The position numbers and the translations under genes are program-made. The notes below the pieces were generated by a model. It did no database searches. It worked only from the letters and a program-made list of their open reading frames with translations, and was not told the origin of the DNA. From positions 15,789 to 79,788 of the forward strand of contig JAEDDP010000003.1 in the NCBI GenBank assembly GCA_016297965.1: DNA of 64,000 nt. The letters are read 5' to 3'. The stretch comes from Alphaproteobacteria bacterium. Lineage in GTDB: Bacteria; Pseudomonadota; Alphaproteobacteria; Rs-D84; CACZYB01. Shown piece after piece: positions 1 through 64,000 of this stretch (positions are counted from its first letter, which is position 1; every line of letters starts with the position of its first letter).

Positions 1-2009
1 TCGGTGCCATTTGATGTGGATTTTGACTTATCCTTCTTTTCCCCATTCTTTTTAAACTTTGGTTCACCAACGGTTACCGACTTTGCCAAACTGATAGGTG
101 CCAAAACTATATTTTTAATGTTTTTACCAAGGCTTATACCACCAGATGATATACCATAAGATGATGCAAATTCACCAAGTTTGTTATATACATAATATAT
201 ACAATACACTATAAATAGGAATTTTGAAACAGATAATAAATCAACCGGAATATTATTCGTAATTATTGATGTATCATTTTGTTCAATGGCCCGATTTAAT
301 ATTTGCAAAATGTTTTCCTTTGTATTCACAAAATAAAATGAATTAAGTAATGCAGAATTAAAAAGCGCAAATACGGCAAGATTTATCATGGTAAGTCCAA
401 ATTTTCGTGACATTTCAATAATACTTTTTATACTGGTACTAATCCCAACAATATTAAAGGCGTAACCAAACACCGCGAACGGCCAAATGATGGCGAGTTT
501 TAAAAAGTCAAGCAAACCATCAAGGACATAAAATGAAATCATAAGTCCGATTGAAAAATATAATCCAAAGATAACCACACCAAAAACAAAGCCCAAAAAT
601 TTGTGTTCCGATTTTGATGAAAAATTAAACAGGTCGCGGACAAGGACTTCGCCCATTGTCATTTGCCGTCCGTTTGCTTCAAGTGTGTTTGTTAAAAAGC
701 AAACTATATTTCCCATTGTATCCTTTGAAATAATGGATGAATTTTGTAATCGTTCAAGGCTTTTTGCTTGTTCAACCTTTATAATCGGAGGAACCGCCGT
801 TTCATTTTGTTCTGTACGATGTTCGGCATTTATTTTATCAACAACAGATGCTCCATCACAACTGTACCTTGTCCCAGAGGTAGTCCCAACCTGCATCACA
901 GAATCTGAAATTGCCATAGTTAGGTTAAGTACAGGTTCCATAGTCCAAGAAAACAATATTTTTGGTGGCACCAAAATAAGTGTGCAAACGACCAAAATTT
1001 TTTGTAATTGTTTTGCAATGCTTTTTGGATAGTAAGAAAAATCACTTTCAAATGGAAGCCCCTTAAATCCCTTAAAAAACTCAAATACCATAAAAAGACA
1101 TCCAAACACAAAAAGGAAAGTTACAATAATTCCGGAAAAATGGGAATACATATAATCAAACAAATATGATATTTCATTAAATATCATTACAATGTGAGGG
1201 CAAAGATAACAATGGCTGTTTCGGTTTACCATTTCCTGAATTGTTTTTGGTTTACATACACTATTGTTCCATTTTATGTTTGTTGTTTGATTGGATAGTG
1301 ATGAAAAATAAACCTCACGTGTTTGTTTGCCAAGCGCCCGATTGTCGAGAATTGTTGCAACGGTTTCACCAAAAATATTTTCCAACTTGTTTCCATTTAA
1401 CACAACCGGAGAAAGGACCGGTGGTAATGCAGAGATAAGTTTTCGGTATGTTGGAGCATCAGTTTCATAAAGACTGTTATCAACAGAATATGTTGCATCA
1501 TTTTGAATTATAGAGCAGGAACGGTACCCCTTATCCTTATTCAAAATATCACCAATTTTGTTTCCATCAAATATTGCATTGTTGGCTTCAAAATTTTTGT
1601 ATGTTGCAATTATGTATGGGGCATTTCCCCTTGCCTCCGCCACCAGGGATTTTATAAAATCATCGGTTGAATTTGGAGTGGCAAGGCGGGAATAATCATC
1701 CTCATCAATATATTCATTAACAAGGTCCGGTGTTAGTCCAATTTTTCGTAAATATGAAATGTTTTTTTGAACTTCACTTGGATAAAGCTTTTCATATTCG
1801 GAAAGCGAAATGTTGCCACGTTTTGATGAAATAAGGTATGAAATATCACTGCAATAATATGACGGTGAATATTCGGATAATACAACAGATGCCGATGGAA
1901 AATAAAATTTTGCATTATCATAGGTGCAATTTGACGGCGCGGAATATGCCCCCACAGAAAGGTAAAACATAGGAATAAAAAATAACAATGTATGTATAAA
2001 TTTTCTCAT
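1..2009 (-). CDS. Partial (3'-truncated at window start) large secreted/polytopic membrane protein; tentatively VirB6/TrbL-like T4SS paralog. ATG at 2009..2007; no stop before position 1 (>660 codons).
   Basis: Manual reverse-strand translation from the ATG at 2009 gives an uninterrupted ORF. It starts MRKFIHTLLFFIPMFYLSVGAYSAPS (signal peptide), followed by a ~300 aa hydrophilic domain and several hydrophobic helices. It is not in the ORF track because no stop lies within the window. It is separated by 1 nt from the upstream paralog-like gene 2010..3686. Confidence 0.5.
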   Translation of the reverse strand, partial: MRKFIHTLLFFIPMFYLSVGAYSAPSNCTYDNAKFYFPSASVVLSEYSPSYYCSDISYLISSKRGNISLSEYEKLYPSEVQKNISYLRKIGLTPDLVNEYIDEDDYSRLATPNSTDDFIKSLVAEARGNAPYIIATYKNFEANNAIFDGNKIGDILNKDKGYRSCSIIQNDATYSVDNSLYETDAPTYRKLISALPPVLSPVVLNGNKLENIFGETVATILDNRALGKQTREVYFSSLSNQTTNIKWNNSVCKPKTIQEMVNRNSHCYLCPHIVMIFNEISYLFDYMYSHFSGIIVTFLFVFGCLFMVFEFFKGFKGLPFESDFSYYPKSIAKQLQKILVVCTLILVPPKILFSWTMEPVLNLTMAISDSVMQVGTTSGTRYSCDGASVVDKINAEHRTEQNETAVPPIIKVEQAKSLERLQNSSIISKDTMGNIVCFLTNTLEANGRQMTMGEVLVRDLFNFSSKSEHKFLGFVFGVVIFGLYFSIGLMISFYVLDGLLDFLKLAIIWPFAVFGYAFNIVGISTSIKSIIEMSRKFGLTMINLAVFALFNSALLNSFYFVNTKENILQILNRAIEQNDTSIITNNIPVDLLSVSKFLFIVYCIYYVYNKLGEFASSYGISSGGISLGKNIKNIVLAPISLAKSVTVGEPKFKKNGEKKDKSKSTSNGT

Positions 2010-3686
2010 TTATGTATTTTCATCCCCAGTGTTATTTTTGTTTTTTCCAGAAAGTCTTTTTAAAAGATAGTCCAATTTTGACCCGCGGTCCTGTAATTTA
2101 GTTTCACCACTTTTCCGATAATCCTTAACCTCACGAATAACGGATTTTGTAAGGGATAGTGTTGAAAGTCCCATACTTTTTAATGGTTGAACGAGTGAGG
2201 ATTCGGAAACACTTGCCCCAAACCATCCGGCAAATTTACCGGATTGCATCATTATTGCACCGTCAAGACCAATCGCAATAATCACATATACAAAATACCA
2301 TGTTGTTCCGACAAGTCGGTTAAATTCCTCAATATTGCCGGCCTTTAATAAACCAATTAAGGTTTGTGGTGTTGTTATGTTTGTTCCGGATGCGGAAAAC
2401 ATACCGCCCAAAATCCAATCATTGACTTCGGCACACATAACCATCGCAATACAGGTAAAGATAAGACGAAGGGCAAATGAAAATGTGTTTGAAATGGATA
2501 CTGTCGCATATCGTCGTGTCGTTTCAAAAATATAACAAACGGCAAGCACCGGCATTAAAATAATCGCCACACCAAGGAACAACATATATTCAACAATGAT
2601 AAATGAGAAAAACATATTTATGAAAAACAAACCAATAACCAAACATACACCGGCAAGTCCCATACGTACATCCTCGCTTGCGAAAATATTGGCAATAACG
2701 GCCATCGTTGCGGGAATACTGTTGTTATCCTGTAAAACCTCACCAGCCTTATTTATACGACGTGTCTTTTTTCCACCGGATTTAATATCACTTAATTCAT
2801 CAGCCATCCGATCTTCAACATCCCTTAACCGTTTACGAATCTTTTTTTCCTGCTCCTTTGAGGTGGAATTTGAAAGCATATCATTTAACTTGTCCCGCTT
2901 TTTACCCATTTTTTTAAACCACTTTTTGGAACCAAAATTTTTTGCAAATGAACCACCAATAAAAAATGCACCACGAATAACAATATATTCAATGGCAGTT
3001 GCAATCATTGGTTTAAGCCCATATTCAAACATTGATATTCCCAAATCCATATAATCATAACGAAGGACATTAACCTCCCGCATTAGGCAAACCATATTAT
3101 TTTTTGTATTTTCAGAAAGGACGTGCCCTTCCTTATAAATAAGAGTGGTTGGCATATTTTGACACGACGATGGTATTTTATCCTTTTGAATTATTTTTTT
3201 ACGGATAAATTCACGACCAACGCCACTTCCAAAATCAAGTGTAATTTCAAATGTGTTTGCAAAAATGTTTCGTGGATTATTAACAATAAAAAGTCCAACA
3301 ACAGCAACGGTCAAAAAAATCTTTTTATAAATATCCTTTATGTAATCAGCATTAAATTTTGGTGCATCAGGGTAAAGCATTGTATCAAGTGTTGGTTGAA
3401 ATGCCAAATATGTTTTATATACAACCCATAGGGCAAGACAGACAGATAAAACCTTAAATATTTCAGATTGAAAATATTCAAATGTTTGAAACGATATTAT
3501 TGAGAATACATCATACATACTTTCAAAAACAGAACAGGTCCAACAATCCTTTAATAACGGATACATCTTTGTTGTCAAAACGAATAAGGCAATGGTTACT
3601 AAAATGGTAAATATCCATTTTATCCAAGAGGCGACCTTGCCAATGGATGAAAATAAATCAAATCCGCTTGATTGATTAGATGCCAA
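2010..3686 (-). CDS. Polytopic inner-membrane protein (558 aa), tentatively VirB6/TrbL-like T4SS component.
   Basis: ORF track. Several TM helices at the N-terminus, a central basic coiled-coil segment (KKMGKKRDKLNDML...RKRLRDVEDRMADEL), a second TM cluster, and a hydrophilic basic C-terminus. This architecture and the tandem arrangement with the downstream membrane gene resemble rickettsial rvhB6 paralog arrays. No conserved motif could be verified by eye. Confidence 0.45.
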   Translation of the reverse strand: MASNQSSGFDLFSSIGKVASWIKWIFTILVTIALFVLTTKMYPLLKDCWTCSVFESMYDVFSIISFQTFEYFQSEIFKVLSVCLALWVVYKTYLAFQPTLDTMLYPDAPKFNADYIKDIYKKIFLTVAVVGLFIVNNPRNIFANTFEITLDFGSGVGREFIRKKIIQKDKIPSSCQNMPTTLIYKEGHVLSENTKNNMVCLMREVNVLRYDYMDLGISMFEYGLKPMIATAIEYIVIRGAFFIGGSFAKNFGSKKWFKKMGKKRDKLNDMLSNSTSKEQEKKIRKRLRDVEDRMADELSDIKSGGKKTRRINKAGEVLQDNNSIPATMAVIANIFASEDVRMGLAGVCLVIGLFFINMFFSFIIVEYMLFLGVAIILMPVLAVCYIFETTRRYATVSISNTFSFALRLIFTCIAMVMCAEVNDWILGGMFSASGTNITTPQTLIGLLKAGNIEEFNRLVGTTWYFVYVIIAIGLDGAIMMQSGKFAGWFGASVSESSLVQPLKSMGLSTLSLTKSVIREVKDYRKSGETKLQDRGSKLDYLLKRLSGKNKNNTGDENT

Positions 3687-3690
3687 TTAT

Positions 3691-3954
3691 TTACTTCCTT
3701 TTTTCCGTAAGTTTTTGATGTAATTCAATCAAATATTTTGCAAATTTTGACGACATAAATTTACGAAAATAATAATCAATTTTATCTTGAAGTTCCCGGT
3801 TCTGGCTGTTCGCCTTTATATACAAAATTCCAAGGCAAAAAATAATCACAGACCAGGATATGAAAAGTATTAAATATTTAAGTTTTGCAATAAGGACAAT
3901 TCCAAATAAAATGCCAATCATTGACAATAACAACTTTAAATTTCCAGAAAACAT
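3691..3954 (-). CDS. Small two-TM membrane protein (87 aa), co-operonic with the VirB6-like genes.
   Basis: ORF track. Two hydrophobic helices, then a basic C-terminal tail. Only a 4-nt gap to the downstream gene. Confidence 0.4.
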   Translation of the reverse strand: MFSGNLKLLLSMIGILFGIVLIAKLKYLILFISWSVIIFCLGILYIKANSQNRELQDKIDYYFRKFMSSKFAKYLIELHQKLTEKRK

Positions 3955-3957
3955 TTC

Positions 3958-3986
3958 TTGCCTCTCTTTCCTTTTTAGTATATAAT
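3958..3986 (+). promoter_or_regulatory. Putative sigma70-type promoter TTGCCT-N17-TATAAT for the 4031..7609 operon.
   Basis: ttgcct at 3958-3963, a 17-nt spacer, and tataat at 3981-3986, about 45 nt upstream of the GTG at 4031. Confidence 0.35.
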
Positions 3987-4030
3987 AACCAATAGATTAA
4001 AAATAATCAAATAAAATAAGGTTTTTTATA

Positions 4031-5296
4031 GTGGAAAATAATATAAAATCTGATACTTATGACAAAAAAAATCCCTTTGAGTCAAAAGAGGCACAAAAAC
4101 TTGCTTCTTTGGCAATAATTGATAAGGTTCGTTATGCCATAAAAAATTTAACAAAAGAAAAAGCAGTTGAAGAAATTCAAAAACTTCGTGATACGGATAA
4201 GGCACGATATTTTACGGGTGCTTTTGACCTTGCCGATGATTTTTTGAATGGAAAAATTCCGGAAAATGGTCGCGATGGTTTCAATTCAAAATTACAAAAA
4301 ATTGAAGATGATACTTTGGATATGATTGACAACCTTTCGGATAGTATTATTGAGGAAGGAATAAAAAAACAGACAAAACAAGAAATTGTTGATGAAATTA
4401 TGAATGAAAATCCGGATGCAAATAGGGATGAGGTGGAGGCAACCGTAAACGAGGCAATAGAGGATGAAAACGAGGCCTTTATTGATGAAAAACAAACCTT
4501 GTCCGATGAACCGTTTAAGCTTTCCCGACCAAAGGTTGATAAGATTAAAAAGATTTATACCTATAAAGTTGAAGGAAAGATTAAATCGGGTATACCAGAC
4601 CTTGATAATTTTTTGGCGATAATACAACCCGCAATAAATCAGGTGATTATTCAACCATGGAAGCTTATTTATGGAACCGTGGATGCAAAAAATTATGCAT
4701 TTGAAAAATTTGAAAACTGGCAATCAAAAATAAACAACCTTAAAACCGCCTGGGGGACACTTGAAAAACTTGGGGCAATTCCAAAGGATAAAAAGTTTAA
4801 ATATTTCGGCGATATAAATAAAAAGGAAGATGAGATTGCGGGATATTTCAATGCGTATGCAACCGACATTATGAATGACAAGTTTGTTGATAGTGAGGAA
4901 TTGGCAGAAAAAGGTCCACGAAAGAAATTGTTTGATTATACCCGTGAACCCTTACCCGCAAGAAAGACAATTGATGACATCCTTTTGAACCTTATTAAAA
5001 ATAATTGTCGTGGCGAAGATGGAAAGATTAGCGAAGGCGGGGCAAAACTCCTTAAAGGATTCAGTATTATGGTTGACCTTTTTAATAAGGAAGACAAGGA
5101 CAAAATTCCATCCGATTTTACATGTGATGTTGGCTATATTATGCAGGAAGCAAAGGGACGGACATCATACACAGATCAAAAAATTGAAGATGTGGATGTT
5201 GTTGGTATGATTGATGCAAGGGATAAAAAGGCAAAGGATGATGACTACCTTAAAAACTTGGCTGAGGCATTAGGACAGTTAAATGGAGGTAAGTAA
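4031..5296 (+). CDS. Hypothetical acidic protein (421 aa), first gene of a 5-gene operon. Carries the N-terminal motif DDFLNGKIPEN (aa 69-79), shared with the 6377..6943 product.
   Basis: ORF track (GTG start). Highly charged, with no TM segment or signal peptide. No family recognised. Confidence 0.5.
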   Translation: MENNIKSDTYDKKNPFESKEAQKLASLAIIDKVRYAIKNLTKEKAVEEIQKLRDTDKARYFTGAFDLADDFLNGKIPENGRDGFNSKLQKIEDDTLDMIDNLSDSIIEEGIKKQTKQEIVDEIMNENPDANRDEVEATVNEAIEDENEAFIDEKQTLSDEPFKLSRPKVDKIKKIYTYKVEGKIKSGIPDLDNFLAIIQPAINQVIIQPWKLIYGTVDAKNYAFEKFENWQSKINNLKTAWGTLEKLGAIPKDKKFKYFGDINKKEDEIAGYFNAYATDIMNDKFVDSEELAEKGPRKKLFDYTREPLPARKTIDDILLNLIKNNCRGEDGKISEGGAKLLKGFSIMVDLFNKEDKDKIPSDFTCDVGYIMQEAKGRTSYTDQKIEDVDVVGMIDARDKKAKDDDYLKNLAEALGQLNGGK

Positions 5297-5299
5297 TTT

Positions 5300-6364
5300 A
5301 TGAAAAAAATATTGTATTTGCTTCTTATAACCGGATTTCTGATTGCACCAATTGGATATTGGCTTATCACATGGTGGGGGGTTGATTTCAGTCATTTTCC
5401 ATCGTTTGCAAGGTTCAAATACATTTATTCACAGGACAGATTTTTAAGTATTGCCACATCAATAAATTCAGTGTTGTACTTGTTTGCAATCTATAAAATT
5501 ATTTTTTCAAATCCAGCACCAAAACAAAAAAAAGATGTGGTGAATGAAAAAAATGTTGTCGTAAATAAAAATACAAATGACAACATTACAAAGTGGGACA
5601 ACCTTTATGGTCCAAACAGGGTTGTAAATGCCACATCACCTACCGCAACAGAAAGAAATGATGCTATTCCTACTCCTACACCTTCACAAAATAGTAGGGA
5701 ACAGCAAAAAGTTGTTGAACGGGTTGAGGTAGAGGTTGAACCACCACAGGCAGGGACAAAGGTGGAGAAAAGTAATATAATCAATATGACAGAACCAGTG
5801 TCGGCAATGGAAGTTTACCAAAATCAAATCAATAATATTTTGGAAAATAACGGATATGCGGGGATGGGTGCGTGTGTTATAAATAACATTGATGTTGATT
5901 TTATCGCCGTGGCGGAAAGTGATACTTTGGTTGTCGGAATAATAAATACTGAATACGGTGATATCATTGCAAATGAAACGCCAAGTTCGGATGGTGAAGT
6001 TCCATCATGGTTTACGAATGAACGGAAATATCCATCGCCAGTTTGGGAGATAAAGACCGTTCAAAAGGCTGTTAATAAAATGATAAATGAGGTACTTCCT
6101 CCGGACAATGGAATCGTGGTGAAACCTGTTGTTGTAATACCAAATGCGAATGTTGCCAACCAATTGGATATGGAGGCGAAATGGAATGAGATTGGGGTTT
6201 CCGTTACACGATTTTTAAATCATTCTGAGCTTCCAAACCTTATTGATGTGTTGCCAGATAAAAAGGGAACCGAGGTATTGGAAAGTTATAAAACTTTTGT
6301 AAAAACACTGATTAAATATTTTTCACAAAAGAATAGAAAGTATCCAATGAAAAAGGCCGGATAG
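5300..6364 (+). CDS. Membrane-anchored protein (2 N-terminal TM helices, Pro/Thr-rich linker) with a C-terminal NERD-like / PD-(D/E)xK-like nuclease-related domain.
   Basis: GGAGG RBS; the start lies 4 nt after the upstream stop. The C-terminal segment GMGACVINNIDVDFIAVAESDTLVVGIINTEYGDIIANE...W resembles the NERD core (DhL.v...gvfvIEvKnysG.i...W). The E/K positions look substituted. Confidence 0.45.
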   Translation: MKKILYLLLITGFLIAPIGYWLITWWGVDFSHFPSFARFKYIYSQDRFLSIATSINSVLYLFAIYKIIFSNPAPKQKKDVVNEKNVVVNKNTNDNITKWDNLYGPNRVVNATSPTATERNDAIPTPTPSQNSREQQKVVERVEVEVEPPQAGTKVEKSNIINMTEPVSAMEVYQNQINNILENNGYAGMGACVINNIDVDFIAVAESDTLVVGIINTEYGDIIANETPSSDGEVPSWFTNERKYPSPVWEIKTVQKAVNKMINEVLPPDNGIVVKPVVVIPNANVANQLDMEAKWNEIGVSVTRFLNHSELPNLIDVLPDKKGTEVLESYKTFVKTLIKYFSQKNRKYPMKKAG

Positions 6365-6376
6365 GAGGTAGATTAA

Positions 6377-6943
6377 ATGTTGTTTAGTGAGGAATATTAC
6401 AAGGACTTAATCGCTAAACTTGGGCTTCCGGAAATGCCTATATCAAAGGTGATTTATAAGGGGAAAAATCTTCTTAACCCACAAACATTTCGGGATGATT
6501 TTTTAAAAATTTCAAAAAAGCTTATGCAATTTGTTTCATACAACAATATCGGACAACTTATAGAGGCAGGAATACCAATTGAAACCATTGATGAACTTCA
6601 CAATGGAATTATTCCCGAAAATATTTCTATATATATAAAAAAGCCAATTGAATATGGGGGAAAGTTGGAATTTTCAAATATGTTTTTGATTAGGACACGA
6701 CCATTTAAAAACATACTTGATACCTTTATGGATGAACAAATTTTAACATTTAACCGCGAACATCCCGGATATGACCGGAACAATGGCTTTATTTTACCAA
6801 CCGAACTTTATATTCCCAATCCGGAGGGGTTAATCTTTCTTCCGGCGTTAAAGGGATTTGCCGGTGCCGGTGGAAATACAACCACCGATAAAATGTCCGA
6901 AATTGGCAGTACTATGTTTTTAAAAAATGATGGAAGGTTTTAA
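6377..6943 (+). CDS. Putative toxin-like protein (188 aa). Shares a positionally conserved N-terminal motif (DELHNGIIPEN, aa 72-82) with the 4031 product. Possible HH-dyad (LHH/AHH-like) nuclease relic; unverified.
   Basis: AGGAGG RBS. It sits immediately upstream of a SUKH-type immunity gene, with a 3-nt gap. No signal peptide. Confidence 0.45.
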   Translation: MLFSEEYYKDLIAKLGLPEMPISKVIYKGKNLLNPQTFRDDFLKISKKLMQFVSYNNIGQLIEAGIPIETIDELHNGIIPENISIYIKKPIEYGGKLEFSNMFLIRTRPFKNILDTFMDEQILTFNREHPGYDRNNGFILPTELYIPNPEGLIFLPALKGFAGAGGNTTTDKMSEIGSTMFLKNDGRF

Positions 6944-6945
6944 TT

Positions 6946-7389
6946 ATGTTGTATGAAAAAGTAAAAAAATTAAAATCTTTGGTGAAAAATTCGGTAGTTT
7001 TTGATGGAGCAAAACCGGCAAAATTGGACTTTACCAATGCGGTGCTTACAAATTCAAAAAATGCGACACTTCCGCCAGAATACATTGAATTTTTGAAAAT
7101 AACAAATGGAATGATTATTCCTCCGTATGAATTTTATGGAAGTGAAGTTATTGACCGAAAAGATTATAATTATAAATACCCAAGTATTATGGAAATAAAC
7201 AAAACATTTGTGCAAAATAAAAACCCATTGATTGAAAACAGGGTTGTTATTGGCAATGTATTTTTTGACACAATCATATATGATAAATTTGACAATAATT
7301 ATAAGATTGTAAACAGGATAAATTTTGAAATTATTAAAAGTTTTTCATCGTTTTCAAACTTATTGGATTATATAATTGAAAGTATGTAA
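6946..7389 (+). CDS. SUKH-1 / SMI1-KNR4 family immunity protein (147 aa).
   Basis: Motif ATLPPEYIEFLKITNGMIIPPYEFYG matches the SMI1/KNR4 signature (LP.dY..FL...NGg). Size ~140 aa. A C-terminal VIGNVFFDTIIYD segment resembles the family's conserved C-terminal block. Confidence 0.55.
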   Translation: MLYEKVKKLKSLVKNSVVFDGAKPAKLDFTNAVLTNSKNATLPPEYIEFLKITNGMIIPPYEFYGSEVIDRKDYNYKYPSIMEINKTFVQNKNPLIENRVVIGNVFFDTIIYDKFDNNYKIVNRINFEIIKSFSSFSNLLDYIIESM

Positions 7390-7399
7390 GGAATAAAAA

Positions 7400-7609
7400 A
7401 TGCTTGAAAAACATTCAATTACAATTATGGGACATCATACAAGTATTACCTTAGAGCCGGAATTTTGGCAGGAGTTAAAAAATATTGCCACAAGGGAAAA
7501 TAAATCCGTCGGCAAAATTATTTCCGAAATTGATGCACCGGATTTGAATGAAAACCTTTCAAGTAATATTCGTGTATTCGTTTTAAAAAAGGTTAAGGGA
7601 TTATTGTAA
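7400..7609 (+). CDS. Ribbon-helix-helix (RHH_4-type) small protein conserved in Alphaproteobacteria.
   Basis: HSITIMGHHTSITLEPEFWQELKNIA...NLSSNIRVFVL closely matches the alphaproteobacterial RHH family, which is often misannotated as aryl-sulfate sulfotransferase. Confidence 0.6.
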   Translation: MLEKHSITIMGHHTSITLEPEFWQELKNIATRENKSVGKIISEIDAPDLNENLSSNIRVFVLKKVKGLL

Positions 7610-10600
7610 AATTTCCTTTTTCTTCCTTAACAAATAAACAGGATTTATTTTTGATGTGATGGATGTTGTATCAACCTTTCCCGTCAAGTTATTCACAAAA
7701 CCCTTTAAATCATAACTGAACACTAAGTTATCCGGTGCAAGGTTTGATATATCAAAAATACTTTCTATATTAAGACTTTTTTGAATAAGGTTTCCCGACA
7801 ACATACCACTTATATTCATATTTGGAAGGGAAAGATTGAATGCGGAATCCTTTACATCCGCAGATGAAATTTCACCGTCCACAGAAAGTTTTGGAAATTC
7901 CATACTTCCACTTTTAAGGGAATTTTCAAGTGTATATATAACGTTGTTTGTCGTTATATTGGCAAGCTTTAATATATTCGCAAGTATTGTTGAATAATCA
8001 CTTATACCGGAAATTTTTCCATTTAATATATCAATGGAATAATTACCTGACAAATTTGATAAAAGCTGGTATGCATTCATTCCGTTTGTTTTAAACTTTA
8101 TATCCGCATTCAATGTGCCGGATACAAGGTTCAAAAGTTCGTTATTCATTATATCATTTGGAATTTGATAATTTGAGATTTTAACTGTTCCATCAAACAT
8201 ATTTGAATTTAAAACTTCGGAATTCAAATCAATTTCATAATTGTGTTTTTTAAGTTTAAATTTAAAACTTCCTGGATTGGTGGAATTTTTCAAATCAAAT
8301 ATTACATCCTTGTAATTATTGCCGTTATATTCAGAAATATTTTTTGCATTAAGGTATATGTTGTACGGAATATCACGAATGATTTTAAGAAGGAAATCAA
8401 CATATCCATCGGTGTCCTTTATCCTTTTTATAACATCCTTTATATTGAAATTTTGCGTGTTAAGGGCAACAGAAGTTTCAAAACCACTTCGGTCCTTTTT
8501 TCGTAAAATTTCGCCGGTAAATACATTATTTTTGATACGGAATTCCATATCCTTTATATTATACCCCTCTACCCTCGCCTTTAATGAAAATGGGATATTG
8601 TCGTAAAAATAATTTATCAAATTATCACTTATAAAGCCCCAAGAGAACAAAAATCCCTTTAATTCATTATGCGATAGTTCAATTGTGTACGAAGCGTCGG
8701 TGTCAAGCAATTTACCGTTAACCTTTATTTTTATATCGTTTAATTTCGCATCAACCTGAGATATTGGATTTGACGCACTTCCGTTTAAAAGTATGTCAAT
8801 TCGGTTTACACCATTGGCAATCATTGTTTCAATAAATTGATTTTTTATGAATGGTATTGATATACCCTTTAACGTAGAAGATGAAATGTTATAGGAAAAG
8901 TTTTTAAATTCCCCAGCGGAACTTAAAATATTAAACAACTCCCCTTTCATCGCACTTTGGTATCCCTGATGATTAAAGGTTAGATTTTTAAGGTTAAGGC
9001 TTCCGTCCAAATATGAAGTATTAAGTTTGAAATTGTCATAGTTTGAATTATTCATCCGCAACTTTTTTATCATAACATTCAAACTAAAACTGCTTGACCG
9101 GATAAGGGAAAGTTTTGAAATTATAAATGAAAGATCAATGTTTTCCTTTATCAACTTATCCAAATTAACAGAATCAGATTTGATATTTAGGACATAATCC
9201 GTTTTTCCGTTTTCGGTTTTGGATGTAAAATATCCGGAAATAAGGTTGCCCCCAACCTCGGCCGTCATATTCAAAATATTTATAAAGCTTTTTGACATAG
9301 TTATGTCGGCATTAAGTCGGTTAAACTGTAAATATGGAGTGAAAATATTTTTTATGTCCCGTGAAAGGTTGCTTGCAACACGAACATCAATTGTCAAATC
9401 ATCGTTTAGGACATTTAGGATTTTACCACTTATTTTAATTGGCTTTTTATTTATGGAATAGCCCAAATCAGAAATATTTATTCCATTGAATACGTCCCCG
9501 TAAAATATAGGCGAGGTATTTAGGCGGAAATCCGTAATCATACTTTTTGTTGCAACAATATTTTTTGCGGTAATGTTAAAGTTTGCATATTGGAACAATG
9601 ACAATAATTTTTGTGATTTAAGTAATACATTTACCGGATTATAGGCATCATTTGCCTTTATATCAATAAACTTTGCAACAGGGAAAGTTGAGAAATCAAT
9701 GGAAAAATTAACACCCGAACGGTCAATACCATTTTTGCCATCAGGTTGCATTGCAAATGGAATAACACCTTTAAACTTTCCAACGACTTCGGAACCTTCT
9801 ATACTTCCATTGTTTAACAATATTGAGTTAGGAGAATTTTGAATATTAAATTTCAACTTTACCGAATCATTGAAAAATTGGGTATTTGGAAGTTCAACCG
9901 ATTTTATAAACTTTTTTGTGAATTTCAAAAGGCTGTCCGTTGTTATGCCAACATTTCCGGAAATTGTTTTTTCGCCCTCCTTTACAATTATGGTAAAGTC
10001 ATTATCAAGTTTGCTTTTTCCGGTAATGTAGTTAAAGTTTGTAACCGCATTAAAATTGTCGCTGTCAATATAGGAAAATAAGAATGAAAGGTTATCAACT
10101 TCCCCATCTTCAAAATAAAAGGAACCATTACCCTTTACCTTTGAACCTTCAACGGTTTTAAAACGAACGTTAATGTTTGTGATAAACGAGTCCGCCAATA
10201 CGACACGACCATTTTTTATTGTTACCTCCTTAAAAATCTTTCCATTCAATAAGGTATCAAGGTTTTCGTATTGTGAATTTTTGTATACATTTTCATAAAA
10301 GGTTGCATCCATAACGGCAATTTTGTTAATTACGAAATTGTCACTGAAAAAATTAAGAAATCCGGTATTGATGAATATCTTTGATGCGTTAATAAAAGCA
10401 CCGGGACTTTTTTCATCCATAGAACTTATTTCAACATTTCGTAAAATAACGGATGGGCGAGGAAGAATAGCAAATGAGATATCCCCTTTAATTGATGCAC
10501 GAAAACCAAATGTGCTTTGGATTTTATTTTCAATATAGGATTTTTGATTATTCAAATTTATAAAGTTTGGTAAAACATATAATGCAAAAAAGAATGCAAA

Positions 10601-10642
10601 TACTGACAATATCAACTTATAGTGTTTTTTCAATGAATCCAT
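7601..10642 (-). CDS. AsmA-family large envelope protein (~1013 aa from the ATG at 10642).
   Basis: N-terminal TM anchor, then FGFRASIKGDISFAILPRPSVILRNVEISS, typical of the AsmA N-terminal region. Long beta-rich body. GAGGGG RBS before the ATG at 10642; the track's longer start at 10690 is less likely. Confidence 0.55.
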   Translation of the reverse strand: MDSLKKHYKLILSVFAFFFALYVLPNFINLNNQKSYIENKIQSTFGFRASIKGDISFAILPRPSVILRNVEISSMDEKSPGAFINASKIFINTGFLNFFSDNFVINKIAVMDATFYENVYKNSQYENLDTLLNGKIFKEVTIKNGRVVLADSFITNINVRFKTVEGSKVKGNGSFYFEDGEVDNLSFLFSYIDSDNFNAVTNFNYITGKSKLDNDFTIIVKEGEKTISGNVGITTDSLLKFTKKFIKSVELPNTQFFNDSVKLKFNIQNSPNSILLNNGSIEGSEVVGKFKGVIPFAMQPDGKNGIDRSGVNFSIDFSTFPVAKFIDIKANDAYNPVNVLLKSQKLLSLFQYANFNITAKNIVATKSMITDFRLNTSPIFYGDVFNGINISDLGYSINKKPIKISGKILNVLNDDLTIDVRVASNLSRDIKNIFTPYLQFNRLNADITMSKSFINILNMTAEVGGNLISGYFTSKTENGKTDYVLNIKSDSVNLDKLIKENIDLSFIISKLSLIRSSSFSLNVMIKKLRMNNSNYDNFKLNTSYLDGSLNLKNLTFNHQGYQSAMKGELFNILSSAGEFKNFSYNISSSTLKGISIPFIKNQFIETMIANGVNRIDILLNGSASNPISQVDAKLNDIKIKVNGKLLDTDASYTIELSHNELKGFLFSWGFISDNLINYFYDNIPFSLKARVEGYNIKDMEFRIKNNVFTGEILRKKDRSGFETSVALNTQNFNIKDVIKRIKDTDGYVDFLLKIIRDIPYNIYLNAKNISEYNGNNYKDVIFDLKNSTNPGSFKFKLKKHNYEIDLNSEVLNSNMFDGTVKISNYQIPNDIMNNELLNLVSGTLNADIKFKTNGMNAYQLLSNLSGNYSIDILNGKISGISDYSTILANILKLANITTNNVIYTLENSLKSGSMEFPKLSVDGEISSADVKDSAFNLSLPNMNISGMLSGNLIQKSLNIESIFDISNLAPDNLVFSYDLKGFVNNLTGKVDTTSITSKINPVYLLRKKKEILQ

Positions 10643-10764
10643 TTTTCCCCTCTTAAAATGCCAAAGTAAGGTATTTATTTCCTTTGACAATCCCCTGTTA
10701 TGTTCTATATTATATTTATACTTTTATTAAGACAAGAAAAAAATATATTAAAGAGATTTTTAAA

Positions 10765-12813
10765 ATGGGTAAAAATCCTATTCTTTCATCGTTGTATAAC
10801 AAGCTTCCGGCGGGAACTCCGGCTGGGTTTCAAATGGTATCACAATTTACCCCAAGTGGCGACCAGCCATCGGCAATAAAGGAGCTTGTAAAGGGAATAA
10901 ACGAAGGTAAAAAGGATCAGGTATTACTTGGTATTACCGGTTCGGGTAAAACATTTACAATGGCAAATGTTATTCAACAATGTCAACGTCCAACCCTTAT
11001 AATGGCACCTAACAAAATTTTGGCGGCACAACTTTATCAGGAAATGTTGGAATTGTTTCCGAATAACCACGTTGAATACTTTGTTTCATACTATGACTAT
11101 TATCAACCGGAAGCATATATTCCAAAAACCGACACCTATATTGAAAAGGACAGTGCAATAAACGAACAAATTGACCGACTTCGTCATTCGGCGACAAGAT
11201 CCCTTTTGGAATATCGTGATGTTATTATTGTGGCTTCGGTATCGTGTATTTATGGTTTGGGTTCACCGGAGGCATACTCCTCTATGAGTTTGACATTAGA
11301 GGAAGGTCAGACAATACCACTTGATGAAGTACTTAAAACACTTACCTCTATGCAATATGAACGAAACGATATTGCACTTGACCGTGGAACATTCCGACTT
11401 CGCGGGGATACATTGGAAGTTTTTCCAGTCCATTTGGAGGATAAGGCGTGGCGGTATTCTTTTTTTGGGGATGAAATTGAAACGATTGCCGAATTTGATA
11501 CCCTTACTGGGAAAAGGATGCTTTCACTTCGGTCAACAACAATATATCCGTCAAGCCATTATGTAACACCGGGACCTGCCCTTTCAAATGCAATTGTTGG
11601 AATAAAGGAAGAACTTCGCGAACGGTTGGAATATTTTACAAAAAATCACCAACTTCTTGAAGAACAGAGGTTAAGGGAAAAGACCAATTTTGATATAGAG
11701 ATGTTGGAAACCACCGGATATTGTAAAAGCATTGAAAATTATTCAAGGTATTTGACCGGAAGACCGGCCGGCGCGCCACCACCAACTTTGTTTGAATACC
11801 TTCCGGATGATGCGTTAGTGTTTATTGATGAATCGCACGTTTCCGTTCCTCAAATTGGTGGTATGTATAATGGGGACCGTGCAAGAAAGACTACACTTGC
11901 CCAATATGGGTTCCGTCTTCCATCGTGTCTTGACAACCGACCATTAAAGTTTGCCGAATGGAATGAATTTAGGGGGCAAACGATATATATTTCCGCAACG
12001 CCGGGTGATTGGGAGCTTGAACAAACAGGTGGAAAATTTACGGAACAGCTTATCCGACCAACAGGACTTTTGGATCCAGAAATTGAGGTTCGTCCATTGG
12101 AAAATCAGGTGGATGACCTTATGCATGAATGCCGAAAGGTTGCCGCATCCGGCGGACGGGTACTTTGTACGACACTGACAAAGAAAATGGCGGAACAGCT
12201 TACCGATTATTTATCCGAATATGGAATAAAGGTTCGCTATCTTCATTCAGATATTGACACATTAGAACGTGTGGAAATTATTCGCGATTTGCGTATGGGA
12301 AAATTTGATGTGTTGGTTGGAATAAACCTTCTTCGTGAAGGATTGGATATTCCGGAATGTAAGCTTGTTGCCATACTTGATGCGGACAAGGAAGGTTTCC
12401 TTCGTTCGGAACGTTCGCTTATCCAAACAATTGGACGTGCCGCCCGAAATGCCGAAGGTCGGGTAATACTTTATGCCGATAAAATAACCGGTTCAATGAA
12501 GTATGCAATTGATGAAACAAACAGACGTAGGGCAAAACAAATTGCATATAATACGGCACACAATATAACACCAACAACCGTATCAAAAAAGATTGCGTCA
12601 AATATTGCAGATATGGATTATGTTGATATACAGGAAAATCCAACCGCAAACAGGAAAAAGTTCAAATTTAAATCTCCGGATGATATTCAAAAGATCATCA
12701 AAAAGAAGGAAAAGGAGATGTTGGAACTTGCAAACAACCTTGAATTTGAAAAGGCAACAGAGATACGTGATGAAATTAAGGAGCTTAAAAAACTTTCTCT
12801 TGAATTAGAGTAA
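10765..12813 (+). CDS. uvrB: Excinuclease ABC subunit B.
   Basis: Strong UvrB homology throughout ([14 protein letters not shown] Walker A, helicase motifs, C-terminal UVR domain [17 protein letters not shown]). The true start is the ATG at 10765 (MGKNPILSS...); the track's 10684 start is an upstream extension. Confidence 0.9.
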
Positions 12814-12860
12814 TTTTAAATGTATTATATGATTGTTGAAGGATAAAGGAGGAAAATACC

Positions 12861-13424
12861 ATGAGAAAAATATTATATGTTATAATTACACTTGCCGTTG
12901 TTATGCTTGGGGTATTTTTTGTTAAGGAAAATAAAAAAAATGTGTCTTTGCATACAACAAACCGCAAGGTGGATTTAAAACAATTTGAATATGTAAATAA
13001 AGATGATAATACGAATGGTATCGTAAGAATTTACAAAAATGGTAAATGGGGTGTTGCAGATAAGGATGGAAACCTTATCGCAGATGTAAACTATGATACT
13101 GTTGACAATTTTTATGAAGGTCGTGCAATAGTTTCGGAAAATGGAAAGTATGGCTTTATTGACCTTGATTCAAACATAATTGTTAAACCAAAATATATGT
13201 TTGCATATCCTTTTGTGAATGGTTATGCCGTTATCCAGGATGAAAATGAAAAATATGGAGCTATTGATAAACAAGGCAATGTTGTAATTGAACCACTTTA
13301 TTATGATTATATTTCTTCATTTGATATAAATGGTTATGCAAAGGCGATGAATTTTGCCGATGGTAAAAATGTAGCGATTGATATAAATGGCGAAATAATC
13401 AAAGATTTCAATGCAAAAAAATAA
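12861..13424 (+). CDS. Secreted WG-containing-repeat (KWG) protein.
   Basis: Signal/TM N-terminus. Repeats KWGVADKDGNLI / KYGFIDLDSNII / KYGAIDKQGNVVIEP / GYAKAMNF are typical of the WG_beta_rep family. AAGGAGG RBS. Confidence 0.55.
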   Translation: MRKILYVIITLAVVMLGVFFVKENKKNVSLHTTNRKVDLKQFEYVNKDDNTNGIVRIYKNGKWGVADKDGNLIADVNYDTVDNFYEGRAIVSENGKYGFIDLDSNIIVKPKYMFAYPFVNGYAVIQDENEKYGAIDKQGNVVIEPLYYDYISSFDINGYAKAMNFADGKNVAIDINGEIIKDFNAKK

Positions 13425-13444
13425 ACTGTTTTATGTTATGAATT

Positions 13445-13472
13445 AGGGGCTTTTCAAAAGCCCCTTTCTTTT
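13445..13472 (+). terminator. Rho-independent terminator (aggggcttt-tca-aaagcccct + T-run).
   Basis: Perfect 9-bp stem followed by ttctttt. Confidence 0.6.
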
Positions 13473-13530
13473 ATCCTTGGAAATAATAAAAAATTGTGTT
13501 ATAATTCCATCTGTTAAAAAAGAGTTTGTT

Positions 13531-13917
13531 ATGTTGAAATATTATAAGACATTATTGTTTGGTTTGGGTGTTTGTGGATGTATGGCCTTTCCAACACACG
13601 GTGATATAAACGAAGCGCACGTATTTCATTGGGAAAATGATTATGTTGTTATGGCAAAGTTTATTGAAGATCACAAGTCGTGTCTTGGGGTTCGTGGGGT
13701 GCAAACAAAAACCCAGATGTCAAATATATTTAACAATATGAAACCAAGCACCGTACCGCAATGGGACGGATTGTGGGCAACATTTGAATCACGAAATTAT
13801 CGTGAAGTTGGTCAACGAATTGCATTTTCTGTACCAAGTGATGGTGCAAATGATAATGTAAACAATTATCAAAAATGTATGCTTGATTTGGGATACCGAC
13901 TTACATACAAACGATAA
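13531..13917 (+). CDS. Small secreted/lipoprotein-like hypothetical protein.
   Basis: Starting at the ATG at 13531 gives MLKYYKTLLFGLGVCGCMAF (signal/lipobox-like). The track's 13477 start is an extension. Confidence 0.4.
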   Translation: MLKYYKTLLFGLGVCGCMAFPTHGDINEAHVFHWENDYVVMAKFIEDHKSCLGVRGVQTKTQMSNIFNNMKPSTVPQWDGLWATFESRNYREVGQRIAFSVPSDGANDNVNNYQKCMLDLGYRLTYKR

Positions 13918-13940
13918 TTTTAAAAAGCTTTTTCTCCTAA

Positions 13941-13972
13941 AAAAAATACCTCTGAAATAGAGGTGTTTTTTT
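13941..13972. terminator. Bidirectional hairpin terminator (acctct-gaaat-agaggt flanked by A-run and T-run) between convergent genes.
   Basis: 6-bp stem at 13948-13953/13959-13964. aaaaaaaa on the 5' side and ttttttt on the 3' side. Confidence 0.5.
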
Positions 13973-14003
13973 ATGGGATATTTATTTAAATTATTAAGGG
14001 ACA

Positions 14004-14996
14004 TTATTTAAAGAAACCAAATTTCCTTTTTTCTTGTTCTTCCAATGCCTTTAATTCCTTATCCGATTCAACCTTTAAATTATATTCCTCAATCACAGAG
14101 AAAAGCTTTGTTGAAAGTTGTGAAATATATGCTTGTGCCTGCTCCTTTGCCTTTGTTCGTTTTTCGGTAAGAAATACCTCATAATCCTTGCAACTGGCAT
14201 TTACGGATGGTGTTTCTTCCTTCCATGCCTCCCCCCACTTTCTTCCGGTGGATTTGCTTAGGTTTTCACAACCATCAATATCTGTATTTTGCTTTGGATC
14301 AATACAATATTTTACGTTTTCATCAAAAATTTTTTTTGTATCCAAGGTTGTGATTTTGTATGACACCTCAGCAAGTTTTGGGGTTTCAGAATCAATCGGT
14401 GATATGGTAAGGTTTGCCATTGCCAAAGCCTCGCTGTGCAATAACTTTGCGGAAAGCTTTTTCGTTGCAACATCCGAAGCGTTATCCTTTAAAAAAGAAT
14501 AATAAGCGATTGAACCCTTTTTTATTTTTTCCGCATTGGTATTTCCGGATGGTGCGGATATTTCAAAGCCATAGTTGTATGAAGAATATAAATTTTTGAC
14601 CTTGTTTGAATAAATGCACCTGAATGGTGGTTGGGACATACCAGAATAAATATCGGACACCATATCATTATAATCATCATAAAGAAGTTCGTTTTGCATA
14701 ACGGCTTCCATTGTTTTATCATTCATACAGGTGTAAAAAATTTGTTTACAGCCGGCTTCATCCTTTTCAACAGTTGAAGTTGTGGATGAAGTAGTTGACG
14801 CCGTTGTTGCAGAAGCAGAAATCATAGACGAGCGAAGCCCAGCCGATGCACGGGCGCTTGTACTTGCGGAACGACGTTTTGCCCCGTCACGGTTAGAGGC
14901 AACCCTTTTATCAGAGCCAATACTTCCACGAACACCAGCAAAACATTCGGTTGAAATCAATATTGATGTAAAAATAACTTTGTAAAAATTTTTCAT
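14004..14996 (-). CDS. Secreted Ser/Thr-rich, Cys-containing hypothetical protein; paralog-like to 36063..37535.
   Basis: The true start is the ATG at 14996 (MKNFYKVIFTSILISTECFAG), with a GGAG RBS. The track's 15083 start would read through the fabI terminator. Confidence 0.5.
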   Translation of the reverse strand: MKNFYKVIFTSILISTECFAGVRGSIGSDKRVASNRDGAKRRSASTSARASAGLRSSMISASATTASTTSSTTSTVEKDEAGCKQIFYTCMNDKTMEAVMQNELLYDDYNDMVSDIYSGMSQPPFRCIYSNKVKNLYSSYNYGFEISAPSGNTNAEKIKKGSIAYYSFLKDNASDVATKKLSAKLLHSEALAMANLTISPIDSETPKLAEVSYKITTLDTKKIFDENVKYCIDPKQNTDIDGCENLSKSTGRKWGEAWKEETPSVNASCKDYEVFLTEKRTKAKEQAQAYISQLSTKLFSVIEEYNLKVESDKELKALEEQEKRKFGFFK

Positions 14997-15050
14997 TCTA
15001 ATTTCTCCATACATTTGTTTATTATACACAAAAAAACAATGTATGACAAT

Positions 15051-15080
15051 AAAAAAAACTCCCACCATTTCGGGCGGGAG
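15051..15080 (-). terminator. Rho-independent terminator of fabI.
   Basis: On the minus strand: ctcccgcc-gaaat-ggtgggag (8 bp including one G.U pair) followed by 8 U. Confidence 0.55.
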
Positions 15081-15105
15081 CAATTTTTATTGAACCAAAA
15101 GGAAA

Positions 15106-15954
15106 TTATGATTCCTTATGTTCAAGTCTGTCGGCATATTCCATAAGCATTTCACCAGATTCCCTTACGTGGGCAAGGTTAATCATACCCTGTGCGTGAT
15201 AACCACAATCACAATGTAAAACTTCACCTGTTACACCACTTGACAATGGGGAAAGAATGTAAAGACCAGTCTTTGACACATCATCCATTGTCATATTTCT
15301 TCCAAGGAATGTGTTGAAGCAGTTCCATTTTTGCATCAATGTAAAGTCATCAATACCAGATGCAGCCAGAGTCTTAATTGGACCAGCAGAAATTGCATTA
15401 ACACGGATACCCTTGTTACCCAAATCGGATGCCAAATATCTTACGGATGCATCAAGAGCAGCCTTTGCCACACCCATAACGTTATAGTTAGGGATATAAT
15501 ATTCACCGCCTAAGTATGTAAGTGTTGCACATGCACCACCTTCATTCATAATCTTTGATGCACGACGGCACAAATCACAGAATGAGTAAACGGAAATATC
15601 CATTGTGTTTTTAAAGTTTTCACGGGTTGTTTTTTCAACAAAAAGACCGGACAATTCTTCTTTGTTTGAGAATGCAACAGCATGCAACAAGAAGTCTATT
15701 TTACCAAACTTTTTTTCAACTTCGGCAAAAAATGCATCAAGTGAAGCGTCATCTTGAACATTTGCAGGCATAATAACAGGAGCATTGATACTTTCACCAA
15801 GTGGGCGAACACGTTTTTCCATAATATCTCCCATATAGTTAAGTGCAACTTCAGCCCCAGCTTCGTGTAAAGCCTTTGCAATACCCCAAGCCATTGAGTG
15901 ATCGTTTGCCACACCGAAAATTATACCTTTTTTGCCTTCCATAATTCCAGACAT
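15106..15954 (-). CDS. fabI: Enoyl-[acyl-carrier-protein] reductase (NADH).
   Basis: GIIFGVANDHSMAWGIAKAL N-terminus, SDR fold, and conserved catalytic Tyr/Lys context typical of FabI. Confidence 0.85.
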   Translation of the reverse strand: MSGIMEGKKGIIFGVANDHSMAWGIAKALHEAGAEVALNYMGDIMEKRVRPLGESINAPVIMPANVQDDASLDAFFAEVEKKFGKIDFLLHAVAFSNKEELSGLFVEKTTRENFKNTMDISVYSFCDLCRRASKIMNEGGACATLTYLGGEYYIPNYNVMGVAKAALDASVRYLASDLGNKGIRVNAISAGPIKTLAASGIDDFTLMQKWNCFNTFLGRNMTMDDVSKTGLYILSPLSSGVTGEVLHCDCGYHAQGMINLAHVRESGEMLMEYADRLEHKES

Positions 15955-16117
15955 TTATAAACCTCCATAGTTTTCATTTTTGTTTATCGTTTATATGGCT
16001 TTTATATTATTATAACTTAGGTCTAAAAGCAAGTCAATTTTCAAACATATAAAAAAAGATATAGAAAGATGTTTATTTTTATGATATAATACTTTTTGAG
16101 GATGAGGAGTTTTTATT

Positions 16118-17614
16118 ATGAATAATGTGGGTAAATTAAGAAAAATCCTGGGGTTGGCGTGTCTTAGCGCCGGTATTTTCATACCTGAAATAGTTAAGGC
16201 CGAAGGGTCGCCGATATATTATGACTCGTTTTATGAGGAGTATTATAAGGCATTTCCGGATGCAAAACCCAAAAAGAAAAAACAGACCATAAAAAGGGCT
16301 CAACCTCAACAAACTCTTCCTCAGCCTGTGTATTACAATGGTTATGACCCATATATGCAAATGCAAACAAATGCGATGTATACACAAAATATTTCGCCTG
16401 TTGCATCCGCATATCAAAGTCAAGGTGTTGAACATAACACAAAGAATTGGTATGTGGATATAAGGATGAAAAAGGGTTATGGAAACTTTATGTTTGACAC
16501 CACGGCGGACTCTATTTTGACATGGGACGAAGTGGATACAAAGGAAACAGTATTTAAAGTTTCGCGCGATTTTATGATAAAAAATCGTCAATATGTGTTT
16601 ACGGCAACCTATGGCACCGGAAGTGGTACAACGACAAGGACATCGGATGACGACATTTTCAACTCGCTTCACCTTATAACGCTTGGTGATGGTACGGTTG
16701 ATTTGAAAAACTGGTCGGTTGGATTTGGTATGCGAAATGCATGGAAGCTTGGAAATTGGGATGTAACCCCATATATCGGATACAAGAAAAAAGAACAAAA
16801 TTTTGAAATGGCAAACCACGTGACACCGGCTCCGTTCTATCTTGAAAAATTCTGTAATGATGTTGGTGATATTACTGTGAATGGTGTAACATATTACAAT
16901 GTATGTACCGGTGGTATAAATATTACAAGTCAGGGGCTTGATGCATCAAGTTTGTATTATGCCGATGCGGATGGTAATGAGATTACAAATATGGGACCTG
17001 TTACAAATACAACCATTCCTGGATATGTGACATTAAGTGAGGGCAGTGTGTATGTGAACCTTGCCTATGGTGATGCAATTCCAGATGAAGATTATTGTTT
17101 CCACCAAGAAGGACAAAATCCAGAGGTATTTACTTGTCTTAAATCCGGAACCGCGGGGGCAAACCTTGTAAGTGTGTTTGGTGGTGTTTCATCGCTTGAA
17201 GAACAGGCAGGAACAACACATATGTATTATGTTGATTGGGCCGGACCATATATTGGTATAAACCTTGAACGAAAGATTTCAAGCCGTGAAGACTTATCAA
17301 TTTACGGTGAATATTTCAAACCTCATTATAAGGTTTGGGCGAACTGGCCGAACAGAACCGATTTGGCGCATGATCCATCATTTATTGATGAAGGTGGAAG
17401 TGCGTACGGGTTGTTATTTACCCTTGATTACAGGTACAGTATTCGTTCAAATATCCAACTTGTTATGGGAATGGAATATGAATACATTGAAACAAAGGGT
17501 GCCGACAGTACACTTTTTGAAAGTGATGGATATTCATCAACCGAAAGTGGATTTGTTAAGGTTGCAAGATGGAAAAGCTATGGCTTTAATGTTGGACTTG
17601 CCTTTAAATTATAG
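16118..17614 (+). CDS. Putative outer-membrane protein (signal peptide, Pro/Gln-rich N-terminal region, beta-rich C-terminal domain).
   Basis: Signal peptide LACLSAGIFIPEIVKAEG. Alternating hydrophobic pattern at the C-terminus (GFNVGLAFKL). Confidence 0.45.
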   Translation: MNNVGKLRKILGLACLSAGIFIPEIVKAEGSPIYYDSFYEEYYKAFPDAKPKKKKQTIKRAQPQQTLPQPVYYNGYDPYMQMQTNAMYTQNISPVASAYQSQGVEHNTKNWYVDIRMKKGYGNFMFDTTADSILTWDEVDTKETVFKVSRDFMIKNRQYVFTATYGTGSGTTTRTSDDDIFNSLHLITLGDGTVDLKNWSVGFGMRNAWKLGNWDVTPYIGYKKKEQNFEMANHVTPAPFYLEKFCNDVGDITVNGVTYYNVCTGGINITSQGLDASSLYYADADGNEITNMGPVTNTTIPGYVTLSEGSVYVNLAYGDAIPDEDYCFHQEGQNPEVFTCLKSGTAGANLVSVFGGVSSLEEQAGTTHMYYVDWAGPYIGINLERKISSREDLSIYGEYFKPHYKVWANWPNRTDLAHDPSFIDEGGSAYGLLFTLDYRYSIRSNIQLVMGMEYEYIETKGADSTLFESDGYSSTESGFVKVARWKSYGFNVGLAFKL

Positions 17615-17628
17615 GGATAAAAATAGTT

Positions 17629-18489
17629 ATGTATAACATTTGGAAAAAAATATTTTTGATTGGTATATTGGGGACCGTTTCTGCTCCGGTTTTGGCACAG
17701 GAATATGACAACTATTATGTTGAATATATGTATGAAAACTATGTCGGAAAAAGACGTGCAAGACCAGTTGAATTTGACATTATGGAACAAAATCTTCAAA
17801 CCAATAAGGGAATTAACCTTCCAACAGTTGATGATAACTATTTGAATGCAAAAAACTATGATGACAAGTTTTATATTCAACTTAACCTTGGGCTTAACAA
17901 ATTTGAAAAATACAATGCAAGCTTTGAGGAGGCTCCGAATAACAAAGCCGACCTTAAATCCGATAAAAATGAAATGAGCTATGGCGGGGCAATTGGTTGG
18001 GCGTTTGACCGGTGGAATGTTGAATTAGAAGCGCAAAAGGTTGATTTTGATAAAATTGAAACCGATGATATAAACAAAACAACACTTATTGAATACAATC
18101 AAAAAATTAAAACCCTTTCCGGTGGTGTGAATTTTACATATAACCTTTTAAGTGCAAGGGAAAATAAGATTGTTCCATTTTTGGGTATGGGACTTGGTTA
18201 TTCACAATTTAAGATTGCCGATTTCGGTTATGTTTGGGCAAAGGATGGCGTTCCAGTTGAGGCAGGCACAGAAGGTGCGGAAAAGACCGCATTTGAAAGC
18301 GGATTTGAAAAGAAGGGAACTCCGTATGCAAAGGCACAGGCTGGATTTAGCATAATGGCAAGTGAGGATTTAAGTATATTGATGTCGTTGGAATATCGTT
18401 TGTATAAGGATATAAAGACAGACAATAACTTAAAGCTTGAAAATATGAAGTCGTGGACCGGAAATGTCGGATTACGCTTTAATTTCTAA
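17629..18489 (+). CDS. Putative outer-membrane beta-barrel protein (OmpA/OmpW-like barrel).
   Basis: Signal peptide ending VLAQEY, and a C-terminal ...GNVGLRFNF with terminal Phe typical of OMP barrels. Confidence 0.5.
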   Translation: MYNIWKKIFLIGILGTVSAPVLAQEYDNYYVEYMYENYVGKRRARPVEFDIMEQNLQTNKGINLPTVDDNYLNAKNYDDKFYIQLNLGLNKFEKYNASFEEAPNNKADLKSDKNEMSYGGAIGWAFDRWNVELEAQKVDFDKIETDDINKTTLIEYNQKIKTLSGGVNFTYNLLSARENKIVPFLGMGLGYSQFKIADFGYVWAKDGVPVEAGTEGAEKTAFESGFEKKGTPYAKAQAGFSIMASEDLSILMSLEYRLYKDIKTDNNLKLENMKSWTGNVGLRFNF

Positions 18490-19272
18490 GATTGAAAAAC
18501 CAAGATATTTTGGATTTTTTTGAAGCTTTTTTATGTAATCGGAAAACTTTTCATCAACAACTTTTTTATAAGTCAGTGAGGCGTGGCGAATATAAAGTTC
18601 CCTGTTCTTTTTTATTAAAAATCCGGTATGGGACACATCGTATTCGGTACCGATTTTATTCAATGTTGTTTTGCCATTTACAACAGTCATAAAAATATAT
18701 GGTCGGTCAATTTTGTTTGTAATCCAATCAATGTTGGATAATAAATATTCAAGTGGTATATATTTTAATGAAACATTTTGTATTGGAATATCAACATTTA
18801 ATTTATAATTTTGTTTAAACCATTGTTGACGATTAAGTGTAATTTTTGACATACCAATTTCATCCAAAGATTTTACAAAAACATCACTTATATTTTCAAC
18901 AATCCATTTATTATTTTCTACCCAATCCGGATTTTGAAAATGGTTGCGGGTTTCAAATGAAATTAGACTGTCTCTGTATCGTATTTTATTCATCATATTT
19001 TTGAAATCCGCATCGGTACCAGTAAGCGATTTTGCAAGGACCGTTTCAACAAATGTTTGACAATCAAATGCATCAAAACGATACAATGGATTTTTGCTTA
19101 TGGTGCCGGTATCCCCCTCGCCCAATGGATTAAGTATATATGGTGTGCCAAGGAAAGATTCCGAAACATTTAAAATTTTATCGTATGGCGAATCTGTATT
19201 GCCGGCGATGGAGGTATTAAACATTCCAACCAAAATAAAAAATACAACAATGTATATGCTTTTTTTTATCAT
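18472..19272 (-). CDS. Secreted hypothetical protein, DUF1460-like (tentative).
   Basis: Signal peptide from M at 19272. Motif LGTPYILNPLGEG...FDCQTFVETVLA resembles DUF1460. Its 3' end overlaps the convergent OMP gene by 18 nt. Confidence 0.4.
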   Translation of the reverse strand: MIKKSIYIVVFFILVGMFNTSIAGNTDSPYDKILNVSESFLGTPYILNPLGEGDTGTISKNPLYRFDAFDCQTFVETVLAKSLTGTDADFKNMMNKIRYRDSLISFETRNHFQNPDWVENNKWIVENISDVFVKSLDEIGMSKITLNRQQWFKQNYKLNVDIPIQNVSLKYIPLEYLLSNIDWITNKIDRPYIFMTVVNGKTTLNKIGTEYDVSHTGFLIKKNRELYIRHASLTYKKVVDEKFSDYIKKLQKNPKYLGFSILEIKA

Positions 19273-19439
19273 TTTGTGTCCAAATATAAACATATTTTAT
19301 TAGATAGTTTACAAAAAAACAATTTATATTTTTTATGTATGTGATTTACTTCTTAAAAATAAAAAATTTTAAATTTTTGATGACTTTTTAATAATAAGAA
19401 AGTAGTATATAAGAAATTGAAAAACAAGGATTAAAGTAA

Positions 19440-20591
19440 ATGTCAGAAAATAAAAATATTCTTATGATTGCATCATCATTGGAAAGTGGAGTAATAGATA
19501 AATCAGTTATTGATATTGCATGTGTTTTGAAAAAAAATGGATTTGAAGTTTCCGTTGTTTCCGCCGGTGGAAAAATGGTAAAGGAACTTAGAAAGGAAGG
19601 AATAAATCATTACCTTCTTCCCGTAAATTCAAATGACTTTTTTGTTGTACGACACAACCTTCGTAAGATAATGGAAATTGTAAGGCAGGAAGAAATTACT
19701 CTTATCCACACATTTACACCTCAATCTTCATTTTATGGATTTAAGATTTCAAGAACAATGCAGGTTCCATACATAACCTCATTTTTGAAAATTTATCCAC
19801 GCACATTTTGGCCGTTTACAAAAAAGAAAATCAACTACCTTACAAAGGGGGCATGTGTTATTGTGCCAAGCGAATATATGGCTTCGTATATTCAAATTGC
19901 TTATCATGTGCCAAGCGAAAAAATTGTTATCATTCCGCAATGGATTGATACCGACCTTTTCAATGCGCATAATGTAAGTGCGGAAAGAATAATTTCAACC
20001 GCATCGGATTTTCGTATTCCGGAAGATCACTTTATTATTACAACTGTTGGCAAGCTTGAAAAATCAAAGGGGCAAGCATTACTTATAAATGCAGTGGCAA
20101 AGCTTCCGCTGGAAATAAGGAATAAAGTTCGTTGTGTTGTTATCGGTTCGTTTAAGGAACATAAAAGATATAAATCTGAACTTGAAAAATTGATGAGGAA
20201 ACTTGGTGTAGAAGATATAGTACATCTTGCCGGTGAGGCAAATGATACTCCGGCTCTTCTTATGCTTAGTGATGTATATATTGCAACCAATGTTGAACCA
20301 AAGGCTTCGCTTATCACTCTTTTAGAGGCGGAAAGTTTGGGACGTCCGATTATTGCGTCAAATATTGGTTCCACACCGGAATATATTTTGGATAATGAAA
20401 CATGCAAAATGTTTAATCCGAATAACATAGACGAACTTGTTGATGCGATTGTTTGGGCATTAAAAATTACAGAGGAGGAAAGATCCGAAATTTCACAAAA
20501 GCTTTCAACCAATGTTCGGTTGAACTTTTCAAAAAGTGTTATTCCTCAACGGATTGTGAATATTTATAATTATGTTTTAGGGTTAAAGTAA
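19440..20591 (+). CDS. Glycosyltransferase family 1 (GT4-type).
   Basis: GT-B fold features, including a C-terminal E...E/sugar-donor binding region (LLEAESLGRPIIASNIGSTPE). Confidence 0.6.
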   Translation: MSENKNILMIASSLESGVIDKSVIDIACVLKKNGFEVSVVSAGGKMVKELRKEGINHYLLPVNSNDFFVVRHNLRKIMEIVRQEEITLIHTFTPQSSFYGFKISRTMQVPYITSFLKIYPRTFWPFTKKKINYLTKGACVIVPSEYMASYIQIAYHVPSEKIVIIPQWIDTDLFNAHNVSAERIISTASDFRIPEDHFIITTVGKLEKSKGQALLINAVAKLPLEIRNKVRCVVIGSFKEHKRYKSELEKLMRKLGVEDIVHLAGEANDTPALLMLSDVYIATNVEPKASLITLLEAESLGRPIIASNIGSTPEYILDNETCKMFNPNNIDELVDAIVWALKITEEERSEISQKLSTNVRLNFSKSVIPQRIVNIYNYVLGLK

Positions 20592-20615
20592 AAGAAGATT
20601 AGAGGAGGAGAGAAA

Positions 20616-22079
20616 ATGAAAACATTATTTGTAACGTCAGAATTATTTCCATATAATAAGACTGGTGGGCTTGGCGATGTTTGTGCATCTTTGCCATTGG
20701 CACTTAAAAAAGGTGGTGTTGATATACGGTATTTAATGCCGGCGTTTCCTTCTATATTACAAAATTTTACTGAACTTACTCCTGTATATAAATTTGAAAA
20801 CAAATTTAAGACAAAGGAGATAAATATTTATAAGGGAAGCATAAAGGGTAATCCAATAAAGTTTTATTTGGTGGAAGCCCCTGAACTTTTCCTTCGTGCA
20901 GGAAATCCGTATTCTGATGTATGTGGAAATTCGTGGGGTGATAATCACATAAGGTATGCCTGTCTTTCGTGGGTTGCCGCACAGTTTGCGGAACTTAATA
21001 TTGATGGATGGACACCAGATGTTATTCATGCAAATGATTGGATGACCGGACTTATCCCTGCTTATTTGGAAGTATTAAAAAGACGAAATCCAAAGATAAA
21101 GACATCGTCCGTGTTTACAATACACAACCTTGCATTCCAGGGACTTTATCCATTTTCTGTGTATGAAGATTTGGATTTGCCAAATTATATGTTTAATGAA
21201 GATGGACTTGAATTTTACAGACAGATTTCTTTTTTAAAGGCGGGACTTTCGTTCGCGGATAAAATAACAACGGTAAGTCCAACCTATGCCAATGAAATTC
21301 AAACAAATGAATTTGGTTGTGGATTACAGGGAACCTTAGTTAAAAAACGGGAACGACTTACCGGAATATTGAACGGTATTGATTACAGTCTTTGGAACCC
21401 AGAACACGATAAGTTTATAAAGGAAAATTATTCAAAAAATAATTTCGCGCAGGGTAAAAGGATAAATAAGGAATATTTACAATCAAAGCTTGGCATACTT
21501 AAAAATGGAAAGCTTCCTTTATTTGCGATTTTAAGTCGTCTTACCGAACAAAAGGGAATTGACCTTTTGATTGAATCAATTCCGGCAATTATGATGAATA
21601 ATGTTCAGGTTGTAATTATGGGAACGGATCAGGGGAACTATCTTCCACGGCTTAAACACATTGCGGAACAATATCCGGACCAATTTGTTGTTGTTGATTT
21701 TGATGAAGATTTTTCCCATCAGGTTGTTGCCGGTTGTGATGTCCTTATCAACCCAGCAAGATTTGAACCTTGTGGACTTACACAAATGTTTGCGATGCGT
21801 TATGGTACCGTACCATTTACACGAAAAACAGGTGGGCTTGCCGATTCAATAATTGATGCAAATTTCCAAAATACCATTGTAAATAATACGGCGACTGGTT
21901 TCCTTTTTGATAACTATTCCGTACACGATTTTATTAACAGAATTCTTAACACTTTCAAAAATGAAAAGAAGATTTGGTCTAATATTGTAAAACAAGCAAT
22001 GAATCAAAACTTTTCATGGGATAAGTCCGCGGCGGAATATATGGATTTATACAATATGCAACTTAACCTTATCAAATAG
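20616..22079 (+). CDS. glgA: Glycogen synthase (ADP-glucose-type).
   Basis: N-terminal SELFPYNKTGGLGDV motif (K-T-G-G-L) and overall GlgA similarity. GGAGGAG RBS. Confidence 0.8.
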   Translation: MKTLFVTSELFPYNKTGGLGDVCASLPLALKKGGVDIRYLMPAFPSILQNFTELTPVYKFENKFKTKEINIYKGSIKGNPIKFYLVEAPELFLRAGNPYSDVCGNSWGDNHIRYACLSWVAAQFAELNIDGWTPDVIHANDWMTGLIPAYLEVLKRRNPKIKTSSVFTIHNLAFQGLYPFSVYEDLDLPNYMFNEDGLEFYRQISFLKAGLSFADKITTVSPTYANEIQTNEFGCGLQGTLVKKRERLTGILNGIDYSLWNPEHDKFIKENYSKNNFAQGKRINKEYLQSKLGILKNGKLPLFAILSRLTEQKGIDLLIESIPAIMMNNVQVVIMGTDQGNYLPRLKHIAEQYPDQFVVVDFDEDFSHQVVAGCDVLINPARFEPCGLTQMFAMRYGTVPFTRKTGGLADSIIDANFQNTIVNNTATGFLFDNYSVHDFINRILNTFKNEKKIWSNIVKQAMNQNFSWDKSAAEYMDLYNMQLNLIK

Positions 22080-22194
22080 GTTGTAGAAGTAAAATTTAAT
22101 TATCAGTTTTCATTTTGATTATAGTAAAACTTTCTTGACTATATGGGGATTTGGCTTTATTATTTTTCCTATAATTTTATATAGAGGTTTTAAA

Positions 22195-23799
22195 ATGGTT
22201 GATAAAGAAAAAAATCAAAAACAAAGTTTCCATTGGGCTGATATTATCGCAGATAAGGTTATTCGTGAAAAGGGGGATAAGGATACCTATACAGTGGCAA
22301 GTGGTATTACTCCTTCCGGAGTGGTACATTTTGGAAATTTTCGTGAAGTGATAACTGTGGATTTGGTGGCACGTGCCCTTATGCAAAAGGGAAAGAAGGT
22401 TCGTTTCATCTACTCTTGGGATGATTATGATACTTTCAGAAAGGTGCCGGCAAATATGCCAAGGCAGGAAGAATTAAAAGAACTTCTTTTTCAACCTATT
22501 GTTGATGTTTTTGATCCATTTGGTGAATATTCATCCTATGCCGAACATAATGAAAAGGTTTTTGAACGGGATTTGCCAAGGGTTGGAATAACCTATGTTG
22601 ATTTTATTTATCAAAATAAAAAATACCGTGCCGGTGATTATAATGAGAACATAATTCATATTATGGATCACAAAGATGAAATTGGTGAAATTCTTCAACA
22701 ATTCAGAACAAGTGAGATGGATGAAGATTGGGCGCCACTTCTTACCTATTGCCAAAACTGCAATAGGGACAGAATTTCCATTACTGGGTATGACAAGGAG
22801 GCAAAGGTTGTAAGTTATAAGTGTGAACTTTGTGGATTTGAGGGAAAGGAAGATTTGAAAACTTCAAGACGTCTTAAACTTCCATGGAGAATTGATTGGC
22901 CTATGCGTTGGGCATACGAAGGAGTTGATTTTGAACCTGGTGGACGTGACCATTCGTCTGCCGGCGGAAGTAGGGATACCGCATCTATTATCATAAGAAA
23001 AATTTTCAATCGTGAACCTCCGGTTTATGCGGCATACGACAATATCGGAATAAAGGGATTTAATGGAAAAATTTCATCGTCAAAGGGAAATGTTATCACA
23101 TTAAAGGAAATATTGGATGTTTATGAACCGGAAATGGTTCGTTGGATTTTCGCATCATATAAACCAAATGCTGCGTTTGATTTGGCATTTGATTTGGATG
23201 TCCTTAAAAACTATGAAGATTTTGACAGGCTTGAAAGAACAGTATATGGTCTTGAAAATGTAAATGAAGATAAAAAAAGAAATGCAAGACGTATTTATGA
23301 ACTTTCACAACTTTCACCGGATGGAAAGATTCCGGATGAAATGCCATTCCAACCAAGTTTCAGACATCTTTGCAACATATTGCAAATAAATGATTTTGAT
23401 ATTCAAAAGGCAAGAAAGCATTATGAAGCAGAAATCAAAAACGAACGTGATGAAAGAAGATTTAGTGAACGTGCGGAACGTGCCGTATTTTGGATTAAAA
23501 ATCATGCACCGGAAGATTTCAAGTTTATTATAAACAAGGAAAGACGTACAGATATTGAACTTTCCGATGTTGAACGGAAATTTGTTGATGCATTGAAGAC
23601 TGAACTTCAAAATAACTGGGATAGTTATCAAACCGATAAAGAACTTCAAGGCAAAATTGGAAGTTTGGTTTCGGAATTTGGTTTGACACCGGATATTTAC
23701 AAAAAACTTTATCAAATACTGATTAACCGTGATTTGGGTCCAAAGTTGGCTGGATTTATAAGAAGTATTGGTAAAGAAAAAATACTTAACATACTTTAA
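22195..23799 (+). CDS. lysK: Lysine--tRNA ligase, class I.
   Basis: SGITPSGVVHFGNFREV (HIGH-type) and KISSSKGN (KMSKS-type) motifs, with a Zn-finger-like CQNC...CELC insertion, characteristic of class I LysRS. Start at the ATG at 22195 with a GAGG RBS. Confidence 0.75.
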   Translation: MVDKEKNQKQSFHWADIIADKVIREKGDKDTYTVASGITPSGVVHFGNFREVITVDLVARALMQKGKKVRFIYSWDDYDTFRKVPANMPRQEELKELLFQPIVDVFDPFGEYSSYAEHNEKVFERDLPRVGITYVDFIYQNKKYRAGDYNENIIHIMDHKDEIGEILQQFRTSEMDEDWAPLLTYCQNCNRDRISITGYDKEAKVVSYKCELCGFEGKEDLKTSRRLKLPWRIDWPMRWAYEGVDFEPGGRDHSSAGGSRDTASIIIRKIFNREPPVYAAYDNIGIKGFNGKISSSKGNVITLKEILDVYEPEMVRWIFASYKPNAAFDLAFDLDVLKNYEDFDRLERTVYGLENVNEDKKRNARRIYELSQLSPDGKIPDEMPFQPSFRHLCNILQINDFDIQKARKHYEAEIKNERDERRFSERAERAVFWIKNHAPEDFKFIINKERRTDIELSDVERKFVDALKTELQNNWDSYQTDKELQGKIGSLVSEFGLTPDIYKKLYQILINRDLGPKLAGFIRSIGKEKILNIL

Positions 23800-23804
23800 A
23801 AATT

Positions 23805-23826
23805 GCCCCTTAATTGGGGCTTTTTT
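23805..23826. terminator. Bidirectional terminator hairpin (gcccc-ttaatt-ggggc + T6) between lysK and the convergent GNAT gene.
   Basis: 5-bp GC stem followed by tttttt. Confidence 0.5.
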
Positions 23827-24373
23827 AATTGTTGGATTTTGATGATTTTATAAAGCTCAATATGTCATCAGCGGAATTCTTTAACACATAATTGTTTAAT
23901 TTTGCAACCCGTTGTGATGGAATATTGTTCCGGTCAATCTTTAATAATAAATTTATAAAACCACGACGAAACATTTCCTTTTCCGCGATATGAAGTGCCT
24001 CAGACAGATAGCCTTTGTTACGGAAATTTTTATCAAGGAAATAAATAATGGAAAGCATATTGTTCGCCTTTAAATATTCAAATGCAATTCCGCCGATATA
24101 GGTATTGTCCTTTAAAAATATACCGTATTCCGCCATACGGTTTGTTTTGAAAAGTTCGTGGGTCATTTCAATATATTCTTGGGCAACCTGTTTATTTGAA
24201 AAACGTCGGCAAAAATATTTGGCAAAGTCGCTGTTCCGCTCCTCTACCTCAACCACATCGCGCAAATGTTTATCCGATACATCGTGAAGTTTCACAACCA
24301 CCCTGTCCCCAGAAATAACGGCAGGAAATGACTTTGTATCCTCAGTTTTTAACTTATCAAAATCTGTTGTCAT
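23825..24373 (-). CDS. GNAT family N-acetyltransferase (RimJ/RimL-like).
   Basis: Acetyl-CoA-binding-like segment RNKGYLSEALHIAEKEMF and overall GNAT fold pattern. Confidence 0.5.
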   Translation of the reverse strand: MTTDFDKLKTEDTKSFPAVISGDRVVVKLHDVSDKHLRDVVEVEERNSDFAKYFCRRFSNKQVAQEYIEMTHELFKTNRMAEYGIFLKDNTYIGGIAFEYLKANNMLSIIYFLDKNFRNKGYLSEALHIAEKEMFRRGFINLLLKIDRNNIPSQRVAKLNNYVLKNSADDILSFIKSSKSNN

Positions 24374-24439
24374 AAAAATGCCTCATATTGTTGTATATGA
24401 GGTATTTTACTAAAAAATAAGGTATTTATCAATGATATT

Positions 24440-26827
24440 TTATTTATCACGTAATTCACCGCCAAGGGCAACAACCTTTTCAATACAGGATTTAAATATA
24501 ACATTTATTTCTTCATCGGTAAGGGTTTTGTCCTTTTGTTCAATGGTTATATGAATAGCAACGGATTTTGAACCGGATGGCAATTTATCCCCCTTGTAAA
24601 TATCAAAGATAACGGCATCACTGATGTACTCTTTATTCGCATTTTTTACCGCCGAAAGAATTGTTTCACCAGACACAGAATCATCAATAATCACCGCAAA
24701 ATCACGGGTAATTGGAAGAAGTTCGGATATATACAACTTCTTTTTCGTGGTACCCTTTGATTTAGTATTTGGCATTAAATCAAGGTTGATTTCAAATGCA
24801 ACAACAGATGTATTTTTTATGCCGAATTTTTTAAGGGTTAGTGGATGAATTTCACCAATGTATCCGATAACCTTGTTGGCAAAAATCACAGATGCACTTT
24901 TGTATGGATTTAACCAATCCGGCAAGTTTTCATTTGAAAACTTTACACTTGATGGATTTACACCGAAAACCTTTAATATTTCAAACACATCATTTTTTAC
25001 ATCGTAAAAATCCCATGATTTTGGAGTGTCGCTCCAATCACGAACCTTTTTATCACCCTGACGTACACCAGAAACGGTAAGGTTTTGTTCGGTTGGTTTT
25101 GCCCCATAAAATGTTGGACCTATTTCAAACAAATTTGATGATTGAATTGAACGGGAAAGGTTTTCCTTTATTCCATCAAGCAAGTTTGGAATTATGCTTT
25201 GGCGCATTACATTTAAATCATTTGTGATTGGGTTAATAAGTTTAATGCTTTTTACAACACCAAGCTCCTTTTTATCACTCATAAACGACCAAGTGTAAAC
25301 CTCTGTTAATCCACGATTTGCAAGAATGTGTGGTAATATAGTTTTGTGTGCTGTTTTTGGTTCCACCGTTAAATCAAGTTTTTCCGGTTTAACAGATACC
25401 GCCGGCAATTTTTCAAAGCCATATATACGAACAAGTTCTTCGGTTATATCCTGTTTACCCTCTAAATCTGGACGATATGAAGGTGGTACGATATTAAGGT
25501 TTTCACCATCAATGGAAACAGAACAACCAAGGTTTTTAATTATTTCAACCATCTTTTCCCGTGGAATATCAAAACCAACACGTTTTGCAAAATAGCCCAT
25601 TGGGAAAGAAATACTGTATTCCCTAAATCCACATTTTCCAGTTTTTGTTATTGTGGATGCAGAACCACCACAAAGTTCAAGTACTAGGTTTGTTGCAATA
25701 TCCAAACCCCAAATCGTTGAACAAGGATCAACACCACGTTCAAAACGGAATTTTGAATCGGATTCAATTTTTAACTGTTTTGCGGTTTTACGAATCTTTA
25801 CTGGATTAAAATATGCACTTTCAATAAGAACATTTTTTGTATCAATAGTACAGGAAGTTGCTTCGCCCCCCATAATTCCGGCAAGGCTTTGTACACCGTT
25901 ATCATCGCGAATCACTATGTCGCCTTCGTTCAAAATATAGGTGTTGCCGTCAAGCGCCTTAAACTCCTCACCACCACGGGCATAATCAACAACCAATGTA
26001 CCCTTAATTTTATCCGCATCAAAAACGTGAAGTGGACGATTAAGGCTGTGAAGGCAATAATTTGTAATATCAACCAATGTTGAAATAGAATTCATATTAA
26101 CCGATTTCAAATATTCGGTAAGCCATAATGGAGAATTTGAATTTTTAACATCCTTTACATAGCGAACATTATATTCAATGGCATCATCCAAGGCACGGTT
26201 TTCAACCTTTATTGGATTTTCAAAGGTTTCCTTTACCACCTTAACATTTGGCAAAATCAATTCACCAAATCCAGCGGCAGAAAGGTCCCTTGCAATACCA
26301 AGGACACCCAAATAATCCGGATGATTTGGCAAAACATTACCATCATAAATAACATCAAGATTGTAAACCTTTTCAAGGGCGGAAATCGCACTGTCGCCAG
26401 CCTTTACATCGGATGGAAGTTCAATAATGCCATCGTGATCTTCACCAATGCCAAGCTCTTTGGCGGAACACATCATACCGTTTGATGTGCAACCACGAAC
26501 CATTCCTTTTTTAAGCTTTGTTCCATCAAGTGGAATAATATTTCCCGGACGGGCAAGTATTCCCTTTAACCCCTTTTTGGCATTCGGAGCACCACAAACA
26601 ACATCCAAAATTTCAGAACCGGTATTTACCTTTAAAAGGTGAAGATGGTCGCTGTCTGGATGAGCGGAACATTCAATAATTTCACCAACAATGAAATCGG
26701 CAAGTGGTACGCGCATATCCTTCATATCCTCAATTTCAAGACCAAGCATTGTTAGGGAATGTTCAACCTCGGATGGAGTAAGGTTTGTCTTTAAGAACTT
26801 TTTTAATTGATTATATGTAAATAACAT
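24440..26827 (-). CDS. pheT: Phenylalanine--tRNA ligase beta subunit.
   Basis: 795 aa with tRNA-binding, B3/4, B5 and FDX-ACB domains recognisable. Directly follows pheS. Confidence 0.9.
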   Translation of the reverse strand: MLFTYNQLKKFLKTNLTPSEVEHSLTMLGLEIEDMKDMRVPLADFIVGEIIECSAHPDSDHLHLLKVNTGSEILDVVCGAPNAKKGLKGILARPGNIIPLDGTKLKKGMVRGCTSNGMMCSAKELGIGEDHDGIIELPSDVKAGDSAISALEKVYNLDVIYDGNVLPNHPDYLGVLGIARDLSAAGFGELILPNVKVVKETFENPIKVENRALDDAIEYNVRYVKDVKNSNSPLWLTEYLKSVNMNSISTLVDITNYCLHSLNRPLHVFDADKIKGTLVVDYARGGEEFKALDGNTYILNEGDIVIRDDNGVQSLAGIMGGEATSCTIDTKNVLIESAYFNPVKIRKTAKQLKIESDSKFRFERGVDPCSTIWGLDIATNLVLELCGGSASTITKTGKCGFREYSISFPMGYFAKRVGFDIPREKMVEIIKNLGCSVSIDGENLNIVPPSYRPDLEGKQDITEELVRIYGFEKLPAVSVKPEKLDLTVEPKTAHKTILPHILANRGLTEVYTWSFMSDKKELGVVKSIKLINPITNDLNVMRQSIIPNLLDGIKENLSRSIQSSNLFEIGPTFYGAKPTEQNLTVSGVRQGDKKVRDWSDTPKSWDFYDVKNDVFEILKVFGVNPSSVKFSNENLPDWLNPYKSASVIFANKVIGYIGEIHPLTLKKFGIKNTSVVAFEINLDLMPNTKSKGTTKKKLYISELLPITRDFAVIIDDSVSGETILSAVKNANKEYISDAVIFDIYKGDKLPSGSKSVAIHITIEQKDKTLTDEEINVIFKSCIEKVVALGGELRDK

Positions 26828-26841
26828 TTTGAAACACTCCT

Positions 26842-27900
26842 TTATTTTTTACTTAGACCTGTAATCATATTTGGTATATCGTTGGCATCAAAACCGTAAT
26901 GGGAAAGCCATCTTGTATCCGCTTCATAACATTTGCGGATATCGGAAATTCCATATTTAAGCATAGTTAAACGTTCAATACCCATACCGAATGCGAAACC
27001 TTGATATTCATCAGGATTTACACCAACTGATTTTAAAACGTTTGGATGAACCATTCCACAACCAAGTATTTCAAGCCAGCGGTTTCCATTTGCACCAATT
27101 TTTAATTCGCCATCTTTTAATGTGCAACGAATATCCATTTCCGCAGATGGTTCGGTGAATGGGAAATAGCTTGGGCGGAATTGTGTCGGAACATCATCAA
27201 CTTCAAAAAATAATTTAAGAAAGTCAATAAGGCACCCCTTTAAATGAGCCATTGTTATATTTTTATCAATATACAATCCCTCAATTTGATGGAACATAGG
27301 GCTGTGGGTGGCATCCCAATCGCTTCGGTAAACACGGCCCATAGTAATAACCTTTACCGGAACGCCACTTCTTTCCATTTCACGAATTTGAACCGATGAA
27401 GTTTGTGTACGAAGAAGGTTTCCTCCTTCAACAAAAAAGGTATCCTGCATAGAACGTGCCGGATGAAATTCAGGAACGTTTAATGCCGTAAAATTATGAA
27501 AATCATCTTCTATATCCGGATCATTTGCAGATACCAAACGGAAACCAAGGGTTGCAAAAATTTGAAGAAGTTCTTCACGAACCTTTGTGATTGGATGGAC
27601 GAATCCCTTTATATTTTCCGCCTTGTTTAAGGTTATATCAATTTTATCACTTTTTAACTTTTCATTTATTTCGGAAAGTTCAAGAATTGATTTTTTGTTT
27701 TCAATGGCGGAAATTATTTCCTGCTTAATCAAATTAAGCTCAGCCCCCCTTACCTTTCGTTCATCAGGCGACATTTTCCCCAATTCACGAAGGGCAAGAG
27801 AAAGAGAACCAGATTTCCCCAAAACATCTACATTTACAGTTTCAAGTTCAGATGTAGATTTTGAATTTTCTATTCTTTTCAATATTTCATTTTTATCCAT
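26842..27900 (-). CDS. pheS: Phenylalanine--tRNA ligase alpha subunit.
   Basis: Class II aaRS motifs (FRPSYFPFTEPS, GMGIERL). Confidence 0.9.
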   Translation of the reverse strand: MDKNEILKRIENSKSTSELETVNVDVLGKSGSLSLALRELGKMSPDERKVRGAELNLIKQEIISAIENKKSILELSEINEKLKSDKIDITLNKAENIKGFVHPITKVREELLQIFATLGFRLVSANDPDIEDDFHNFTALNVPEFHPARSMQDTFFVEGGNLLRTQTSSVQIREMERSGVPVKVITMGRVYRSDWDATHSPMFHQIEGLYIDKNITMAHLKGCLIDFLKLFFEVDDVPTQFRPSYFPFTEPSAEMDIRCTLKDGELKIGANGNRWLEILGCGMVHPNVLKSVGVNPDEYQGFAFGMGIERLTMLKYGISDIRKCYEADTRWLSHYGFDANDIPNMITGLSKK

Positions 27901-27921
27901 CTTTTATATTCCCACAATTTA

Positions 27922-27952
27922 TAAAAAATAAAGAGGCTTTCGTTTGAAAGCC
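27922..27952 (-). terminator. Hairpin + U-run between rplT and pheS (terminator/possible attenuator).
   Basis: Minus-strand ggctttc-aaac-gaaagcc (7-bp stem) followed by uuuauuuuuu. Confidence 0.45.
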
Positions 27953-28000
27953 CCCTTATAACACTTTTATCAAAATACACAAAAGATTTAAGCAGAGGCT

Positions 28001-28366
28001 TTATTTTGCTTCGCCTATAAATCGTTTTGCATTTTCAACAACAACTTTGAAACTGTCAGCATCGCGAACAGCCATATCAGCCAATACCTTTCTGTCAAGG
28101 GCAATGTTTGCCTTTGTCAAGGCATTGATAAATTCTGAGTATGTGATTCCGTATGCACGAACAGCAGCATTGATACGAGCAATCCACAAAGATCTGAAAT
28201 TAGATTTGTTTCTTTTTCTGTCCCTGTATGCATATTGCAAACCTTTTTCAACGCGTTCATGAGCTATACGATAGCAAGAAGAGCTACGACCACGGTATCC
28301 CTTTGCCATTGATAATACTTTTGCATGTCTTTGTCTTTTTGTAAGACCTCTTTTTACACGTGCCAT
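28001..28366 (-). CDS. rplT: 50S ribosomal protein L20.
   Basis: [18 protein letters not shown]... canonical L20. Confidence 0.9.
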
Positions 28367-28380
28367 TTTTTAAACTCCTC

Positions 28381-28584
28381 TTATTTCATACCATAAGGCA
28401 TTGATCTTGCTACTATTTTTTTATCGCATCCTTCAAGATATTGACCATGAATAGCTTCGGTCAATGAACGTGAAGATTTTCTTCTCATAAAGTGATTATG
28501 ATGAGCGCGACTTGTTTTTACTTTACCGTTTGCAGTCAAGCGGAAACGAAGTTTAAAAGCACTTCTTGTTTTTAATTTTGGCAT
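28381..28584 (-). CDS. rpmI: 50S ribosomal protein L35.
   Basis: MPKLKTRSAFKLRF... canonical L35. Positioned upstream of rplT. Confidence 0.85.
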   Translation of the reverse strand: MPKLKTRSAFKLRFRLTANGKVKTSRAHHNHFMRRKSSRSLTEAIHGQYLEGCDKKIVARSMPYGMK

Positions 28585-28767
28585 TTTATCTCCTATATTT
28601 ATAAGTTAAACAACAGTAGGCAGGCAGCCAATTCAAAGCCTGTTCTACCAAAGATGTTAGAATATATACTCCTAAAATTCAAATTTGTCAAGGCTTTTCA
28701 ATAATAATTATTGACAAAATATATTTCTTTGTATATATTATATTTCAAACAAAATAAGGAGTGTAAT

Positions 28768-29253
28768 ATGATTGTGATTGATAAAAATTTTTATCCGAAA
28801 AAAGAAGCATTAAAAAGATGTGAAGATTTTATGAAAAATTCCACAGTTTTCTTTTCCGATGGAAGTTTTACGGCGGGCAAAAATGAAGGTGGGTATGGTT
28901 TTATATCTCTTGGAAAAGTTAATGCAAGGGAAAGTGGTGTGGCCCCCGCAAAAACTCCGGTTGAAATGGAATTACAGGCGATAAAACATACCTTGATATA
29001 TCTAAATTTTAACAAGGACAAAATGGATGATACAAAAATCGTTATTTTCAATGACTGTTTGAATGCAATTTCAAAAATAAAGCAGTATACGAAAAATCCC
29101 AACAAGCCGGAAAGTCTTTTGGATGAAATTTATGTTCTTTTAAAAGCTTTAAGTGATAAAGACTTGCTTATTTGCTGGCTTAAAAAAGAAAGTTTGAAAT
29201 ATCACGAACAAGTAGACAGCCTTAGCAAGGCGGCAAGAACTGTTGAACGATAA
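28768..29253 (+). CDS. RNase H-like (RNase HI / RT-type RNase H fold) protein.
   Basis: FFSDGS...GGYGF...EMELQA...IFNDC...HEQVD matches the D-E-D-D RNase H pattern. Start at the ATG at 28768 with an AAGGAG RBS. Confidence 0.5.
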   Translation: MIVIDKNFYPKKEALKRCEDFMKNSTVFFSDGSFTAGKNEGGYGFISLGKVNARESGVAPAKTPVEMELQAIKHTLIYLNFNKDKMDDTKIVIFNDCLNAISKIKQYTKNPNKPESLLDEIYVLLKALSDKDLLICWLKKESLKYHEQVDSLSKAARTVER

Positions 29254-29274
29254 ATAAAAAATTTGGAAATTTAA

Positions 29275-29300
29275 AAAGGGGGTGTTTGCCCCCTTTCCTT
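29275..29300. terminator. Bidirectional terminator (aaaggggg-tgtttg-ccccctttt) between the RNase H-like gene and infB.
   Basis: 8-bp stem followed by a T-rich tract. Confidence 0.55.
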
Positions 29301-31790
29301 TTAAAGTGTTGCCTTTACCTCTTCGGTTTCATAGCATTCAAGCCTGTCGCCTGGAAGTATGTTATTAAAGTTTTCAAATGAAATACCACATTCCATTCCG
29401 GAACGAACTTCCTTTACATCTTCCTTCATACGTTTAAGTTGAGCAAGCTTTCCTTCAAAGATAACAACGTTATCACGAAGCATACGAACGCCACAACCCT
29501 TTTTAACGATACCTTCGGTTACCTTACATCCGGCAGCCTTTGCCTTTCCAGCATTAAATACTTGAAGAACATCGGCATAACCAATAAAGGTTTCCTTTAT
29601 TACAGGGGCAAGAAGTCCAGACATCAAAACCTTTACATCGTCAATCATATTATAGATAACAGAATAATAACGAAGATCAACTTCATCATGTTTTGCCTGT
29701 TCCTTTGCATTTGTGTTTGCACGAACGTTAAAGCCCAACACAACCGCACCGGTAGTTTTTGCAAGGGTCACATCGGACTCGTTTATCGCACCAACACCAG
29801 AATGCATAACCTGTACGTGAACCTTATCTGATTTTATTTTTAATAGGGAATCAGATATGGCTTCGGCTGAACCTTGGGTATCCGCCTTAATAATAACAGG
29901 TAGGGTTTCGGCTTTACCTTCCTTAATATTTTGGAAAATTTCCTGCCAATTTGATTTTTTCGCAACCATCTGGCGTTCCTTTTCCTTACGTTGTCTGTAT
30001 TCGGCAACTTCACGAGCCTTTGCCTCAGATTCAACAACAACGAAATCATCGCCGGCAACAGGAGTTCCTTCAAATCCAAGGACAACTACTGGTTGGGATG
30101 GAACGGCAGATTGAACCTTTTTTCCAAATTCATCAAGCAATTCACGAACCTTTCCAACGGATGAACCGGATACGAAAATATCTCCTTTTTTCAATATACC
30201 CTTTTGTACGAGAACTGTGGCTGTGGAACCACGACCTTGTTCCATTTTTGCCTCAATTACGGCACCGGTTGCATGACCTGCAATATTACCCTTTAATTCA
30301 AGCATATCGGCTTGGAGAAGTAAAAGTTCCTCCAACTTATCAAGATTAAGTTTCTTTTTGGCGGAAATTTCAACATCAAGAATGTCACCACCAAGTTTTT
30401 CAACAACCAATCCCTGTTGCAATAATTCCATACGAACCTTTTCAGGGTTTGCCTCAGGTAAATCAATTTTGTTAATCGCAACAATCATTGGAACCTTGGC
30501 TGCCTTTGCATGGTTGATAGCCTCTATTGTTTGAGGCATAATACCATCGTTTGCCGCAACAACAAGGATGACAATATCGGTAACATTAACACCACGGGCC
30601 CGCATAGCAGAGAAAGCTTCGTGTCCTGGGGTATCAATGAATGTAATCTTACGTCCCGATTTGTTTGTGATTTGATACGCACCAATATGTTGTGTAATAC
30701 CACCGGCTTCACCACTTACGACATCAGTTTTACGGAACGCATCAAGAAGTGAAGTTTTACCATGGTCAACATGTCCCATAACAGTTACAACAGGTGGGCG
30801 TGGTTGCCAGATTTCTTCAACTGAATTATCTTCCAAAATAGAAGTTACTGTATCGGCATCGGAAACACGTTTTACGGTATGACCAAATTCCATAACAATA
30901 AGTTCGGCAGTATCGGCATCAATTACTTGATTGATTGTAGCCATAATACCAAGCTTCATCATTGTTTTGATAACATCACTGCTTTTTTCGGCCATACGGA
31001 TTGCCAATTCCTTTACGGTAATGGTTTCAGGAAGAATAACTTCGTGATAAGTTTTTTGAACTTCCTTTGGTTCTTGATGTTCCATAAACTTACGATAATT
31101 TTTTTCCTTTTGACGTTTGATTGAGGCAAAAGAACGGCGATGTTGACGAGCGCCCACGAAATCCATTGCGGATGTAAGGGATGCAGAACGTTCTTCTTGG
31201 TCGTCATCACCATCATCATAATCAAGATCACTGCTTGAAACAACGACATTAGAGAAATTTATTTTTCGGTTATCACGATTTGCAAATTTCTTTTTTGTTT
31301 TATCGGATGGGGATGGTTTACCCTTTTTATTTGAAGAAGTATTTTCGTCTTCTTCATCATCTTCGTAAACATCCTTATTCTTTTTATATTTTTTATTTTC
31401 CTGTTCTTCCGCAGGTTTTGGAGCCTCAGGTGCCTGAGTTTCAACAGTTTCACGAGTGGATACTTCCTGTTGTTTTTGTTTTTCAAGTTCGGCTTCGGCC
31501 TCTAATCTTTCTTTTTCAATCAATGCTTGACGTTCGCGTTCGGCTTCGGCCTGTTTTTCGGCTTCGGCCTTTGATTGTGCTTCAAGCTTTTTTGCATTTT
31601 CAAGGATACTTTTCAATTTATCTGTTTGCGCCGTATTTTGTTTTGATACGGTCGCAGAGGCAGATGAATTATCCGAAGAGGTATTTCCAGAAGAAAATAC
31701 ACGTCTTTTCTTTATCACTTCAACTTCAATACCACTTTTTGAAGATGAGGCAACCTTTGTTCCCAACTTTAATGTTAATTTTTCACCCAT
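29301..31790 (-). CDS. infB: Translation initiation factor IF-2.
   Basis: GTPase motifs ([18 protein letters not shown]), a Lys/Glu/Ala-rich N-terminal repeat region, and the IF2 C-terminal domains. Confidence 0.9.
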
Positions 31791-31823
31791 AAAAATACCT
31801 CTTTTTATTAGTGTTAATTCCTA

Positions 31824-33362
31824 TTATTTTTCAAACCAATGTGAACGAGCAGACATAATAATCTTTTCTGCATCCTTTTCATTTATAACATTGGAGCCAA
31901 GCATTTCAACAAGTTCATCGGATGCAAGGTCAGCCAAATCATCCAAAGTTTTTACACCCTTTTCACCAAGTGTTAAAATCATATCTGGGGTTAAACCTTC
32001 AAATGATTTCAATGAATTGTCAATACCAAGCTTTTCTGAATCTGTTGCAAATTGTGCCTTTTCTTTTTCAACGTATGCCTTTGCACGATTTTGAAGTTCG
32101 GTTGCAACTTCGGCATCAAAACCTTCAATAGATGTAAGTTCTTCCATAGGAACAAGTGCAATTTCTTCTACGGTTGAAAAACCTTCTACTACAAGCAAGT
32201 GTGCGATAACGTCATCAATATCCAATGCGGAAATAAATTTATCGGTTCTTTCCTTTATATCCTTTTGACGTTTTTCGGATGATTGATCTTCACTCATCAC
32301 ATCAATACCCCAACCAAGAAGTTGTGATGCAAGACGAACGTTTTGACCATGACGACCAATTGCAAGTGAAAGTTGATCATCTTCTACAATGGCATCAATC
32401 TTCTTTGCTTCTTCATCAACAATAACCTTTACAACCTTAGCAGGAGACAAAGCATCAACCGCCAATTTTGCAACGTTTTCGGTCCATTCAATAACATCAA
32501 TTTTTTCGCCGGCAAGTTCGTTTACGATATTTTGAATACGGCTTCCCTTCATACCAACACATGCTCCAACTGGGTCAATAGATGCATCGGATGTTGAAAC
32601 GGCAACCTTTGCACGGGAACCAGGATCGCGAGCAACAGATTTAACAACGATAACACCTTCGTAAACTTCTGGGATTTCAGCTTCAAAAAGTTTTGCCAAA
32701 AATTGTGGATGTGAACGGGTTAAAAAGATTTGTGGTCCGTTGTTATCACGTTTTACATCAAGAATAAGCGCACGAATTCTGTCGCCAACGTGAAGATTTT
32801 CACGAGGAATCCCTTCGTTTCTTTTGATGATACCTTCGGCCTTTCCGTTAATATCAACGTAAACTGTACCGTATTCGGAACGTTTAACAACACCGTTTAC
32901 AATAGTTTGGGCCTTGTCCGCAAATTCGGCATATTCTTTTTCCTTCTCCGCAGATTTGATTTTTTGCAAAACAATTTGACGAACAGATTGGAAATTTGAA
33001 CGACCAAAATCAACTGGAAGTAATTCTTCATCAATATGTGAACCGATTTCCAATGTTGCATCCTTTTTCTTTGCATCGGCAAGGGAAATCATTGTATCTG
33101 GATTAAATTCAATTTCTTCGCCGTTTTCGTCGGTAATTTTATCACCAACAACAGTTAATCTTTTGAAAATTGTAATTCTTCCATCCTTACGGTCAATGTT
33201 TGCAACGATGTCGTAGTCATAACCGTATTTGTTTCTTGCAACCTTTTCAACGGCAGCTTCCAAAGCCTTGAAAACAATTTCAGTATCAATATTTTTTTCC
33301 AAACTTACACTGTTTGCGATTGCAACTAGTTCTGGTCTTGGTAAAGATAATGCTTCGTACAT
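31824..33362 (-). CDS. nusA: Transcription termination/antitermination factor NusA.
   Basis: S1 and KH domains plus C-terminal acidic repeats. Lies upstream of infB. Confidence 0.9.
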   Translation of the reverse strand: MYEALSLPRPELVAIANSVSLEKNIDTEIVFKALEAAVEKVARNKYGYDYDIVANIDRKDGRITIFKRLTVVGDKITDENGEEIEFNPDTMISLADAKKKDATLEIGSHIDEELLPVDFGRSNFQSVRQIVLQKIKSAEKEKEYAEFADKAQTIVNGVVKRSEYGTVYVDINGKAEGIIKRNEGIPRENLHVGDRIRALILDVKRDNNGPQIFLTRSHPQFLAKLFEAEIPEVYEGVIVVKSVARDPGSRAKVAVSTSDASIDPVGACVGMKGSRIQNIVNELAGEKIDVIEWTENVAKLAVDALSPAKVVKVIVDEEAKKIDAIVEDDQLSLAIGRHGQNVRLASQLLGWGIDVMSEDQSSEKRQKDIKERTDKFISALDIDDVIAHLLVVEGFSTVEEIALVPMEELTSIEGFDAEVATELQNRAKAYVEKEKAQFATDSEKLGIDNSLKSFEGLTPDMILTLGEKGVKTLDDLADLASDELVEMLGSNVINEKDAEKIIMSARSHWFEK

Positions 33363-33364
33363 TT

Positions 33365-33880
33365 TTACTTTTTCCTTTCTTGTTTATCTTTCTTTAAAAT
33401 TTCACGGATTAAATCATCGTCAACCAAAAGTTTACATTTTAAAATGTTATCAAACTTTAAATCAACGGTTTGTAATTTTTTATCAAGGGTTGTTTCAAGA
33501 TTTATGGTCGTACCATCAACGGATAAAATTTTACCCTTTAAACGCTTTCTTGTATCCTCAGCCGACCTTGGCATTTTAAGTTCAAGTTTCACATTTCGTC
33601 CGGTAAAGTGTTTGTAATCATCAAGTTTTACAAGTGGACGGTCCATACCGGCAGAACTTACCTCCAACATATACTTGTCCTTAATAATGTCTTCAACATC
33701 AAGGATTGTTGAAAAAGCCTTGCTTACCTTTTCACATTCATCAATTGAAATTGGGGATAAATCCAATTTTTCAACCAATATCTGTAAAACCTGATGTGCA
33801 TAGGAAACCTGTACAATATTAAGTCCGTATTCGGATGCAGTCGGTTCAAGTATTTGTTCTATTTTTTCAGTTATTATCAT
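33365..33880 (-). CDS. rimP: Ribosome maturation factor RimP.
   Basis: Size and position immediately upstream of nusA; RimP-like sequence. Confidence 0.75.
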   Translation of the reverse strand: MIITEKIEQILEPTASEYGLNIVQVSYAHQVLQILVEKLDLSPISIDECEKVSKAFSTILDVEDIIKDKYMLEVSSAGMDRPLVKLDDYKHFTGRNVKLELKMPRSAEDTRKRLKGKILSVDGTTINLETTLDKKLQTVDLKFDNILKCKLLVDDDLIREILKKDKQERKK

Positions 33881-34031
33881 ATATTTTTCCCTTTTCTATT
33901 AAAAAAGTGGGGCTTTTTAAGGCTCCCACTCTTTTGATTTCCAAGAATGTATAGTTATATTAAACATTTTCCTTTTAAAATGCAAGAAAAAAATGTATAA
34001 TTACACATATTTAATAAGAAAGGAGCATATT

Positions 34032-34637
34032 ATGAATGAAATGATGGATTTGGTTCCTATGGTTGTTGAACAAACAGGTCGTGGTGAACGTAGTTATGAT
34101 ATATATTCACGACTTTTGAAGGAACGTATCATTTTTTTAAGTGGTGAGGTTAATGATGTTTCATCAAGCCTTATCGTTGCACAACTTTTATTTTTGGAAT
34201 CGGAAAATCCAGATAAGGACATTTATATGTATATAAATTCACCGGGGGGTGTTATTACATCCGGAATGGCAATTTATGATACAATGCAATATATAAAACC
34301 GGATGTTGCAACACTTTGTATAGGTCAGGCTTGCTCTATGGGTTCATTCCTGCTTGCCGCAGGAGCAAAGGGCAAAAGATTTTCCCTTCCGAATTCAAGG
34401 ATTATGATACACCAACCACTTGGCGGATTTCAAGGACAGGCAACAGATATTGAAATACATGCCCGCGAAATACTTAATATCCGTAAAAGAATGAATACTC
34501 TTTACAGTCAACATTGCGGAAGAAGTATTCAAGAGGTAGAACAGGCAGTTGAACGTGATAATTTTATGAGTGCCGAAGAAGCAATGAGATTTGGCTTAAT
34601 TGATAAAGTTATTACGGACAGAAACGAAATAAAGTAA
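34032..34637 (+). CDS. clpP: ATP-dependent Clp protease proteolytic subunit.
   Basis: Catalytic context [14 protein letters not shown] (Ser), IMIHQPLGG (His) and ...D. Start at the ATG at 34032 with an AGGAG RBS. Confidence 0.9.
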
Positions 34638-34659
34638 AGTTTAGGTAAAAACAAAAATA

Positions 34660-34690
34660 CCCCCCGAAAAATGGGGGCTTTATTTTATCT
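34660..34690 (+). terminator. Rho-independent terminator after clpP (cccccc-gaaaaat-ggggg + U-rich).
   Basis: 5-6-bp GC stem followed by ctttatttta. Confidence 0.5.
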
Positions 34691-34915
34691 TGATTTTTGT
34701 TTGATAAGCATATCTATATTTTTAATTCTGTTTTTGTAATCTTCTATAATACTTTTAACACCGGATGTATCATATTCATCATTTATATCGGTTACAAACT
34801 TTAAATAGGATTCATTTAAAGTAAGATCATATTCCAATCTTTTCTTTCTTTTTTCCAATGTTTCAACACTGCTCATTTTATCAACTATTTTAAATATATT
34901 CATTTTAGACCTCAC
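34685..34915 (-). CDS. Small coiled-coil hypothetical protein (76 aa).
   Basis: ORF track only; charged helical sequence. Confidence 0.3.
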   Translation of the reverse strand: MRSKMNIFKIVDKMSSVETLEKRKKRLEYDLTLNESYLKFVTDINDEYDTSGVKSIIEDYKNRIKNIDMLIKQKSR

Positions 34916-34970
34916 TAAGTTAAAAAAATTCAGGAAAATATAGCACGTTATTTTTAATAGTCAATAACTA

Positions 34971-36063
34971 TTATTTTGTACTGTTGTATAGCAATGTTGC
35001 CGAAAGGAAACCGTCAATATCCCCGTCAAGGGTGGCTTCTATATTAGAAGTTTCATAGTTGGTTCGTAAATCCTTTATCATTTGATATGGTTGCAAAACA
35101 TAGGAACGAATTTGTGAACCCCAACCATTTTCAGCCTTTGATGCATTGATTTTTGCTTCCTCCTCCGCCCTTTTTTCCAATTCCAAATTGTAAAGGCGAG
35201 ATTTAAGCATATTCATTGCGACATCCTTATTTTTAAACTGGGAACGTTCATTTTGGCATTGAACCACAATTCCGGTTGGAATGTGGGTGATACGAACGGC
35301 ACTGTCGGTTTTGTTGACATGTTGTCCGCCGGCGCCACTTGAACGATAGGTATCAATACGCAAATCCTTTTCATCAATGTGTATTTCAATTTTGTCGTCA
35401 ACAACTGGATAAACCCACACAGAAGCAAAACTTGTATGACGACGGGCATTTGAATCAAATGGTGAAATACGGACAAGACGATGTATGCCACTTTCACCTT
35501 TAAGCCAGCCATAAACATCCACACCAGTTATTTGGAGTGTGGCGGATTTTATACCGGCTTCATCGCCTGCGTGTTCCTCAATCAAATCAACCTTAGCCTC
35601 ATGTTTTTCACCCCAGCGGATATACATACGAAGAAGCATTTGCGCCCAATCGCATGCCTCGGTTCCACCGGCACCACTGTGAATTTCAATATAGGCGGGA
35701 AGACTGTCTGCTTCTCCATTTAACATAAGTGAAAGGCGAATTTGTTCCAATGATGCCTCAAACTCATCTATTTGTTTTTCGGTATCGGAAACAAGTTCGG
35801 TATCATTTTCGGATTTTGCAAGGTCCAACATATCCTTTAAATCATTAAATTCCCTTGATTTATCAGAATATAAATTAATTTTTCCCTCCACCGCCGATTT
35901 TTCGGACAATATTTGTTGCGCAGTGGTTGGATTATCCCAAAGGTTCGGGGCGGATGCACGGGAATTTAACTCATTTAATTTTGAAGTAAGAGCTGGGATG
36001 TCAAAGACACCCCCTGATTTCGGATAAAAGTTCCTCTATTTTAGAAAAAGTATTCGGTCCCAT
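34971..36063 (-). CDS. prfB: Peptide chain release factor 2, with a programmed +1 ribosomal frameshift (frame 0 from ATG 36063 to the UGA at 36003..36001; +1 frame on to the stop at 34971).
   Basis: Upstream frame reads MGPNTFSKIEELLSEIRGCL then TGA. The sequence AGG GGG TGT CTT TGA C is the canonical SD-like / CUU UGA C shift site. The downstream frame is full RF2, with the SPF and GGQ motifs and the RF2-type context. Confidence 0.85.
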
Positions 36064-37535
36064 TATTCAACTACCTTTGCACAACCCCTTACATAACTTT
36101 GAAGAGATTTATTTAATTGTATTTCACGGGATGAAAGCTTTGACAAATTACCATCTTCATCCATTACCAAAACCTGACATACGTTATCTTGTTGTTTAAT
36201 AACGAATGTATCACCATCTGAAAGGTTGCTTATCACAGTATACAATCCGGTATCGGTTGAACCAACACGACCACCAAGTCCGGTAATGATTGCAATATCA
36301 ATATCATCCTGTGTTTCATCGGTTCCAATATCGCCAGAATCAATAATATTCAAAAGTCGCGCACGGGCAGAATTGATGCTTTTTATCCCTTCAATAACAT
36401 AAACATTTGAAATATTATCCACATCCTTCAAATGGGTATTTGTACCATTATCCAAAAGATATTTTTTATCGTGTATGCTTTTCTTTTTTCTTTCCTTGTA
36501 CTGATGTTCATCAACCCAGCCCAAATCATCATAATATTTAAGATGTATACCAACCTCACCCTTATCTTTTTCCGCATTGTTCGGAATTATTGAAGGAATA
36601 ACATTTTTGGATGTACGATGACCAAGATTTGATGCAGCGGATTTAACAAAGCTTTCCTTTGCCGTAGAAAGAAGATTTCCGCGTTTGTCCTCAGTAAACT
36701 CATTAAGTTCAAGCATTTCATAGGTTTCTTCACCACAGGCCTGTCTTGCCTCATATATATAGCCAGCAAGCACTGCTTCAACTGCATTTCTCCAATTTTC
36801 AGATTTATTTGTGAATTGAAGTGTTGAATAGTTTTCAAGAAGTTTTGGAATATTGGCAAGTCCCAAATCCCCCGCCTTTGCAAATTTTGATGCAACATCA
36901 GGCTGTTCACCACAAGTTTGTGTCATTAAATTTGTAAATTCAAAGAAATTTCCATCGTGTGCAATTGCCGCCGCATAACATTTTTTGGCTGCCTTTAACC
37001 TGTTATTTGCAACGACACACTCACTTGACCCCTTAACAGCGGATGTTTCAACGGTATTTTTTGCACCCAACCATTTATCAAGGGCGTATCCCTTATATGC
37101 ATCACATTTTTTCTTGTATGCACTAAATTCATTTGCACCAACAACGGCAGAAAGTTGCATATCCATAATATCATAGTAATCCGCCATTGTTTTATCACTG
37201 CAATCAGAATATGCACCACCGGATTGAACCTTATTTACATTATAACATTCACGGTCAAGTCCAAGCATATATTTTGTTGCACAATCTTCCTTTATATATT
37301 CGGCGGATTGGGTCGTTGAAGATGTAGTTGTGGTGGAAGTACGTGATCTTTTTGATGAATTACCACGGGAACTTGATGCACGAGTAGCAGTTGTTGTTTG
37401 TGCGGATGAAACCCTGTTGGAGGAAGCCTTTCGTTCTGCCTCCTGTGAATAGGCATCACCAGACAACAAAATACCGCCAATCATAAAAGAAAGTGGTGTA
37501 AATCCAACAATTAAGGACCTTTTAGATATTTTCAT
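36063..37535 (-). CDS. Secreted Ser/Thr-rich, Cys-containing hypothetical protein; paralog-like to 14004..14996.
   Basis: Signal peptide from M at 37535 (MKISKRSLIVGFTPLSFMIGGILLSG). A Ser/Thr/Arg-rich stretch, then a Cys-containing domain including a DKTM block shared with the 14004 product. Its stop overlaps the prfB ATG (TAATG). Confidence 0.5.
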   Translation of the reverse strand: MKISKRSLIVGFTPLSFMIGGILLSGDAYSQEAERKASSNRVSSAQTTTATRASSSRGNSSKRSRTSTTTTSSTTQSAEYIKEDCATKYMLGLDRECYNVNKVQSGGAYSDCSDKTMADYYDIMDMQLSAVVGANEFSAYKKKCDAYKGYALDKWLGAKNTVETSAVKGSSECVVANNRLKAAKKCYAAAIAHDGNFFEFTNLMTQTCGEQPDVASKFAKAGDLGLANIPKLLENYSTLQFTNKSENWRNAVEAVLAGYIYEARQACGEETYEMLELNEFTEDKRGNLLSTAKESFVKSAASNLGHRTSKNVIPSIIPNNAEKDKGEVGIHLKYYDDLGWVDEHQYKERKKKSIHDKKYLLDNGTNTHLKDVDNISNVYVIEGIKSINSARARLLNIIDSGDIGTDETQDDIDIAIITGLGGRVGSTDTGLYTVISNLSDGDTFVIKQQDNVCQVLVMDEDGNLSKLSSREIQLNKSLQSYVRGCAKVVE

Positions 37536-37715
37536 TAAACTTCTCCTTCTACCCTCCATTTGTTTTTGATTTTACACTTTTTTTAGCCTGTTTTCAAGAT
37601 GTAATTTATTTTTAACATTATTTTTATTTTTTTGATGACTTTTTGAATGGAAGAGTCTTATAATGATGGGATATTTTTAGTAAAGAAATATTGATAAAAA
37701 TAAAGGCGTATAAAA

Positions 37716-40349
37716 ATGAAACTTAATGAAATCAGAAAGACCTATACCGGATTTTTTGAAAGTAAGGGTCACAAACTTGTAAAATCAAGTTCTCTTGTTC
37801 CACAAAATGATCCAACCCTACTTTTCACAAATGCGGGAATGAATCAGTTTAAGGATGTATTTACCGGAAAGGAAAAACGTGATTACACACGTGCAACAAC
37901 TGCACAAAAGTGTGTTCGTGCCGGTGGAAAGCATAATGATTTGGATAATGTTGGTTATACAACAAGACACCATACATTTTTTGAAATGCTTGGCAACTTT
38001 TCTTTTGGTGATTATTTTAAGGAACAGGCAATCACTTTTGCGTGGGAATTTTTATCAAAAGTTTTAAAGCTTGAAAAAGACAGACTTTATTTTACCGTTT
38101 ACCCAGAAGATCACGAAGCAAGGGAGCTTTGGAAAAAAATCGCCATGGTTGGTGATGACCGTGTTCTTGACATAAAAGATAATATATGGGCGATGGGTGA
38201 TGTTGGTCCATGTGGTTTTGATACGGAAATGTTTTATGATAAGGGACCACAAGTTGCCGGTGGACTTCCAGGAACTCCAGATGAAGATGGGGACAGATAC
38301 ATTGAAATTTGGAACAATGTGTTTATGCAATATGAAACCCTTCCAACCGGTGAAAAAATTGAACTTAAAAACAAAAACATTGATACCGGAATGGGACTTG
38401 AAAGAATTGCATCTGTTCTTCAAGGGGTTGATGATAACTTTGATATTGATTTATTTAAAAATTTAATTGCATACGAAGAAGAAATCCTTGGCGTTAAAAA
38501 GACACCGGAAAACACCGCTTCATTTAAGGTTATTGCAGATCACGTTCGTGCTTGTTCCTTCCTTATTGCCGATGGTGTTCTTCCATCAAATGAAGGTAGA
38601 GGTTATGTTCTTCGTCGTATTATGCGTAGGGCTTTGCGTCATATAAATATGCTTGGGGTAAAGGAACCTGTACTTTACAAGATTACCGAAAATGTTAAGG
38701 AGCAAATGGGGGATGTTTATCCAGAAATTGTTGAAGCAGATGCCCTTATTAAACAAACAATTAAAACAGAAGAAGAAAACTTTGGTCAAACACTTGATGC
38801 CGGACTTAAAATTTTGGAAGATGAAATTTCAAAGACAAGTGGTAAGGTTTTAAGTGGTGAAAGTGCATTTAAGCTTTATGATACTTATGGTTTCCCTCTT
38901 GATTTAACAGCAGATATTTTAAGAAACAAAAATATGACTGTGGATACAGAAGGTTTTGATAAGGCGATGGCAGAACAACGTGAAAAATCCAAAAAGGCAT
39001 CCAATTTTAAGGGAGAAGCCGGAAATAAAAAAGTTTGGTATGATGTAAAGGAAAAAGTTGGAACAACTGAATTTGTTGGATACAACAAACTTTCATCAGA
39101 TGCAACGGTGAAGGCAGTTGTTAAAAATGGGGCCATTGTTCAAGATGCCACAATGGAAGATGGCGATGAAATTTTTGTTATTGTTGACCGGTCTCCTTTC
39201 TATGCGGAATGTGGTGGTCAGATATCCGATAAGGGTACAATTGAAAAGAACGGAAAAGTATATAACGTTTCCGATGTAAAAAAGGCCGTTGACAATGTTT
39301 ATTTCCATAAAATAGACCTTAACCTTGGGGACAGTATAAAGTCCGGTGATAAAATAAAGATGGTTGTTGATGCGGATGCAAGAAAGCGTATTATGGCAAA
39401 CCATTCTGGCGCTCACCTTCTTCAAAAGGCATTAAAAGTTGTTGTTGGTGATAATGTTTCACAAAAGGGTTCATGGGTTGGATTTGACAGTTTCAGATTT
39501 GATTTTGCGAATCCAAAGGCATTAACCGGCGAACAAATAAAAGAAGTTGAAAAGCTTGTAAACAAATACATTACCGAACACATTGAAATATCAAAGAAAG
39601 AAATGCCAATTGAAGAGGCAAAAGCAACTGGTGCTATTGCTTTGTTTGGTGAAAAATATGGTGATGTTGTTCGTGTTATTGATATGGGCGGAGTTTCAAT
39701 TGAACTTTGCGGTGGAACACATTGTGATAATACATCAGAAATTGGTTTCTTTAAGATATTAAAGGAGGAGTCGGTTGCTGCGGGTATTCGTCGTATTGAA
39801 GCAATTACCTTGTTTGATGCATGGGATTTGGCAAAGAAATATGGACTTGATACAACAAAGTCCCCAGATGTTTTAATTTGCGAACTTCAAGACAAACTTC
39901 AAGCGGAAAAAATGAAGGAACAAGACAGACTTGCCCAAGAATTTGAAGAAAAAAGACGTCAAGAAGTTGAAGAACAAAATCGTCAAATTGAAAAGGCAGT
40001 GAATGGTGTAAAAACAGTAAAGGTTGGAAATATAAACTTTGTTTTTGGCATTTATTCAGATGTGATGGCAAAGAATTTAAAACCAGTTGCGGACAGACTT
40101 CGTGCAAATGCAACAAGTACCGTTATTGCCCTTATTTCAACAGATGGCGGAAAGGTTTCTGTTATTACCGCAGTAAGTGCCGATTTGAAAGAAAAAATTT
40201 CAGCGGTTGACCTTGTAAAACAGGCATCCGAAATACTTGGCGGACACGGTGGTGGTGGACGTCCAGATTTGGCACAGGCCGGTGGTGTTGATGCATCAAA
40301 AATTGATGATGTAATTTCAACATTTACAAAACAACTTGGGGATATATAG
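37716..40349 (+). CDS. alaS: Alanine--tRNA ligase.
   Basis: 877 aa with class II motifs, an editing domain carrying the HxxxH...CGGTH zinc site (HSGAHLL, CGGTHCD), and a C-terminal DHHA1 domain. Confidence 0.9.
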   Translation: MKLNEIRKTYTGFFESKGHKLVKSSSLVPQNDPTLLFTNAGMNQFKDVFTGKEKRDYTRATTAQKCVRAGGKHNDLDNVGYTTRHHTFFEMLGNFSFGDYFKEQAITFAWEFLSKVLKLEKDRLYFTVYPEDHEARELWKKIAMVGDDRVLDIKDNIWAMGDVGPCGFDTEMFYDKGPQVAGGLPGTPDEDGDRYIEIWNNVFMQYETLPTGEKIELKNKNIDTGMGLERIASVLQGVDDNFDIDLFKNLIAYEEEILGVKKTPENTASFKVIADHVRACSFLIADGVLPSNEGRGYVLRRIMRRALRHINMLGVKEPVLYKITENVKEQMGDVYPEIVEADALIKQTIKTEEENFGQTLDAGLKILEDEISKTSGKVLSGESAFKLYDTYGFPLDLTADILRNKNMTVDTEGFDKAMAEQREKSKKASNFKGEAGNKKVWYDVKEKVGTTEFVGYNKLSSDATVKAVVKNGAIVQDATMEDGDEIFVIVDRSPFYAECGGQISDKGTIEKNGKVYNVSDVKKAVDNVYFHKIDLNLGDSIKSGDKIKMVVDADARKRIMANHSGAHLLQKALKVVVGDNVSQKGSWVGFDSFRFDFANPKALTGEQIKEVEKLVNKYITEHIEISKKEMPIEEAKATGAIALFGEKYGDVVRVIDMGGVSIELCGGTHCDNTSEIGFFKILKEESVAAGIRRIEAITLFDAWDLAKKYGLDTTKSPDVLICELQDKLQAEKMKEQDRLAQEFEEKRRQEVEEQNRQIEKAVNGVKTVKVGNINFVFGIYSDVMAKNLKPVADRLRANATSTVIALISTDGGKVSVITAVSADLKEKISAVDLVKQASEILGGHGGGGRPDLAQAGGVDASKIDDVISTFTKQLGDI

Positions 40350-40357
40350 GTGAAAAG

Positions 40358-41560
40358 ATGAATAAAAAAAGAGTTGCCGTATTTTTTGGTGGAAAGTCAT
40401 TTGAACATGATGTAAGCATTTTGACCGGACTTCAAGTAATGCAGGTTTTGGATATAACAAAGTATGAACCAATACCTGTGTATGTTGATGTTGACGGGAA
40501 ATGGTGGACCGGAAAAGCTTTGCTTGATATGAAAAACTATCCAATAGATGAAAATATCAGGGCAACTCTTCATCATATTGCAATAAGTGTTGGTCGTGGT
40601 GATTTGACACCAAGGTTTGAAATATTAAATCCAAAAATGTTTGGAAAAAAGTTTATTGAATTTGATATTGCATTTTTTGCTTTTCACGGAAGTATGGGTG
40701 AAAACGGACCAATGCAGGGAGTTATGGAGGCATCAAATATTCCATACACCGGTGCCGATGTTTTGTCGTCCGCAATTTATATGAGTAAGACAGACACAAA
40801 GGCAATTTGCCGAAGCATTGGAATAAAGGTTCTTGATGAAATAGTGTTGAAAAAACCGAACATTAACGAATCTTTTGATGTAAAATCCCTTACAAAAGGA
40901 TTGAAAATAAACTTTCCTGTTTGTGTGAAACCGGCAAACCTTGGAAGTTCGGTTGGAGTATCAAAGGCGGTAAATGAGGATGAACTTCAAACATCAATAC
41001 TTCAAGTTTTCAAGCTTGATAATGAAGTGATTATTGAACCTTTTGTTGAAAACCTTAAAGAATACAATGTTGCCGTTATGAAAAATTTGGATGGGGAAAT
41101 AATTACATCCGTAATTGAGTCTCCGGTTGAAAAACACGAATTTTTGGATTTTAAGGACAAATATTTGGCAAGCGATGGTGCAAAAAAGACCGGTCCTGCA
41201 AAGCTTGCCGTTCCAACAGAAGGACTTCTTTCAATGGGACGTGAATATAATCCACAAATAACAGATGAAATGAAACATTTCATTGAAACTTCGGCAAAAA
41301 AGTTATTTGGATATATGGGAGCGACCGGTAATCCAAGAATTGATTTTTTGTGTAATTCAAAAACAAATGAGCTTTGGCTTAATGAAGTAAATCCAATTCC
41401 GGGGGCATTTGCATTTTACCTTTGGGAAAAATCGGAACACAAAATTAACTATGCAAAGCTTGTTGACATAATTATTCAAAATGGATTTAAAAATTTTGAT
41501 GCAAAAAATAAAAACATTGATTTGAAAACTGCATCATCAATAATTTTTAAAAAGAAATAA
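40358..41560 (+). CDS. ddl: D-alanine--D-alanine ligase family (ATP-grasp).
   Basis: VAVFFGGKSFEHDVSILTG N-terminus, ATP-grasp central domain, and a C-terminal NEVNPIPG motif. Confidence 0.7.
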   Translation: MNKKRVAVFFGGKSFEHDVSILTGLQVMQVLDITKYEPIPVYVDVDGKWWTGKALLDMKNYPIDENIRATLHHIAISVGRGDLTPRFEILNPKMFGKKFIEFDIAFFAFHGSMGENGPMQGVMEASNIPYTGADVLSSAIYMSKTDTKAICRSIGIKVLDEIVLKKPNINESFDVKSLTKGLKINFPVCVKPANLGSSVGVSKAVNEDELQTSILQVFKLDNEVIIEPFVENLKEYNVAVMKNLDGEIITSVIESPVEKHEFLDFKDKYLASDGAKKTGPAKLAVPTEGLLSMGREYNPQITDEMKHFIETSAKKLFGYMGATGNPRIDFLCNSKTNELWLNEVNPIPGAFAFYLWEKSEHKINYAKLVDIIIQNGFKNFDAKNKNIDLKTASSIIFKKK

Positions 41561-41564
41561 ATAA

Positions 41565-41590
41565 GGCCCCGTAAATGGGGCTTTTTTTTT
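41565..41590 (+). terminator. Rho-independent terminator after ddl (gcccc-gtaaat-ggggc + T9).
   Basis: GC stem followed by nine T. Also abuts the 3' end of the convergent murF-like gene. Confidence 0.6.
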
Positions 41591-43184
41591 AGATGTTTAT
41601 TTTCGCTTCAAACACATCGGGTAAATCGTTTTCATAAAGGACAACATCATTTGCCCGCATATTAAGATTTAACCATTCCTGCGCCTGTTTCAATGTATCA
41701 ACAAAGATAAGTTCTTGATTGTCCCGTTTACCATTTTTAAATGTATCGGTAAATGATTTTATCCGGTCGGGTACAACGGCAATTACTATATCACAGGTAT
41801 CAAGTGCGATTTCGGCAACTTCCCTGTGTTGTGCATCGTGTTGATTGCCAAGTTCAACCATCCCCGGTGTGATAAGTATTGCACGCCCTTTATTTTCCGC
41901 GGCCAAGGAATGTAATGTTTCAAGTGCCGATTTAAAGCCATCAACATTTGAATTGAAGGCATCATCAATTATGATTGCTCCGTTTAATTGCTTTTTTACC
42001 TCTAATCTGTGTTCGGTTTGTGGCAATGATTTAAGTGTTGCAATAATTGTATCAGGTGAAAGTCCAAGCTTTAATGCCATAATAAAGGCGAGTGATATAT
42101 TTTGTGCCTGATGTTTTCCAAATATAGGTGCTGTTATTTTGTATGTGTTTTTATTGTAATGTAAATTAAAGCTTAATCCATTAACAGATGTTGAAATGTC
42201 GGTTATATCAAAATCGGTACGGTCAGCCCTGTACTTTTTAATATACTTATAATCAACAAGTTTTGAATTTATAACATAAAAACCATTATTTTTTTTAACG
42301 GACTTTATCAAATCAAACTTTTCCTTTGCGATGGCATCCTTTGATTTAAAGTTTTCAAAGTGTGCCGAACCAATTGCCGTAAGGATACCAAATGTTGGTT
42401 CAATAAGGTTGCAAATCTTTCTTATCCGACCGGAACGGGATGTTCCAACCTCAACAATAAAATATTTATATTGTGGTTTAAGTTCTTCACGAATCACTTG
42501 GGTGATACCCATCAATGTATTTATGCTTCGTGCAGTTGTCATTGAAGTTGATACAGATGACAATATGTGATTAAGGATATTTTTTGTGCTGGTTTTTCCA
42601 AATGAACCGGTAATTCCAATTACAACCGGATTTATTTTTTGAAGCTTTGCCCGTGCCTGTGCAATATATCTACGACGAATAAAAAACTCTAATGGCGAAA
42701 GCAACAAATTTGCAATAATAAGTGTAAATGGAAGAAGTTGAATTACAAAAATCAAATATCCCATTATTTCACAAAAACAGTAAATATCCTTTGTATAAAG
42801 TTTATATGTATAATAAAAAAGTGATGAAGACATACAAATATCAATCACAAATGCAATTTGTAAAATTCGTTTTATACGCTTTGTTAAATCAAGCTTTTTT
42901 TTGGCGAAACTTTGTTTTGTTGGATTTGGGGTTATAAGGGCAAAGGTAATAAATGCCAATGAGGTAACGATAACATCCAATGGGTAAATTTTTGTACCGG
43001 TTGCAAATATGGTATATAGGAAAAATATCAATGACAAACGCTTATCAACCAATTGAAACTTATGAAAAATAAAATGAATAAATGATTTTGTTTGATAACG
43101 TTCCTGTTGAAAGAAAAGACTGTAAAACATAGTCCTTTTGTATGCAAAAAACATAAATGAAAGAAATGCACAAATTATATACAT
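41589..43184 (-). CDS. murF: Mur ligase, MurF-like (UDP-MurNAc-tripeptide--D-Ala-D-Ala ligase family), with an unusual ~190-aa N-terminal polytopic membrane region in place of the canonical N-terminal domain.
   Basis: NPVVIGITGSFGKTSTK (P-loop), TEHRLEV, and IIIDDAFNSNVDGFKSAL (the Mur ligase C-terminal DDxYNxN signature). The first ~190 aa contain 4-5 hydrophobic helices and no in-frame stop. Confidence 0.6.
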   Translation of the reverse strand: MYIICAFLSFMFFAYKRTMFYSLFFQQERYQTKSFIHFIFHKFQLVDKRLSLIFFLYTIFATGTKIYPLDVIVTSLAFITFALITPNPTKQSFAKKKLDLTKRIKRILQIAFVIDICMSSSLFYYTYKLYTKDIYCFCEIMGYLIFVIQLLPFTLIIANLLLSPLEFFIRRRYIAQARAKLQKINPVVIGITGSFGKTSTKNILNHILSSVSTSMTTARSINTLMGITQVIREELKPQYKYFIVEVGTSRSGRIRKICNLIEPTFGILTAIGSAHFENFKSKDAIAKEKFDLIKSVKKNNGFYVINSKLVDYKYIKKYRADRTDFDITDISTSVNGLSFNLHYNKNTYKITAPIFGKHQAQNISLAFIMALKLGLSPDTIIATLKSLPQTEHRLEVKKQLNGAIIIDDAFNSNVDGFKSALETLHSLAAENKGRAILITPGMVELGNQHDAQHREVAEIALDTCDIVIAVVPDRIKSFTDTFKNGKRDNQELIFVDTLKQAQEWLNLNMRANDVVLYENDLPDVFEAKINI

Positions 43185-43189
43185 TTTAT

Positions 43190-43957
43190 TTAATCCTTTA
43201 TTGTATTTAAAATAATTGAGGCAACCTGATATTTCCCAGCGGAAAGAATAGAATTATGATCAAATGTTGGAAGAATATATAGGCGCGAATTTTTGATAAG
43301 TCTGTTATACTTTTTTCCAAAATATGCAGGTGTGGTTGTATCACCTTCCCCATAAATAAGTGTTGTTGGAACAGATACAGAGCGTGCAATATGACTTAAA
43401 TCTTCAAGCACAGTTTTTTTCAAAATTTCCCGCATTAGTGGAGTTGCATTTTTATAATCTGCACTGGCAAAACGAGCATAATATTTTCGGTAAAGGCTTG
43501 ATGTCATAACATCCCGACCAATAATTCGGTAAAAGGTACGAAGTCCCCTTGCACCAGTTAAAATAACTTCCCGTAAAAGCCTTTTATGCTTTTTAAGCCC
43601 AGCACCGGCAACAACGAAAATTCCGGAAATAAGCTGTGGGTAATATGCACCAAGGTATACCGCAATTCGTCCACCGAATGAATGACCGACAATATAAACC
43701 CTGTCATCACATGAAAACTTTGCACGAATAAAATCAACAATAATATCGGTATAATTGGAAACGGAAAGAACCTCCGTCGGCATATCACTTTGTCCGAACC
43801 CCGGTAAATCAATCAAATAACAATCGTATTCCCCAAGTTGTTCGGCAATAGGTTTAATATTCAATAAAGAATGCCCCCAACCGTGAAGAAGAACAAATTT
43901 TATATTTGATTGTTTTGTTCCGGCAATAAATTCGTAATGTAAATTTTTATATATCAT
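43190..43957 (-). CDS. Alpha/beta hydrolase fold protein.
   Basis: VLLHGWGHS and nucleophile elbow GHSFGG. Confidence 0.6.
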   Translation of the reverse strand: MIYKNLHYEFIAGTKQSNIKFVLLHGWGHSLLNIKPIAEQLGEYDCYLIDLPGFGQSDMPTEVLSVSNYTDIIVDFIRAKFSCDDRVYIVGHSFGGRIAVYLGAYYPQLISGIFVVAGAGLKKHKRLLREVILTGARGLRTFYRIIGRDVMTSSLYRKYYARFASADYKNATPLMREILKKTVLEDLSHIARSVSVPTTLIYGEGDTTTPAYFGKKYNRLIKNSRLYILPTFDHNSILSAGKYQVASIILNTIKD

Positions 43958-44021
43958 TTTTTACCTTTTATCCTTTGGATTATACATTATATGTAAAAAA
44001 AAGACAAAGGAAATCTTTGTC

Positions 44022-44049
44022 TTGCTTTTTTGTGATTTTTTGGTATTAT
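44022..44049 (+). promoter_or_regulatory. Putative promoter of the SRP RNA (TTGCTT-N16-TATTAT).
   Basis: ttgctt at 44022-44027 and tattat at 44044-44049. The predicted TSS, ~7 nt downstream, coincides with the predicted 5' end of the RNA. Confidence 0.4.
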
Positions 44050-44055
44050 ATGTGG

Positions 44056-44146
44056 TTGAGGGTTGACGGACGGTTCGGATATTCCAACTGGTCAGGTTCG
44101 GAAGAAAGCAGCCAAGAATGTTCGGGGCGGGTCGTCAATTCCTCAA
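44056..44146 (+). ncRNA. ffs: Signal recognition particle RNA (4.5S / small SRP RNA).
   Basis: GGUCAGGUUCGGAAGAAAGCAGCCAAG matches the domain IV consensus (E. coli GGUCAGGUCCGGAAGGAAGCAGCCAAG) at 22 of 24 positions. The terminal helix UUGAGGGUUGACG / CGUCAAUUCCUCAA closes the molecule at ~91 nt. It is GC-richer than the surrounding intergenic DNA. Confidence 0.7.
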
Positions 44147-44166
44147 AAAACAAATTCAATCAAAAA

Positions 44167-44376
44167 TTACTGTAAATCTATATCAATAATTGACATATTG
44201 AAGTCGTATGATGTTTCACCTTCGTCTTCGTCCTTGTAAAGAGTACCAATAAATTCTGTACCCATATAAACCTCAGCCATAGAGCTGTCGGAATTACTTA
44301 ATTTTAGTTTTATGTCTGGATTTTTAAATTTTAATTGAAGGTAGTTTGCAAGCTTTGCAAGTTCTTCATGATTCAT
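44167..44376 (-). CDS. DUF3126 family protein (alphaproteobacterial conserved small protein).
   Basis: MNHEELAKLANYLQLKFKNPDIKLK...AEVYMGTEFIGTLYKDEDEGETSYDFNM fits the DUF3126 pattern. Confidence 0.55.
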   Translation of the reverse strand: MNHEELAKLANYLQLKFKNPDIKLKLSNSDSSMAEVYMGTEFIGTLYKDEDEGETSYDFNMSIIDIDLQ

Positions 44377-44477
44377 AATAGTACTCCTTATCTGTTTATT
44401 ATGTTAAGCATTATAAAGGAATAATATAAAAACACAAATGAAAAAAACAGGCCCCAGAAAATGGAGCCTGAAAACCG

Positions 44478-44975
44478 TTAATTATCATAAACTTCTATTA
44501 ACGCGTTTATTTGTCCCTGATCGTAGTATTTATTGAATTTTGTACCTTGTTTAAATTTTTTTTCCTTTTTACCCTTCTTTTTATCAGTTATTTCCTTTGA
44601 TTTGATACTTCCATCAGCATAATAATTTATTACTGTAAATACATCGTCGGCCTTATTCTTTTTAAAGAAAGTTTTTACATTTTTACCGTCTGGGGTAACA
44701 ATTATTCCGTTCATTTGATCGCCGTTTTCATAGTATGAAACCATATTGTTGCCGGATTTCATAAAGCCGGTTATCTTGTCCCCTTCTAAATCACAATATG
44801 TGAAGTTGCCCTTTTTGGATTTATCGCAAATAACGGCATCTGTTTCATATTCGTATACTGTATACATAGGTGTTGGTTGCTTTGCATTATTTGTTTCTTT
44901 TTGTTTTGTTGATGTTGAAGAATTTGACATACTGCATGCGGAAAGCACACATAGTATTGGTAATAATTTTTTCAT
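44478..44975 (-). CDS. Lipoprotein with MORN-variant-like repeats (hypothetical).
   Basis: MKKLLPILCVLSACS lipobox from M at 44975, with repeated Y-x-NG/DG beta-hairpin-like units. Confidence 0.45.
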   Translation of the reverse strand: MKKLLPILCVLSACSMSNSSTSTKQKETNNAKQPTPMYTVYEYETDAVICDKSKKGNFTYCDLEGDKITGFMKSGNNMVSYYENGDQMNGIIVTPDGKNVKTFFKKNKADDVFTVINYYADGSIKSKEITDKKKGKKEKKFKQGTKFNKYYDQGQINALIEVYDN

Positions 44976-45039
44976 AATAGCCTCCTTTTTGGTTATAGAC
45001 ATATTATCAAGAAAGATTTACCAAATTTCAAATAGTATA

Positions 45040-45067
45040 AATCCCTAGGTTTTGAAGCCTAGGGATT
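45040..45067. repeat. Perfect 10-bp inverted repeat (aatccctagg ... cctagggatt) with an 8-nt loop, between two minus-strand genes; possible terminator or operator.
   Basis: Direct inspection. Lies downstream of the 45102..45449 gene on the minus strand. Confidence 0.4.
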
Positions 45068-45101
45068 AACCTTTGGATTGCCCCCAAAGTTATTTTTTTA
45101 C

Positions 45102-45449
45102 TTACGCTGTTTTTCTTACCTTTTCTGAAATATTAAGTTCACGGTCAAGAAGTATCATTTGTTCACGAGTATCTTCAAAGATAAACAACTTTATCTTGTC
45201 TGCAATATCTTTGTTGCTCATATCACGAGTGTTTTCAGCGAATGATTGTCTTTTGATTTGGAAAGAAGTGTATGCACCAAGAAGGTCGCTTCTGTCCAAT
45301 GATTCAATATTTCCGGCATTTCCCATTTTTATATTTTTTGCGATTGCATCTTTTAGGGAAATTGTTTCGCCAGATTTGTTTACCCAAACTGTTTCTTCAA
45401 GAATTGTATCAATAACGGTCATTAAAACTGTTTTATTTTTGCTCTCCAT
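45102..45449 (-). CDS. Hypothetical protein (115 aa).
   Basis: ORF track; charged, protein-like composition. The overlapping plus-strand ORF 45073..45507 is hydrophobic/low-complexity and judged spurious. Confidence 0.4.
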   Translation of the reverse strand: MESKNKTVLMTVIDTILEETVWVNKSGETISLKDAIAKNIKMGNAGNIESLDRSDLLGAYTSFQIKRQSFAENTRDMSNKDIADKIKLFIFEDTREQMILLDRELNISEKVRKTA

Positions 45450-45686
45450 GTTATTTCTCCTTATATCGTTGTTGTTAATTCATTCCGCTCCACAACATTA
45501 TTTATGAATCATTCCGATTCTATTGTCAAGTAAAAAAATTAAAAAATATCACTTTTATTAAAAATAATTCGTTTTTTACTGTAAAAATTTAATTTTTGGC
45601 ATTTGATACCATATAAAAACATATTTTTGTAATTGACAACCATAAAATACCATAATAATATGGACTCATAATTAAAGGAAAAAAGT

Positions 45687-46139
45687 ATGTCATTATTTTT
45701 GGGAACCATAGAAAATAAAGTTGATGCAAAGGGTCGTGTAAGCGTTCCGGCAGATTTTCGTATGGCAGTAAAAAATGATGATTTTCAAGGTGTTATTCTT
45801 TTTCATTCTTTTACAAATAAATGTATTGAAGGTTGCACAATGTCCCGTATGGAACAAATTTCAGAGGCAACCGACAATCTTGACCTTTTCAGTGAGCAAA
45901 CAGAAAGTTTAAGTTCACTTATATTTTCCGATGCAAGACAGCTTTCCTTTGATGTAACGGGACGAATTGTAATTCCATCCGATTTGTTGGAATTTGCCGG
46001 AATTGATGGAAATGCTTTGTTTGTTGGTCGGGGTAAAACATTCCAGATATGGAATGCCGATGAATTTAAGAAGGTTCAAGAGGAAGTAAGGGCAAATGCC
46101 GTTCGTAATCGCCCTTCTTTGTCATTCAAAAAGGATTAG
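45687..46139 (+). CDS. mraZ: Transcriptional regulator MraZ.
   Basis: MSLFLGTIENKVDAKGRVSVPADFR plus a duplicated MraZ repeat. First gene of the dcw cluster. Confidence 0.85.
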   Translation: MSLFLGTIENKVDAKGRVSVPADFRMAVKNDDFQGVILFHSFTNKCIEGCTMSRMEQISEATDNLDLFSEQTESLSSLIFSDARQLSFDVTGRIVIPSDLLEFAGIDGNALFVGRGKTFQIWNADEFKKVQEEVRANAVRNRPSLSFKKD

Positions 46140-47075
46140 TTGATGGGTGAAAATATTCCACATATTCCGGTTATGCTTTTACCTGTACTTCAAAACCTTA
46201 ATGTTCGTGAAGGTTGTGTTTATGTTGATGGAACGTTTGGAAATGGTGGATATACCGCCGGAATACTTCAAACACCGTGCACAAAAGTAATTGCCTTTGA
46301 CAGGGATGAAACTGTGCTTCCACGGGTTGCCGAATTTAAGGAAAAGTATGGAGACAGGTTCGTTTTTTTTCAGGAACGATTTTCACAAATTTTTCCAACG
46401 CTTAGCAAAAATAATATTGGACCGGTTGATGGATTGGTTTTGGATATTGGGGTGTCGTCTATGCAAATAGATACACCGGAACGTGGCTTTTCATTTCGTT
46501 TTGATGCTCCGCTTTCTATGGCGATGGGGAAAAATGATTTGGATGCAAGGGAAGTAATCAATAATCTGTCAGAGGAAAAACTTTCCGACATTTTTTATAA
46601 GTATGGCGAAGAACCAAGGTCGCGGGCAATTGCACGAAGAATTGTAAGTGCAAGGGGGAATAAGCCAATAATTACCACATTTGAATTGGTGGATATAATT
46701 AAAAATTTTGCCGGTGAATGGCAGGCACAAAAGATAATTCCACGAATTTTTCAATCACTTCGTATTTATGTAAATGACGAGCTTGGCGAACTTGAAACTG
46801 TGCTTGGAGGCAGTGAAAAAATACTTAAATCGTCGGGGCGACTTGTCGTTGTGGATTTTCATTCCCTTGAAGACAGGATTGTCAAAAATTTTATGAAGGA
46901 AAAGACGGGGGCAAAATCTGTATCGTCAAGATATGCACCACCGACAGATGAAAATAAAAATTTAAAATTATCCTTTAAAACAGTTCAAAAAAATGCTATA
47001 CTTCCAACAAGTGATGAAGTTGAACGAAACCCACGGGCAAGATCAGCAAAATTACGTGTTATTGAGAAGTTATAG
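46140..47075 (+). CDS. rsmH: 16S rRNA (cytosine1402-N4)-methyltransferase.
   Basis: YVDGTFGNGGYT SAM-binding motif and DLGVSS. Confidence 0.85.
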   Translation: MMGENIPHIPVMLLPVLQNLNVREGCVYVDGTFGNGGYTAGILQTPCTKVIAFDRDETVLPRVAEFKEKYGDRFVFFQERFSQIFPTLSKNNIGPVDGLVLDIGVSSMQIDTPERGFSFRFDAPLSMAMGKNDLDAREVINNLSEEKLSDIFYKYGEEPRSRAIARRIVSARGNKPIITTFELVDIIKNFAGEWQAQKIIPRIFQSLRIYVNDELGELETVLGGSEKILKSSGRLVVVDFHSLEDRIVKNFMKEKTGAKSVSSRYAPPTDENKNLKLSFKTVQKNAILPTSDEVERNPRARSAKLRVIEKL

Positions 47076-47081
47076 GCAGAA

Positions 47082-47384
47082 ATGATAAAAAAATATAAAC
47101 ATCTTTTTTTTCCGATTTTAGTGGTTGTTGCTGTGCTTTCATCTGGGCTGGGCTTTTTCCTTCAATTTAAAATAAACAAATTTGACAGGGAGATTGCAAA
47201 CCTTCAATCCGAAATAAAAAAAACGGATGTTGAAATAAAGGTTTTGAAAACGGAAATTTCCCATCTTACATCAATTCAACGGGTGCGGGAAATTGCAAAT
47301 CGTTATCTTCCACAATACAAAAACATTACACAAAAAGATTTTATAAACCTTATGGATATTCCGGTTAACCCAGATTTTGAGTAG
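47082..47384 (+). CDS. ftsL: Cell division protein FtsL-like (TM + coiled coil).
   Basis: Single TM segment then a coiled coil. Positioned between rsmH and ftsI. Confidence 0.55.
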   Translation: MIKKYKHLFFPILVVVAVLSSGLGFFLQFKINKFDREIANLQSEIKKTDVEIKVLKTEISHLTSIQRVREIANRYLPQYKNITQKDFINLMDIPVNPDFE

Positions 47385-49071
47385 TTTTATGAAAAAGTTT
47401 TTTGATAAATTTTCCGATAATGAAGGCAATGAATTTTTTGAATTAAATTCATTCCGCGATGATATTCCGGTTGAACTTTTGTTAAAAAATAAAACGAAAA
47501 ATGAAACCGAACGCCGTATTATTATTATAAAAAAGTATCTTCTTCCTTTGTTGTTTATTCTTTTAACCATTACCCTTTTTTGGCGGGTTGATTTTTTCAG
47601 TGGTACAAACAAGGAAAAAACGGAAACCGTAAATAAATTTCATCGCCCAGATATTGTTGATAGGAACGGCGAAACAATTGCAACGAATCTTCCGACGTGG
47701 GATTTATATGTTGAACCATATAATGTTGTTGATGCCGAAAAATCAGCAAAGATGTTGGTTAAAGTTTTGCCATACTTAAAATACAATGACGTATTGCAAA
47801 AGATGAAATCACCACGAAAGTTTTTATACATCGTAAGGGATATAACCCCAGCGGAACAGAAAAAAATAATCCTTATCGGTGAACCGGGATTTGGTTTTGA
47901 ACAAAATGAAGGTCGTGTTCATACTCAGGGAAGTCTTTTCAGTCATATTATTGGCACCGTTGACATTGATAATAATGGTGTAAGTGGTATTGAAAAATAT
48001 ATTGATAGTAAAGGATTATCAAAGTCAACAAAACCAATACAACTTTCCGTTGATTTGTATATCCAAGATGCAATACATCAAAACCTTTCTTTTGCAATGA
48101 AAGAATATGGTGCAAAAAGTGCCGCCGGTATAGTAATGGATGTAAAAACAGGTGAAATTTTGGGTATGGTTTCACTTCCTGATTTCAAAATCAATGAATA
48201 TAAAAATACTGTACTGAATACACTTTATAACAACCACATTACGTACGATGTGTATGAAATGGGATCGGTGATGAAGATTTTTAATACTGCACTTGCCATT
48301 GAAAATAACTATCCGAACGACAAGTTTTTTAATGTATTAAAACCATTTAAAATTGGAAGTCATCCTGTAAAGGATTCCCATCCGAAAAAGGCCCTACTTA
48401 ATATGGCGGAAGGGTTTATTCATTCATCAAATATTGTAATGGCAAATATTGCACAGGATTTGGGAATTGAAAAACAAAAGGAATTTTTTGAAAAAATAAA
48501 AATGTTTAAAAAGGTAAATTTTGAACTTCCGGAACGGGGGGAACCTTTGCTTCCAAAAGTTTGGGATGAATTTACCAGTGCAAGTATAGGTTATGGTTAT
48601 TCCATTTCACCAACTATGCTTCATATAATATCCGCGGTAAATGGAATCATAAATGATGGTATGTATATAGAACCAACCATAATGAAAAAGGATACAAATT
48701 CAGTTTTGAAATCATATCAGGTTGTAAGTCAGAAAACATCAGAAGCGATGCGAAAACTTATGCGATTGGTGGTAACAGATGGTACGGGATATATGGCAAA
48801 GTTAAAAGACATCGCCGTTGGAGGAAAAACCGGAACATCGTATAAAAATAAAAATGGAAAATATGATAAAAATAAAATTCGGACATTTTTTATTTCCATA
48901 TTCCCAGTTGACAGTCCAAAGTACATAATGCTTGTTATGTTGGATGAGGCGGTAACAAAAACCGGATGCAACAGCTCGGCTTGTACGACTGTACCTGTAT
49001 CAACACAAATTATAAAGGAAATAGGTTCAATATTAAACCTTGACCTTACCCTTAAAATTAAAAAAAATTAA
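47377..49071 (+). CDS. ftsI: Peptidoglycan D,D-transpeptidase FtsI (PBP3).
   Basis: SxxK (GSVMK), SxN (HSSN) and KTGT motifs, with an N-terminal TM anchor. Confidence 0.8.
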   Translation: MSSFMKKFFDKFSDNEGNEFFELNSFRDDIPVELLLKNKTKNETERRIIIIKKYLLPLLFILLTITLFWRVDFFSGTNKEKTETVNKFHRPDIVDRNGETIATNLPTWDLYVEPYNVVDAEKSAKMLVKVLPYLKYNDVLQKMKSPRKFLYIVRDITPAEQKKIILIGEPGFGFEQNEGRVHTQGSLFSHIIGTVDIDNNGVSGIEKYIDSKGLSKSTKPIQLSVDLYIQDAIHQNLSFAMKEYGAKSAAGIVMDVKTGEILGMVSLPDFKINEYKNTVLNTLYNNHITYDVYEMGSVMKIFNTALAIENNYPNDKFFNVLKPFKIGSHPVKDSHPKKALLNMAEGFIHSSNIVMANIAQDLGIEKQKEFFEKIKMFKKVNFELPERGEPLLPKVWDEFTSASIGYGYSISPTMLHIISAVNGIINDGMYIEPTIMKKDTNSVLKSYQVVSQKTSEAMRKLMRLVVTDGTGYMAKLKDIAVGGKTGTSYKNKNGKYDKNKIRTFFISIFPVDSPKYIMLVMLDEAVTKTGCNSSACTTVPVSTQIIKEIGSILNLDLTLKIKKN

Positions 49072-49142
49072 AAAGTACTTAATTATAAAATATATTTGTG
49101 CTATAATATGTGTGATATTTATATAAATGAGGACTTTATAAA

Positions 49143-50216
49143 ATGTTTTACAGTTTAACTTCTAATTTGGATGGATTTTTTAATCTTTTTAGATATATCA
49201 CATTTAGGACCGGTGGGGCATTGCTTACATCACTTTTTATCTATCTTATTTTTGGTGGGAAATTTATTCATTTTGTTAAAAATAAATTCGCACAACCGAT
49301 AAGAAAGGAAGGTCCACAATCTCACCTTAAAAAACAGGGAACACCAACAATGGGTGGTGTATTGATGCTTATATCCATATTTGTTTCGGCAATGCTTTGG
49401 TGCAACCTTAATAATGGGTATGTGTGGATTGTATTGTTTACAATGTTTTCATTCGGACTTATTGGCTTTATTGATGATTATTTTAAGGTGGTTCATGGTA
49501 ATGCATACAGGGGACTTTCCGCAAAGTTAAGATTGCTTTTGCAATTTATAATAAGCGGACTTGTTTGTTATGGTATATACAAACTTATGCCAAATGAATT
49601 TAAGACAACTATCACTATGCCATTTTTGAAAAACATACTTTGGGATTTAGGAATAATTTATTTCGTGTTTGTGGCATTTGTAATTGTTGGAACCGCAAAT
49701 TCGGTAAATTTAACGGATGGTATTGATGGTCTTGCAAGTATGACAAGCATAACTTCGTTTATCGTTTTCTTGCTTGTTTCATATTTGATTGGACGTGCGG
49801 ATTATTCGCTTTATTTGTATCTTCCATACGTTCCAGGTGCCGGTGAAGTAACCGTGCTTATCGGTTCAATTATTGGTGCGATTTTGGGCTTTTTATGGTT
49901 TAATGCATATCCGGCAAAAATATTTATGGGAGATGTTGGTTCACTTGCCATTGGTGCCGGTTTGGGTGTAGTTAGTGTTATAACAAAAAATGAATTTTTA
50001 CTTCTTATTTGTGGGGCAATTTTTGTTGCCGAAGCTCTTTCGGTTATGATACAAATTGCATCGTTTAAAATAAGGGGAAAAAGATTTTTCAGGATGGCTC
50101 CGATACACCATCATTTTGAATTGGGTGGATGGAGCGAGCAAACCGTGGTAATGAGATTTTGGATTATATCTGTAATCCTTGCTTTGGTTGCCCTATCATC
50201 TCTTAAAATCAGATAG
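49143..50216 (+). CDS. mraY: Phospho-N-acetylmuramoyl-pentapeptide transferase.
   Basis: Polytopic protein with conserved NSVNLTDGIDGLA and MGDVGS motifs. Confidence 0.9.
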   Translation: MFYSLTSNLDGFFNLFRYITFRTGGALLTSLFIYLIFGGKFIHFVKNKFAQPIRKEGPQSHLKKQGTPTMGGVLMLISIFVSAMLWCNLNNGYVWIVLFTMFSFGLIGFIDDYFKVVHGNAYRGLSAKLRLLLQFIISGLVCYGIYKLMPNEFKTTITMPFLKNILWDLGIIYFVFVAFVIVGTANSVNLTDGIDGLASMTSITSFIVFLLVSYLIGRADYSLYLYLPYVPGAGEVTVLIGSIIGAILGFLWFNAYPAKIFMGDVGSLAIGAGLGVVSVITKNEFLLLICGAIFVAEALSVMIQIASFKIRGKRFFRMAPIHHHFELGGWSEQTVVMRFWIISVILALVALSSLKIR

Positions 50217-50230
50217 TAAAAGGAATAAAA

Positions 50231-51649
50231 ATGATAAATAATTTGCTTAATAAAACTGTGGCTATATTGGGCCTTGGTAAGACAGGTATGGCCGTTGCCA
50301 GAGAACTTAAATGTCGTGGCGTTCACGTTATTGGATGGGATGAAAAAGAAGAATTAAGGGCTGAGGCACAAAAACTTCAAGTTGTGGTTCAGGATTTACG
50401 TTTCGTTGACTTTTCAAAGGTGAAACTTTTGATAATAAGTCCGGGAATTCCGCATACCTACCCTGCTCCACATCCTGTGGCACAGCTTGCAAAGGACAAT
50501 GGTGTTCCAATAATTTCTGATATTGAATTATTTATTTCAACGTACAAGGATGCAAAATATATTGGTATTACCGGCACAAATGGAAAGTCAACAACGACCG
50601 CCCTCATATACCATATATTAAAGGAAAATGGTGTGCCATGTGCAATTGGTGGAAATTTTGGTATTCCAGTTTTTGATTTGCCAATACTTGGAAGTGATGG
50701 TTATTATGTCCTTGAAATGTCAAGTTATCAAATTGATATTACTCCATCGTTGGATTTTGATATTGCCGCACTTTTAAATATTACTCCGGACCATTTGTCC
50801 CGTCATAATGGAATGGATGGATATGTGGCGGTGAAAAAGCAAATCTTTACACGAAAGACAAAAAAGGATGTTGTGAATGTTGTTGCGGTTGATGACAACT
50901 ATACAAAGAAGATATTCAAGGAAATTTGTGAAGAACAAACAAAATCCAAAAATATTCCAGTATCATTTTCAAAAAAATTGGACGGTGGATATTATGTAAA
51001 TTCAAAGGGTGTTTTGATTGATAATACAAAGAATGAGAAAAAAGAAATTTTGGATTTATCGGAACTTCAAAACCTTCGTGGAAAACATAACTGGCAAAAT
51101 ATTGCCGTTGCATTTGCGGTGGCTAAAAAAACAGGACTTTCAACCGCAAAAATTATAGATGCGATAAAAAACTTTGCCACACTTGAACACAGGATTGAAA
51201 ATGTTGGTACATTTGCCGGTGTTCAATTTATTGATGATTCAAAGGCAACCAATGCCGAATCCGTAAAATATGCCATAGACTCAATGAAGGATATTTACTG
51301 GATTATTGGCGGACGACAAAAAGAAGGTGGTATTTCAATTTTGGAACCACAACTTGGGGATGGAAATATAAAGCGAGTATTCACAATTGGTGAATGTGAA
51401 AAGGACTTTTATAATACAACAAAAAAGGTTCTTCCATCATACAAATGTCATAAGCTTGAAAAGGCTGTGTTTAAGGCATTTAAGCTTGCCATAAAAGATT
51501 TAAAAAAGGGCAAGGTTGAAAAACCGGTTATACTTTTATCACCGGCGACTGCGTCATTTGACCAATATAAATCTTTTGAAGCAAGGGGCGACCATTTCAA
51601 ACAGCTTTATAAAGACATAGTTGCAAAGTATCAAAAAAAGTTTGGATAA
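50231..51649 (+). CDS. murD: UDP-N-acetylmuramoylalanine--D-glutamate ligase.
   Basis: GITGTNGKSTTT P-loop and HRIE motif; Mur ligase domains. Confidence 0.85.
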   Translation: MINNLLNKTVAILGLGKTGMAVARELKCRGVHVIGWDEKEELRAEAQKLQVVVQDLRFVDFSKVKLLIISPGIPHTYPAPHPVAQLAKDNGVPIISDIELFISTYKDAKYIGITGTNGKSTTTALIYHILKENGVPCAIGGNFGIPVFDLPILGSDGYYVLEMSSYQIDITPSLDFDIAALLNITPDHLSRHNGMDGYVAVKKQIFTRKTKKDVVNVVAVDDNYTKKIFKEICEEQTKSKNIPVSFSKKLDGGYYVNSKGVLIDNTKNEKKEILDLSELQNLRGKHNWQNIAVAFAVAKKTGLSTAKIIDAIKNFATLEHRIENVGTFAGVQFIDDSKATNAESVKYAIDSMKDIYWIIGGRQKEGGISILEPQLGDGNIKRVFTIGECEKDFYNTTKKVLPSYKCHKLEKAVFKAFKLAIKDLKKGKVEKPVILLSPATASFDQYKSFEARGDHFKQLYKDIVAKYQKKFG

Positions 51650-51654
51650 GCCAA

Positions 51655-52785
51655 ATGTTTATGAAACGAACCGACAATAATTTGCTTACAAAGTGGTGGC
51701 TTGGGGTAGATAAGGTTGTTTTATTTGCCGTACTTGGGTTTATAGTGTTCGGTGCATTGATGGTTTGTTCAACCGGACCGTATGCCGCGCAAAGGGCAAG
51801 ATTGGATGAGCTTTTTTATATAAAAAAAATGCTTGTATACATTCCGGTTGGTATCGTTTCATTGTTCGTATTATCGTTTATGAAAATAAAGTGGTTAAGG
51901 TATGGAGCATGGACTTTATTCCTTATCCTTCTTCCATCATTATTTGTGGCATTGGCATTTCCGGAAACCAAGGGGGCAAGGCGTTGGATTACACTTCCAG
52001 GGGTATTTAAAATTCAGCCGTCCGAATTTTTTAAGCCTATATTTGCCCTTGTCGTTGCGATGATACTTTCGCGAATAAAGGAACTTCACAACAGGGAAGT
52101 TCCGGTATGGCAAAATAAACGTGAACGGAACTATATTCTTTTGCTTCTTGGTATATTTGGTCTTGTTATACTCGCCCTATCCCTTCAAAAAGATTTGGGA
52201 ATGACACTTACGTATACAGTTATCTTTTTTGCCGAAGTTTTTGTTGCAGGACTTTCGTGGAAATGGATTTTGGTACTTTTTGGATTGGGTATTACGGGAC
52301 TTGCCTGTGCATTCAAATTTATGCCCCACGTTGTACGGCGACTTACGGCATTTCACGAAGGTTCGTACCAACTTGATATGAGCCTTAAAGCGATTGGCGA
52401 GTCGGGTATACTTTTTGGTGGGTCAGGAAACAACATAAAAAAGCTTATCCCCGATGTTCACACCGATTTTATTTTTGCGGGAATTGTTGAAAATTTTGGA
52501 CCAGTTATTGCCACACTTATAGTTGCATCATTTTTTAGCGTAATCCTACATATTTTGGGAGATGTGTATCAAAAAAATAATAAATTTATTGTATATAGTG
52601 TTGTTGGTATTGTGTCGTATTTGACATTCCAAATAACAATTAACCTTTCATCAACACTTGGAATAATTCCAACAAAGGGTATGACATTGCCGTTTATTTC
52701 CTATGGTGGGTCGTCCTTTGTTTCATCTTGCATTGCAATAGGAATTATTTTATCATTGCTTCAAGATCAAAATTTACGGAGATGA
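51655..52785 (+). CDS. ftsW: Peptidoglycan glycosyltransferase FtsW (SEDS family).
   Basis: Ten TM segments and SEDS conserved regions (PSEF.K, TDFIFA). Confidence 0.85.
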   Translation: MFMKRTDNNLLTKWWLGVDKVVLFAVLGFIVFGALMVCSTGPYAAQRARLDELFYIKKMLVYIPVGIVSLFVLSFMKIKWLRYGAWTLFLILLPSLFVALAFPETKGARRWITLPGVFKIQPSEFFKPIFALVVAMILSRIKELHNREVPVWQNKRERNYILLLLGIFGLVILALSLQKDLGMTLTYTVIFFAEVFVAGLSWKWILVLFGLGITGLACAFKFMPHVVRRLTAFHEGSYQLDMSLKAIGESGILFGGSGNNIKKLIPDVHTDFIFAGIVENFGPVIATLIVASFFSVILHILGDVYQKNNKFIVYSVVGIVSYLTFQITINLSSTLGIIPTKGMTLPFISYGGSSFVSSCIAIGIILSLLQDQNLRR

Positions 52786-52790
52786 TTATA

Positions 52791-53882
52791 ATGAAAAAAA
52801 ATAATAAAAGAATAGTGATTGCTGCTGGTGGAACCGGTGGACATCTGTTTCCCGCTTCATCAATAAAAACTGCCCTTGAAAAAAAGGGATATAAGGTATT
52901 TTTGATTACGGATAAAAGGGGCAAAAGATTTGCCAACAAATTTGAAAATATATCCGTTATTGTTGGTGGCGGTTGGAGTGGGGAAAGCTTCTTTTACCGT
53001 GCAAGAAGTCTTTGCAAACTTGCCGTTGGATTTATGCAAACACTTTTTTATATGTTTAAAATCCGTCCGGTTGCCGTGATTGGGATGGGTGGTTATATTT
53101 CGGTTCCGGTTGTGTTGTGGGGAAAGCTTCTTTTGAAAAAGACTTTCGTACATAATGCCGACTCTATACTTGGTAATGCAAATATATTGCTTTCCAAATT
53201 TGCGGATGTGACAATGGTTTCATTCAATGATACAAAGAAAATTCCGGCACGGGCAAATGTTGTATTTACCGGACTTCCACTTCGTCAGGATGTAAAGGAT
53301 GTTGCAAATACGCCGTACAATTCACCGGAAAAAAGTAGCAAGATTATTGTTGTTGTTATGGGGGGATCCCAGGGGGCAAAAATCTTTGGTGATGTTGTAT
53401 CAAGGGCATTTGCAATGTTTGATAGTAAGACAAAAAAGAAGTTATTTATATATCAACAGGTTGTTGAGGAAGATATAGGGGAAATTTCCGAATTTTACAA
53501 AAATGAAGGAATTGAGGCCGAAATAAAATCATTTTTCAATAACCCAGCGGAATTATTAGCATTGGCAAACATATTTATTGGGCGTGCAGGTGCATCTACC
53601 GTATTGGAAGTTGGAACGGTTGGAAGACCGTCAATTTTTATACCAATTATGCATAAGGACAGGCAACAATTCATAAATGCCGAACAAATAACAAATGTTG
53701 GTGGTGGGGAAATCTTACCACAACCAGAGTTTTCGGCAAAAAATTTATATAAAATCCTTGAAAAAATGATAAAAACGCCGAATTTACTTGAAAATATGGC
53801 AAAAAAAGCTAAAATTTTCAAAATTGATAATGACGCAAGCAAAAATATTGCCGATTTAGTGGACAATATCCTTTGCAAATAA
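52791..53882 (+). CDS. murG: UDP-GlcNAc--undecaprenyl-PP-MurNAc-pentapeptide GlcNAc transferase.
   Basis: IVIAAGGTGGHLFPA N-terminal motif and GT28 fold. Start at the ATG at 52791, just after the ftsW stop. Confidence 0.85.
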   Translation: MKKNNKRIVIAAGGTGGHLFPASSIKTALEKKGYKVFLITDKRGKRFANKFENISVIVGGGWSGESFFYRARSLCKLAVGFMQTLFYMFKIRPVAVIGMGGYISVPVVLWGKLLLKKTFVHNADSILGNANILLSKFADVTMVSFNDTKKIPARANVVFTGLPLRQDVKDVANTPYNSPEKSSKIIVVVMGGSQGAKIFGDVVSRAFAMFDSKTKKKLFIYQQVVEEDIGEISEFYKNEGIEAEIKSFFNNPAELLALANIFIGRAGASTVLEVGTVGRPSIFIPIMHKDRQQFINAEQITNVGGGEILPQPEFSAKNLYKILEKMIKTPNLLENMAKKAKIFKIDNDASKNIADLVDNILCK

Positions 53883-53894
53883 AGAAGGTGTGTA

Positions 53895-55301
53895 ATGCAA
53901 AATATTGATTTAAATTCATTGCCAAAATCAACTGTGTTTCATTTTATTGGGGTTGATGGTATCGGAATGAGTTCTATTGCCGAAGTTTTGTGTAAGCTTG
54001 GCTTTGAAGTGCAGGGTTCAAATGATGTTGATGGTGAAAATATGCAACATCTTAAAACACTTGGGGCAACCGTGTTTGTTGGACATAAGGCATCAAATGT
54101 TAATGGTGCGGATTTTGTTGTATTTTCGTCCGCAATTCCAGAAGACAATGTTGAAATGGTTGAAGCAAAAAAGCTTGGGATTCCACTTGTTGAGCGGGCA
54201 ACTATGCTTCAATACTTATTTACAATGAAAAAATCCGTGGCGATTACCGGAACACACGGAAAGACCACTACTACATCGTTCGTTGGAACTATGCTTGATG
54301 TTGCCGGATTTGATGCAACAATCATTGATGGTGGAATTATGAATAAGTATAATTCACATAACAAGGTTGGAAATGGTGAATTTGTTGTGGCGGAAGCATG
54401 TGAAGCATTCGGAAATATAAAGCATTATACAACCGATATTGCCGTTATAACAAATGTTGATGCCGAACATATGGAATATTACAAAACGTTTGAAAATTTG
54501 GAAAACTATTTCCGTGAATTTATTGGTCGTGTGCCAGCTGATGGATTGGTTGTTGCATGCGCGGATCATCCTGTTGCATTAAAGCTTGCCAATGAAGCAA
54601 GGGGTAAAAAAAAGATTCTTACCTACGGATATTCGGATGGAGCGGATGTGATCGCATCCAACGTTCATTTTGAAACTGATGGTTCACATTTTGATGTAAA
54701 GTTTGCAAACGGTGATGAAATAAAAAATCTTCATATTCCATTGTTTGGAAGGCACAATGTTCTTAACTCACTTGTTGCAATTGCAATTGCAAAGCATTTG
54801 AATGTTGGTGATGATAAGATATGTGAGGCATTGGCTCAATTTACCGGAACAAAGCACAGGTTTACACGTGTTGCAGATGTGGATGGTATTACAATTTTTG
54901 ATGATTATGGTCATCATCCAAAGGAAATTGAAATGACCCTTGCGATGGCACGAACTATTGCAAAGGATAATAAAATATTTGCAATTTTTGAACCACATAG
55001 GTATTCGCGACTTACAAACTTATTTGATGGTTTTTTGAAATGTTTTAAGGATGCGGATTATGTAATTTGTATGCCAGTTTATGGTGCCGGAGAATCAGAG
55101 GGGGGATTTAAAACTCATTCTGATTTTTATGATGCTCTTCAAGCTTCTGGATTTAAAAATTCATTTAAAATCAATGACTTTAATGAAGTCCCAGAGATTA
55201 TATTGTCAAACGCAAAATCAGGTGATATAATTGTTTCACTTGGTGCGGGAAGTATAAAACATTATATTTATGACTTGCCAAATTTGATTAGAAAAAAATA
55301 G
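53895..55301 (+). CDS. murC: UDP-N-acetylmuramate--L-alanine ligase.
   Basis: HFIGVDGIGMS N-terminus and ITGTHGKTTTTS P-loop; Mur ligase domains. Confidence 0.85.
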   Translation: MQNIDLNSLPKSTVFHFIGVDGIGMSSIAEVLCKLGFEVQGSNDVDGENMQHLKTLGATVFVGHKASNVNGADFVVFSSAIPEDNVEMVEAKKLGIPLVERATMLQYLFTMKKSVAITGTHGKTTTTSFVGTMLDVAGFDATIIDGGIMNKYNSHNKVGNGEFVVAEACEAFGNIKHYTTDIAVITNVDAEHMEYYKTFENLENYFREFIGRVPADGLVVACADHPVALKLANEARGKKKILTYGYSDGADVIASNVHFETDGSHFDVKFANGDEIKNLHIPLFGRHNVLNSLVAIAIAKHLNVGDDKICEALAQFTGTKHRFTRVADVDGITIFDDYGHHPKEIEMTLAMARTIAKDNKIFAIFEPHRYSRLTNLFDGFLKCFKDADYVICMPVYGAGESEGGFKTHSDFYDALQASGFKNSFKINDFNEVPEIILSNAKSGDIIVSLGAGSIKHYIYDLPNLIRKK

Positions 55302-55319
55302 GTTATTGAAAGAACGACT

Positions 55320-56231
55320 ATGAACGATTTACCAAAAGTCAAGGGTGATTTATTTGAAAATTATGAAATTGCAAACCTTACCAGATTCAAAACTGGTGGT
55401 GTGGCGGAGGTTTATTTTTCACCAAGGGATACCGATGATTTATCAAACTTTTTGAAAAAATCTCCAAAGGATATGCCAATACATATAATTGGTTTTGGTT
55501 CAAACATCCTTATCCGTGATGGTGTCCTTAATGGTATTGTTATTCGTCTTCAAAATGACAATTTTTCACGTATTGAAAAGTTGGATGATGGTTCATTTAG
55601 GTGTGGTGCGTTTGCTTCGTGTGTTGCAATTTCAAAATTCGCCGCCGAAAATGATGTTGCCGGTATGGAATTTTTGTTTGGTATTCCCGGAACTATTGGT
55701 GGGGCAATACTTACAAATGCTGGATGTTTCGGTCGTGAGGTAAAGGATATAATCGTTTCAGTTGAAGCGGTTGATAAGCTTACTGGAAAATCAAAAACTT
55801 TTATGCTTGATGAATGTGGTTTTTCGTACAGGAAGTGTGATATTTCCGACGAATGGGTTTTCACATCTGTTATAATAAAGGGAAAGCCAGGTAAAAAAGA
55901 AGAAATCCTTAAAACTATGGATGAAATAAAGACAAAGAAGGATTCATCACAGCCAACATATACAAAGACATCGGGTTCAACATTCAAAAATCCAAATTCT
56001 GAAAATCCAGCATGGAAGTTGATAAAGGATTCCGGATGTCAGGGAATGAAACTTGGCGGTGCAATTGTTTCACCAAAGCATGCAAACTTTATTGTGAATG
56101 AAAATAATGCGACATCCGCAGATATTGAAGATTTGGCGGAAAAGGTTCGCTTGGTTGTTTATGAAAAGTTTGGCATAATGCTTGAATATGAAATAAAAAT
56201 TATTGGTTCAAGAAAGCTTGAAAATCCATAA
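55320..56231 (+). CDS. murB: UDP-N-acetylenolpyruvoylglucosamine reductase.
   Basis: FAD-binding PCMH domain (GFGSNIL) and C-terminal MurB domain. Confidence 0.85.
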   Translation: MNDLPKVKGDLFENYEIANLTRFKTGGVAEVYFSPRDTDDLSNFLKKSPKDMPIHIIGFGSNILIRDGVLNGIVIRLQNDNFSRIEKLDDGSFRCGAFASCVAISKFAAENDVAGMEFLFGIPGTIGGAILTNAGCFGREVKDIIVSVEAVDKLTGKSKTFMLDECGFSYRKCDISDEWVFTSVIIKGKPGKKEEILKTMDEIKTKKDSSQPTYTKTSGSTFKNPNSENPAWKLIKDSGCQGMKLGGAIVSPKHANFIVNENNATSADIEDLAEKVRLVVYEKFGIMLEYEIKIIGSRKLENP

Positions 56232-56257
56232 AAAAAACAATAAAAAATTTAAATAAA

Positions 56258-56285
56258 ATTACAAAAGGAGTGCCTATTTTTTAAG
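56258..56285. terminator. Bidirectional terminator hairpin (gagtgc-ctattttttaa-gcactc + T5) shared by murB and convergent murJ.
   Basis: 6-bp stem followed by ttttt. Overlaps the murJ stop. Confidence 0.45.
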
Positions 56286-57824
56286 CACTCTTTTTATTTC
56301 ACGAAGGTTTAAAATTCCGCACAAAATGATTGCAGTAAAATAAAATATTCCACCAATTATCATAAGAAGAATTAGTGATAAAAGCTTTAAGCCAACGGAA
56401 TAAACACTTATGTCCGCCATCAATCCCATAACACCAAAGTAAACGATAAGTGCCATCAGAATACTTATTACCGTAATTTTGAAAATATCCTTTAATATCC
56501 CCTTATACATAACCATAAATCCGCGAACATAGCTTATAAAATAAAGCAACAATGTATTTATCCAATTTGAAATGGATATTGCAATCACAATTCCGATATA
56601 GCCGTAAAGTTCGTTAAAAATAATGGTAAAGCCCAAATTAAATAGCATTGTTATAAAGGCAACAATCATTGGGGTTTTTGTATCATTGCGGGCATAAAAA
56701 ATGTTGGCAAAAAGTTTTGTGTAAACAAGTGCCGGTAATGACAGGCAAAGAATATTTAAAATCTTTGATGTGGCAAAGGTATCCGATTGAACAAAGGCGC
56801 CACGTTCAAAAAGAACCTGTATTAGTGGATAACTTATTGCAATAAGTCCAAATGCCGATGGCACGACAAGAAGGCTTGCCAACTTCATTGACTTGTTAAA
56901 CAAGGCCTTTGTCTTATTCAAATTGTTTTTGTGGCATTCGTTTGAAAGGCTTGGGAGTAAAACGGTTGCAATCGCCACGCCAATCACACCAAGGGGAAGC
57001 TGGTTTAACCGGTCGGCATAATAAATTAACGACACCGCACCGTTTGTTTGTGAGGCGAAAATTCCACCAATCATAATGTTAAGGTGGTAAATTCCAGCAC
57101 CCAAAATTCCAGGCATAATTTTCTTTAAAAACAGTACCACTTCGGATGAAAATTTTGGTTTAAATGAAATTACACCGAATCCATACTTTTTTGCAATCCA
57201 CCACAAAAGGATAAGTTGGATTACACCGGAAATTGATACGCCCCAAGATGCCGCATGTGCCGCGGTTGGCATAAACCGTCCAAGGCAAAGAAGAGCCAAT
57301 ATAATACAGGAATTTAAAATTATTGGTGTAAGGGCATAAGGTTGAAAATGTCCCAATGTATTTAAAATACTTCCAAAAAATGATGTCAATGCAATGGAAA
57401 GTAAGAATGGAAATGTTATTCGGGCAAGTAGCACTGCAAGTTCATATTTTTCCGGATTGTCGGTAAATCCAGGGGCAAAAACATCAATCATAAATGGCAT
57501 ATAAACTTCGGCAATGAGTGTAAAAATCAATAAAATATAAAACAAAAATGCAAATAAGTTTTGGCAAAATTGTTTTGCCCTTTGCTTTGGATCTTCGTAT
57601 AAAATTTTTGAAAATATTGGAACGAATGCGGAATTAAAGGCACCCTCGGCAAAGATGCTTCGGAAAAGATTTGGAACCTTAAATGCAACCAAAAAACAAT
57701 CGGAAAATTTTCCGGCACCCAAATATTTTGCAACAAAAAAGTCCCGCAAAAGCCCACTTACCCTGCTTATTAAAGTAATAAATCCTACGACAACTGTATT
57801 TTTCAAAAAACTCTTACTACTCAT
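56274..57824 (-). CDS. murJ: Lipid II flippase MurJ.
   Basis: N-terminal SRVSGLLRDFFVAKYLGAG...DCFLVAFKVPNLFRSIFAEGAFNSAFVP matches the MurJ signature. 14 TM segments. Confidence 0.85.
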   Translation of the reverse strand: MSSKSFLKNTVVVGFITLISRVSGLLRDFFVAKYLGAGKFSDCFLVAFKVPNLFRSIFAEGAFNSAFVPIFSKILYEDPKQRAKQFCQNLFAFLFYILLIFTLIAEVYMPFMIDVFAPGFTDNPEKYELAVLLARITFPFLLSIALTSFFGSILNTLGHFQPYALTPIILNSCIILALLCLGRFMPTAAHAASWGVSISGVIQLILLWWIAKKYGFGVISFKPKFSSEVVLFLKKIMPGILGAGIYHLNIMIGGIFASQTNGAVSLIYYADRLNQLPLGVIGVAIATVLLPSLSNECHKNNLNKTKALFNKSMKLASLLVVPSAFGLIAISYPLIQVLFERGAFVQSDTFATSKILNILCLSLPALVYTKLFANIFYARNDTKTPMIVAFITMLFNLGFTIIFNELYGYIGIVIAISISNWINTLLLYFISYVRGFMVMYKGILKDIFKITVISILMALIVYFGVMGLMADISVYSVGLKLLSLILLMIIGGIFYFTAIILCGILNLREIKRVLKK

Positions 57825-57895
57825 AAAAAAATCCTTTATTTATCGTAACTTATAATATATTATATCTTAAATAAGGCAATATAAAAGAGAGAAAA

Positions 57896-58630
57896 ATGAA
57901 AAAAATTTTTGCGATTATTCCCGCGATATTCCTTGTCGCATGTGCTGGAAATGACGAATTTGATTATTCAAAAAAATCAGATACCGACATTTTGAACGAA
58001 GGAATAGAACACCTTAAAAATGAAAACTATGTTTCCGCGGTGAGCTCGCTTACCCAACTTGAATACAATCATCCGTATTCGTCGTTGGTTGCAAATTCTT
58101 GGTATCTTGCCGGATATGGTTATTATCGTGATGGAAAATATGCGGAGGCAGTAGAGCAATTTTCAAAGCTTTTAAAGTTTCAACCAAGTCATCCACAGGC
58201 ACCATACGTTGCGTATATGATTGCAATTTCGTATTATGACCAAATTTCACCAATCACCCGCGACCAAAAAATGACAGAACGTGCATTGAAAAGTATGTTG
58301 GAGGTAGTTCAAAAATATCCAAATACAAAGTATGCGGAGGATTTAAAACCAAAAATAATTATTGCCCGAAACAACTTGGCTGCAAAGGAAATGTATATTG
58401 CCAAAACATTGGAGGGAAAGAAAAATATAATTGCCGCGCTTAACCGTTATCAAACAGTTATTAAAAAATATGAAACTACACTTTTTGTACCGGAAGCATT
58501 GTTTAGAACCGTTGAAATTTACGATATGATGGGAGAAAGGGATGAAGTTAAAAATATGACCCGTCTTTTACAGGTTAATTATCCGAACACCCGTTGGTAC
58601 AGGCTTGCAAAACGAATTGCGGATAAGTAA
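57896..58630 (+). CDS. bamD: Outer membrane protein assembly factor BamD-like lipoprotein (TPR).
   Basis: Lipobox LVACAG and TPR-like repeats. The size and genomic context fit BamD/YfiO. Confidence 0.55.
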   Translation: MKKIFAIIPAIFLVACAGNDEFDYSKKSDTDILNEGIEHLKNENYVSAVSSLTQLEYNHPYSSLVANSWYLAGYGYYRDGKYAEAVEQFSKLLKFQPSHPQAPYVAYMIAISYYDQISPITRDQKMTERALKSMLEVVQKYPNTKYAEDLKPKIIIARNNLAAKEMYIAKTLEGKKNIIAALNRYQTVIKKYETTLFVPEALFRTVEIYDMMGERDEVKNMTRLLQVNYPNTRWYRLAKRIADK

Positions 58631-58631
58631 T

Positions 58632-59408
58632 TTATTTTAAATTCAAATTAAATAAATCGTTGAAATTTTGTGTTGTAATTTTTGATATTTCATCAAAGGT
58701 TGTTGATTTTATTTTGGCAAGCATTTTTGCAGTTTCAACAACGAATCCAGGTTCATTTTGTTTTCCACGATATGGCACAGGAGCAAGGTAAGGAGAATCC
58801 GTTTCAACAAGAAGTCGGTTAAGTGGAATATCCCGAAAAACATTCCTTAAATCACCAGCATTTTTGAATGTGATTATTCCAGAGGCGGAAATATAAAAAC
58901 CACAATCAAGCATTGCATTTGCCATTTTTAAATCACCGGTAAAGCAATGAATTATCGCCCTAAATTTCTTTTTATTATATTCAGTGGTTAAAATTTCACA
59001 CATATCATCATTTGAATCACGATTATGAATAATAAGTGGAAGTCCGGTTTCACCCGCCACATCAATATGGTTTAAAAGATTTTTTATTTGCAAATCGCGG
59101 TTGTATCCATCGGATGAATAATCAAGTCCGGTTTCACCAATGGCAATAATTTTTTTACTTTTTCCAATAAATGAAAGCAAATCTTCCTTTGACACCATAC
59201 CTTCACGTTCGGCTTCCTCTGGATGTTGACCGATGGCACCGAATACACAATCAAAATTTGATACAACATCAATTATTTTTTCAAATGACCCACGGGCAGC
59301 GCAGGCATTAAGCATATATTTAACCGACAAAGAATTTGCGGATTCAACAATTCTTTTTTTGTCGGCAAAATCAAAAAAATCAATGTGGCAATGACTATCA
59401 ATAAGCAT
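58632..59408 (-). CDS. tatD: TatD family metal-dependent hydrolase.
   Basis: MLIDSHCHIDF N-terminal HxH motif and TIM-barrel hydrolase motifs. Confidence 0.8.
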   Translation of the reverse strand: MLIDSHCHIDFFDFADKKRIVESANSLSVKYMLNACAARGSFEKIIDVVSNFDCVFGAIGQHPEEAEREGMVSKEDLLSFIGKSKKIIAIGETGLDYSSDGYNRDLQIKNLLNHIDVAGETGLPLIIHNRDSNDDMCEILTTEYNKKKFRAIIHCFTGDLKMANAMLDCGFYISASGIITFKNAGDLRNVFRDIPLNRLLVETDSPYLAPVPYRGKQNEPGFVVETAKMLAKIKSTTFDEISKITTQNFNDLFNLNLK

Positions 59409-60684
59409 TTTTTATTCTTTCAAATGCAGAAATTATAGTTGCGGTATAGTCCAAATTCAAAATTGGGACAAGATTGAAATCATTCAAACTTTGTTCACGA
59501 ATTGCAAAAAGCGAATCGGAATTTGTAAAATATTTTGCACACAACTTTGTTATTTTTTCTTCCTCGGTTGAAGCAAAAACAACCGGCAATTTTGCATTAA
59601 GTTTTATTAAGTTATTTAAAAAGTTTATGTATATTTGTTCAAAAATCTTCAACTTTGTTTCAATGTTTCCAACCATCAAACATAAATCCAAAATCTTTTT
59701 ATTCTTTTTTGACATAAGATCAGGTATAACCTCAAAAAACAAATTCAAAATATCAATACCGTTATTGTTATAAAAATTTATTGCGGTACCGATACTGCCT
59801 TCGGACAATTCAATCAAATTTTTCACATCCGAATCGGAAATCCCATCAATGTAATCACGAAGAAGTATTGACATATTTTCATCACTTAATGGATGAAGTT
59901 TAAGCACCCGACACCGCGACTTTATTGTATCAAGAAGACCTTCGTAATTATTACAAATAAGAAGGAGTAAAGATTTGTTTGGGGCTTCCTCCAATATCTT
60001 TAAAAGAGCATTACTGCTGTTTGGATTCATTTCATCTACGCAATCAATAAGGGCGATTTTATAGCCACCTTCGGATGAAGTTTTTGAAAAAAATTCCTTT
60101 AACTGGCGAATCTGTTCAACGGAAATTTCCGATTTTAATTTTGTATGGGACGAATCGGCAAATTCACGTTCCACCACCATAAGGTCAGTTATACCGCCGG
60201 CAAGCAACCGTTCAAATATTGGATGGGATGGTGAAAGTTTCAATGGCGACTTATCAAGTAGGTCAAGATTTTCACTTTTTTTGATACTTGGTGTATCGGT
60301 TGTTTTTGCGGAAGAATATGAAACCTCCGAATCGTCAGACATTTCCGTTTCGTATCCATCCGAATCGTCATCATCGTCTTCATCATCAAAAATATTTGTG
60401 GTTTGGGTGGAAAGTTTTTCCATATCCAATTTTGTATCAAGGTTAAGGTCGTTTAATAAATCCTGATTATTCAATGAAAAAATATAACGAATAATACGAT
60501 AGGCAAAGGTTGCCTTTCCAATACCTTTTTGTCCCGAAATAATCCACGAATGATGGAAAGCACCACTTTTGAAACAATCAAAAAATTCGCGTTCTGAAAC
60601 TTCATGTCCCAAAAGGTACGGGGTGGTACGTGGAGTCAAAGTTTCAGATTTAAAATCATTTTGTGGTTCAGTTTTTGTTGCCAT
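59398..60684 (-). CDS. holB: DNA polymerase III subunit delta', with an internal ~90-aa acidic low-complexity insertion.
   Basis: AAA+ region HHSWIISGQKGIGKATFAYRI. A tmk-holB-tatD arrangement as in E. coli. Insert DDEDDDDDSDGYETEMSDDSE.... The 11-nt overlap with tatD is typical. Confidence 0.7.
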   Translation of the reverse strand: MATKTEPQNDFKSETLTPRTTPYLLGHEVSEREFFDCFKSGAFHHSWIISGQKGIGKATFAYRIIRYIFSLNNQDLLNDLNLDTKLDMEKLSTQTTNIFDDEDDDDDSDGYETEMSDDSEVSYSSAKTTDTPSIKKSENLDLLDKSPLKLSPSHPIFERLLAGGITDLMVVEREFADSSHTKLKSEISVEQIRQLKEFFSKTSSEGGYKIALIDCVDEMNPNSSNALLKILEEAPNKSLLLLICNNYEGLLDTIKSRCRVLKLHPLSDENMSILLRDYIDGISDSDVKNLIELSEGSIGTAINFYNNNGIDILNLFFEVIPDLMSKKNKKILDLCLMVGNIETKLKIFEQIYINFLNNLIKLNAKLPVVFASTEEEKITKLCAKYFTNSDSLFAIREQSLNDFNLVPILNLDYTATIISAFERIKNAY

Positions 60685-60685
60685 A

Positions 60686-61300
60686 TTATAAACCTAATTT
60701 TTCATTTATGATTTTCATTATACGTGATGAAACTTCATCAATAGTGCCAACCGAATCCATTAAAACACAACGTTCAGGATGAAGTTTGGCAACTTCACGG
60801 AAACCCTGCGCTCCCTTTGATAACCACTCATCCCCCATATTTTCAAAACGGTTCATTTCGGTTAAAATACCGTGGGATTTGTCATGTGCAATATCAAAAA
60901 TAATTGTAAGGTCCGGTTTGAAATCGCCAACGGAAAGTTTATAAAGTTCCTCCATCCGGTCAATGCCAAGTCCGTGTGCGAATCCTTGGTATGCGGAGGT
61001 TGTATCAAAAAATCTGTCGCAAATAACGATTTTGCCACTTTGAACCGCGGGTTTTATAACTTGGTTTACATGGTCATTACGAACAGCGGTAAAAAGAAGT
61101 GCTTCGGTCATTGGCTCCATTTTATCAACATCACCCTTTAAAAGAATAGAGCGAATCTTTTCCCCAAGTGGTGTTCCTCCCGGTTCGCGGGTGGTTATAA
61201 CATCGTGTCCAAGACCGCGTAATTTGTCAGCAATAAGTTTAGTTTGGGTTGTTTTACCAACGCCCTCGCCTCCTTCAAATGTAATGAAAAATCCAGCCAT
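60686..61300 (-). CDS. tmk: Thymidylate kinase.
   Basis: FITFEGGEGVGKTTQ P-loop and a DRF motif region. Confidence 0.85.
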   Translation of the reverse strand: MAGFFITFEGGEGVGKTTQTKLIADKLRGLGHDVITTREPGGTPLGEKIRSILLKGDVDKMEPMTEALLFTAVRNDHVNQVIKPAVQSGKIVICDRFFDTTSAYQGFAHGLGIDRMEELYKLSVGDFKPDLTIIFDIAHDKSHGILTEMNRFENMGDEWLSKGAQGFREVAKLHPERCVLMDSVGTIDEVSSRIMKIINEKLGL

Positions 61301-61310
61301 ACCGATACCT

Positions 61311-62486
61311 CTATTTTACAATGTGCAAAATTATTTGTTGAATGTTTTTGAAAATACGACCAATAAAACCAGTTTTTTTAACATCTTCCAATATGATAAG
61401 TTTATAGTCGCGAATCTTTGTTCCATCAATATAAAGGGTTAATATGCCAACCTCCTCTCCTTTTTTAACAGGTGCGGGGATTGGTTCCTTATATGTCGCA
61501 CGAAGTTCAATGTTCGGTGTTTCACCGTTCTTGCTTGTTATAAGCACCCTATCCGAAATTCCAACGGGAACGGTATCCTTTTTACCAAACCATACTGGGA
61601 TTTCAAAAACTTTGTCTCCTTCGTTATAGTAAACTAAATTTGAAAATTCACGGAATCCCCATTCAAGCAAGGATTTTGAATCGGTAAATCGTGCATAACT
61701 TCCATTTGTTCCCTTTATTCCATTTACAACAGAAATAAGCCGGCGATTGTTTTTTGTGGCGGAGGAGGCAAGACCATATCCCCCCTGCTTTGTATGACCG
61801 GTTTTAAGACCATCGGAATTAGGCATAATCCAAAGGAGTTTATTACGATTATCCTTATTTCCAGTCAAATCCTTTTTATAAAGAAATTCTTTTTCGCTGA
61901 AATAGTGATAATAATCCGGAAAATCCTTTATTATATGACGTGTAAGTATTCCCAAATCTTCGGCGGACATAAGGTGATTTTTATCATACCAACCAGAAGC
62001 ATTTACAAGATGTGTCCTTTTAAGACCAAGACGGGAAGCCAAATCATTTAATTCCCGAACAAAATTTTCCTCACTTCCACTGATATTTTCGGCAAGAACT
62101 ATTGTTGCATCGTTACCGCTGTTTACGATAATACCACGGATAAGGTCTTCTATACGAACCTTTTCCCCCTGTTCAAGGAACATTGTGGAACCGGAATTGG
62201 CATTCATTGCCTTTGCCTTTTTCCATGCCTCAGGTCCAACAACAAACTCTGTATCAAAGGTGTATGTACCATCCTTTATTTTTTCAAATACACGATATAC
62301 AGTCATAAGCTTACTCATAGAAGAAGGAGGAACCATAACCATAGAATTTTTTTCATAAAGTACCTTTCCACTGTCGGCATCCAAAAGTATAGCGTATGGA
62401 GCCTTTAATTCCGGTGTTGGTGCCGAATAGGTTGATTTGTTTGCAAAAAATGAAAGAATAACGGCAGGAATTAGTATTTTTCTCAA
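61311..62486 (-). CDS. dacA: D-alanyl-D-alanine carboxypeptidase (PBP5/6 class, DacA-like).
   Basis: Signal peptide; SMSKLMT (SxxK), SGN and KTG motifs; PBP5 C-terminal domain. Confidence 0.8.
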   Translation of the reverse strand: MRKILIPAVILSFFANKSTYSAPTPELKAPYAILLDADSGKVLYEKNSMVMVPPSSMSKLMTVYRVFEKIKDGTYTFDTEFVVGPEAWKKAKAMNANSGSTMFLEQGEKVRIEDLIRGIIVNSGNDATIVLAENISGSEENFVRELNDLASRLGLKRTHLVNASGWYDKNHLMSAEDLGILTRHIIKDFPDYYHYFSEKEFLYKKDLTGNKDNRNKLLWIMPNSDGLKTGHTKQGGYGLASSATKNNRRLISVVNGIKGTNGSYARFTDSKSLLEWGFREFSNLVYYNEGDKVFEIPVWFGKKDTVPVGISDRVLITSKNGETPNIELRATYKEPIPAPVKKGEEVGILTLYIDGTKIRDYKLIILEDVKKTGFIGRIFKNIQQIILHIVK

Positions 62487-62625
62487 TTTTTTCTCCTATG
62501 ATTTTATTTACAAAGTAATTATTACCTAATTTTTTAAATGATAGCAAGGACAAATTTTAAAATTTAAACTTGCTTATGATTTTTTTTTTGGTAGAATTGC
62601 GACATAGTATATAGAGGCAAAGTTT

Positions 62626-63822
62626 ATGAGCGATACAGAAAAAACATATAAGGTTTTAGCGAGAAAATACAGACCAAGTACATTAGAGGAGCTTGTAGGT
62701 CAGGATGTTTTGGTTAAAACAATTACAAATGCAATAAAAACTAATCGTTTGGCACATGCATATATCTTTACCGGTATCCGTGGTGTTGGAAAGACTTCTA
62801 CCGCACGAATTTTTGCAAAATCGTTAAACTGTATCGGTGCGGATGGAAAGGCAACCGGTCCACAAATAAAACCATGTGGTGTTTGTGAACATTGTCGTGC
62901 AATTGCCGAAGACAGGGACATTGATGTTATTGAAATGGATGCCGCAAGTCGTACTGGTGTTGACGATATACGTGAAATCATTGATGGGGTTCAGTATAAA
63001 CCTTCATCTGCAAGATATAAGGTATATATCATTGACGAAGTTCATATGCTTTCAAAAAGTGCCTTTAATGCCCTTCTTAAAACATTGGAGGAACCACCAG
63101 AATATGCAAAATTTATTTTTGCCACAACCGAAATAAGAAAGGTTCCAGCAACTGTTCTTTCACGCTGTCAACGTTTTGATTTGCCACGTGTTGATATGGA
63201 TGTCCTTTGCAAACATTTCAAGCATATTTGCGAAATGGAAAATGTGAAAATTGATGATGCATCAATACAAATTATCGCCAAAACTGCGGATGGTTCCGTT
63301 CGTGATGGGATGAGTTTTCTGGATCAGGTTATTTCTAATTGTGAGGGAGATATTACTGCGGAAAAGGTTTCAAAAATTTTGGGACTGGCATCAAAGGTTG
63401 TGATTTTTGACCTTTATGAAAGTATTATGGGTGGTAATATTCAACGTGCAATTGATATTATTGATTCACAATATAAACTTGGTGTTGATCCGGTACTTGT
63501 TTTGACCGATTTGTTGGAAATGACCCACTTTATTACAAGGGTTAAAATTACTCCGGCATCGGCTGGACTTCTTCCTCTTATACCGGAAGAACAGGAACGG
63601 GTTAAACAGTTTGCATCAAAGTTAAGTATTGCTGTGCTTGCCCGAATTTGGCAGATGTTGTTGAAGGGATTTGACGAACTTAAAAAAGTGCCAAATGTCC
63701 TTTCGGCGGTGGAAATGATACTTATCCGTCTTTCGTATGTTGGAATGATGCCAGGTCCAATGGAGATGATACAAAAGATTGAAAGTCAAACTTCTACCGA
63801 AGTACAAAAAAAAAATAGCTAG
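62626..63822 (+). CDS. dnaX: DNA polymerase III subunit gamma/tau. The zero-frame product (398 aa) ends just after an A10 tract; an open +1 frame continues to the window end (candidate tau extension).
   Basis: AAA+ motifs (GIRGVGKTSTARIF, DEVHMLS), a Zn module (CGVCEHCRAI), and domain III. Followed by caaaaaaaaaat agc tag. See the finding at 63800..64000. Confidence 0.85.
   Translation: MSDTEKTYKVLARKYRPSTLEELVGQDVLVKTITNAIKTNRLAHAYIFTGIRGVGKTSTARIFAKSLNCIGADGKATGPQIKPCGVCEHCRAIAEDRDIDVIEMDAASRTGVDDIREIIDGVQYKPSSARYKVYIIDEVHMLSKSAFNALLKTLEEPPEYAKFIFATTEIRKVPATVLSRCQRFDLPRVDMDVLCKHFKHICEMENVKIDDASIQIIAKTADGSVRDGMSFLDQVISNCEGDITAEKVSKILGLASKVVIFDLYESIMGGNIQRAIDIIDSQYKLGVDPVLVLTDLLEMTHFITRVKITPASAGLLPLIPEEQERVKQFASKLSIAVLARIWQMLLKGFDELKKVPNVLSAVEMILIRLSYVGMMPGPMEMIQKIESQTSTEVQKKNS
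63806..63815 (+). other. A10 homopolymer slippery tract at the end of the dnaX gamma ORF.
   Basis: Ten consecutive A at 63806-63815; stop TAG at 63820-63822. The +1 frame starting at 63812 stays open for ~63 codons to the window end. Confidence 0.6.
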
Positions 63823-64000
63823 CCATATAAATACTTCCCTTTTGTTTGATGAGGTGGCGGATGCGACCGAAGGTGATGTTGCCACAATCACGATTGAGGG
63901 ATTGGTTTCAACCCTTAAAACAAAAAAATCCTTCCTTTTATCCCAAGATGTTGAACGGTTTGTTCGTTTTGTGTCATTTGATAAGGGGCTTCTTCTTATA

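Follow-up and report, generated by a model that had tools for sequence, protein, structure and literature searches.

The window, a 64-kb stretch of an alphaproteobacterial contig, carries five tandem open reading frames (O1–O5) on its plus strand, where the original prediction had placed them (Table 1). Gaps of 3–13 nt and an AGGAGG-like ribosome-binding site for each ORF had also been proposed. The spacing is indeed tight (intergenic gaps of 3, 12, 2, and 10 nt), and good Shine-Dalgarno-like motifs precede O2 (GGAGG) and O3 (AGGAGG), whereas the motifs of O4 (GGAAGG), O5 (TAAGGA), and O1 (TAAGG) are weaker. The sequence put forward as the promoter is present upstream of O1, but this AT-rich region holds no excess of promoter-like matches (23 observed versus 19.8 ± 4.9 in shuffles), and it is only by its position that the sequence is plausible as the operon promoter.

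Table 1. Features of the O1–O5 block and its surroundings (positions refer to the window).
Feature	Position	Strand	Remarks
Second VirB6-array paralogue	1..2006	-	Cut by the window start; 668 aa visible
VirB6/TrbL-like polytopic membrane protein	2010..3686	-	558 aa; TrbL 26.0 bits (cut-off 25.9)
Small two-TM protein, 87 aa	3691..3954	-	Between the VirB6 gene and O1; first gene of the divergent VirB6 operon
Candidate sigma-70-like promoter, TTGCCT-N17-TATAAT	3958..3986	+	10/12 positions match; within the 76-nt divergent intergenic region
O1, acidic cytoplasmic protein, 421 aa	4031..5296	+	GTG start; pI 4.9
O2, inner-membrane protein, 354 aa	5300..6364	+	Two N-terminal TM helices, then a ~90-aa disordered linker and a C-terminal domain modelled as a PD-(D/E)xK fold
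O3, stand-alone homologue of the YhhZ-type HNH (His-Me finger) DNase toxin domain, 188 aa	6377..6943	+	Profile homology
O4, SUKH/SMI1-KNR4 protein of the YrhA family, 147 aa	6946..7389	+	2 nt 3' of the O3 stop codon
O5, ribbon-helix-helix (RHH) protein, 69 aa	7400..7609	+	Pfam RHH_4; last gene of the operon
AsmA-family gene	7601-10690	-	9-nt overlap with the end of O5

The flanks of the block, VirB6/TrbL-like genes on one side and an AsmA-family gene on the other, were likewise as predicted. The gene for the 558-aa protein is the first member of a tandem array that comprises ~5 VirB6-like genes in relatives. The product of the second gene by itself had no Pfam match; aligned with the 558-aa protein by BLASTP, it showed 24% identity over 211 aa of the TrbL core (E = 3e-6). 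The small two-TM protein, for which no family match was found, is encoded by a gene that is conserved along with the O1–O5 block in relatives. The GC content of the block (0.27–0.36) is similar to that of the remaining window, no signs of mobile elements were found at the block, and no tRNA genes lie within the 64 kb.

Of the five genes, O1 is conserved least and varies most in length, its product ranging from 421 to 785 aa among relatives. It has a single conserved core motif, KIYxYKVEGxIxSGIxxLDxFLxIIQP (approximately residues 165–215), and yielded no credible match in Pfam, NCBIfam, PHROG, PADLOC, or PDB. O2 had been described as a membrane-anchored NERD/PD-(D/E)xK-like protein. Its two TM helices are in line with this description, and its C-terminal domain was confidently modelled as a PD-(D/E)xK (restriction-endonuclease-like) fold with an alpha-beta-beta-beta-alpha-beta core. 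The NERD assignment did not hold, however, as O2 matched no Pfam family at E-values up to 1. As to the nuclease motif, the third strand lacks the acidic-x-Lys signature, and no conserved canonical (D/E)xK was found. E250-x-K252 is kept only inside the clade of the window, and neither this motif nor D208 is conserved in distant homologues; D/E200 and E226 are retained across all homologues.

Searched against Pfam at E-values up to 1, O3 had no domain of any kind. Profile comparison using hhalign, on the other hand, matched the O3 profile to 62 canonical toxin C-terminal domains (99.5%, E = 1.7e-22, 133 columns) and to an alignment of stand-alone toxins, A4 (99.4%, E = 1.7e-21). The A4 profile in turn matched the C-terminal domain of E. 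coli YhhZ (99.9%) and solved HNH nucleases, namely Cas8f-HNH (3e-7), pyocin AP41, an Rhs toxin, and ColE7. Distant relatives of O3 form the C-termini of PT-HINT, PAAR-like, PT-TG, and RHS proteins, and the domain is also found on Hcp toxins. O3 itself starts at the region of toxin-domain homology, with no N-terminal trafficking, pre-toxin, or carrier domain. At its other end no XVIPCD was detectable, the C-terminal part being a tail of ~25 aa and not a domain of ~120 aa. Within this tail, the segment GGNxxxDKMSEIGSTMF (residues 165–181) is invariant and predicted to be disordered (pLDDT < 50); read from the sequence, the tail is neutral in charge and neither Arg-rich nor Glu/Gln-rich.

The canonical motif of the toxin domain, HHK...N...P[YF]H, reads [YFLC]xK...N...Px[KRL] in the O3 clade. 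In O3, Y86-I87 replace the HH dyad and K111 replaces the third His, while the structural Asn (N101) is retained; both the dyad and the third His are replaced in 29 of the 29 clade members. From motif spacing and textbook knowledge, we take the catalytic positions to correspond to H102/H103/H127/H131 of ColE9. With neither the general-base His nor the two aligned metal-ligand His, O3 looks like a protein that has lost its active site and is catalytically disabled. In the type IV secretion system (T4SS) HNH effector TfdA, toxicity is lost when one or the other His of the HH dyad is mutated (PMC11253643). Judged from the residues present, O3 or O2 might still use a non-canonical mechanism of catalysis. 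The sister homologues encoded next to VirD4 keep three His and lack the general base. Across the family, the His residues thus occur in three states: the toxins have HH...H, the VirD4-adjacent clade has H-x...H...H, and the clade of the window has none of them.

O4 had been assigned to the SUKH/SMI1-KNR4 family, and profile searches bore this out. The protein scored above the cut-offs of both Pfam SMI1_KNR4 (PF09346; 29.9 versus 25.4 bits) and NCBIfam YrhA (NF038335; 63.5 versus 55 bits, residues 5–146), its family alignment matched SUKH models only, and hhalign gave 90% against a plasmid-encoded YrhA. These profile matches show O4 to be a member of the YrhA/SUKH family of immunity proteins, which elsewhere goes with a YhhZ-type toxin, and its gene lies directly downstream of O3 at every locus. 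This strict co-occurrence would indirectly support O4 as the protein that binds and neutralises the neighbouring toxin. A toxin-immunity ancestry of O3–O4, of the type that pairs a YhhZ C-terminal (YhhZ-CT) HNH domain with YrhA, is supported by these homologies. The RHH assignment of O5 was equally correct (RHH_4, PF13467; 79.6 bits, cut-off 25, residues 3–64). O5 ranks first in conservation within the block, with O3 second, and its identity among relatives is 57–75%. Only loci of the kind that faces the VirB6 array carry it; it is absent from all VirD4-type and ClpB-adjacent loci that retain O3–O4. A type II toxin-antitoxin system with an RHH antitoxin was rejected, as O5 comes after O4 and is missing where O3–O4 persist without it.

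The O1–O5 block is syntenic in ~20 related MAG loci, with an unchanged gene order even where the downstream neighbour differs. The carriers are uncultured gut and rumen Alphaproteobacteria with small genomes. Compared with one related locus (L007), identity was 64% for O3, 44% for both VirB6 and AsmA, 43% for O4, and 33% for O1. Since uvrB directly follows the O4-like gene in another locus (L050) and comes after asmA in the window, these two loci appear to be orthologous. The original prediction had set its cassette against a syntenic housekeeping operon conserved universally among related genomes; half of that description applies, the block being syntenic and vertically conserved but lineage-specific instead of universal. 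Across the ~20 window-type and 28 VirD4-type loci, O3–O4 is present as a single conserved pair, one copy per locus, and no polymorphism, variable cassettes, or orphan immunity arrays were found.

The predicted association with a T4SS gained much stronger support than the prediction could draw on. In the lineage of the window, the O2–O3–O4 block faces the VirB6 array. In the sister clade, an operon with the order O2-like, virD4, O3-like, O4-like was present in all 25 loci that reach upstream of the O3-like gene (25/25); the genes of these VirD4-type operons are 0–30 nt apart or overlap, and the loci are devoid of O1. At a few distant loci (L024/L027, L025 of Ca. Enterousia, and L029/L032), O3–O4 has housekeeping genes as neighbours, and the available flank shows no T4SS gene. 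O2, O3, and O4 travel together, and their linkage to T4SS genes in two independent gene contexts is supported. The T4SS genes near the block (VirB6, VirD4) are type IVA-like.

Because the pair is fixed beside T4SS genes, the block looks like a domesticated secretion-system module and not like a weapon. In the reading that we prefer, and to which we give an even chance, O2–O3–O4 would descend from a nuclease-toxin/immunity system and, domesticated and no longer nucleolytic, would now work with the T4SS, with O1 and O5 as lineage-specific additions. Reasoning from operon structure, that is, by guilt by association, we infer that O2, O3, and O4 assemble on the inner membrane, on its cytoplasmic side, and act there as adaptor or accessory subunits of the coupling protein VirD4. 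O2 would serve as the membrane anchor and O3 as the conserved hub, whose invariant C-terminal tail may dock on a partner, either VirD4 or O2, while O4 would still hold on to what was once the toxin face of O3; O5 is probably an operon regulator or DNA binder. A more specific proposal, which we advance tentatively and hold to be somewhat doubtful, is that O2–O4 could be structural subunits, unrecognised until now, of the coupling complex of a Rickettsiales-like T4SS (rvh-type, multi-VirB6) in gut Alphaproteobacteria with reduced genomes. Their origin would lie in the exaptation of a PD-(D/E)xK nuclease and of a T4SS-linked HNH toxin/YrhA pair, the stepwise decay of an active site would be recorded in the family, and the O3 tail would be the docking element. 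Given that the His residues are lost stepwise across clades, the hypothesis is directly testable.

The alternative that survives best, even though we consider it unlikely, is that O3 is a conserved and dedicated T4SS substrate, namely a non-catalytic, perhaps DNA-binding effector that is delivered into a partner or host cell, with O4 as its cytoplasmic chaperone or immunity-like holder (cf. VirE2/VirE1) and the tail as the signal for VirD4. T4SS signals are C-terminal and disordered, which would suit the invariant O3 tail with its predicted disorder, and the O3-like gene comes directly after virD4 in the sister clade. Moreover, effector/immunity pairs adjoining T4SS genes are known, T4SS-delivered HNH effectors such as TfdA exist (PMC11253643), and inactive His-Me fingers can retain DNA binding, as in Smad MH1 (PMC5714182). 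However, O3 is better conserved than VirB6 components of the machine, which is unusual for an effector, and its neutral tail is unlike the known Arg-rich or Glu/Gln-rich signals. That the membrane-anchored O2 always goes with the O3–O4 pair also argues against a substrate, since it suggests a resident membrane complex.

The original prediction itself, an active and polymorphic T4SS-associated toxin/immunity cassette in which O3 or O2 is the nuclease toxin and O4 neutralises it, appears improbable. What stands of it is the descent from a YhhZ-CT HNH/YrhA pair, to which the 2-nt gap between O3 and O4, the nuclease fold modelled for O2, and the occurrence of intact homologous pairs on 433 conjugative plasmids and as E. 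coli yhhZ-yrhA could be added. Activity and polymorphism, by contrast, are difficult to reconcile with the loss of the HH dyad and third His throughout the clade, the missing trafficking or pre-toxin domain of O3, and the lack of a conserved (D/E)xK in O2. The strict synteny and high conservation of O3, the absence of variability, orphan immunity arrays, or mobile-element signs, and the fact that PADLOC and Tox-family searches gave no match at the O1–O5 block point in the same direction. We also give little credence to a lineage-specific cytoplasmic operon for DNA handling or regulation, in which an RHH regulator would stand with what is left of two nucleases, kept for DNA binding, and which would adjoin T4SS genes by historical accident. 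Two nuclease-fold proteins next to an RHH DNA binder, uvrB close by in the window and in L050, and the distant loci without a T4SS neighbour would all fit. Against it, the genes immediately adjoining are T4SS genes in two clades, and the set differs between them (VirB6 array and virD4); virD4 between the O2-like and O3-like genes in every such locus is hard to explain by chance, and pairs of the ancestral type also reside in plasmid transfer regions.

As a rule, toxin/immunity pairs are rapidly evolving weapons; the present one appears to be frozen, disarmed, and wired into a type IV coupling protein operon throughout a whole radiation of uncultured gut and rumen Alphaproteobacteria with small genomes. 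Should the module be an accessory part of the secretion machine, as in our preferred reading, it would represent a new class of partner of VirD4 in type IVA systems and, among bacteria, a clear example of machinery made from a toxin-immunity pair. It would also offer a handle on how these uncultured organisms, which probably depend on other cells, use their T4SS.

Among known systems, the closest likeness is to the YhhZ-CT HNH + YrhA pairs, exemplified by E. coli yhhZ-yrhA and by the 'HNH endonuclease' and 'YrhA family protein' of IncHI2 plasmids (His-Me finger group 32; PMC5714182). These share the toxin-domain family with O3 (hhalign 99.4–99.9% via A4), the immunity family with O4 (NCBIfam 63.5 bits; hhalign 90% to the plasmid YrhA), and the order of toxin and then immunity gene with a gap of a few nucleotides; the IncHI2 pair also lies beside T4SS (transfer) genes. 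O3 differs from the YhhZ-type proteins by having Y-I...K in place of H-H...H, by the lack of an Hcp, RHS, or PAAR carrier, and by its extra invariant C-terminal tail, and, unlike those pairs, it has a chromosomal, vertically conserved gene and O2 as a companion. An HNH-fold domain of C-terminal type with a following SUKH gene is similarly found in the polymorphic toxin systems that use SUKH immunity (Zhang, Iyer and Aravind 2011; PMC3482391), whereas O3–O4 is fixed in a conserved operon and shows no polymorphism, trafficking module, or apparent active site.

The bacteria-killing X-Tfe/X-Tfi pairs of Xanthomonas and the GHH nuclease TfdA of Stenotrophomonas with its immunity protein (PMC8740702, PMC11253643) resemble O3–O4 in that an HNH-superfamily protein and an immunity-type neighbour are genetically tied to a VirB/VirD4-type system, and in that a C-terminal region may mediate recognition by VirD4. 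Those effectors, though, are catalytically active, large, variable, and numerous, and carry an XVIPCD, whereas O3 is small, single-copy, apparently catalytically dead, and without a detectable XVIPCD. As a functional analogy only, the Dot/Icm coupling complex DotL-DotM-DotN-IcmS-IcmW-LvgA (PMC7251119) has small cytoplasmic and membrane-anchored accessories that are encoded with and assembled on a VirD4-like ATPase, as O2–O4 might be, although the T4SS considered here is type IVA-like. Finally, inactive His-Me fingers have been reused for binding in the teneurin C-terminal GHH domain, Smad MH1, and the nuclease-like domain of ENPP (PMC3482391, PMC5714182); those examples are eukaryotic, whereas O3 is bacterial and has kept its immunity partner.

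The original prediction had placed five open reading frames, O1–O5, in tandem on the plus strand, and their coordinates were confirmed exactly, with intergenic gaps of 3, 12, 2 and 10 nt. The Shine-Dalgarno sequence claimed for each of them was strong for O2 and O3 but weaker for O1, O4 and O5. The proposed promoter, TTGCCT-N17-TATAAT, was present, but such sites were no commoner in this 35% GC sequence than in shuffles (23 found versus 19.8 ± 4.9), so that the candidate is supported by its position only and was dropped as independent evidence. Its -10 box is overlapped by a 12-nt inverted repeat, imperfect at 83% complementarity, which was discarded as an operator for the RHH protein O5, being AT-rich and probably due to chance.

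Features of the O1–O5 block, its flanks and other genes of the window
Feature	Coordinates	Strand or orientation	Remarks
Candidate promoter	3958–3986		
Inverted repeat	3972–4003		
O1	4031–5296	+	421 aa
O2	5300–6364	+	354 aa
O3	6377–6943	+	188 aa
O4	6946–7389	+	147 aa
O5	7400–7609	+	69 aa
Small gene, two TM		divergent	87 aa; upstream of block
VirB6/TrbL-like gene		divergent	upstream of block; 26.0 bits vs cut-off 25.9
Second membrane gene		divergent	upstream of block; weakly paralogous, cut by window edge
AsmA-family gene		convergent	downstream of block; followed by uvrB
WG_beta_rep-containing secreted or membrane protein	12861–13424	+	
Pom family protein (Protochlamydia outer membrane protein)	16118–17614	+	498 aa; PF17251, 62 bits; host genome alphaproteobacterial
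Class I lysyl-tRNA synthetase	22135–23799	+	PF01921
498-aa ORF	36063–37559	-	no Pfam match at E ≤ 1e-5

The remaining genes of the window were chromosomal housekeeping genes (PheT, IF-2, NusA, AlaRS, a Mur ligase, a PBP, class I LysRS and MurJ), no tRNA was found in it, and the base composition of the block was unremarkable. Recent horizontal acquisition, or a mobile island, was rejected, given the normal GC content, the lack of a tRNA or integrase and the housekeeping flanks. O4 itself has a GC content of 0.27, markedly below the 0.32–0.36 of its neighbours. The class I lysyl-tRNA synthetase fits an affiliation that is Rickettsiales-like or alphaproteobacterial. Copies that were identical or nearly so lay on metagenome contigs. 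The relatives, from human gut, rumen and termite-type samples, were MAGs carrying the label Alphaproteobacteria or Rickettsiales bacterium. A more remote homologue, at 28% identity, was found in Ca. Enterousia, a member of the order Rs-D84, in which genomes are smaller than ~1 Mb (PMC12306168). In relatives, the WG_beta_rep gene and the subsequent 128–146-aa gene kept their position 3' of uvrB.

Two of the predicted family assignments held: O4 is a SUKH protein, scoring above the curated cut-offs of both Pfam SMI1_KNR4 (29.9 vs 25.4) and the NCBIfam 'YrhA family' (63.5 vs 55), and O5 is an RHH protein (RHH_4, 79.6 bits). O2 is well supported as a membrane-tethered PD-(D/E)xK-fold protein, as proposed, but it matched no Pfam family, NERD included. 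O1, O2 and O3 were without a match among the models of Pfam, NCBIfam, PHROG and PADLOC, and neither PADLOC and PHROGs on O1–O5 nor PDB sequence searches with profiles of O1–O4 and with O5 returned anything useful; the only PDB matches of O1, weak low-complexity ones to a PP2A scaffold, were judged spurious. O1 is acidic and variable with one conserved motif and, like O5, is confined to the VirB6-facing version of the locus. O5 probably has a DNA-binding or regulatory role; a type II toxin-antitoxin module with O5 as the antitoxin was rejected, given the wrong gene order and the absence of O5 wherever virD4 is present.

Across ~20 loci, with O3 identity down to 47%, the small TM gene and VirB6 array faced O1–O5 in the same order, which was kept even where the downstream neighbour switched from asmA/uvrB to a methyltransferase/UDG set. 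O3 and O5 were the best-conserved proteins of the block: compared with the homologous locus L007, identities were 64% for O3, 67% for O5, 43% for O4, 44% for O2 and 33% for O1, and 44%, 44% and 84% for the flanking VirB6, AsmA and UvrB, respectively. Extra cassettes and orphan immunity genes were absent from every locus compared. Conserved order, high O3 identity and the lack of such genes are the opposite of what the predicted polymorphic toxin locus would display.

The proposed association with type IV secretion, on the other hand, was borne out. In a sister (intermediate) clade, all four O3-like genes looked up lay directly 3' of virD4 and were followed by an O4-like gene, with an O2-like gene upstream of virD4, and a metagenome scan added 24 further loci of this type. 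Among these, virD4 preceded the O3-like gene in 21 of the 21 that reached that far, an O4-like gene was found in every one reaching downstream, and one or two O2-like genes in every one reaching past virD4. The O2/O3/O4 triad is thus linked to a different set of T4SS genes in each of two clades, the VirB6 array in one and virD4 in the other. The VirD4-type operon is isolated among housekeeping genes, and at locus L050 it is directly followed by uvrB, which also lies downstream of the block in the window; this shared neighbour suggests that the two arrangements are orthologous. At a few distant loci (L024/L027, L025, L029/L032) the O3–O4 pair sits beside housekeeping genes such as clpB. In some VirD4-type loci, namely L035 (3070–4041), L036 and L052, a 324-aa ORF that is weakly VirD4-like (E about 3e-13) separates the O2-like genes from the full virD4, a similar VirD4-HMM fragment is found at the contig start of L034 (1–615), and many VirD4-type loci carry two tandem O2-like paralogues.

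Searching 1.8 billion representative proteins with a profile of 26 O3 homologues recovered 217 relatives. Among the more distant ones, proteins bearing PT-HINT, PAAR-like, PT-TG or RHS modules had the matching region at their C-terminal end, together with a weak Pfam HNH match. Profile-profile comparison matched O3 to 62 such toxin domains (99.5% probability, E 1.7e-22, 133 columns) and to 18 stand-alone toxins (99.4%). The stand-alone profile in turn matched solved HNH nucleases (Cas8f-HNH at 3e-7, pyocin AP41, an Rhs toxin and colicin E7) and, at 99.9%, the C-terminal domain of E. coli YhhZ, an Hcp-fused HNH protein of His-Me finger group 32 (PMC5714182). Foldseek of O3 against the PDB gave nothing significant, and tblastn of the window O3 against plasmids gave no match. 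The gene after yhhZ in E. coli K-12 is yrhA. Similarly, IncHI2 conjugative plasmids encode an intact 191-aa 'HNH endonuclease' (WQVHHK...N...PYH) and then a 'YrhA family protein', which matched the O4 family at 90%; this ancestral-type pair adjoins the transfer genes TraG_N and TrhH and is thereby tied to plasmid transfer regions. The stand-alone pair occurred at L058 (NZ_CP067381.1, 196608–197699) and in 445 other plasmid records, 433 of the 446 plasmids with a match being conjugative. No paper naming YrhA together with HNH was found in the literature searched. By homology to the plasmid and E. coli pairs, O3 and O4 thus descend, as a matched set, from a genuine type of toxin/immunity pair.

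An HMM-guided alignment of all matches from the O3 search separated three groups. Canonical toxins carry HHK...GG...N...P[YF]H, the intermediate clade H[LIMVR]K...N...PxH...H, and all 29 window-clade members [YFLC]xK...N...Px[KRL], with Y86, I87 and K111 at the canonical His positions in the window O3. From motif spacing and what is established for colicin DNases, we equate the invariant H92, H117 and H121 of the intermediate clade (numbering of its alignment) with H102, H127 and H131, the metal ligands of ColE9, whose general base, H103, is replaced in that clade. Judged from these residues, the active site of O3 is gone in the window clade. Loss of catalytic His is the accepted mark of inactive His-Me fingers, as in Smad MH1, ENPP and teneurin (PMC5714182; PMC3482391), and Ala at either His of the HH dyad abolished the toxicity of TfdA, a T4SS-delivered GHH nuclease (PMC11253643). 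VirD4-adjacent O3-like proteins (such as P0056, P0057 and P0060) have a conserved N-terminal MWDWSGSK motif and, after it, a long low-complexity stretch rich in Pro and Gln; the window O3 has neither.

There is thus good support for a conserved, T4SS-linked module in which a YhhZ-type HNH domain, now disabled, is combined with a partner of the YrhA/SUKH family and a PD-(D/E)xK-fold protein tethered to the membrane. We favour, at about an even chance, the reading that O2–O3–O4 would serve the VirD4 coupling protein as a resident complex of accessory or adaptor subunits, because the conservation of O3 resembles that of a machine part, O2 shares membrane anchoring with VirD4, and the genes are interleaved with virD4 at tight spacing. 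The main rival, in which O3 would be a dedicated non-catalytic substrate and O4 its chaperone, appears rather unlikely. An active toxin/immunity cassette, recalling the ancestry of O3–O4 but set against the lost active site, is less likely still, and equally improbable is an operon unrelated to secretion. No description of an O2–O3–O4/T4SS module was found in the searchable literature. The module is best placed as a variant among systems already described, both toxin/immunity pairs and the effector/immunity or coupling-protein accessory proteins associated with T4SSs.

Follow-up and report, generated by a model that had tools for sequence, protein, structure and literature searches.

The DNA analyzed here is a stretch of 64,000 nt (the window; all feature positions are numbered from its first letter). 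On its plus strand, at 6946..7389, lies an open reading frame that runs from ATG to stop and encodes 147 amino acids, the length given in an earlier note on this DNA, which had read the gene as coding for a SUKH-1 (SMI1/KNR4-like) immunity protein from a hallmark peptide, NSKNATLPPEYIEFLKITNGMIIPPYEFYGSE. The peptide is present at residues 36 to 67, and the assignment to the family is correct. Pfam model PF09346 (SMI1_KNR4) matches residues 39 to 140 with 29.9 bits (E = 9e-7; gathering score, 25.4), which is far beyond chance; PF14568 (SUKH_6), the second profile against which the note had proposed to check the protein, reaches 25.5 bits, just under its threshold of 27. The protein also matches NCBIfam model NF038335 (YrhA/YPO0640 family) over residues 5 to 146 with 63.5 bits (cut-off, 55). 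Membership in the YrhA family is taken from this curated model; hhalign comparisons of the SUKH family with single YrhA sequences gave weak alignments. The AlphaFold2 model of the protein, built with 11 homologues, is of moderate confidence only (pLDDT, 63.6; pTM, 0.63), and the fold that it predicts is the alpha+beta fold of SUKH proteins, the structural outcome that the note had also expected.

The SUKH gene is the fourth of five closely spaced genes (p421, p354, p188, SUKH, and RHH_4) that are separated by 3, 12, 2, and 10 nt and are probably co-transcribed as one operon. No terminator was found on the plus strand inside the operon, and a promoter scan was uninformative (23 promoter-like sites versus 19.8 expected). 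The first gene, p421 (4031..5296, plus strand), has no match in Pfam or NCBIfam. The second, p354 (5300..6364, plus strand), encodes what by eye is an N-terminal hydrophobic segment, followed by a linker that varies and, at the C terminus, a conserved domain of about 170 residues. It is syntenic in all related loci and has no match in Pfam or PDB, and a large homology search returned only proteins of the same lineages, with every source-named homologue annotated as hypothetical. The operon closes with the gene for a 69-residue ribbon-helix-helix protein, RHH_4 (7400..7609, plus strand; PF13467, 79.6 bits), the end of which overlaps the 3' end of a convergent asmA-like gene (7601..10690, minus strand) by 9 nt. 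In the entire clade to which the window belongs, including the distant loci L004, L005, and L032, RHH_4 comes right after SUKH; in a second, virD4-linked clade described below it does not. GC content is about 30% over SUKH, RHH_4, and asmA (6500..10500) and about 41 to 43% in uvrB (11000..12500), and no clear island boundary at the operon itself can be seen from it.

Divergent from the operon, the minus strand carries an array of genes for membrane proteins that resemble components of type IV secretion systems (T4SS). At its head stands a gene for a hydrophobic protein of 87 residues (3691..3954, minus strand) without a significant family match, which most related loci have at the corresponding place, at 45 to 66% identity. 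It is followed by a VirB6/TrbL-like membrane protein of 558 residues (2010..3686, minus strand) that matches PF04610 (TrbL) with 26.0 bits (gathering score, 25.9); its orthologue in locus L006 scores 34.2 bits. A second member of the array, of at least 669 residues (2..2009, minus strand), is encoded by a reading frame that runs off the start of the window and shows weak paralogy to the 558-residue protein (tblastn, 23% identity over 301 residues, E = 0.003). Apart from the gene at 2010..3686, no member of the array has a Pfam match. In L006, four VirB6-like membrane proteins stand in a row; the window holds at least two consecutive ones (2..3686, minus strand). Such arrays resemble the rvh type IV system of Rickettsiales, in which virB6 is duplicated.

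The direct upstream partner of the SUKH gene is p188 (6377..6943, plus strand), which ends 2 nt before the SUKH ATG and encodes 188 residues. Searches of Pfam, NCBIfam, and PDB sequences by profile found no family match for p188, and scanning its family members one by one gave none either; no Pfam HNH model matches p188. The roughly 30 close homologues are all 181 to 207 residues long and come from metagenome-assembled genomes (MAGs) of uncultured Alphaproteobacteria or "Rickettsiales" from human, ruminant, and termite guts; all those with a source name are annotated as hypothetical protein. Homology surfaced only when p188 was compared specifically with YhhZ and when the family profile was run against 1.84 billion proteins. 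Since the SUKH protein matches the YrhA family, the yhhZ-yrhA locus of Escherichia coli K-12 was taken for this comparison. BLASTP of p188 against YhhZ gave an E value of 7e-5, and hhalign aligned the p188 family with YhhZ at 92.7% probability (E = 4.2e-7; 98 columns over the HNH domain) and with an HNH endonuclease of IncHI2 plasmids at 95.3% (E = 2.2e-8; 123 columns). The family profile found 220 relatives among 1.84 billion representative proteins, and canonical toxins (Rhs, PAAR-like, PT-HINT, and WXG100/PT-TG) were matched at E values of 7e-9 to 9e-6. In these canonical relatives, the domain sits at the C terminus, behind PT-HINT, Tox-PAAR-like, RHS, WXG100/PT-TG, or Hcp regions, and in E. 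coli K-12, on IncHI2 plasmids, and in a B. subtilis LXG toxin it is followed by an annotated YrhA family gene. Judged from these gene orders, the pairing of the toxin domain with YrhA is general across phyla, and the window conforms to it, with the YrhA-type gene located 3' of a gene that aligns with YhhZ and the IncHI2 protein.

Taken together, the hhalign and profile comparisons with YhhZ, the plasmid protein, and the canonical toxins indicate that residues ~17 to 155 of p188 correspond to a whole toxin domain. The predicted structure is consistent with this, with strands at residues 83 to 87 and 102 to 106 and a helix at 107 to 128, the beta-beta-alpha topology of the His-Me finger metal core. 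By homology, then, p188 descends from a YhhZ/Hcp-ET1-type HNH DNase toxin domain. The note's prediction that a toxin gene would lie immediately 5' of SUKH is thereby borne out in so far as the partner is toxin-derived. As a separate candidate for the toxin domain we considered Tox-REHH, which has been described as lacking detectable similarity to known families (bioRxiv 10.64898/2026.09.22.753552), whereas the canonical relatives of p188 give sub-threshold matches to PF01844; no link to it was found.

What p188 has lost are the catalytic residues. His-Me finger nucleases, among them colicins E7 and E9, use the second histidine of the His-His pair as the general base, which the reaction needs, and bind metal through the other histidines. 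The degenerate core of p188 (residues 80 to 115, PENISIYIKKPIEYGGKLEFSNMFLIRTRPFKNILD; 6614..6721, plus strand) aligns with YhhZ PLNYNVHHKLSLDDGGTNDFENLVLIENEPYHKVF and carries Tyr86-Ile87 in place of His-His and Lys111 in place of a further His; the structural Asn101 alone is kept. Across the clade, the general-base position holds Ile, Leu, Met, Thr, or Phe, and the metal-binding positions hold Tyr or Phe (residue 86) and Lys or Arg (residue 111). Of the 22 residues that are invariant across the family, not one is a His or Cys. When 178 relatives were aligned to the p188 family profile for a census, three tiers emerged. Canonical toxins read HH...H at positions 86-87...111 and lack a Gly-rich tail. 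Intermediates read H-[LIMV]...H...H at positions 86-87...111...115, so that the general base is lost and the putative metal ligands are kept, and usually end in a GGKD tail. The clade of the window reads [YFLC]-[ILMTF]...[KRL]...[DN] at the same four positions, with all histidines gone and a GGND tail. Two proteins of 468 to 519 residues, P0097 and P0101, contain the domain twice, degenerate at the N terminus (RH...G) and intact at the C terminus (HH...H), with a charged linker between the copies. Given the replacement of both general-base and metal-binding histidines, the canonical HNH reaction is not expected of p188, and we infer that the protein would be devoid of nuclease activity.

What the family seems to have gained is a C-terminal tail. 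The invariant residues of the family lie most closely together (G165, G166, N167, D171, M173, I176, G177, and T179) in residues 156 to 188 of p188 (6842..6940, plus strand), which carry the motif GAGGNTTTDKMSEIGSTMFL and of which residues 160 to 188 are predicted to be disordered (pLDDT < 50). In the census, the tail is specific to forms without the general-base histidine and is absent from the canonical His-bearing toxins.

The pair is constant across the 31 loci that carry a p188-like gene. A SUKH gene starts between -4 and +13 nt behind it in 28 of them, and in the remaining three the contig ends less than 150 nt downstream of the p188-like gene. Reading frames are intact in 31 of 31, and no orphan SUKH gene occurs among these loci. 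All seven downstream partners that were compared with the YrhA model match it at E values of 3e-4 or better; the scores of orthologous partners range from 20.5 to 71.8 bits, of which one (71.8) reaches the cut-off of 55. The surrounding block, with the VirB6-like array and the 87-residue gene on the minus strand and the five operon genes from p421 to RHH_4 on the plus strand, after which asmA and uvrB usually come, keeps its order in the species-level MAGs with contigs that reach the flanks and in the distant locus L032. Throughout, the pair is single-copy, and it is syntenic in every contig long enough to include the flanks. A tblastn search of plasmids with p188 found no copy.

Within this block, p188 is among the most conserved members. 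Identity to the window is 85 to 89% for UvrB, 50 to 82% for p188, 49 to 76% for RHH_4, 28 to 60% for SUKH, 22 to 51% for p354, and 27 to 41% for p421, the fastest-evolving member, the length of which ranges from 421 to 921 residues in relatives. Estimates of dN/dS are 0.04 to 0.10 for p188, 0.12 to 0.32 for SUKH, and 0.02 to 0.055 for UvrB, and in the least saturated pair of loci (L017/L018) they are 0.044, 0.124, and 0.021, respectively. The former toxin, under strong purifying selection, is thus more constrained than its supposed immunity protein. Polymorphic toxins are known by variable tips, orphan immunity genes, and a patchy or mobile distribution; what we find instead is one conserved pair across related MAGs and, at 188 residues, a p188 without an N-terminal secretion or trafficking domain. 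Neither p188 nor SUKH, as far as these comparisons reach, shows arms-race behavior, polymorphism, or mobility. To all appearances, the pair has become fixed, and is stably inherited, in one lineage of gut and termite Alphaproteobacteria that are uncultured.

A second connection to type IV secretion is provided, and strongly so, by the sister clade that carries the intermediate H-[LIMV] forms. In six loci, which represent five distinct proteins (L023, L025, L026, L027, and L028/L029, the last two with the same protein), the p188-like gene stands immediately 3' of virD4, identified by PF02534, PF10412, and PF12696. A SUKH gene follows in L023, L026, L027, and L028/L029, and in L025 the contig ends first; the gaps between virD4, the p188-like gene, and SUKH are 0 to 25 nt. 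In L023 and L027, a p354 homologue lies 5' of virD4, which defines a recurring set of p354-like gene, (virD4), p188-like gene, and SUKH. No virD4 was found in the window or in the loci of its close relatives. Full-text literature searches turned up no account of a link between VirD4 and a SUKH or KNR4 protein, nor of such a module. The virD4-linked proteins P0055, P0064, P0066, P0071, P0057, and P0052 carry short N-terminal Trp/acidic motifs (MWDWS..., ...SWEDLF), which may be short linear interaction motifs, and long low-complexity Pro/Gln-rich linkers between these motifs and the degenerate HNH domain. In L024, a 207-residue protein encoded near the pair (3612..4235, minus strand) has a weak, sub-threshold match to TrbC/VirB2 pilins (18.3 bits).

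How, then, should the SUKH protein be understood? Of the label "SUKH immunity protein," the family and fold stand, and the function of immunity against a cognate toxin is not established. Against that function speak the loss, throughout the clade of the partner, of the histidines that serve HNH domains as general base and metal ligands, the missing secretion or trafficking domain, and a pair that is single-copy, syntenic, under purifying selection, and not mobile. Because the histidines are lost, no trafficking domain is present, and the pair is not polymorphic, it is more likely that SUKH has been kept as a binding partner or chaperone for a domesticated ex-toxin than that it guards against an active nuclease. 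The explanation that we favor, with moderate confidence, is that toxin and immunity protein were domesticated as a pair and now work with a type IV secretion system. SUKH would bind p188 through the ancestral immunity/toxin interface, as a chaperone or keeper, and the heterodimer would work with the type IV secretion coupling machinery, with p188 acting either as a substrate recognized by its C-terminal tail or as an adaptor. Both the physical binding of p188 to SUKH and any role in type IV secretion are what we infer from sequence and gene order. More tentatively, the pair and the p354 membrane protein might together constitute a conserved alphaproteobacterial T4SS accessory module, in which the tail would allow p188 to work with VirD4 as an adaptor or as a core substrate.

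Of the alternatives, a classical effector/immunity pair survives best, and we regard it as possible, if on the unlikely side. Here, p188 would be toxic by a non-canonical catalysis or by binding DNA or protein, it would be delivered to competitors, probably by a T4SS, and SUKH would protect the producer. Both proteins do descend from a toxin/immunity pair of which the type VI secretion (T6SS) form, Hcp-ET1/ETi1, has been characterized for HNH-DNase activity and immunity (review PMC6099711), and the SUKH gene is never lost where this can be checked, as expected if p188 is harmful. So strict a retention of the immunity gene might reflect a p188 that still does harm by a non-HNH activity. The conserved extreme C-terminal tail would fit the C-terminal signals of T4SS substrates, and virD4 is adjacent in the sister clade. 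However, the histidines have all been replaced, by Tyr/Phe, Ile/Leu/Met, and Lys/Arg, p188 evolves more slowly than SUKH and without a sign of diversification, and polymorphism, orphan immunity genes, and mobility are lacking. The charge of the SUKH proteins points the same way, in a small sample: the window protein is not acidic, with a net charge of +1.5, whereas canonical YrhA proteins carry -14 and -19. SUKH partners of His-less forms range from -9 to +1.5, a trend only, from few sequences.

Less probable, in our estimate, is a conserved cytoplasmic two-protein module that is unrelated to type IV secretion and found near VirB6-like and virD4 genes through hitch-hiking, possibly with a role in DNA or protein binding or in regulation together with the RHH_4 protein. 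In its favor, the pair has other neighbors elsewhere, namely clpB and hupB in L024 and L033 and, in L021, a large nuclease/helicase-like gene along with a pal-like one; in "Ca. Enterousia" (L022), a p354-like gene alone lies upstream and no T4SS genes are nearby. A gene for a DNA-binding RHH_4 protein follows SUKH throughout the window clade, and the T4SS link of that clade consists of a single VirB6/TrbL match just above threshold (26.0 versus 25.9 bits). Weighing against it, the pair is flanked by a T4SS gene in each of two clades, and by a different one in each (virD4 or virB6-like), the order virD4, p188-like gene, SUKH recurs across the six loci and their five distinct proteins along with the p354 homologue, and a weak VirB2/TrbC-like gene lies near the pair in L024. 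Finally, a decaying relic without current function, although the loss of catalytic residues is expected of a degenerating toxin, is very improbable and effectively refuted by purifying selection and deep conservation: reading frames are intact in every locus, the dN/dS of p188 is close to that of UvrB, the invariant residues include a tail that canonical toxins lack, and the pair persists down to 28% identity.

That the gene encodes a SUKH protein is a routine identification; the apparently disarmed, co-domesticated, and T4SS-linked pair was unexpected. Toxin/immunity pairs usually count as weapons that are mobile and evolve fast, and here both halves would have been kept after disarming, with the former toxin evolving almost as slowly as a housekeeping gene, beside T4SS genes, in poorly known gut Alphaproteobacteria. 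If the T4SS link is functional, the pair offers new candidate coupling-protein partners in rvh-like systems, the substrates and adaptors of which are largely unknown, and a bacterial parallel to the exapted dead HNH toxin of teneurins. Should the accessory-module reading in particular be true, of which we are doubtful, a nuclease toxin and its immunity protein would have been domesticated jointly in a module previously unrecognized. For annotation, the case is a warning that a SUKH gene next to a small open reading frame does not automatically represent an active toxin/immunity system.

The closest known counterpart of the domesticated pair that we propose is yhhZ-yrhA of E. coli, in which both partners are homologous to p188 and SUKH, the gene order is the same, and the coupling is similarly tight, with the two genes overlapping by 4 nt. 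YhhZ consists of an Hcp domain followed by the C-terminal HNH domain. It keeps His-His...Asn...His and is fused to Hcp for delivery by the T6SS, whereas p188 has neither these histidines nor Hcp or another trafficking domain, ends in an additional conserved tail, and shows linkage to T4SS rather than T6SS genes. A tblastn search with an intermediate member pointed to a second counterpart, with matches in 459 plasmids, 434 of them predicted to be conjugative and of IncHI2 type, which encode a 191-residue HNH endonuclease immediately followed by an annotated YrhA family protein. On the Salmonella IncHI2 plasmid pMS114_1 (L030), the HNH/YrhA pair (3815..4906) adjoins a transfer gene with a traG N-terminal domain. 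Like p188 and SUKH, the IncHI2 pair combines a small HNH protein without a trafficking domain, a YrhA gene immediately 3', and an adjacent conjugal transfer gene. Unlike p188, the plasmid protein keeps the catalytic histidines, looks like a truncated yhhZ product, and lacks the Gly-rich tail, and the pair is plasmid-borne and belongs to Gammaproteobacteria.

SUKH proteins were described as immunity partners of nuclease toxins by Zhang, Iyer, and Aravind in 2011 (PMC3113570), with YobK of B. subtilis as a SUKH-1 example. SUKH-1 polymorphic systems have recombining toxin tips and often several immunity genes, in contrast to the one conserved pair of invariant architecture in the window. On the side of type IV secretion, VirE2/VirE1 and IcmS/IcmW are substrate/chaperone or coupling-protein adaptor pairs. 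The tails of RalF and RARP-2 bind RvhD4, and cREM-5/cREM-5p of Rickettsia is a two-gene module that interacts with RvhD4 (PMC11077975). As an analogy only, p188/SUKH resembles VirE2/VirE1, IcmS/IcmW, and cREM-5/cREM-5p in being a small two-gene module located by, or working with, the coupling protein; again by analogy only, the function of p188 would resemble that of these substrate/adaptor pairs in depending on a C-terminal region. [quoted passage not shown] 2012, PMC3482391). There, an HNH toxin domain that lost catalysis was kept for a non-nuclease role, as p188 would have been. The teneurin domain, however, is a eukaryotic one from another HNH clade and did not keep an immunity partner, whereas in the lineage of the window the immunity partner would have been domesticated as well.

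Follow-up and report, generated by a model that had tools for sequence, protein, structure and literature searches.

A MurF-type ligase whose domain 1 is replaced by a predicted five-helix membrane domain, and its hydrolase and Ddl neighbours

MurF, an essential target for antibiotics, is pictured in textbooks as a soluble enzyme of three domains. Domain 1 of the solved MurF structures binds UDP. The window analysed here, by which we mean the whole stretch of 64,000 nt, contains a frame encoding 531 aa with the signatures of a Mur ligase, in which the first ~190 residues appear to be membrane helices. What kind of ligase is this, is the N-terminal region truly part of it, and what might a membrane domain do at this point in the synthesis of peptidoglycan? 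Our analysis points to a membrane-anchored MurF that adds D-Ala-D-Ala to UDP-MurNAc-tripeptide and is most likely the housekeeping MurF of the organism, a reading to which we assign a probability of about 0.7. The features of the locus are collected in Table 1.

Table 1. Features of the membrane murF locus, in window coordinates.
Feature	Position	Strand	Basis
DdlA-type D-alanine--D-alanine ligase, 400 aa	40358..41560	plus	Pfam Dala_Dala_lig_N + _C
GC-rich hairpin between A-run and T-run	41563..41584	unstranded	sequence AAGGCCCCGTAAATGGGGCTTTTTTTTT
MurF-type ligase with membrane domain, 531 aa	41589..43184	minus	ORF, ATG start
Five-helix membrane N-domain of the ligase (predicted)	residues 1-185, nt ~42630-43184	minus	
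Mur ligase central and C-terminal domains of the ligase	residues 191-369 and 392-516		
EstV-like alpha/beta-hydrolase, 255 aa	43190..43957	minus	Pfam Abhydrolase_1, E 9e-24
Promoter candidate, sigma-70-like TTGTCT-17-TATAAT	43979..44007	minus	consensus scan, 10/12 matches
dcw cluster: mraZ, rsmH, small ORF, ftsI, mraY, murD, ftsW, murG, murC, murB	45687..56231	plus	ORFs, NCBIfam

The ligase and its N-terminal domain

The central and C-terminal domains match Mur_ligase_M (PF08245, E 1.4e-28) and Mur_ligase_C (PF02875, E 2.1e-12), respectively. The P-loop GITGSFGKTSTK and the HRLE and DDAFNSN motifs are all found in the protein. Within the P-loop (GSFGKTST) G192, S193, G195, K196, T197 and S198 are invariant in an alignment of 71 sequences. 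The other family-invariant positions include E244, H274 and K288, together with R392, D407, N410, N412, G440, G445 and H448 of the two C-terminal motifs of MurF type (R...DD.YN.N and G.M.ELG...H), the second of which reads GMVELG...H448. Judged by these residues, the ATP-binding central domain and the dipeptide-binding C-terminal domain look to be of MurF type and catalytically intact.

Assignment to MurF, in preference to MurC, MurD, MurE, Mpl, FolC or cyanophycin synthetase, is clear at the level of profile, sequence and fold. The NCBIfam murF model TIGR01143 scores 218.5 bits (E 1.5e-64), while the rival models for MurC (1.6e-18), MurE (3e-17) and MurD (4.4e-15) score 67 bits or less. The match covers profile positions 63-402 of 418, and falls short of the curated whole-protein cutoff of 288.6 bits. 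In the PDB, phmmer aligns residues 177-470 with residues 92-387 of the MurF chain 2am1 (E 1e-32), and the top Foldseek matches are all MurF, with E values down to 2.6e-21 over ~370 columns, so that the best solved relatives are MurF by sequence and fold alike. The canonical enzymes (E. coli 1GG4, S. pneumoniae 2AM1, A. baumannii 4QF5 and P. aeruginosa 4CVM) have the fold and the motifs of the central and C-terminal domains in common with the new protein, at 20-31% identity in this common part; the differences are the membrane domain standing in for domain 1, and the hydrolase partner described below. PgsB/CapB, FolC, cyanophycin synthetase and MurT were each considered as the true family and rejected, the MurF models and structures being ahead by tens of orders of magnitude. 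No PgsB/CapB model occurs among the 22 NCBIfam matches or the Pfam matches of the protein.

The soluble UDP-binding domain 1 is absent, in that alignments to the solved MurF structures begin at about chain residue 92, and residues 1-190 give no Pfam match even at E ≤ 1. In its place is a conserved membrane domain of 185 aa and five predicted helices. Hydropathy averaged over 78 family members reveals five hydrophobic segments, at about residues 1-15, 51-65, 68-83, 109-126 and 139-160. The segments presumed to be cytoplasmic carry 7, 8 and 6 lysine plus arginine residues, the loops presumed to be periplasmic 1 and 2, and this bias fits an N-out, C-in topology that would put the ligase in the cytoplasm. 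The AlphaFold2 model of the whole protein, calculated with the 71-sequence alignment, has a mean pLDDT of 93.7 and a pTM of 0.88, with N-domain helices at 2-26, 31-42, 47-63, 66-83, 101-130 and 136-183. The same alignment shows no variation at F12, R16, Q25, Q26, D46, T100 and P163, and conservation of 90% or more at Y29, F34, K94, K95, R102, R105, P151 and E165; P87 is invariant in a smaller set of 20 sequences only.

Could the first 190 codons be noncoding, with the true protein beginning near the P-loop? Beyond the general caution that chance can yield long open frames nothing supports a mis-extended ORF, and we give it virtually no credence. The frame has no stops although the DNA of the locus is AT-rich (about 33-36% GC), and a Shine-Dalgarno sequence precedes the annotated ATG, as described below. 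All seven of the invariant positions, and the eight that are nearly so, lie within the extension, and AlphaFold2 predicts the N-domain on its own with a pLDDT of 95.8. Alignments along the full length of the protein are obtained with more than 120 homologues, which are 37-98% identical to it; the best 120 are about 490-560 aa long, bar a few that are truncated, and the alignments of most span 95-100% of the query. Even at identities as low as about 30%, in more than 10 phyla, the alignments start at residues 1-25. It is this conservation of the extension that rules out the mis-extended ORF.

How general is the N-domain? An exhaustive HMM search with a profile of this domain alone gives 1,685 cluster representatives at 50% identity. 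In each of the 150 listed representatives the domain stands at the N-terminus, in proteins of ~500-600 aa or in shorter ones that are probably truncated. The same domain used against a word-indexed protein collection recovered 15 fragments only, and tblastn against plasmids found only canonical MurF, matching residues ~174-517, with none having the N-domain.

The preliminary description of this DNA had proposed a MurF-like ligase, with a polytopic membrane region of about 190 residues replacing domain 1, in a long frame that is real coding sequence. All of this is sustained: MurF is the closest of the Mur and CapB-PgsB families compared, five helices are predicted with a charge bias consistent with an N-out, C-in arrangement, and the orthologues carry and conserve the extension rather than beginning near residue 170.

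The hydrolase and Ddl neighbours

The gene directly upstream of murF, on the same strand, encodes an alpha/beta-hydrolase. Its stop codon is 5 nt ahead of the ATG of murF, and its 3' end contains an AAGGA Shine-Dalgarno sequence, 8 nt before that ATG. The membrane murF is translationally coupled to the hydrolase gene. Upstream of the pair there is a promoter candidate, identified as a consensus match only. At the other end of murF the terminator scan detects the GC-rich hairpin on both strands, and from its sequence this looks like a bidirectional intrinsic terminator common to the convergent ddl and murF genes.

The best NCBIfam match of the hydrolase is NF058580, the EstV family lipase, at 112.3 bits against a curated cutoff of 300 that is not reached. 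Each of the 19 partner hydrolases tested, which come from diverse phyla, has EstV as its best NCBIfam model (best E 7e-46). The partner hydrolases stay well short of the cutoff; they are relatives of the EstV family and not equivalogs. The model takes its name from the H. pylori enzyme, which we take to be HP0739, with HP0740 as MurF and HP0738 as Ddl. Across 72 partner hydrolase sequences the Ser-Asp-His catalytic triad (S93, D206 and H234) and an H25-G26-W27 motif show little or no variation.

The window ddl is convergent with the membrane murF gene. Its product scores 242.1 bits with TIGR01205, for which the cutoff is 245.65; it matches DdlA (PDB 3i12) with E 4.7e-43 and H. pylori Ddl (2pvp) with 127 bits. 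Compared with DdlA the protein is long, at ~400 aa, with an insertion of roughly 20 residues.

The association of these genes is conserved. We examined the best 80 loci of a genome scan, drawn from more than 10 phyla, with none from Campylobacterota. They include Alphaproteobacteria, Acidobacteriota, Bdellovibrionota, Chlamydiia and Cyanobacteria, and also Poribacteria, Bacteroidales, Clostridia, Chloroflexota and Omnitrophota. The hydrolase adjoins the membrane murF on its upstream side in 74 of the 80, and a Ddl homologue is found within 6 kb of the membrane MurF in 64. Given the invariant triad and this near-obligatory linkage, we argue that the hydrolase is likely to be an active enzyme working with the membrane MurF.

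The module and the dcw cluster

The dcw cluster of the window lacks murE, murF and ddl. phmmer finds just three Mur ligases among the ORFs of the window, and the membrane MurF is the sole MurF candidate within these 64,000 nt. A distance of ~2.5 kb separates its gene from mraZ, with which the cluster opens, and the two are divergently transcribed. In the window, as in one further locus of the set (L001), ftsI abuts mraY. The gene had been described as detached from the dcw cluster; this holds in so far as its place is not the canonical slot of murF, but the gene is close to mraZ, and the cluster is itself without murE and murF.

Other genomes show where the module can be placed. In five loci of Poribacteria the order is ftsI-murE-[hydrolase-TM-MurF-ddl]-mraY-murD, so that the trio takes up the position of murF, with murE before it and mraY after. 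Five Micavibrio- or Bdellovibrio-like loci have a small ORF of no assigned function between murE and mraY, and in these the module sits between murB and ddl. The small ORF of the Micavibrio-like loci (152-190 aa) was considered as a detached MurF domain 1 and rejected; it has no Pfam match, and no domain-1 motifs are recognisable by eye. In none of the 10 loci in which murE is visible is there a canonical murF after it.

These arrangements bear on the possibility that the membrane protein is an accessory paralogue, with a canonical MurF encoded elsewhere in the genome. The membrane form, the esterase and Ddl would then act in an alternative or conditional pathway, making another dipeptide or depsipeptide, proofreading or salvaging precursors, or serving another polymer. 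One Bdellovibrionales locus (L013) has a canonical MurF of 470 aa two genes from the module, so both types of MurF can coexist; it also has a tandem Ddl of 810 aa and an M15 (VanX-type) D-Ala-D-Ala dipeptidase, whose ORF cluster flanks the module in L005 and L023 as well. A canonical murF is probably present as well in the large free-living genomes that have the module, such as Labrys okinawensis (7 Mb) and Blastochloris. The phyletic distribution of the family is patchy, and the absence of another murF is seen within a 64,000-nt window of the genome. Against this stand the absence of canonical murF from its slot in all of the 10 visible loci, and the occupation of that slot by the module in Poribacteria. 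In the Micavibrio-like loci, moreover, the Ddl beside the module has the usual place of ddl (murB-ddl-ftsQ), and the MurF of H. pylori, with its transmembrane domains, is reported to be essential (PMC9507126, PMC9448923). We consider an accessory function unlikely, and the membrane MurF appears to replace the canonical enzyme in several lineages.

Known relatives, substrate and role

The membrane type of MurF is already known from H. pylori but is barely studied. PMC9448923, citing Blair et al. 2018, ascribes four N-terminal transmembrane domains to the essential MurF of that organism; as in the present protein these are N-terminal to the ligase, where we predict five helices. In C. jejuni Cj0795c is MurF, Cj0796c a possibly essential alpha/beta hydrolase and Cj0798c Ddl (PMC5530802), and the window shows the same neighbourhood of three genes. 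By its architecture and gene neighbourhood, the present ligase would be of this known kind. A topic search for literature on membrane-anchored Mur ligases and transmembrane MurF-like proteins yielded nothing relevant, and no biochemistry of any member of the N-domain MurF family was found in the literature. The expectation that a membrane-anchored MurF would be atypical has to be tempered, in view of a large family spread over many phyla and the report for H. pylori (PMC9448923).

In the reading that we prefer, a two-gene operon with the EstV-like serine hydrolase would produce the membrane MurF, and the adjacent DdlA-type ligase would provide its D-Ala-D-Ala dipeptide. The acceptor would still be the UDP-linked tripeptide. 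This is an assumption, because the score is below the murF cutoff and the UDP-binding domain 1 is missing. The two conserved and basic cytoplasmic loops of the membrane domain, Q25-Q26-x-x-Y29 and K94-K95...T100-x-R102-x-x-R105, could bind the nucleotide diphosphate or dock a partner, and anchoring in the membrane may place the last cytoplasmic step next to MraY.

The loss of the whole of domain 1 might also point to a different acceptor, one that is embedded in the membrane, such as undecaprenyl-PP-MurNAc-tripeptide (lipid I or II in a tripeptide form), in which case the lipid carrier would be bound by the five-helix domain in lieu of the lost UDP-binding domain. On its cytoplasmic side and within TM5 the membrane domain has conserved residues of polar and basic character (Q149, P151, N158, P163 and E165) that exceed the needs of an anchor. 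MurT, which is homologous to the Mur ligases, lacks domain 1 and acts at the membrane on lipid II, is a precedent. MurT of S. aureus (6GS2, 7Q8E) resembles the window ligase in the missing domain, and the match in sequence (E about 1e-3, against 1e-32 for MurF) and fold (Foldseek TM 0.36) is weak. It differs in having a DUF1727 C-terminal domain, a GatD partner and no transmembrane helices; Pfam finds no DUF1727 in the window ligase, and no GatD-like gene is recognised among the annotated neighbours. No computed result singles out a lipid substrate or excludes one, an option that the preliminary description had also raised. The module replaces murF in dcw clusters that are otherwise standard, with the order of murE and mraY kept, and the literature regards the MurF of H. 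pylori as the usual enzyme of the final cytoplasmic step (PMC9507126). We hold a lipid-linked acceptor for the ligase to be very unlikely, and we retain the UDP-linked tripeptide.

A broader proposal, and a doubtful one, is that the five-helix domain and the EstV-like hydrolase constitute an undescribed, membrane-associated form of the last 'cytoplasmic' step of precursor synthesis in more than 10 phyla. The ligase might use a lipid-linked or membrane-presented acceptor or pass its product to MraY, and the hydrolase might carry out a reaction, possibly an essential one, on the precursor or the dipeptide.

The membrane-domain MurF is a large family that extends well beyond Helicobacter, and it raises three testable questions. 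How is the UDP-substrate bound without domain 1, what is the role of the hydrolase, and does anchoring couple MurF to MraY? The companion serine hydrolase is uncharacterised, and its C. jejuni counterpart is possibly essential (PMC5530802). For the annotation of genomes, a dcw cluster without murF does not necessarily signal that the synthesis of peptidoglycan has been lost.

A MurF-type ligase with a membrane domain

The central and C-terminal parts of the 531-aa ligase are of the MurF type. The Mur ligase signatures pointed out in the preliminary description (GITGSFGKTSTK, HRLE and DDAFNSN) are found in the ORF, and Pfam matches both a middle and a C-terminal Mur ligase domain; residues 1-190 have no Pfam match at a threshold of E<=1. 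The top NCBIfam model is TIGR01143 (murF) at 218.5 bits (E 1.5e-64), far ahead of the MurC, MurD and MurE models at 67 bits or less; the match is confined to profile positions 63-402 and does not reach the curated cutoff of 288.6. The closest solved relatives are also MurFs, by sequence and by fold, which bears out the original description of the ligase as MurF-like. S. pneumoniae 2AM1 (E 1e-32) aligns through chain residues 92-387 with ligase residues 177-470; since this alignment begins only at chain residue 92, MurF domain 1 is without counterpart in the ligase. Foldseek with the AlphaFold2 model as query returns the MurFs of A. baumannii, T. maritima, E. coli and P. aeruginosa (best E 2.6e-21, ~370 columns). 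The MurF catalytic motifs (the P-loop, E244, H274, K288 and R392) are all invariant across the membrane-MurF family, as are D407/N410/N412 and the G-M-x-E-L-G...H motif.

The N-terminal region forms a genuine membrane domain that is conserved. Averaged over 78 family members, the hydropathy profile has five hydrophobic segments (~1-15, 51-65, 68-83, 109-126 and 139-160), in agreement with the earlier view that the first ~190 residues are hydrophobic helices rather than the soluble MurF domain. Lysine and arginine together number 7 in residues 16-50, 8 in 84-108 and 6 in 161-185 of the ligase, and 1 and 2 in the two short loops on the opposite side; the family means follow the same distribution. 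This positive-inside pattern is that expected of an N-out, C-in topology, in which the ATP-dependent ligase part is predicted to be cytoplasmic. From 71 sequences, AlphaFold2 models the ligase at a mean pLDDT of 93.7 (pTM 0.88), with helices at 2-26, 31-42, 47-63, 66-83, 101-130 and 136-183, the last continuing unbroken into the ligase domain's first strand. The membrane domain modelled by itself has a pLDDT of 95.8.

The 120 best homologues share 37-98% identity and are ~490-560 aa long except for a few that are truncated, with a query coverage of 95-100% in most, and the alignments of ORFs from 77 genome loci mostly begin within query residues 1-25. F12, R16, Q25, Q26, D46, T100 and P163 of the extension are invariant in a 71-sequence alignment, where Y29, F34, K94, K95, R102, R105, P151 and E165 reach 90% conservation or more; the invariance of P87 is limited to a 20-sequence set. 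The two predicted cytoplasmic loops and the cytoplasmic end of TM5 hold most of the conserved polar residues. The long frame is therefore real coding, as was first proposed. A mis-called start, with orthologues beginning near residue ~170 and nothing conserved upstream, is refuted by the full-length homologues and the conserved residues of the extension.

An acceptor that is lipid-linked rather than UDP-linked would be in keeping with the complete absence of domain 1, with the polar residues conserved inside the membrane domain and with the precedent of MurT. Yet MurT is a very distant relative of the ligase and none of the results is specific to such an acceptor, which we regard as improbable.

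Gene neighbourhood in the window

The hydrolase and membrane-MurF genes appear to be translationally coupled, because the TAA stop of the first lies 5 nt, and an AAGGA sequence 8 nt, ahead of the ATG of the second. A sigma-70-like site, identified by consensus match alone, is found upstream of the hydrolase gene. The window Ddl is of the long form (family median beside the module ~403 aa), and its alignment with Salmonella DdlA has ~20-residue gaps around residues 279-300. At 367 residues (2PVP chain) H. pylori Ddl is shorter, so the long Ddl is not common to the Helicobacter version of the module.

The dcw cluster begins ~2.5 kb from the ligase gene, divergent from it, in the order mraZ, rsmH, small ORF, ftsI, mraY, murD, ftsW, murG, murC, murB, and is followed by murJ and bamD. 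Thus mraY comes directly after ftsI; murE, murF and ddl were not found in this cluster, and the window has three Mur ligases only, the membrane MurF, MurD and MurC. The ligase gene had been called detached from the dcw cluster. This is only partly right, because the gene is outside the cluster but adjoins one that has lost its own murF. Nor was ddl-ftsQ-ftsA-ftsZ found after murB among the annotated window ORFs (up to 58630); the genome must carry murE and the division genes elsewhere. Over 45687-58630 the cluster is unusually pared down, with murJ convergent after murB. As listed, the ftsW and murG ORFs share 58 nt; since the NCBIfam match starts at residue 22, murG probably begins further downstream than the first TTG.

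A further 115-aa ORF within 44167-45449 on the minus strand has no family match on record. The only other contig with an identical ligase (L081, Logan run SRR12268562) has the same arrangement in this interval.

Features of the window and of related loci (L-numbers)
Feature	Position	Strand	Remarks
Membrane MurF ORF	41589..43184	-	ATG start, 531 aa
Mur ligase middle domain	residues 191-369		Pfam E 1.4e-28
Mur ligase C-terminal domain	residues 392-516		Pfam E 2.1e-12
Alpha/beta hydrolase	43190-43957	-	255 aa; directly upstream of ligase gene
DdlA-type D-Ala-D-Ala ligase	40358-41560	+	400 aa; downstream, convergent with ligase gene
GC-rich hairpin between A- and T-runs	41563-41584	both	between ddl and ligase gene
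DUF3126 gene	within 44167-45449	-	69 aa; between hydrolase-murF pair and mraZ
174-aa ORF	within 44167-45449	-	N-terminus lipoprotein-signal-like (MKKLLPILCVLSAC)
ftsW ORF	51655-52785		
murG ORF	52728-53882		TTG start, as listed
murE-mraY slot ORF	L006:19363-19821	-	
murE-mraY slot ORF	L011:9474-9932	-	
murE-mraY slot ORF	L015:19433-19903	-	
murE-mraY slot ORF	L016:19836-20408	-	
murE-mraY slot ORF	L074:20437-20901	-	
L013 gene run (Bdellovibrionales MAG)	L013:4437-11551	same strand	possible operon

Related loci and the position of murF

How widespread is the membrane MurF? A genome scan with one genome per species gave at least 589 relatives, of which the best 80 loci were retained. These come from Alphaproteobacteria (among them Labrys okinawensis, Blastochloris sulfoviridis, Kordiimonas, Micavibrio), Acidobacteriota, Bdellovibrionota, Chlamydiia, Cyanobacteria, Obscuribacterales, Poribacteria, Bacteroidales (Muribaculaceae), Clostridia, Chloroflexota, Omnitrophota and others. 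By ORF clustering, 74 of the 80 carry a hydrolase homologue just upstream in the same orientation, and a contig end cuts two of the other six; a long-Ddl homologue is within 6 kb of the ligase in 64/80, usually as the next gene downstream in the same orientation.

Across 72 hydrolase partners there is no variation at the nucleophile S93, at D206 or at H234, and the motifs H25-G26-W27 and S165-x-D167-Y168 are invariant or nearly so, from which the partner is predicted to be an active serine hydrolase rather than a decayed passenger. Among NCBIfam models the window hydrolase best fits NF058580 'EstV family lipase', at 112 bits against a cutoff of 300, and this model matches all 19 partners tested from diverse phyla; no close solved structure was found in the PDB (best match 47 bits). 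The fold and the best matches (EstV, BioH-type esterases and S33 aminopeptidases) would be compatible with either an esterase or a peptidase acting on a precursor or on the dipeptide, neither being favoured.

Five Poribacteria loci have the order rsmH-ftsL-ftsI-murE-(hydrolase, membrane MurF, ddl)-mraY-murD-ftsW-murG-murC, and here the trio occupies the exact murF position. Five Micavibrio- or Bdellovibrio-like loci, in which canonical murF was not found, run ftsI-murE-(152-190-aa ORF)-mraY-murD-ftsW-murG-murC-murB, followed by an inverted hydrolase-MurF pair and then ddl-ftsQ-ftsA-ftsZ, with the long Ddl at the canonical ddl position. The slot ORF looks conserved between loci (sharing a ...VPDV..PGD...F... 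motif); it has no Pfam match and by eye is unlike MurF domain 1. A Mur ligase census of the 80 loci found canonical murF after murE in none of the 10 with murE visible, and canonical MurF once, in L013. The ftsI-mraY junction of the window recurs in L001 (an uncultured gut alphaproteobacterium), which at 58% identity is the window's closest named relative.

In the L013 run the EstV-like hydrolase and membrane MurF are encoded together with a tandem double Ddl (810 aa), a canonical MurF (470 aa) and an M15 (VanX-type) D-Ala-D-Ala dipeptidase. Thus two MurF types coexist in one cluster, which resembles a vancomycin-resistance cluster, and ORFs that group with the dipeptidase in the ORF clustering also lie beside the module in L005 (Labrys okinawensis) and L023 (Obscuribacterales). 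Such loci would fit a membrane MurF that is an accessory paralogue, as would the probable retention of canonical murF in large free-living genomes. This becomes less likely where the dcw cluster is without murF, as in the window, and we consider it unlikely overall.

Relation to Helicobacter and proposed function

The window ligase is a further example of the H. pylori-type membrane MurF with hydrolase and Ddl neighbours. Four N-terminal transmembrane domains are reported for H. pylori MurF (PMC9448923). We take EstV to be HP0739, between ddlA (HP0738) and murF (HP0740). From architecture and synteny, the membrane domains of the window and Campylobacterota MurFs are probably homologous. The C. 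jejuni neighbourhood comprises Cj0795c (MurF), Cj0796c (an alpha/beta-hydrolase fold protein) and Cj0798c (Ddl); Cj0796c is possibly essential, and a role in PG biosynthesis has been suggested (Frirdich et al., PMC5530802). According to PMC3741291, which cites Ruiz et al. 2007, EstV of H. pylori is a carboxylesterase that has been characterised with short-chain ester substrates.

We propose, with a probability of roughly 0.7, that the membrane-anchored MurF works at the inner face of the membrane, where it joins the product of Ddl to the tripeptide precursor, and that it is co-produced with its hydrolase partner. The architecture, topology prediction, conservation, linkage and displacement of canonical murF form the established basis of this proposal. 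The acceptor would still be UDP-MurNAc-tripeptide. The basic conserved cytoplasmic loops may replace domain 1 in nucleotide diphosphate binding, or may dock the hydrolase or MraY, and anchoring would place the enzyme beside MraY.

In the literature searched we did not find reported the family size and phyletic breadth, the invariant motifs of the MurF membrane domain, the near-obligatory hydrolase partner (catalytically intact by sequence) or the in-slot murF replacement in Poribacteria. A separate membrane-associated version of the last precursor step, involving a new essential enzyme, seems to us a doubtful prospect. The breadth, the motifs, the hydrolase partner and the Poribacteria replacement are worth pursuing as a lead, although they would not surprise a cell-wall specialist familiar with the Helicobacter literature.

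Follow-up and report, generated by a model that had tools for sequence, protein, structure and literature searches.

Two products are made from the dnaX gene of Escherichia coli by a -1 programmed ribosomal frameshift on the heptamer A AAA AAG, which is accompanied by a Shine-Dalgarno-like element on the 5' side and a stem-loop on the 3' side. In Caulobacter crescentus, gamma is derived from tau by partial ClpXP proteolysis, and proteolysis is the only route to gamma that has been characterised in Alphaproteobacteria. In Thermus thermophilus, by the available accounts, gamma has been shown to result from transcriptional slippage at a run of nine A's (Larsen et al. 2000; Yurieva et al. 1997). 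Other dnaX genes are divided into two ORFs, so that tau requires recoding: the available text of Antonov et al. (2013, NAR 41:6514) describes 17 such genes from 12 genera, nine of them with A10 and all with a -1 shift, in taxa that include Chlorobium, Pelodictyon, Prosthecochloris, Flavobacterium, Cytophaga, Capnocytophaga and Coraliomargarita. The examples aligned there come from Chlorobi, Bacteroidetes and Verrucomicrobia, and none of the nine A10 genes in its Figure S3 is alphaproteobacterial; in our literature search we found no paper describing a two-ORF recoded dnaX in Alphaproteobacteria. Slippage is also known from the endosymbionts Buchnera and Blochmannia, where frameshifts in poly(A) tracts are rescued by polymerase infidelity (dnaX of Blochmannia vafer/floridanus included), and from the IS630 element of Roseiflexus, where a stem-loop drives transcriptional slippage (Penno et al. 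2015).

Here we describe a dnaX gene at the 3' end of a 64,000-nucleotide stretch of DNA, referred to below as the window, in which two reading frames part at a run of ten A's. This gene is an alphaproteobacterial addition to the known two-ORF organisation of dnaX, with the opposite main direction of shift and several flips of the frame among its relatives; the clade reveals no new principle.

The dnaX junction in the window

The features on which the argument depends are the following, all on the forward strand of the window.

62626..63822, +: zero-frame dnaX ORF, gamma-like, 398 aa (ORF list; Pfam)
63790..63803, +: short stem-loop ACTTC-tacc-GAAGT, separated from the A10 by 2 nt (minimum free energy, MFE)
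63806-63815, +: A10, putative slip site, at which the frames for gamma and tau diverge (sequence)
63815..64000, +: start of the tau-specific ORF in the +1 frame, first codon ATA at 63815-63817, cut by the window end
63816..63818, +: stop TAG of the -1 frame (AAA TAG; translation)
63820..63822, +: gamma terminator TAG in the zero frame, two codons past the A10 (sequence)

The 398-aa ORF contains PF13177, PF22608 and PF12169, corresponding to DnaX domains I-III (the AAA+ module, the lid and domain III), and it closes with GAA GTA CAA AAA AAA AAT AGC TAG (EVQKKNS*), the run being flanked by C63805 on the 5' side and T63816 on the 3' side. The sequence and the ORF list agree with the initial annotation on this ending, on the immediate stop in the -1 frame, and on the +1 frame, which is free of stops from the run to base 64000, a length of 62-63 codons (P ~ 0.009 in random sequence of the same composition). 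Codon usage in the +1 frame was, in contrast, wrongly described as GC3-rich: GC3 is 0.34 downstream of the run and 0.28 in the upstream part of dnaX, so both share the same AT3-rich usage. Apart from the A10 of dnaX, which is thus the sole coding run of this length in 64 kb, the window has just two A/T runs of at least nine: a U-tract in a terminator (41582-41590) and a T10 between genes (62580-62589). Among the surrounding signals, GAGG precedes dnaX and AGGAG precedes ybaB as Shine-Dalgarno motifs, and a scan of the window with Rfam matched the SRP RNA alone. A conserved TTGCTT-N16-TAGAAT lies upstream of dnaX and is absent from the output of a consensus promoter scan.

The initial annotation would have been refuted by a +1 frame that lacks tau homology and stops just past the window, and neither is the case. 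The full tau ORF comprises 139 codons, with its stop 234 nt past the window end (L001:7190-7609), and in L001 it opens on the final A of the run, leaving 37 nt between its stop and ybaB. It consists of a short linker and a DUF3646 domain that resembles tau domain V. Even the part of the ORF inside the window matches PF12362 ("DNA polymerase III gamma and tau subunits C terminal"), and the complete ORF matches it over the whole model with 57.7 bits, the cutoff being 30.2. The Pfam models for tau domains IV and V gave no match in this ORF, PF12362 being the only one that did, and the best match of the predicted fold is E. coli tau domain V. The conceptual fusion of the two ORFs is a full-length DnaX and passes the NCBIfam equivalog NF006585 for alphaproteobacterial DnaX (694 bits vs 604). 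We found no paper that mentions DUF3646; the domain is presumed to bind the polymerase. Between relatives, the downstream ORF remains intact at 134-141 codons, with dN/dS of 0.10-0.25 at dS of 0.4-1.9. These ratios, together with the full-length match to PF12362, indicate that the ORF is under purifying selection and is expressed as protein.

Conservation of the run among relatives

To the window sequence we added the DNA of relatives at 90, 83, 81, 80, 74, 69, 66 and 62% identity, as well as four metagenome loci. The junction table holds 12 split loci plus L109, which makes 13 distinct loci, grouped here by the length of the run.

A10, tau frame +1: L001, L091, L102, L103, L093, L094, L095, L097, L104, L098
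A11, tau frame -1: L096, L109, plus L106-L108 of the window species
A9, tau frame -1: L105

In 13 of 13 split loci a reading equivalent to A9 or A12 restores tau, and in every one of them both non-tau frames stop 0-6 codons past the run; the zero-frame stop itself lies 1-6 codons past the run in relatives. All the relatives examined, to as low as 62% protein identity, have a run of A9-A11 at the homologous codon, and in the split loci the tau part is out of frame. At the level of protein, about 40 clusters (100% down to 62% identity) share this end point, and their tails have the form (Q/E/A)KKN.. or QKKK.

The run is also kept in relatives of 58-60% GC, and there too the tau ORF is out of frame. 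In these GC-rich relatives dnaX has a GC3 of 0.80-0.87, and AAG accounts for 57-76% of the lysine codons outside the run. Since the run persists despite this base composition and this preference for AAG, the nucleotides themselves appear to be under selection, beyond the Lys-Lys-Lys motif that they encode. The comparison thus indicates that the A10 site is a selected recoding site and not tolerated decay, because the tract is equally conserved in the relatives of 58-60% GC and has no coding counterpart elsewhere in the 64 kb.

The nearest relatives with a full-length gene carry the run in frame, one as C-A11-TTAGCT (L100, QKKKLAL) and another as GC-A10-TTAGCG (L101, AKKKLAL), and in both of them stops follow soon after the run in the two other frames. 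Among the matches listed, 1 of 80 outgroup alphaproteobacterial dnaX genes (at most 60% identity) has a run of at least nine A's at the site, and this locus, L017, has A9 in frame. In a rough neighbour-joining (NJ) tree, all run-bearing genes fall into one group, with the split and in-frame forms interleaved at its base and the A11 forms nested within the A10 forms. This topology indicates that the run is ancestral and that the templated frame has flipped several times.

Slippage on the run and its alternatives

We consider it probable (about 0.7) that this dnaX is a recoded gene in two frames, with tau made solely from A9 or A12 readings of the run, most likely through slippage of RNA polymerase. 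As dnaX is split into two frames at the run, the long form must come from slippage there; the proposal of the initial annotation, a tau/gamma split by slippage that would need a +1 or -2 shift, gains comparative support from the clade-wide run and the tau domain downstream of it. Faithful transcription of the A10 and faithful translation would give the 398-aa gamma-like subunit of the clamp loader, with domains I-III. The same run read as A9 would give a tau-like protein of about 535 aa, and read as A12 one of about 536 aa, each carrying the C-terminal DUF3646 domain. RNA polymerase would slip where the RNA:DNA hybrid consists of 10 A:T pairs and so generate a mixed population of mRNAs, of which those with A9 and A12 would encode tau and those with A10 and A13 gamma; A11 mRNA would give a gamma variant of 397 aa ending in ...EVQKKK*, the same product that is encoded by rare A11 assemblies of the window species.

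Both directions of shift occur within one orthologous group, the run is 10-11 long, and there is no sign of a 3' stimulator, for which reasons the slip appears to be transcriptional rather than ribosomal. The tau frame, moreover, follows the length of the run, and distant relatives carry the run in frame, which again points to transcriptional slippage. In the available text of Antonov et al. (2013), both shift directions among orthologues serve as a criterion for transcriptional realignment. According to reviews, runs of at least nine A's or T's cause efficient slippage by bacterial RNA polymerase. On A runs, insertions by this enzyme are reported to outnumber deletions. For the gamma:tau product ratio we infer a mix poor in tau, because the commonest slip on A10 (+1 A) would yield gamma again and tau needs +2 or -1. 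Tau is essential in E. coli, and the tau-poor prediction counts in this respect against the transcriptional model. A bolder version of the model, in which the tau of the whole clade is made exclusively from slipped transcripts, mostly by -1 nt or +2 nt, and the default frame has flipped repeatedly, is possible but doubtful; it would require slippage by RNA polymerase to be very efficient (tens of percent), perhaps tuned by a hairpin.

Such a hairpin may be present immediately upstream. Folding of the 46 nt ahead of the run gives the stem-loop at 63790..63803 as the MFE structure (-3.9 kcal/mol, z -1.7), and in most loci a counterpart ends 1-4 nt 5' of the run, with a stem of 4-7 pairs that is often A:U-rich. 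Across loci the stems are weak, from -4 to -9 kcal/mol with z-scores from -2.65 to +0.84; L105 lacks the hairpin, and in L098 it is shifted in position. In 11 aligned loci, 88% of the cells are paired vs 26-52% with a slid partner, and 3 of the 6 pairs change on both sides (e.g. U:A to C:G at two synonymous positions), but the covariation is confounded by codon and GC3 bias and the signal as a whole by coding; the stem overlaps the conserved codons T-S-x-E-V. Over positions -30 to +70 around the run in 10 loci, RNAalifold called neither a consensus structure nor the 5' hairpin, and hence we see no sign of a 3' frameshift stimulator; within 25 nt 5' of the run, the window has no Shine-Dalgarno-like motif. 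The hairpin is a candidate stimulator in the nascent RNA that may assist the slip, and we treat it as a lead only.

The same proteins could be made by ribosomes that shift or slide on the run, with tau translated from a faithful A10 mRNA after Lys-tRNA re-pairs on the homopolymer, by +1 or -2 on CAA AAA AAA AAU in the A10 genomes and by -1 in the A11 and A9 genomes. Homopolymers are efficient sites of ribosomal shifting, on an A run the tRNA can re-pair perfectly whichever frame it moves to, and the resulting proteins would not differ; in the A11 genomes the run is followed in the zero frame by the stop of AAA TAG, which is a classic stimulator of shifting, and the review by Atkins et al. lists certain dnaX genes with two ORFs among the candidates for ribosomal shifting. 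Programmed ribosomal sites are, however, usually specific for direction, whereas close orthologues here differ (+1 vs -1). With A10, the zero-frame codon that comes next is a plain AAU, which provides no stall, and neither a conserved 3' structure nor a 5' Shine-Dalgarno-like stimulator accompanies the run. Its 10-11 A's exceed what a ribosomal shift needs and fit the length for efficient slippage by RNA polymerase. On balance, we regard ribosomal shifting as unlikely and slippage by RNA polymerase as the better reading.

If the gene were truly split, a 398-aa DnaX would act non-covalently with a separately initiated DUF3646 protein of about 125-150 aa, and the run would be a scar. Gene callers and NCBI do annotate two genes (as "DNA polymerase III subunit gamma/tau" and "hypothetical protein"), and in some loci a TTG, GTG or ATG lies between the run and the domain. 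A search from the upstream stop in the tau frame to the conserved domain, however, detected neither a conserved ATG, GTG or TTG nor a conserved Shine-Dalgarno motif for the downstream ORF in the 13 loci: the candidate starts fall at differing positions, a Shine-Dalgarno-like motif precedes one in 2 of 13, no canonical start codon precedes the domain in L098 or L104, and in L095 and L102 the candidate start lies solely upstream of the run. Independent translation of the second ORF thus appears unlikely. Nor would a scar have stayed an uninterrupted run of 10-11 A's while synonymous sites diverged to saturation and in genomes rich in GC, or have persisted in frame in sister lineages, and we consider a true split to be very improbable, in favour of tau arising by slippage.

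The initial annotation also offered a 1-nt homopolymer error in the assembly, and A10 tracts are indeed error-prone. The exact 398-aa protein occurs in 99 index blocks of the public collection, and the 21 contigs that were read encode the identical protein. The run is A10 in 10 of 10 independent assemblies (L001-L010, from ENA and Logan, with SPAdes and MEGAHIT names), which differ from each other by about 0.6-2% over 8.1 kb, L002 being more divergent, and in which the A10 is followed by a gene call of 126-130 aa for DUF3646 and then by ybaB. As a look-up with the exact protein is biased towards A10, we also searched with the conceptual fusion of 535 aa (one A deleted), for which an in-frame assembly, if present, would be expected as the top match at 100% coverage. 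This query retrieved no in-frame protein above 58% identity from the protein collection: the matches from 100% down to 62% identity are all of 394-400 aa and without PF12362, and full-length proteins first appear at 58% identity or less. Among the listed members of the 90% cluster of the window species, some 110 contigs encode 398 aa and some 4 encode 397 aa (...QKKK*); the latter, L106-L108 among them, have A11 and are likewise out of frame, and since one of these contigs has a coverage of only 1.6x, the rare A11 assemblies may be errors or real variants.

More than 100 contigs of the window species, from independent samples and various assemblers, therefore agree on A10, about 4 of some 115 having A11 and none A9 or A12, and about 40 clusters down to 62% identity show the same out-of-frame ending. 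Judged by these assemblies, the two-frame dnaX is genuine and not an assembly error. A decaying pseudogene of the tau C-terminus fares no better, given that the arrangement recurs in many species and that the downstream ORF is intact, constrained and matched by its Pfam model in full, and we find either reading scarcely credible. Phase variation by replication slippage is also thought unlikely, because dnaX is an essential replication gene and about 96% of the assemblies have A10, with none in frame.

Implications and comparison with described systems

In practical terms, the short "gamma/tau" gene and the "hypothetical protein" that follows it really belong together as a single recoded gene of about 535 codons, and a pipeline would be wrong to call dnaX a pseudogene or an assembly error in these uncultured gut and environmental Alphaproteobacteria. 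The locus extends the two-ORF, tau-by-slippage organisation from Chlorobi, Bacteroidetes and Verrucomicrobia to Alphaproteobacteria, and it supports the view that the need for two forms of DnaX is general while the means of making them are interchangeable. As its members have tau in frame, at +1 or at -1 about a single ancestral run, the clade offers a comparative system for the efficiency and direction of slippage and for the tau:gamma ratio that is tolerated. If tau indeed comes only from slipped transcripts, the clade would be a natural titration series for how this ratio is set or tolerated.

Caulobacter shares with the window an alphaproteobacterial DnaX, the C-terminal family PF12362 and the need for a short and a long form, but its short form arises after translation from a single ORF, whereas here the short form is templated and no protease is needed. 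In the Roseiflexus IS630 element a stem-loop lies immediately 5' of the slip motif, a position like that of the candidate hairpin in the window; there it has six G:C-rich pairs and is indispensable on a weak U5C5, while the candidate hairpin here has weak stems and the run alone is long enough to slip.

The endosymbionts resemble the window in that a frameshift lies inside the poly(A) of an essential and otherwise intact gene, with slippage invoked for the full-length product. There, however, many genes are hit, in reduced AT-rich genomes under relaxed selection, and only one coding run is found here in 64 kb. The shift in Blochmannia dnaX falls inside the tau-only region, whereas the one in the window is exactly at the gamma/tau boundary and is kept in relatives of 58-60% GC. 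Of the two precedents cited in the initial annotation, AT-rich endosymbionts are accordingly not the best analogy.

With the E. coli system the window has in common the gene, the pair of products, the domain boundary and a Lys-Lys site. It differs in that the heptamer ending in AAG is missing, as are a Shine-Dalgarno-like element 5' of the run and, across 10 loci, a conserved stem-loop 3' of it; moreover, it is the long product that needs the shift here and the short product there.

The two-ORF genes, as described in the available text of Antonov et al. (2013), likewise have the gamma stop directly past the poly-A and the tau part in a second ORF. A poly-A motif is conserved at the junction in both cases (7-10 A there, A9-A11 in the 13 split loci here), slippage is inferred from conservation of the run, and the recoding is unannotated in public records. 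The shift at the DNA level is -1 in those genes, whereas the window and nine other species require +1 (-1 nt or +2 nt); a -1 shift as described there is seen in the relatives L096 and L109 (A11) and L105 (A9) alone, beside the A11 variants L106-L108. Unlike in that set, A10, A11 and A9 coexist here in one clade, and the tau domain is DUF3646.

In Thermus, going by the available descriptions, the A run of at least nine in the sense strand also lies at the boundary between domain III and the C-terminal part, and stops are near in both non-tau frames, which in the window come 0 and 2 codons past the A10. Two products of one gene are obtained there through a mixed mRNA, and we propose that the same may apply here. 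The roles are reversed, since in Thermus tau is templated and gamma results from slippage. Within the clade and its outgroup, however, L100, L101 and L017 have the arrangement of Thermus itself, with tau templated in frame.

Annotation and run length of the split dnaX

In the NCBI records of relatives (P0181, P0187 and P0198; P0135 and P0137), the upstream dnaX ORF is named 'DNA polymerase III subunit gamma/tau' and treated as complete, the downstream ORF is called a 'hypothetical protein', and recoding of dnaX is annotated nowhere among the public records of relatives. The lengths that gene callers assign to the downstream ORF range from 94 to 170 aa (126, 130 or 151 aa in the window species), a variation that arises because the choice of start codon is arbitrary.

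Within the window species, three fetched loci (L106-L108) carry A11 in place of A10, with the junction at about 2676-2694 in L106. The A11 assemblies encode a 397-aa product ending in ...QKKK*, and tau then lies in the -1 frame. Among the contigs of this species A11 occurs in about 4, versus about 110 with A10, and one of the A11 contigs has a coverage of 1.6x; neither A9 nor A12 was seen among its assemblies. The A11 minority could mean that strains truly differ in the length of the run, or it could stem from homopolymer errors.

A promoter-like element and the surroundings of dnaX

A second homopolymer lies 5' of the gene:

62580-62589: T10 homopolymer, within the element 62570-62597, upstream of dnaX

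The sequence around this tract reads TTGCTT-atgaT10gg-TAGAAT, 29 nt ahead of the dnaX ATG, and the TTGCTT/TAGAAT pair, with T10 inside a 16-nt spacer, looks like a promoter. The hexamers of this candidate, cTTGC[T/A] ... TA[G/A]AAT, are kept in relatives of up to 60% GC. The spacer tract is T10 in 12/12 strains of the window species; at the same position the split-dnaX relatives have T9 (L091), T10 (L102), A10 (L093) or no tract (L094). The list from the consensus promoter scan does not include TTGCTT-N16-TAGAAT upstream of dnaX, because the -35 matches at only 3/6 positions.

Besides the two runs at dnaX, the only A/T run of at least 9 in the window belongs to an intrinsic terminator, with ORF 40358..41560 (+) on one side and the converging ORF 41589..43184 (-) on the other:

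41564-41590: terminator with U-tract, GGCCCCgtaaatGGGGC-T9

At the gathering threshold, Rfam returned no family across the whole window besides the following:

44055-44149 (+): bacterial small SRP RNA (RF00169, 48.9 bits)

The neighbourhood of dnaX is conserved on the opposite strand (60686-62486, and further upstream in the window-species locus L001:1-5861):

61311..62486 (-): PBP5-type D-Ala-D-Ala carboxypeptidase
60686..61300 (-): thymidylate kinase

This neighbourhood also holds a TatD DNase and a 428-aa delta'-like PF13177 protein, which is long for HolB; the gene downstream of dnaX is ybaB.

In-frame runs in sister lineages

Three relatives with a single-ORF dnaX carry a run at the same codon:

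L100:3675-3685: in-frame A11
L101:3670-3679: in-frame A10
L017:4139-4147: in-frame A9

In each of these full-length genes, both non-tau frames reach stops soon after the run. These three alphaproteobacterial genes are candidates for making gamma through slippage, in the manner of Thermus.
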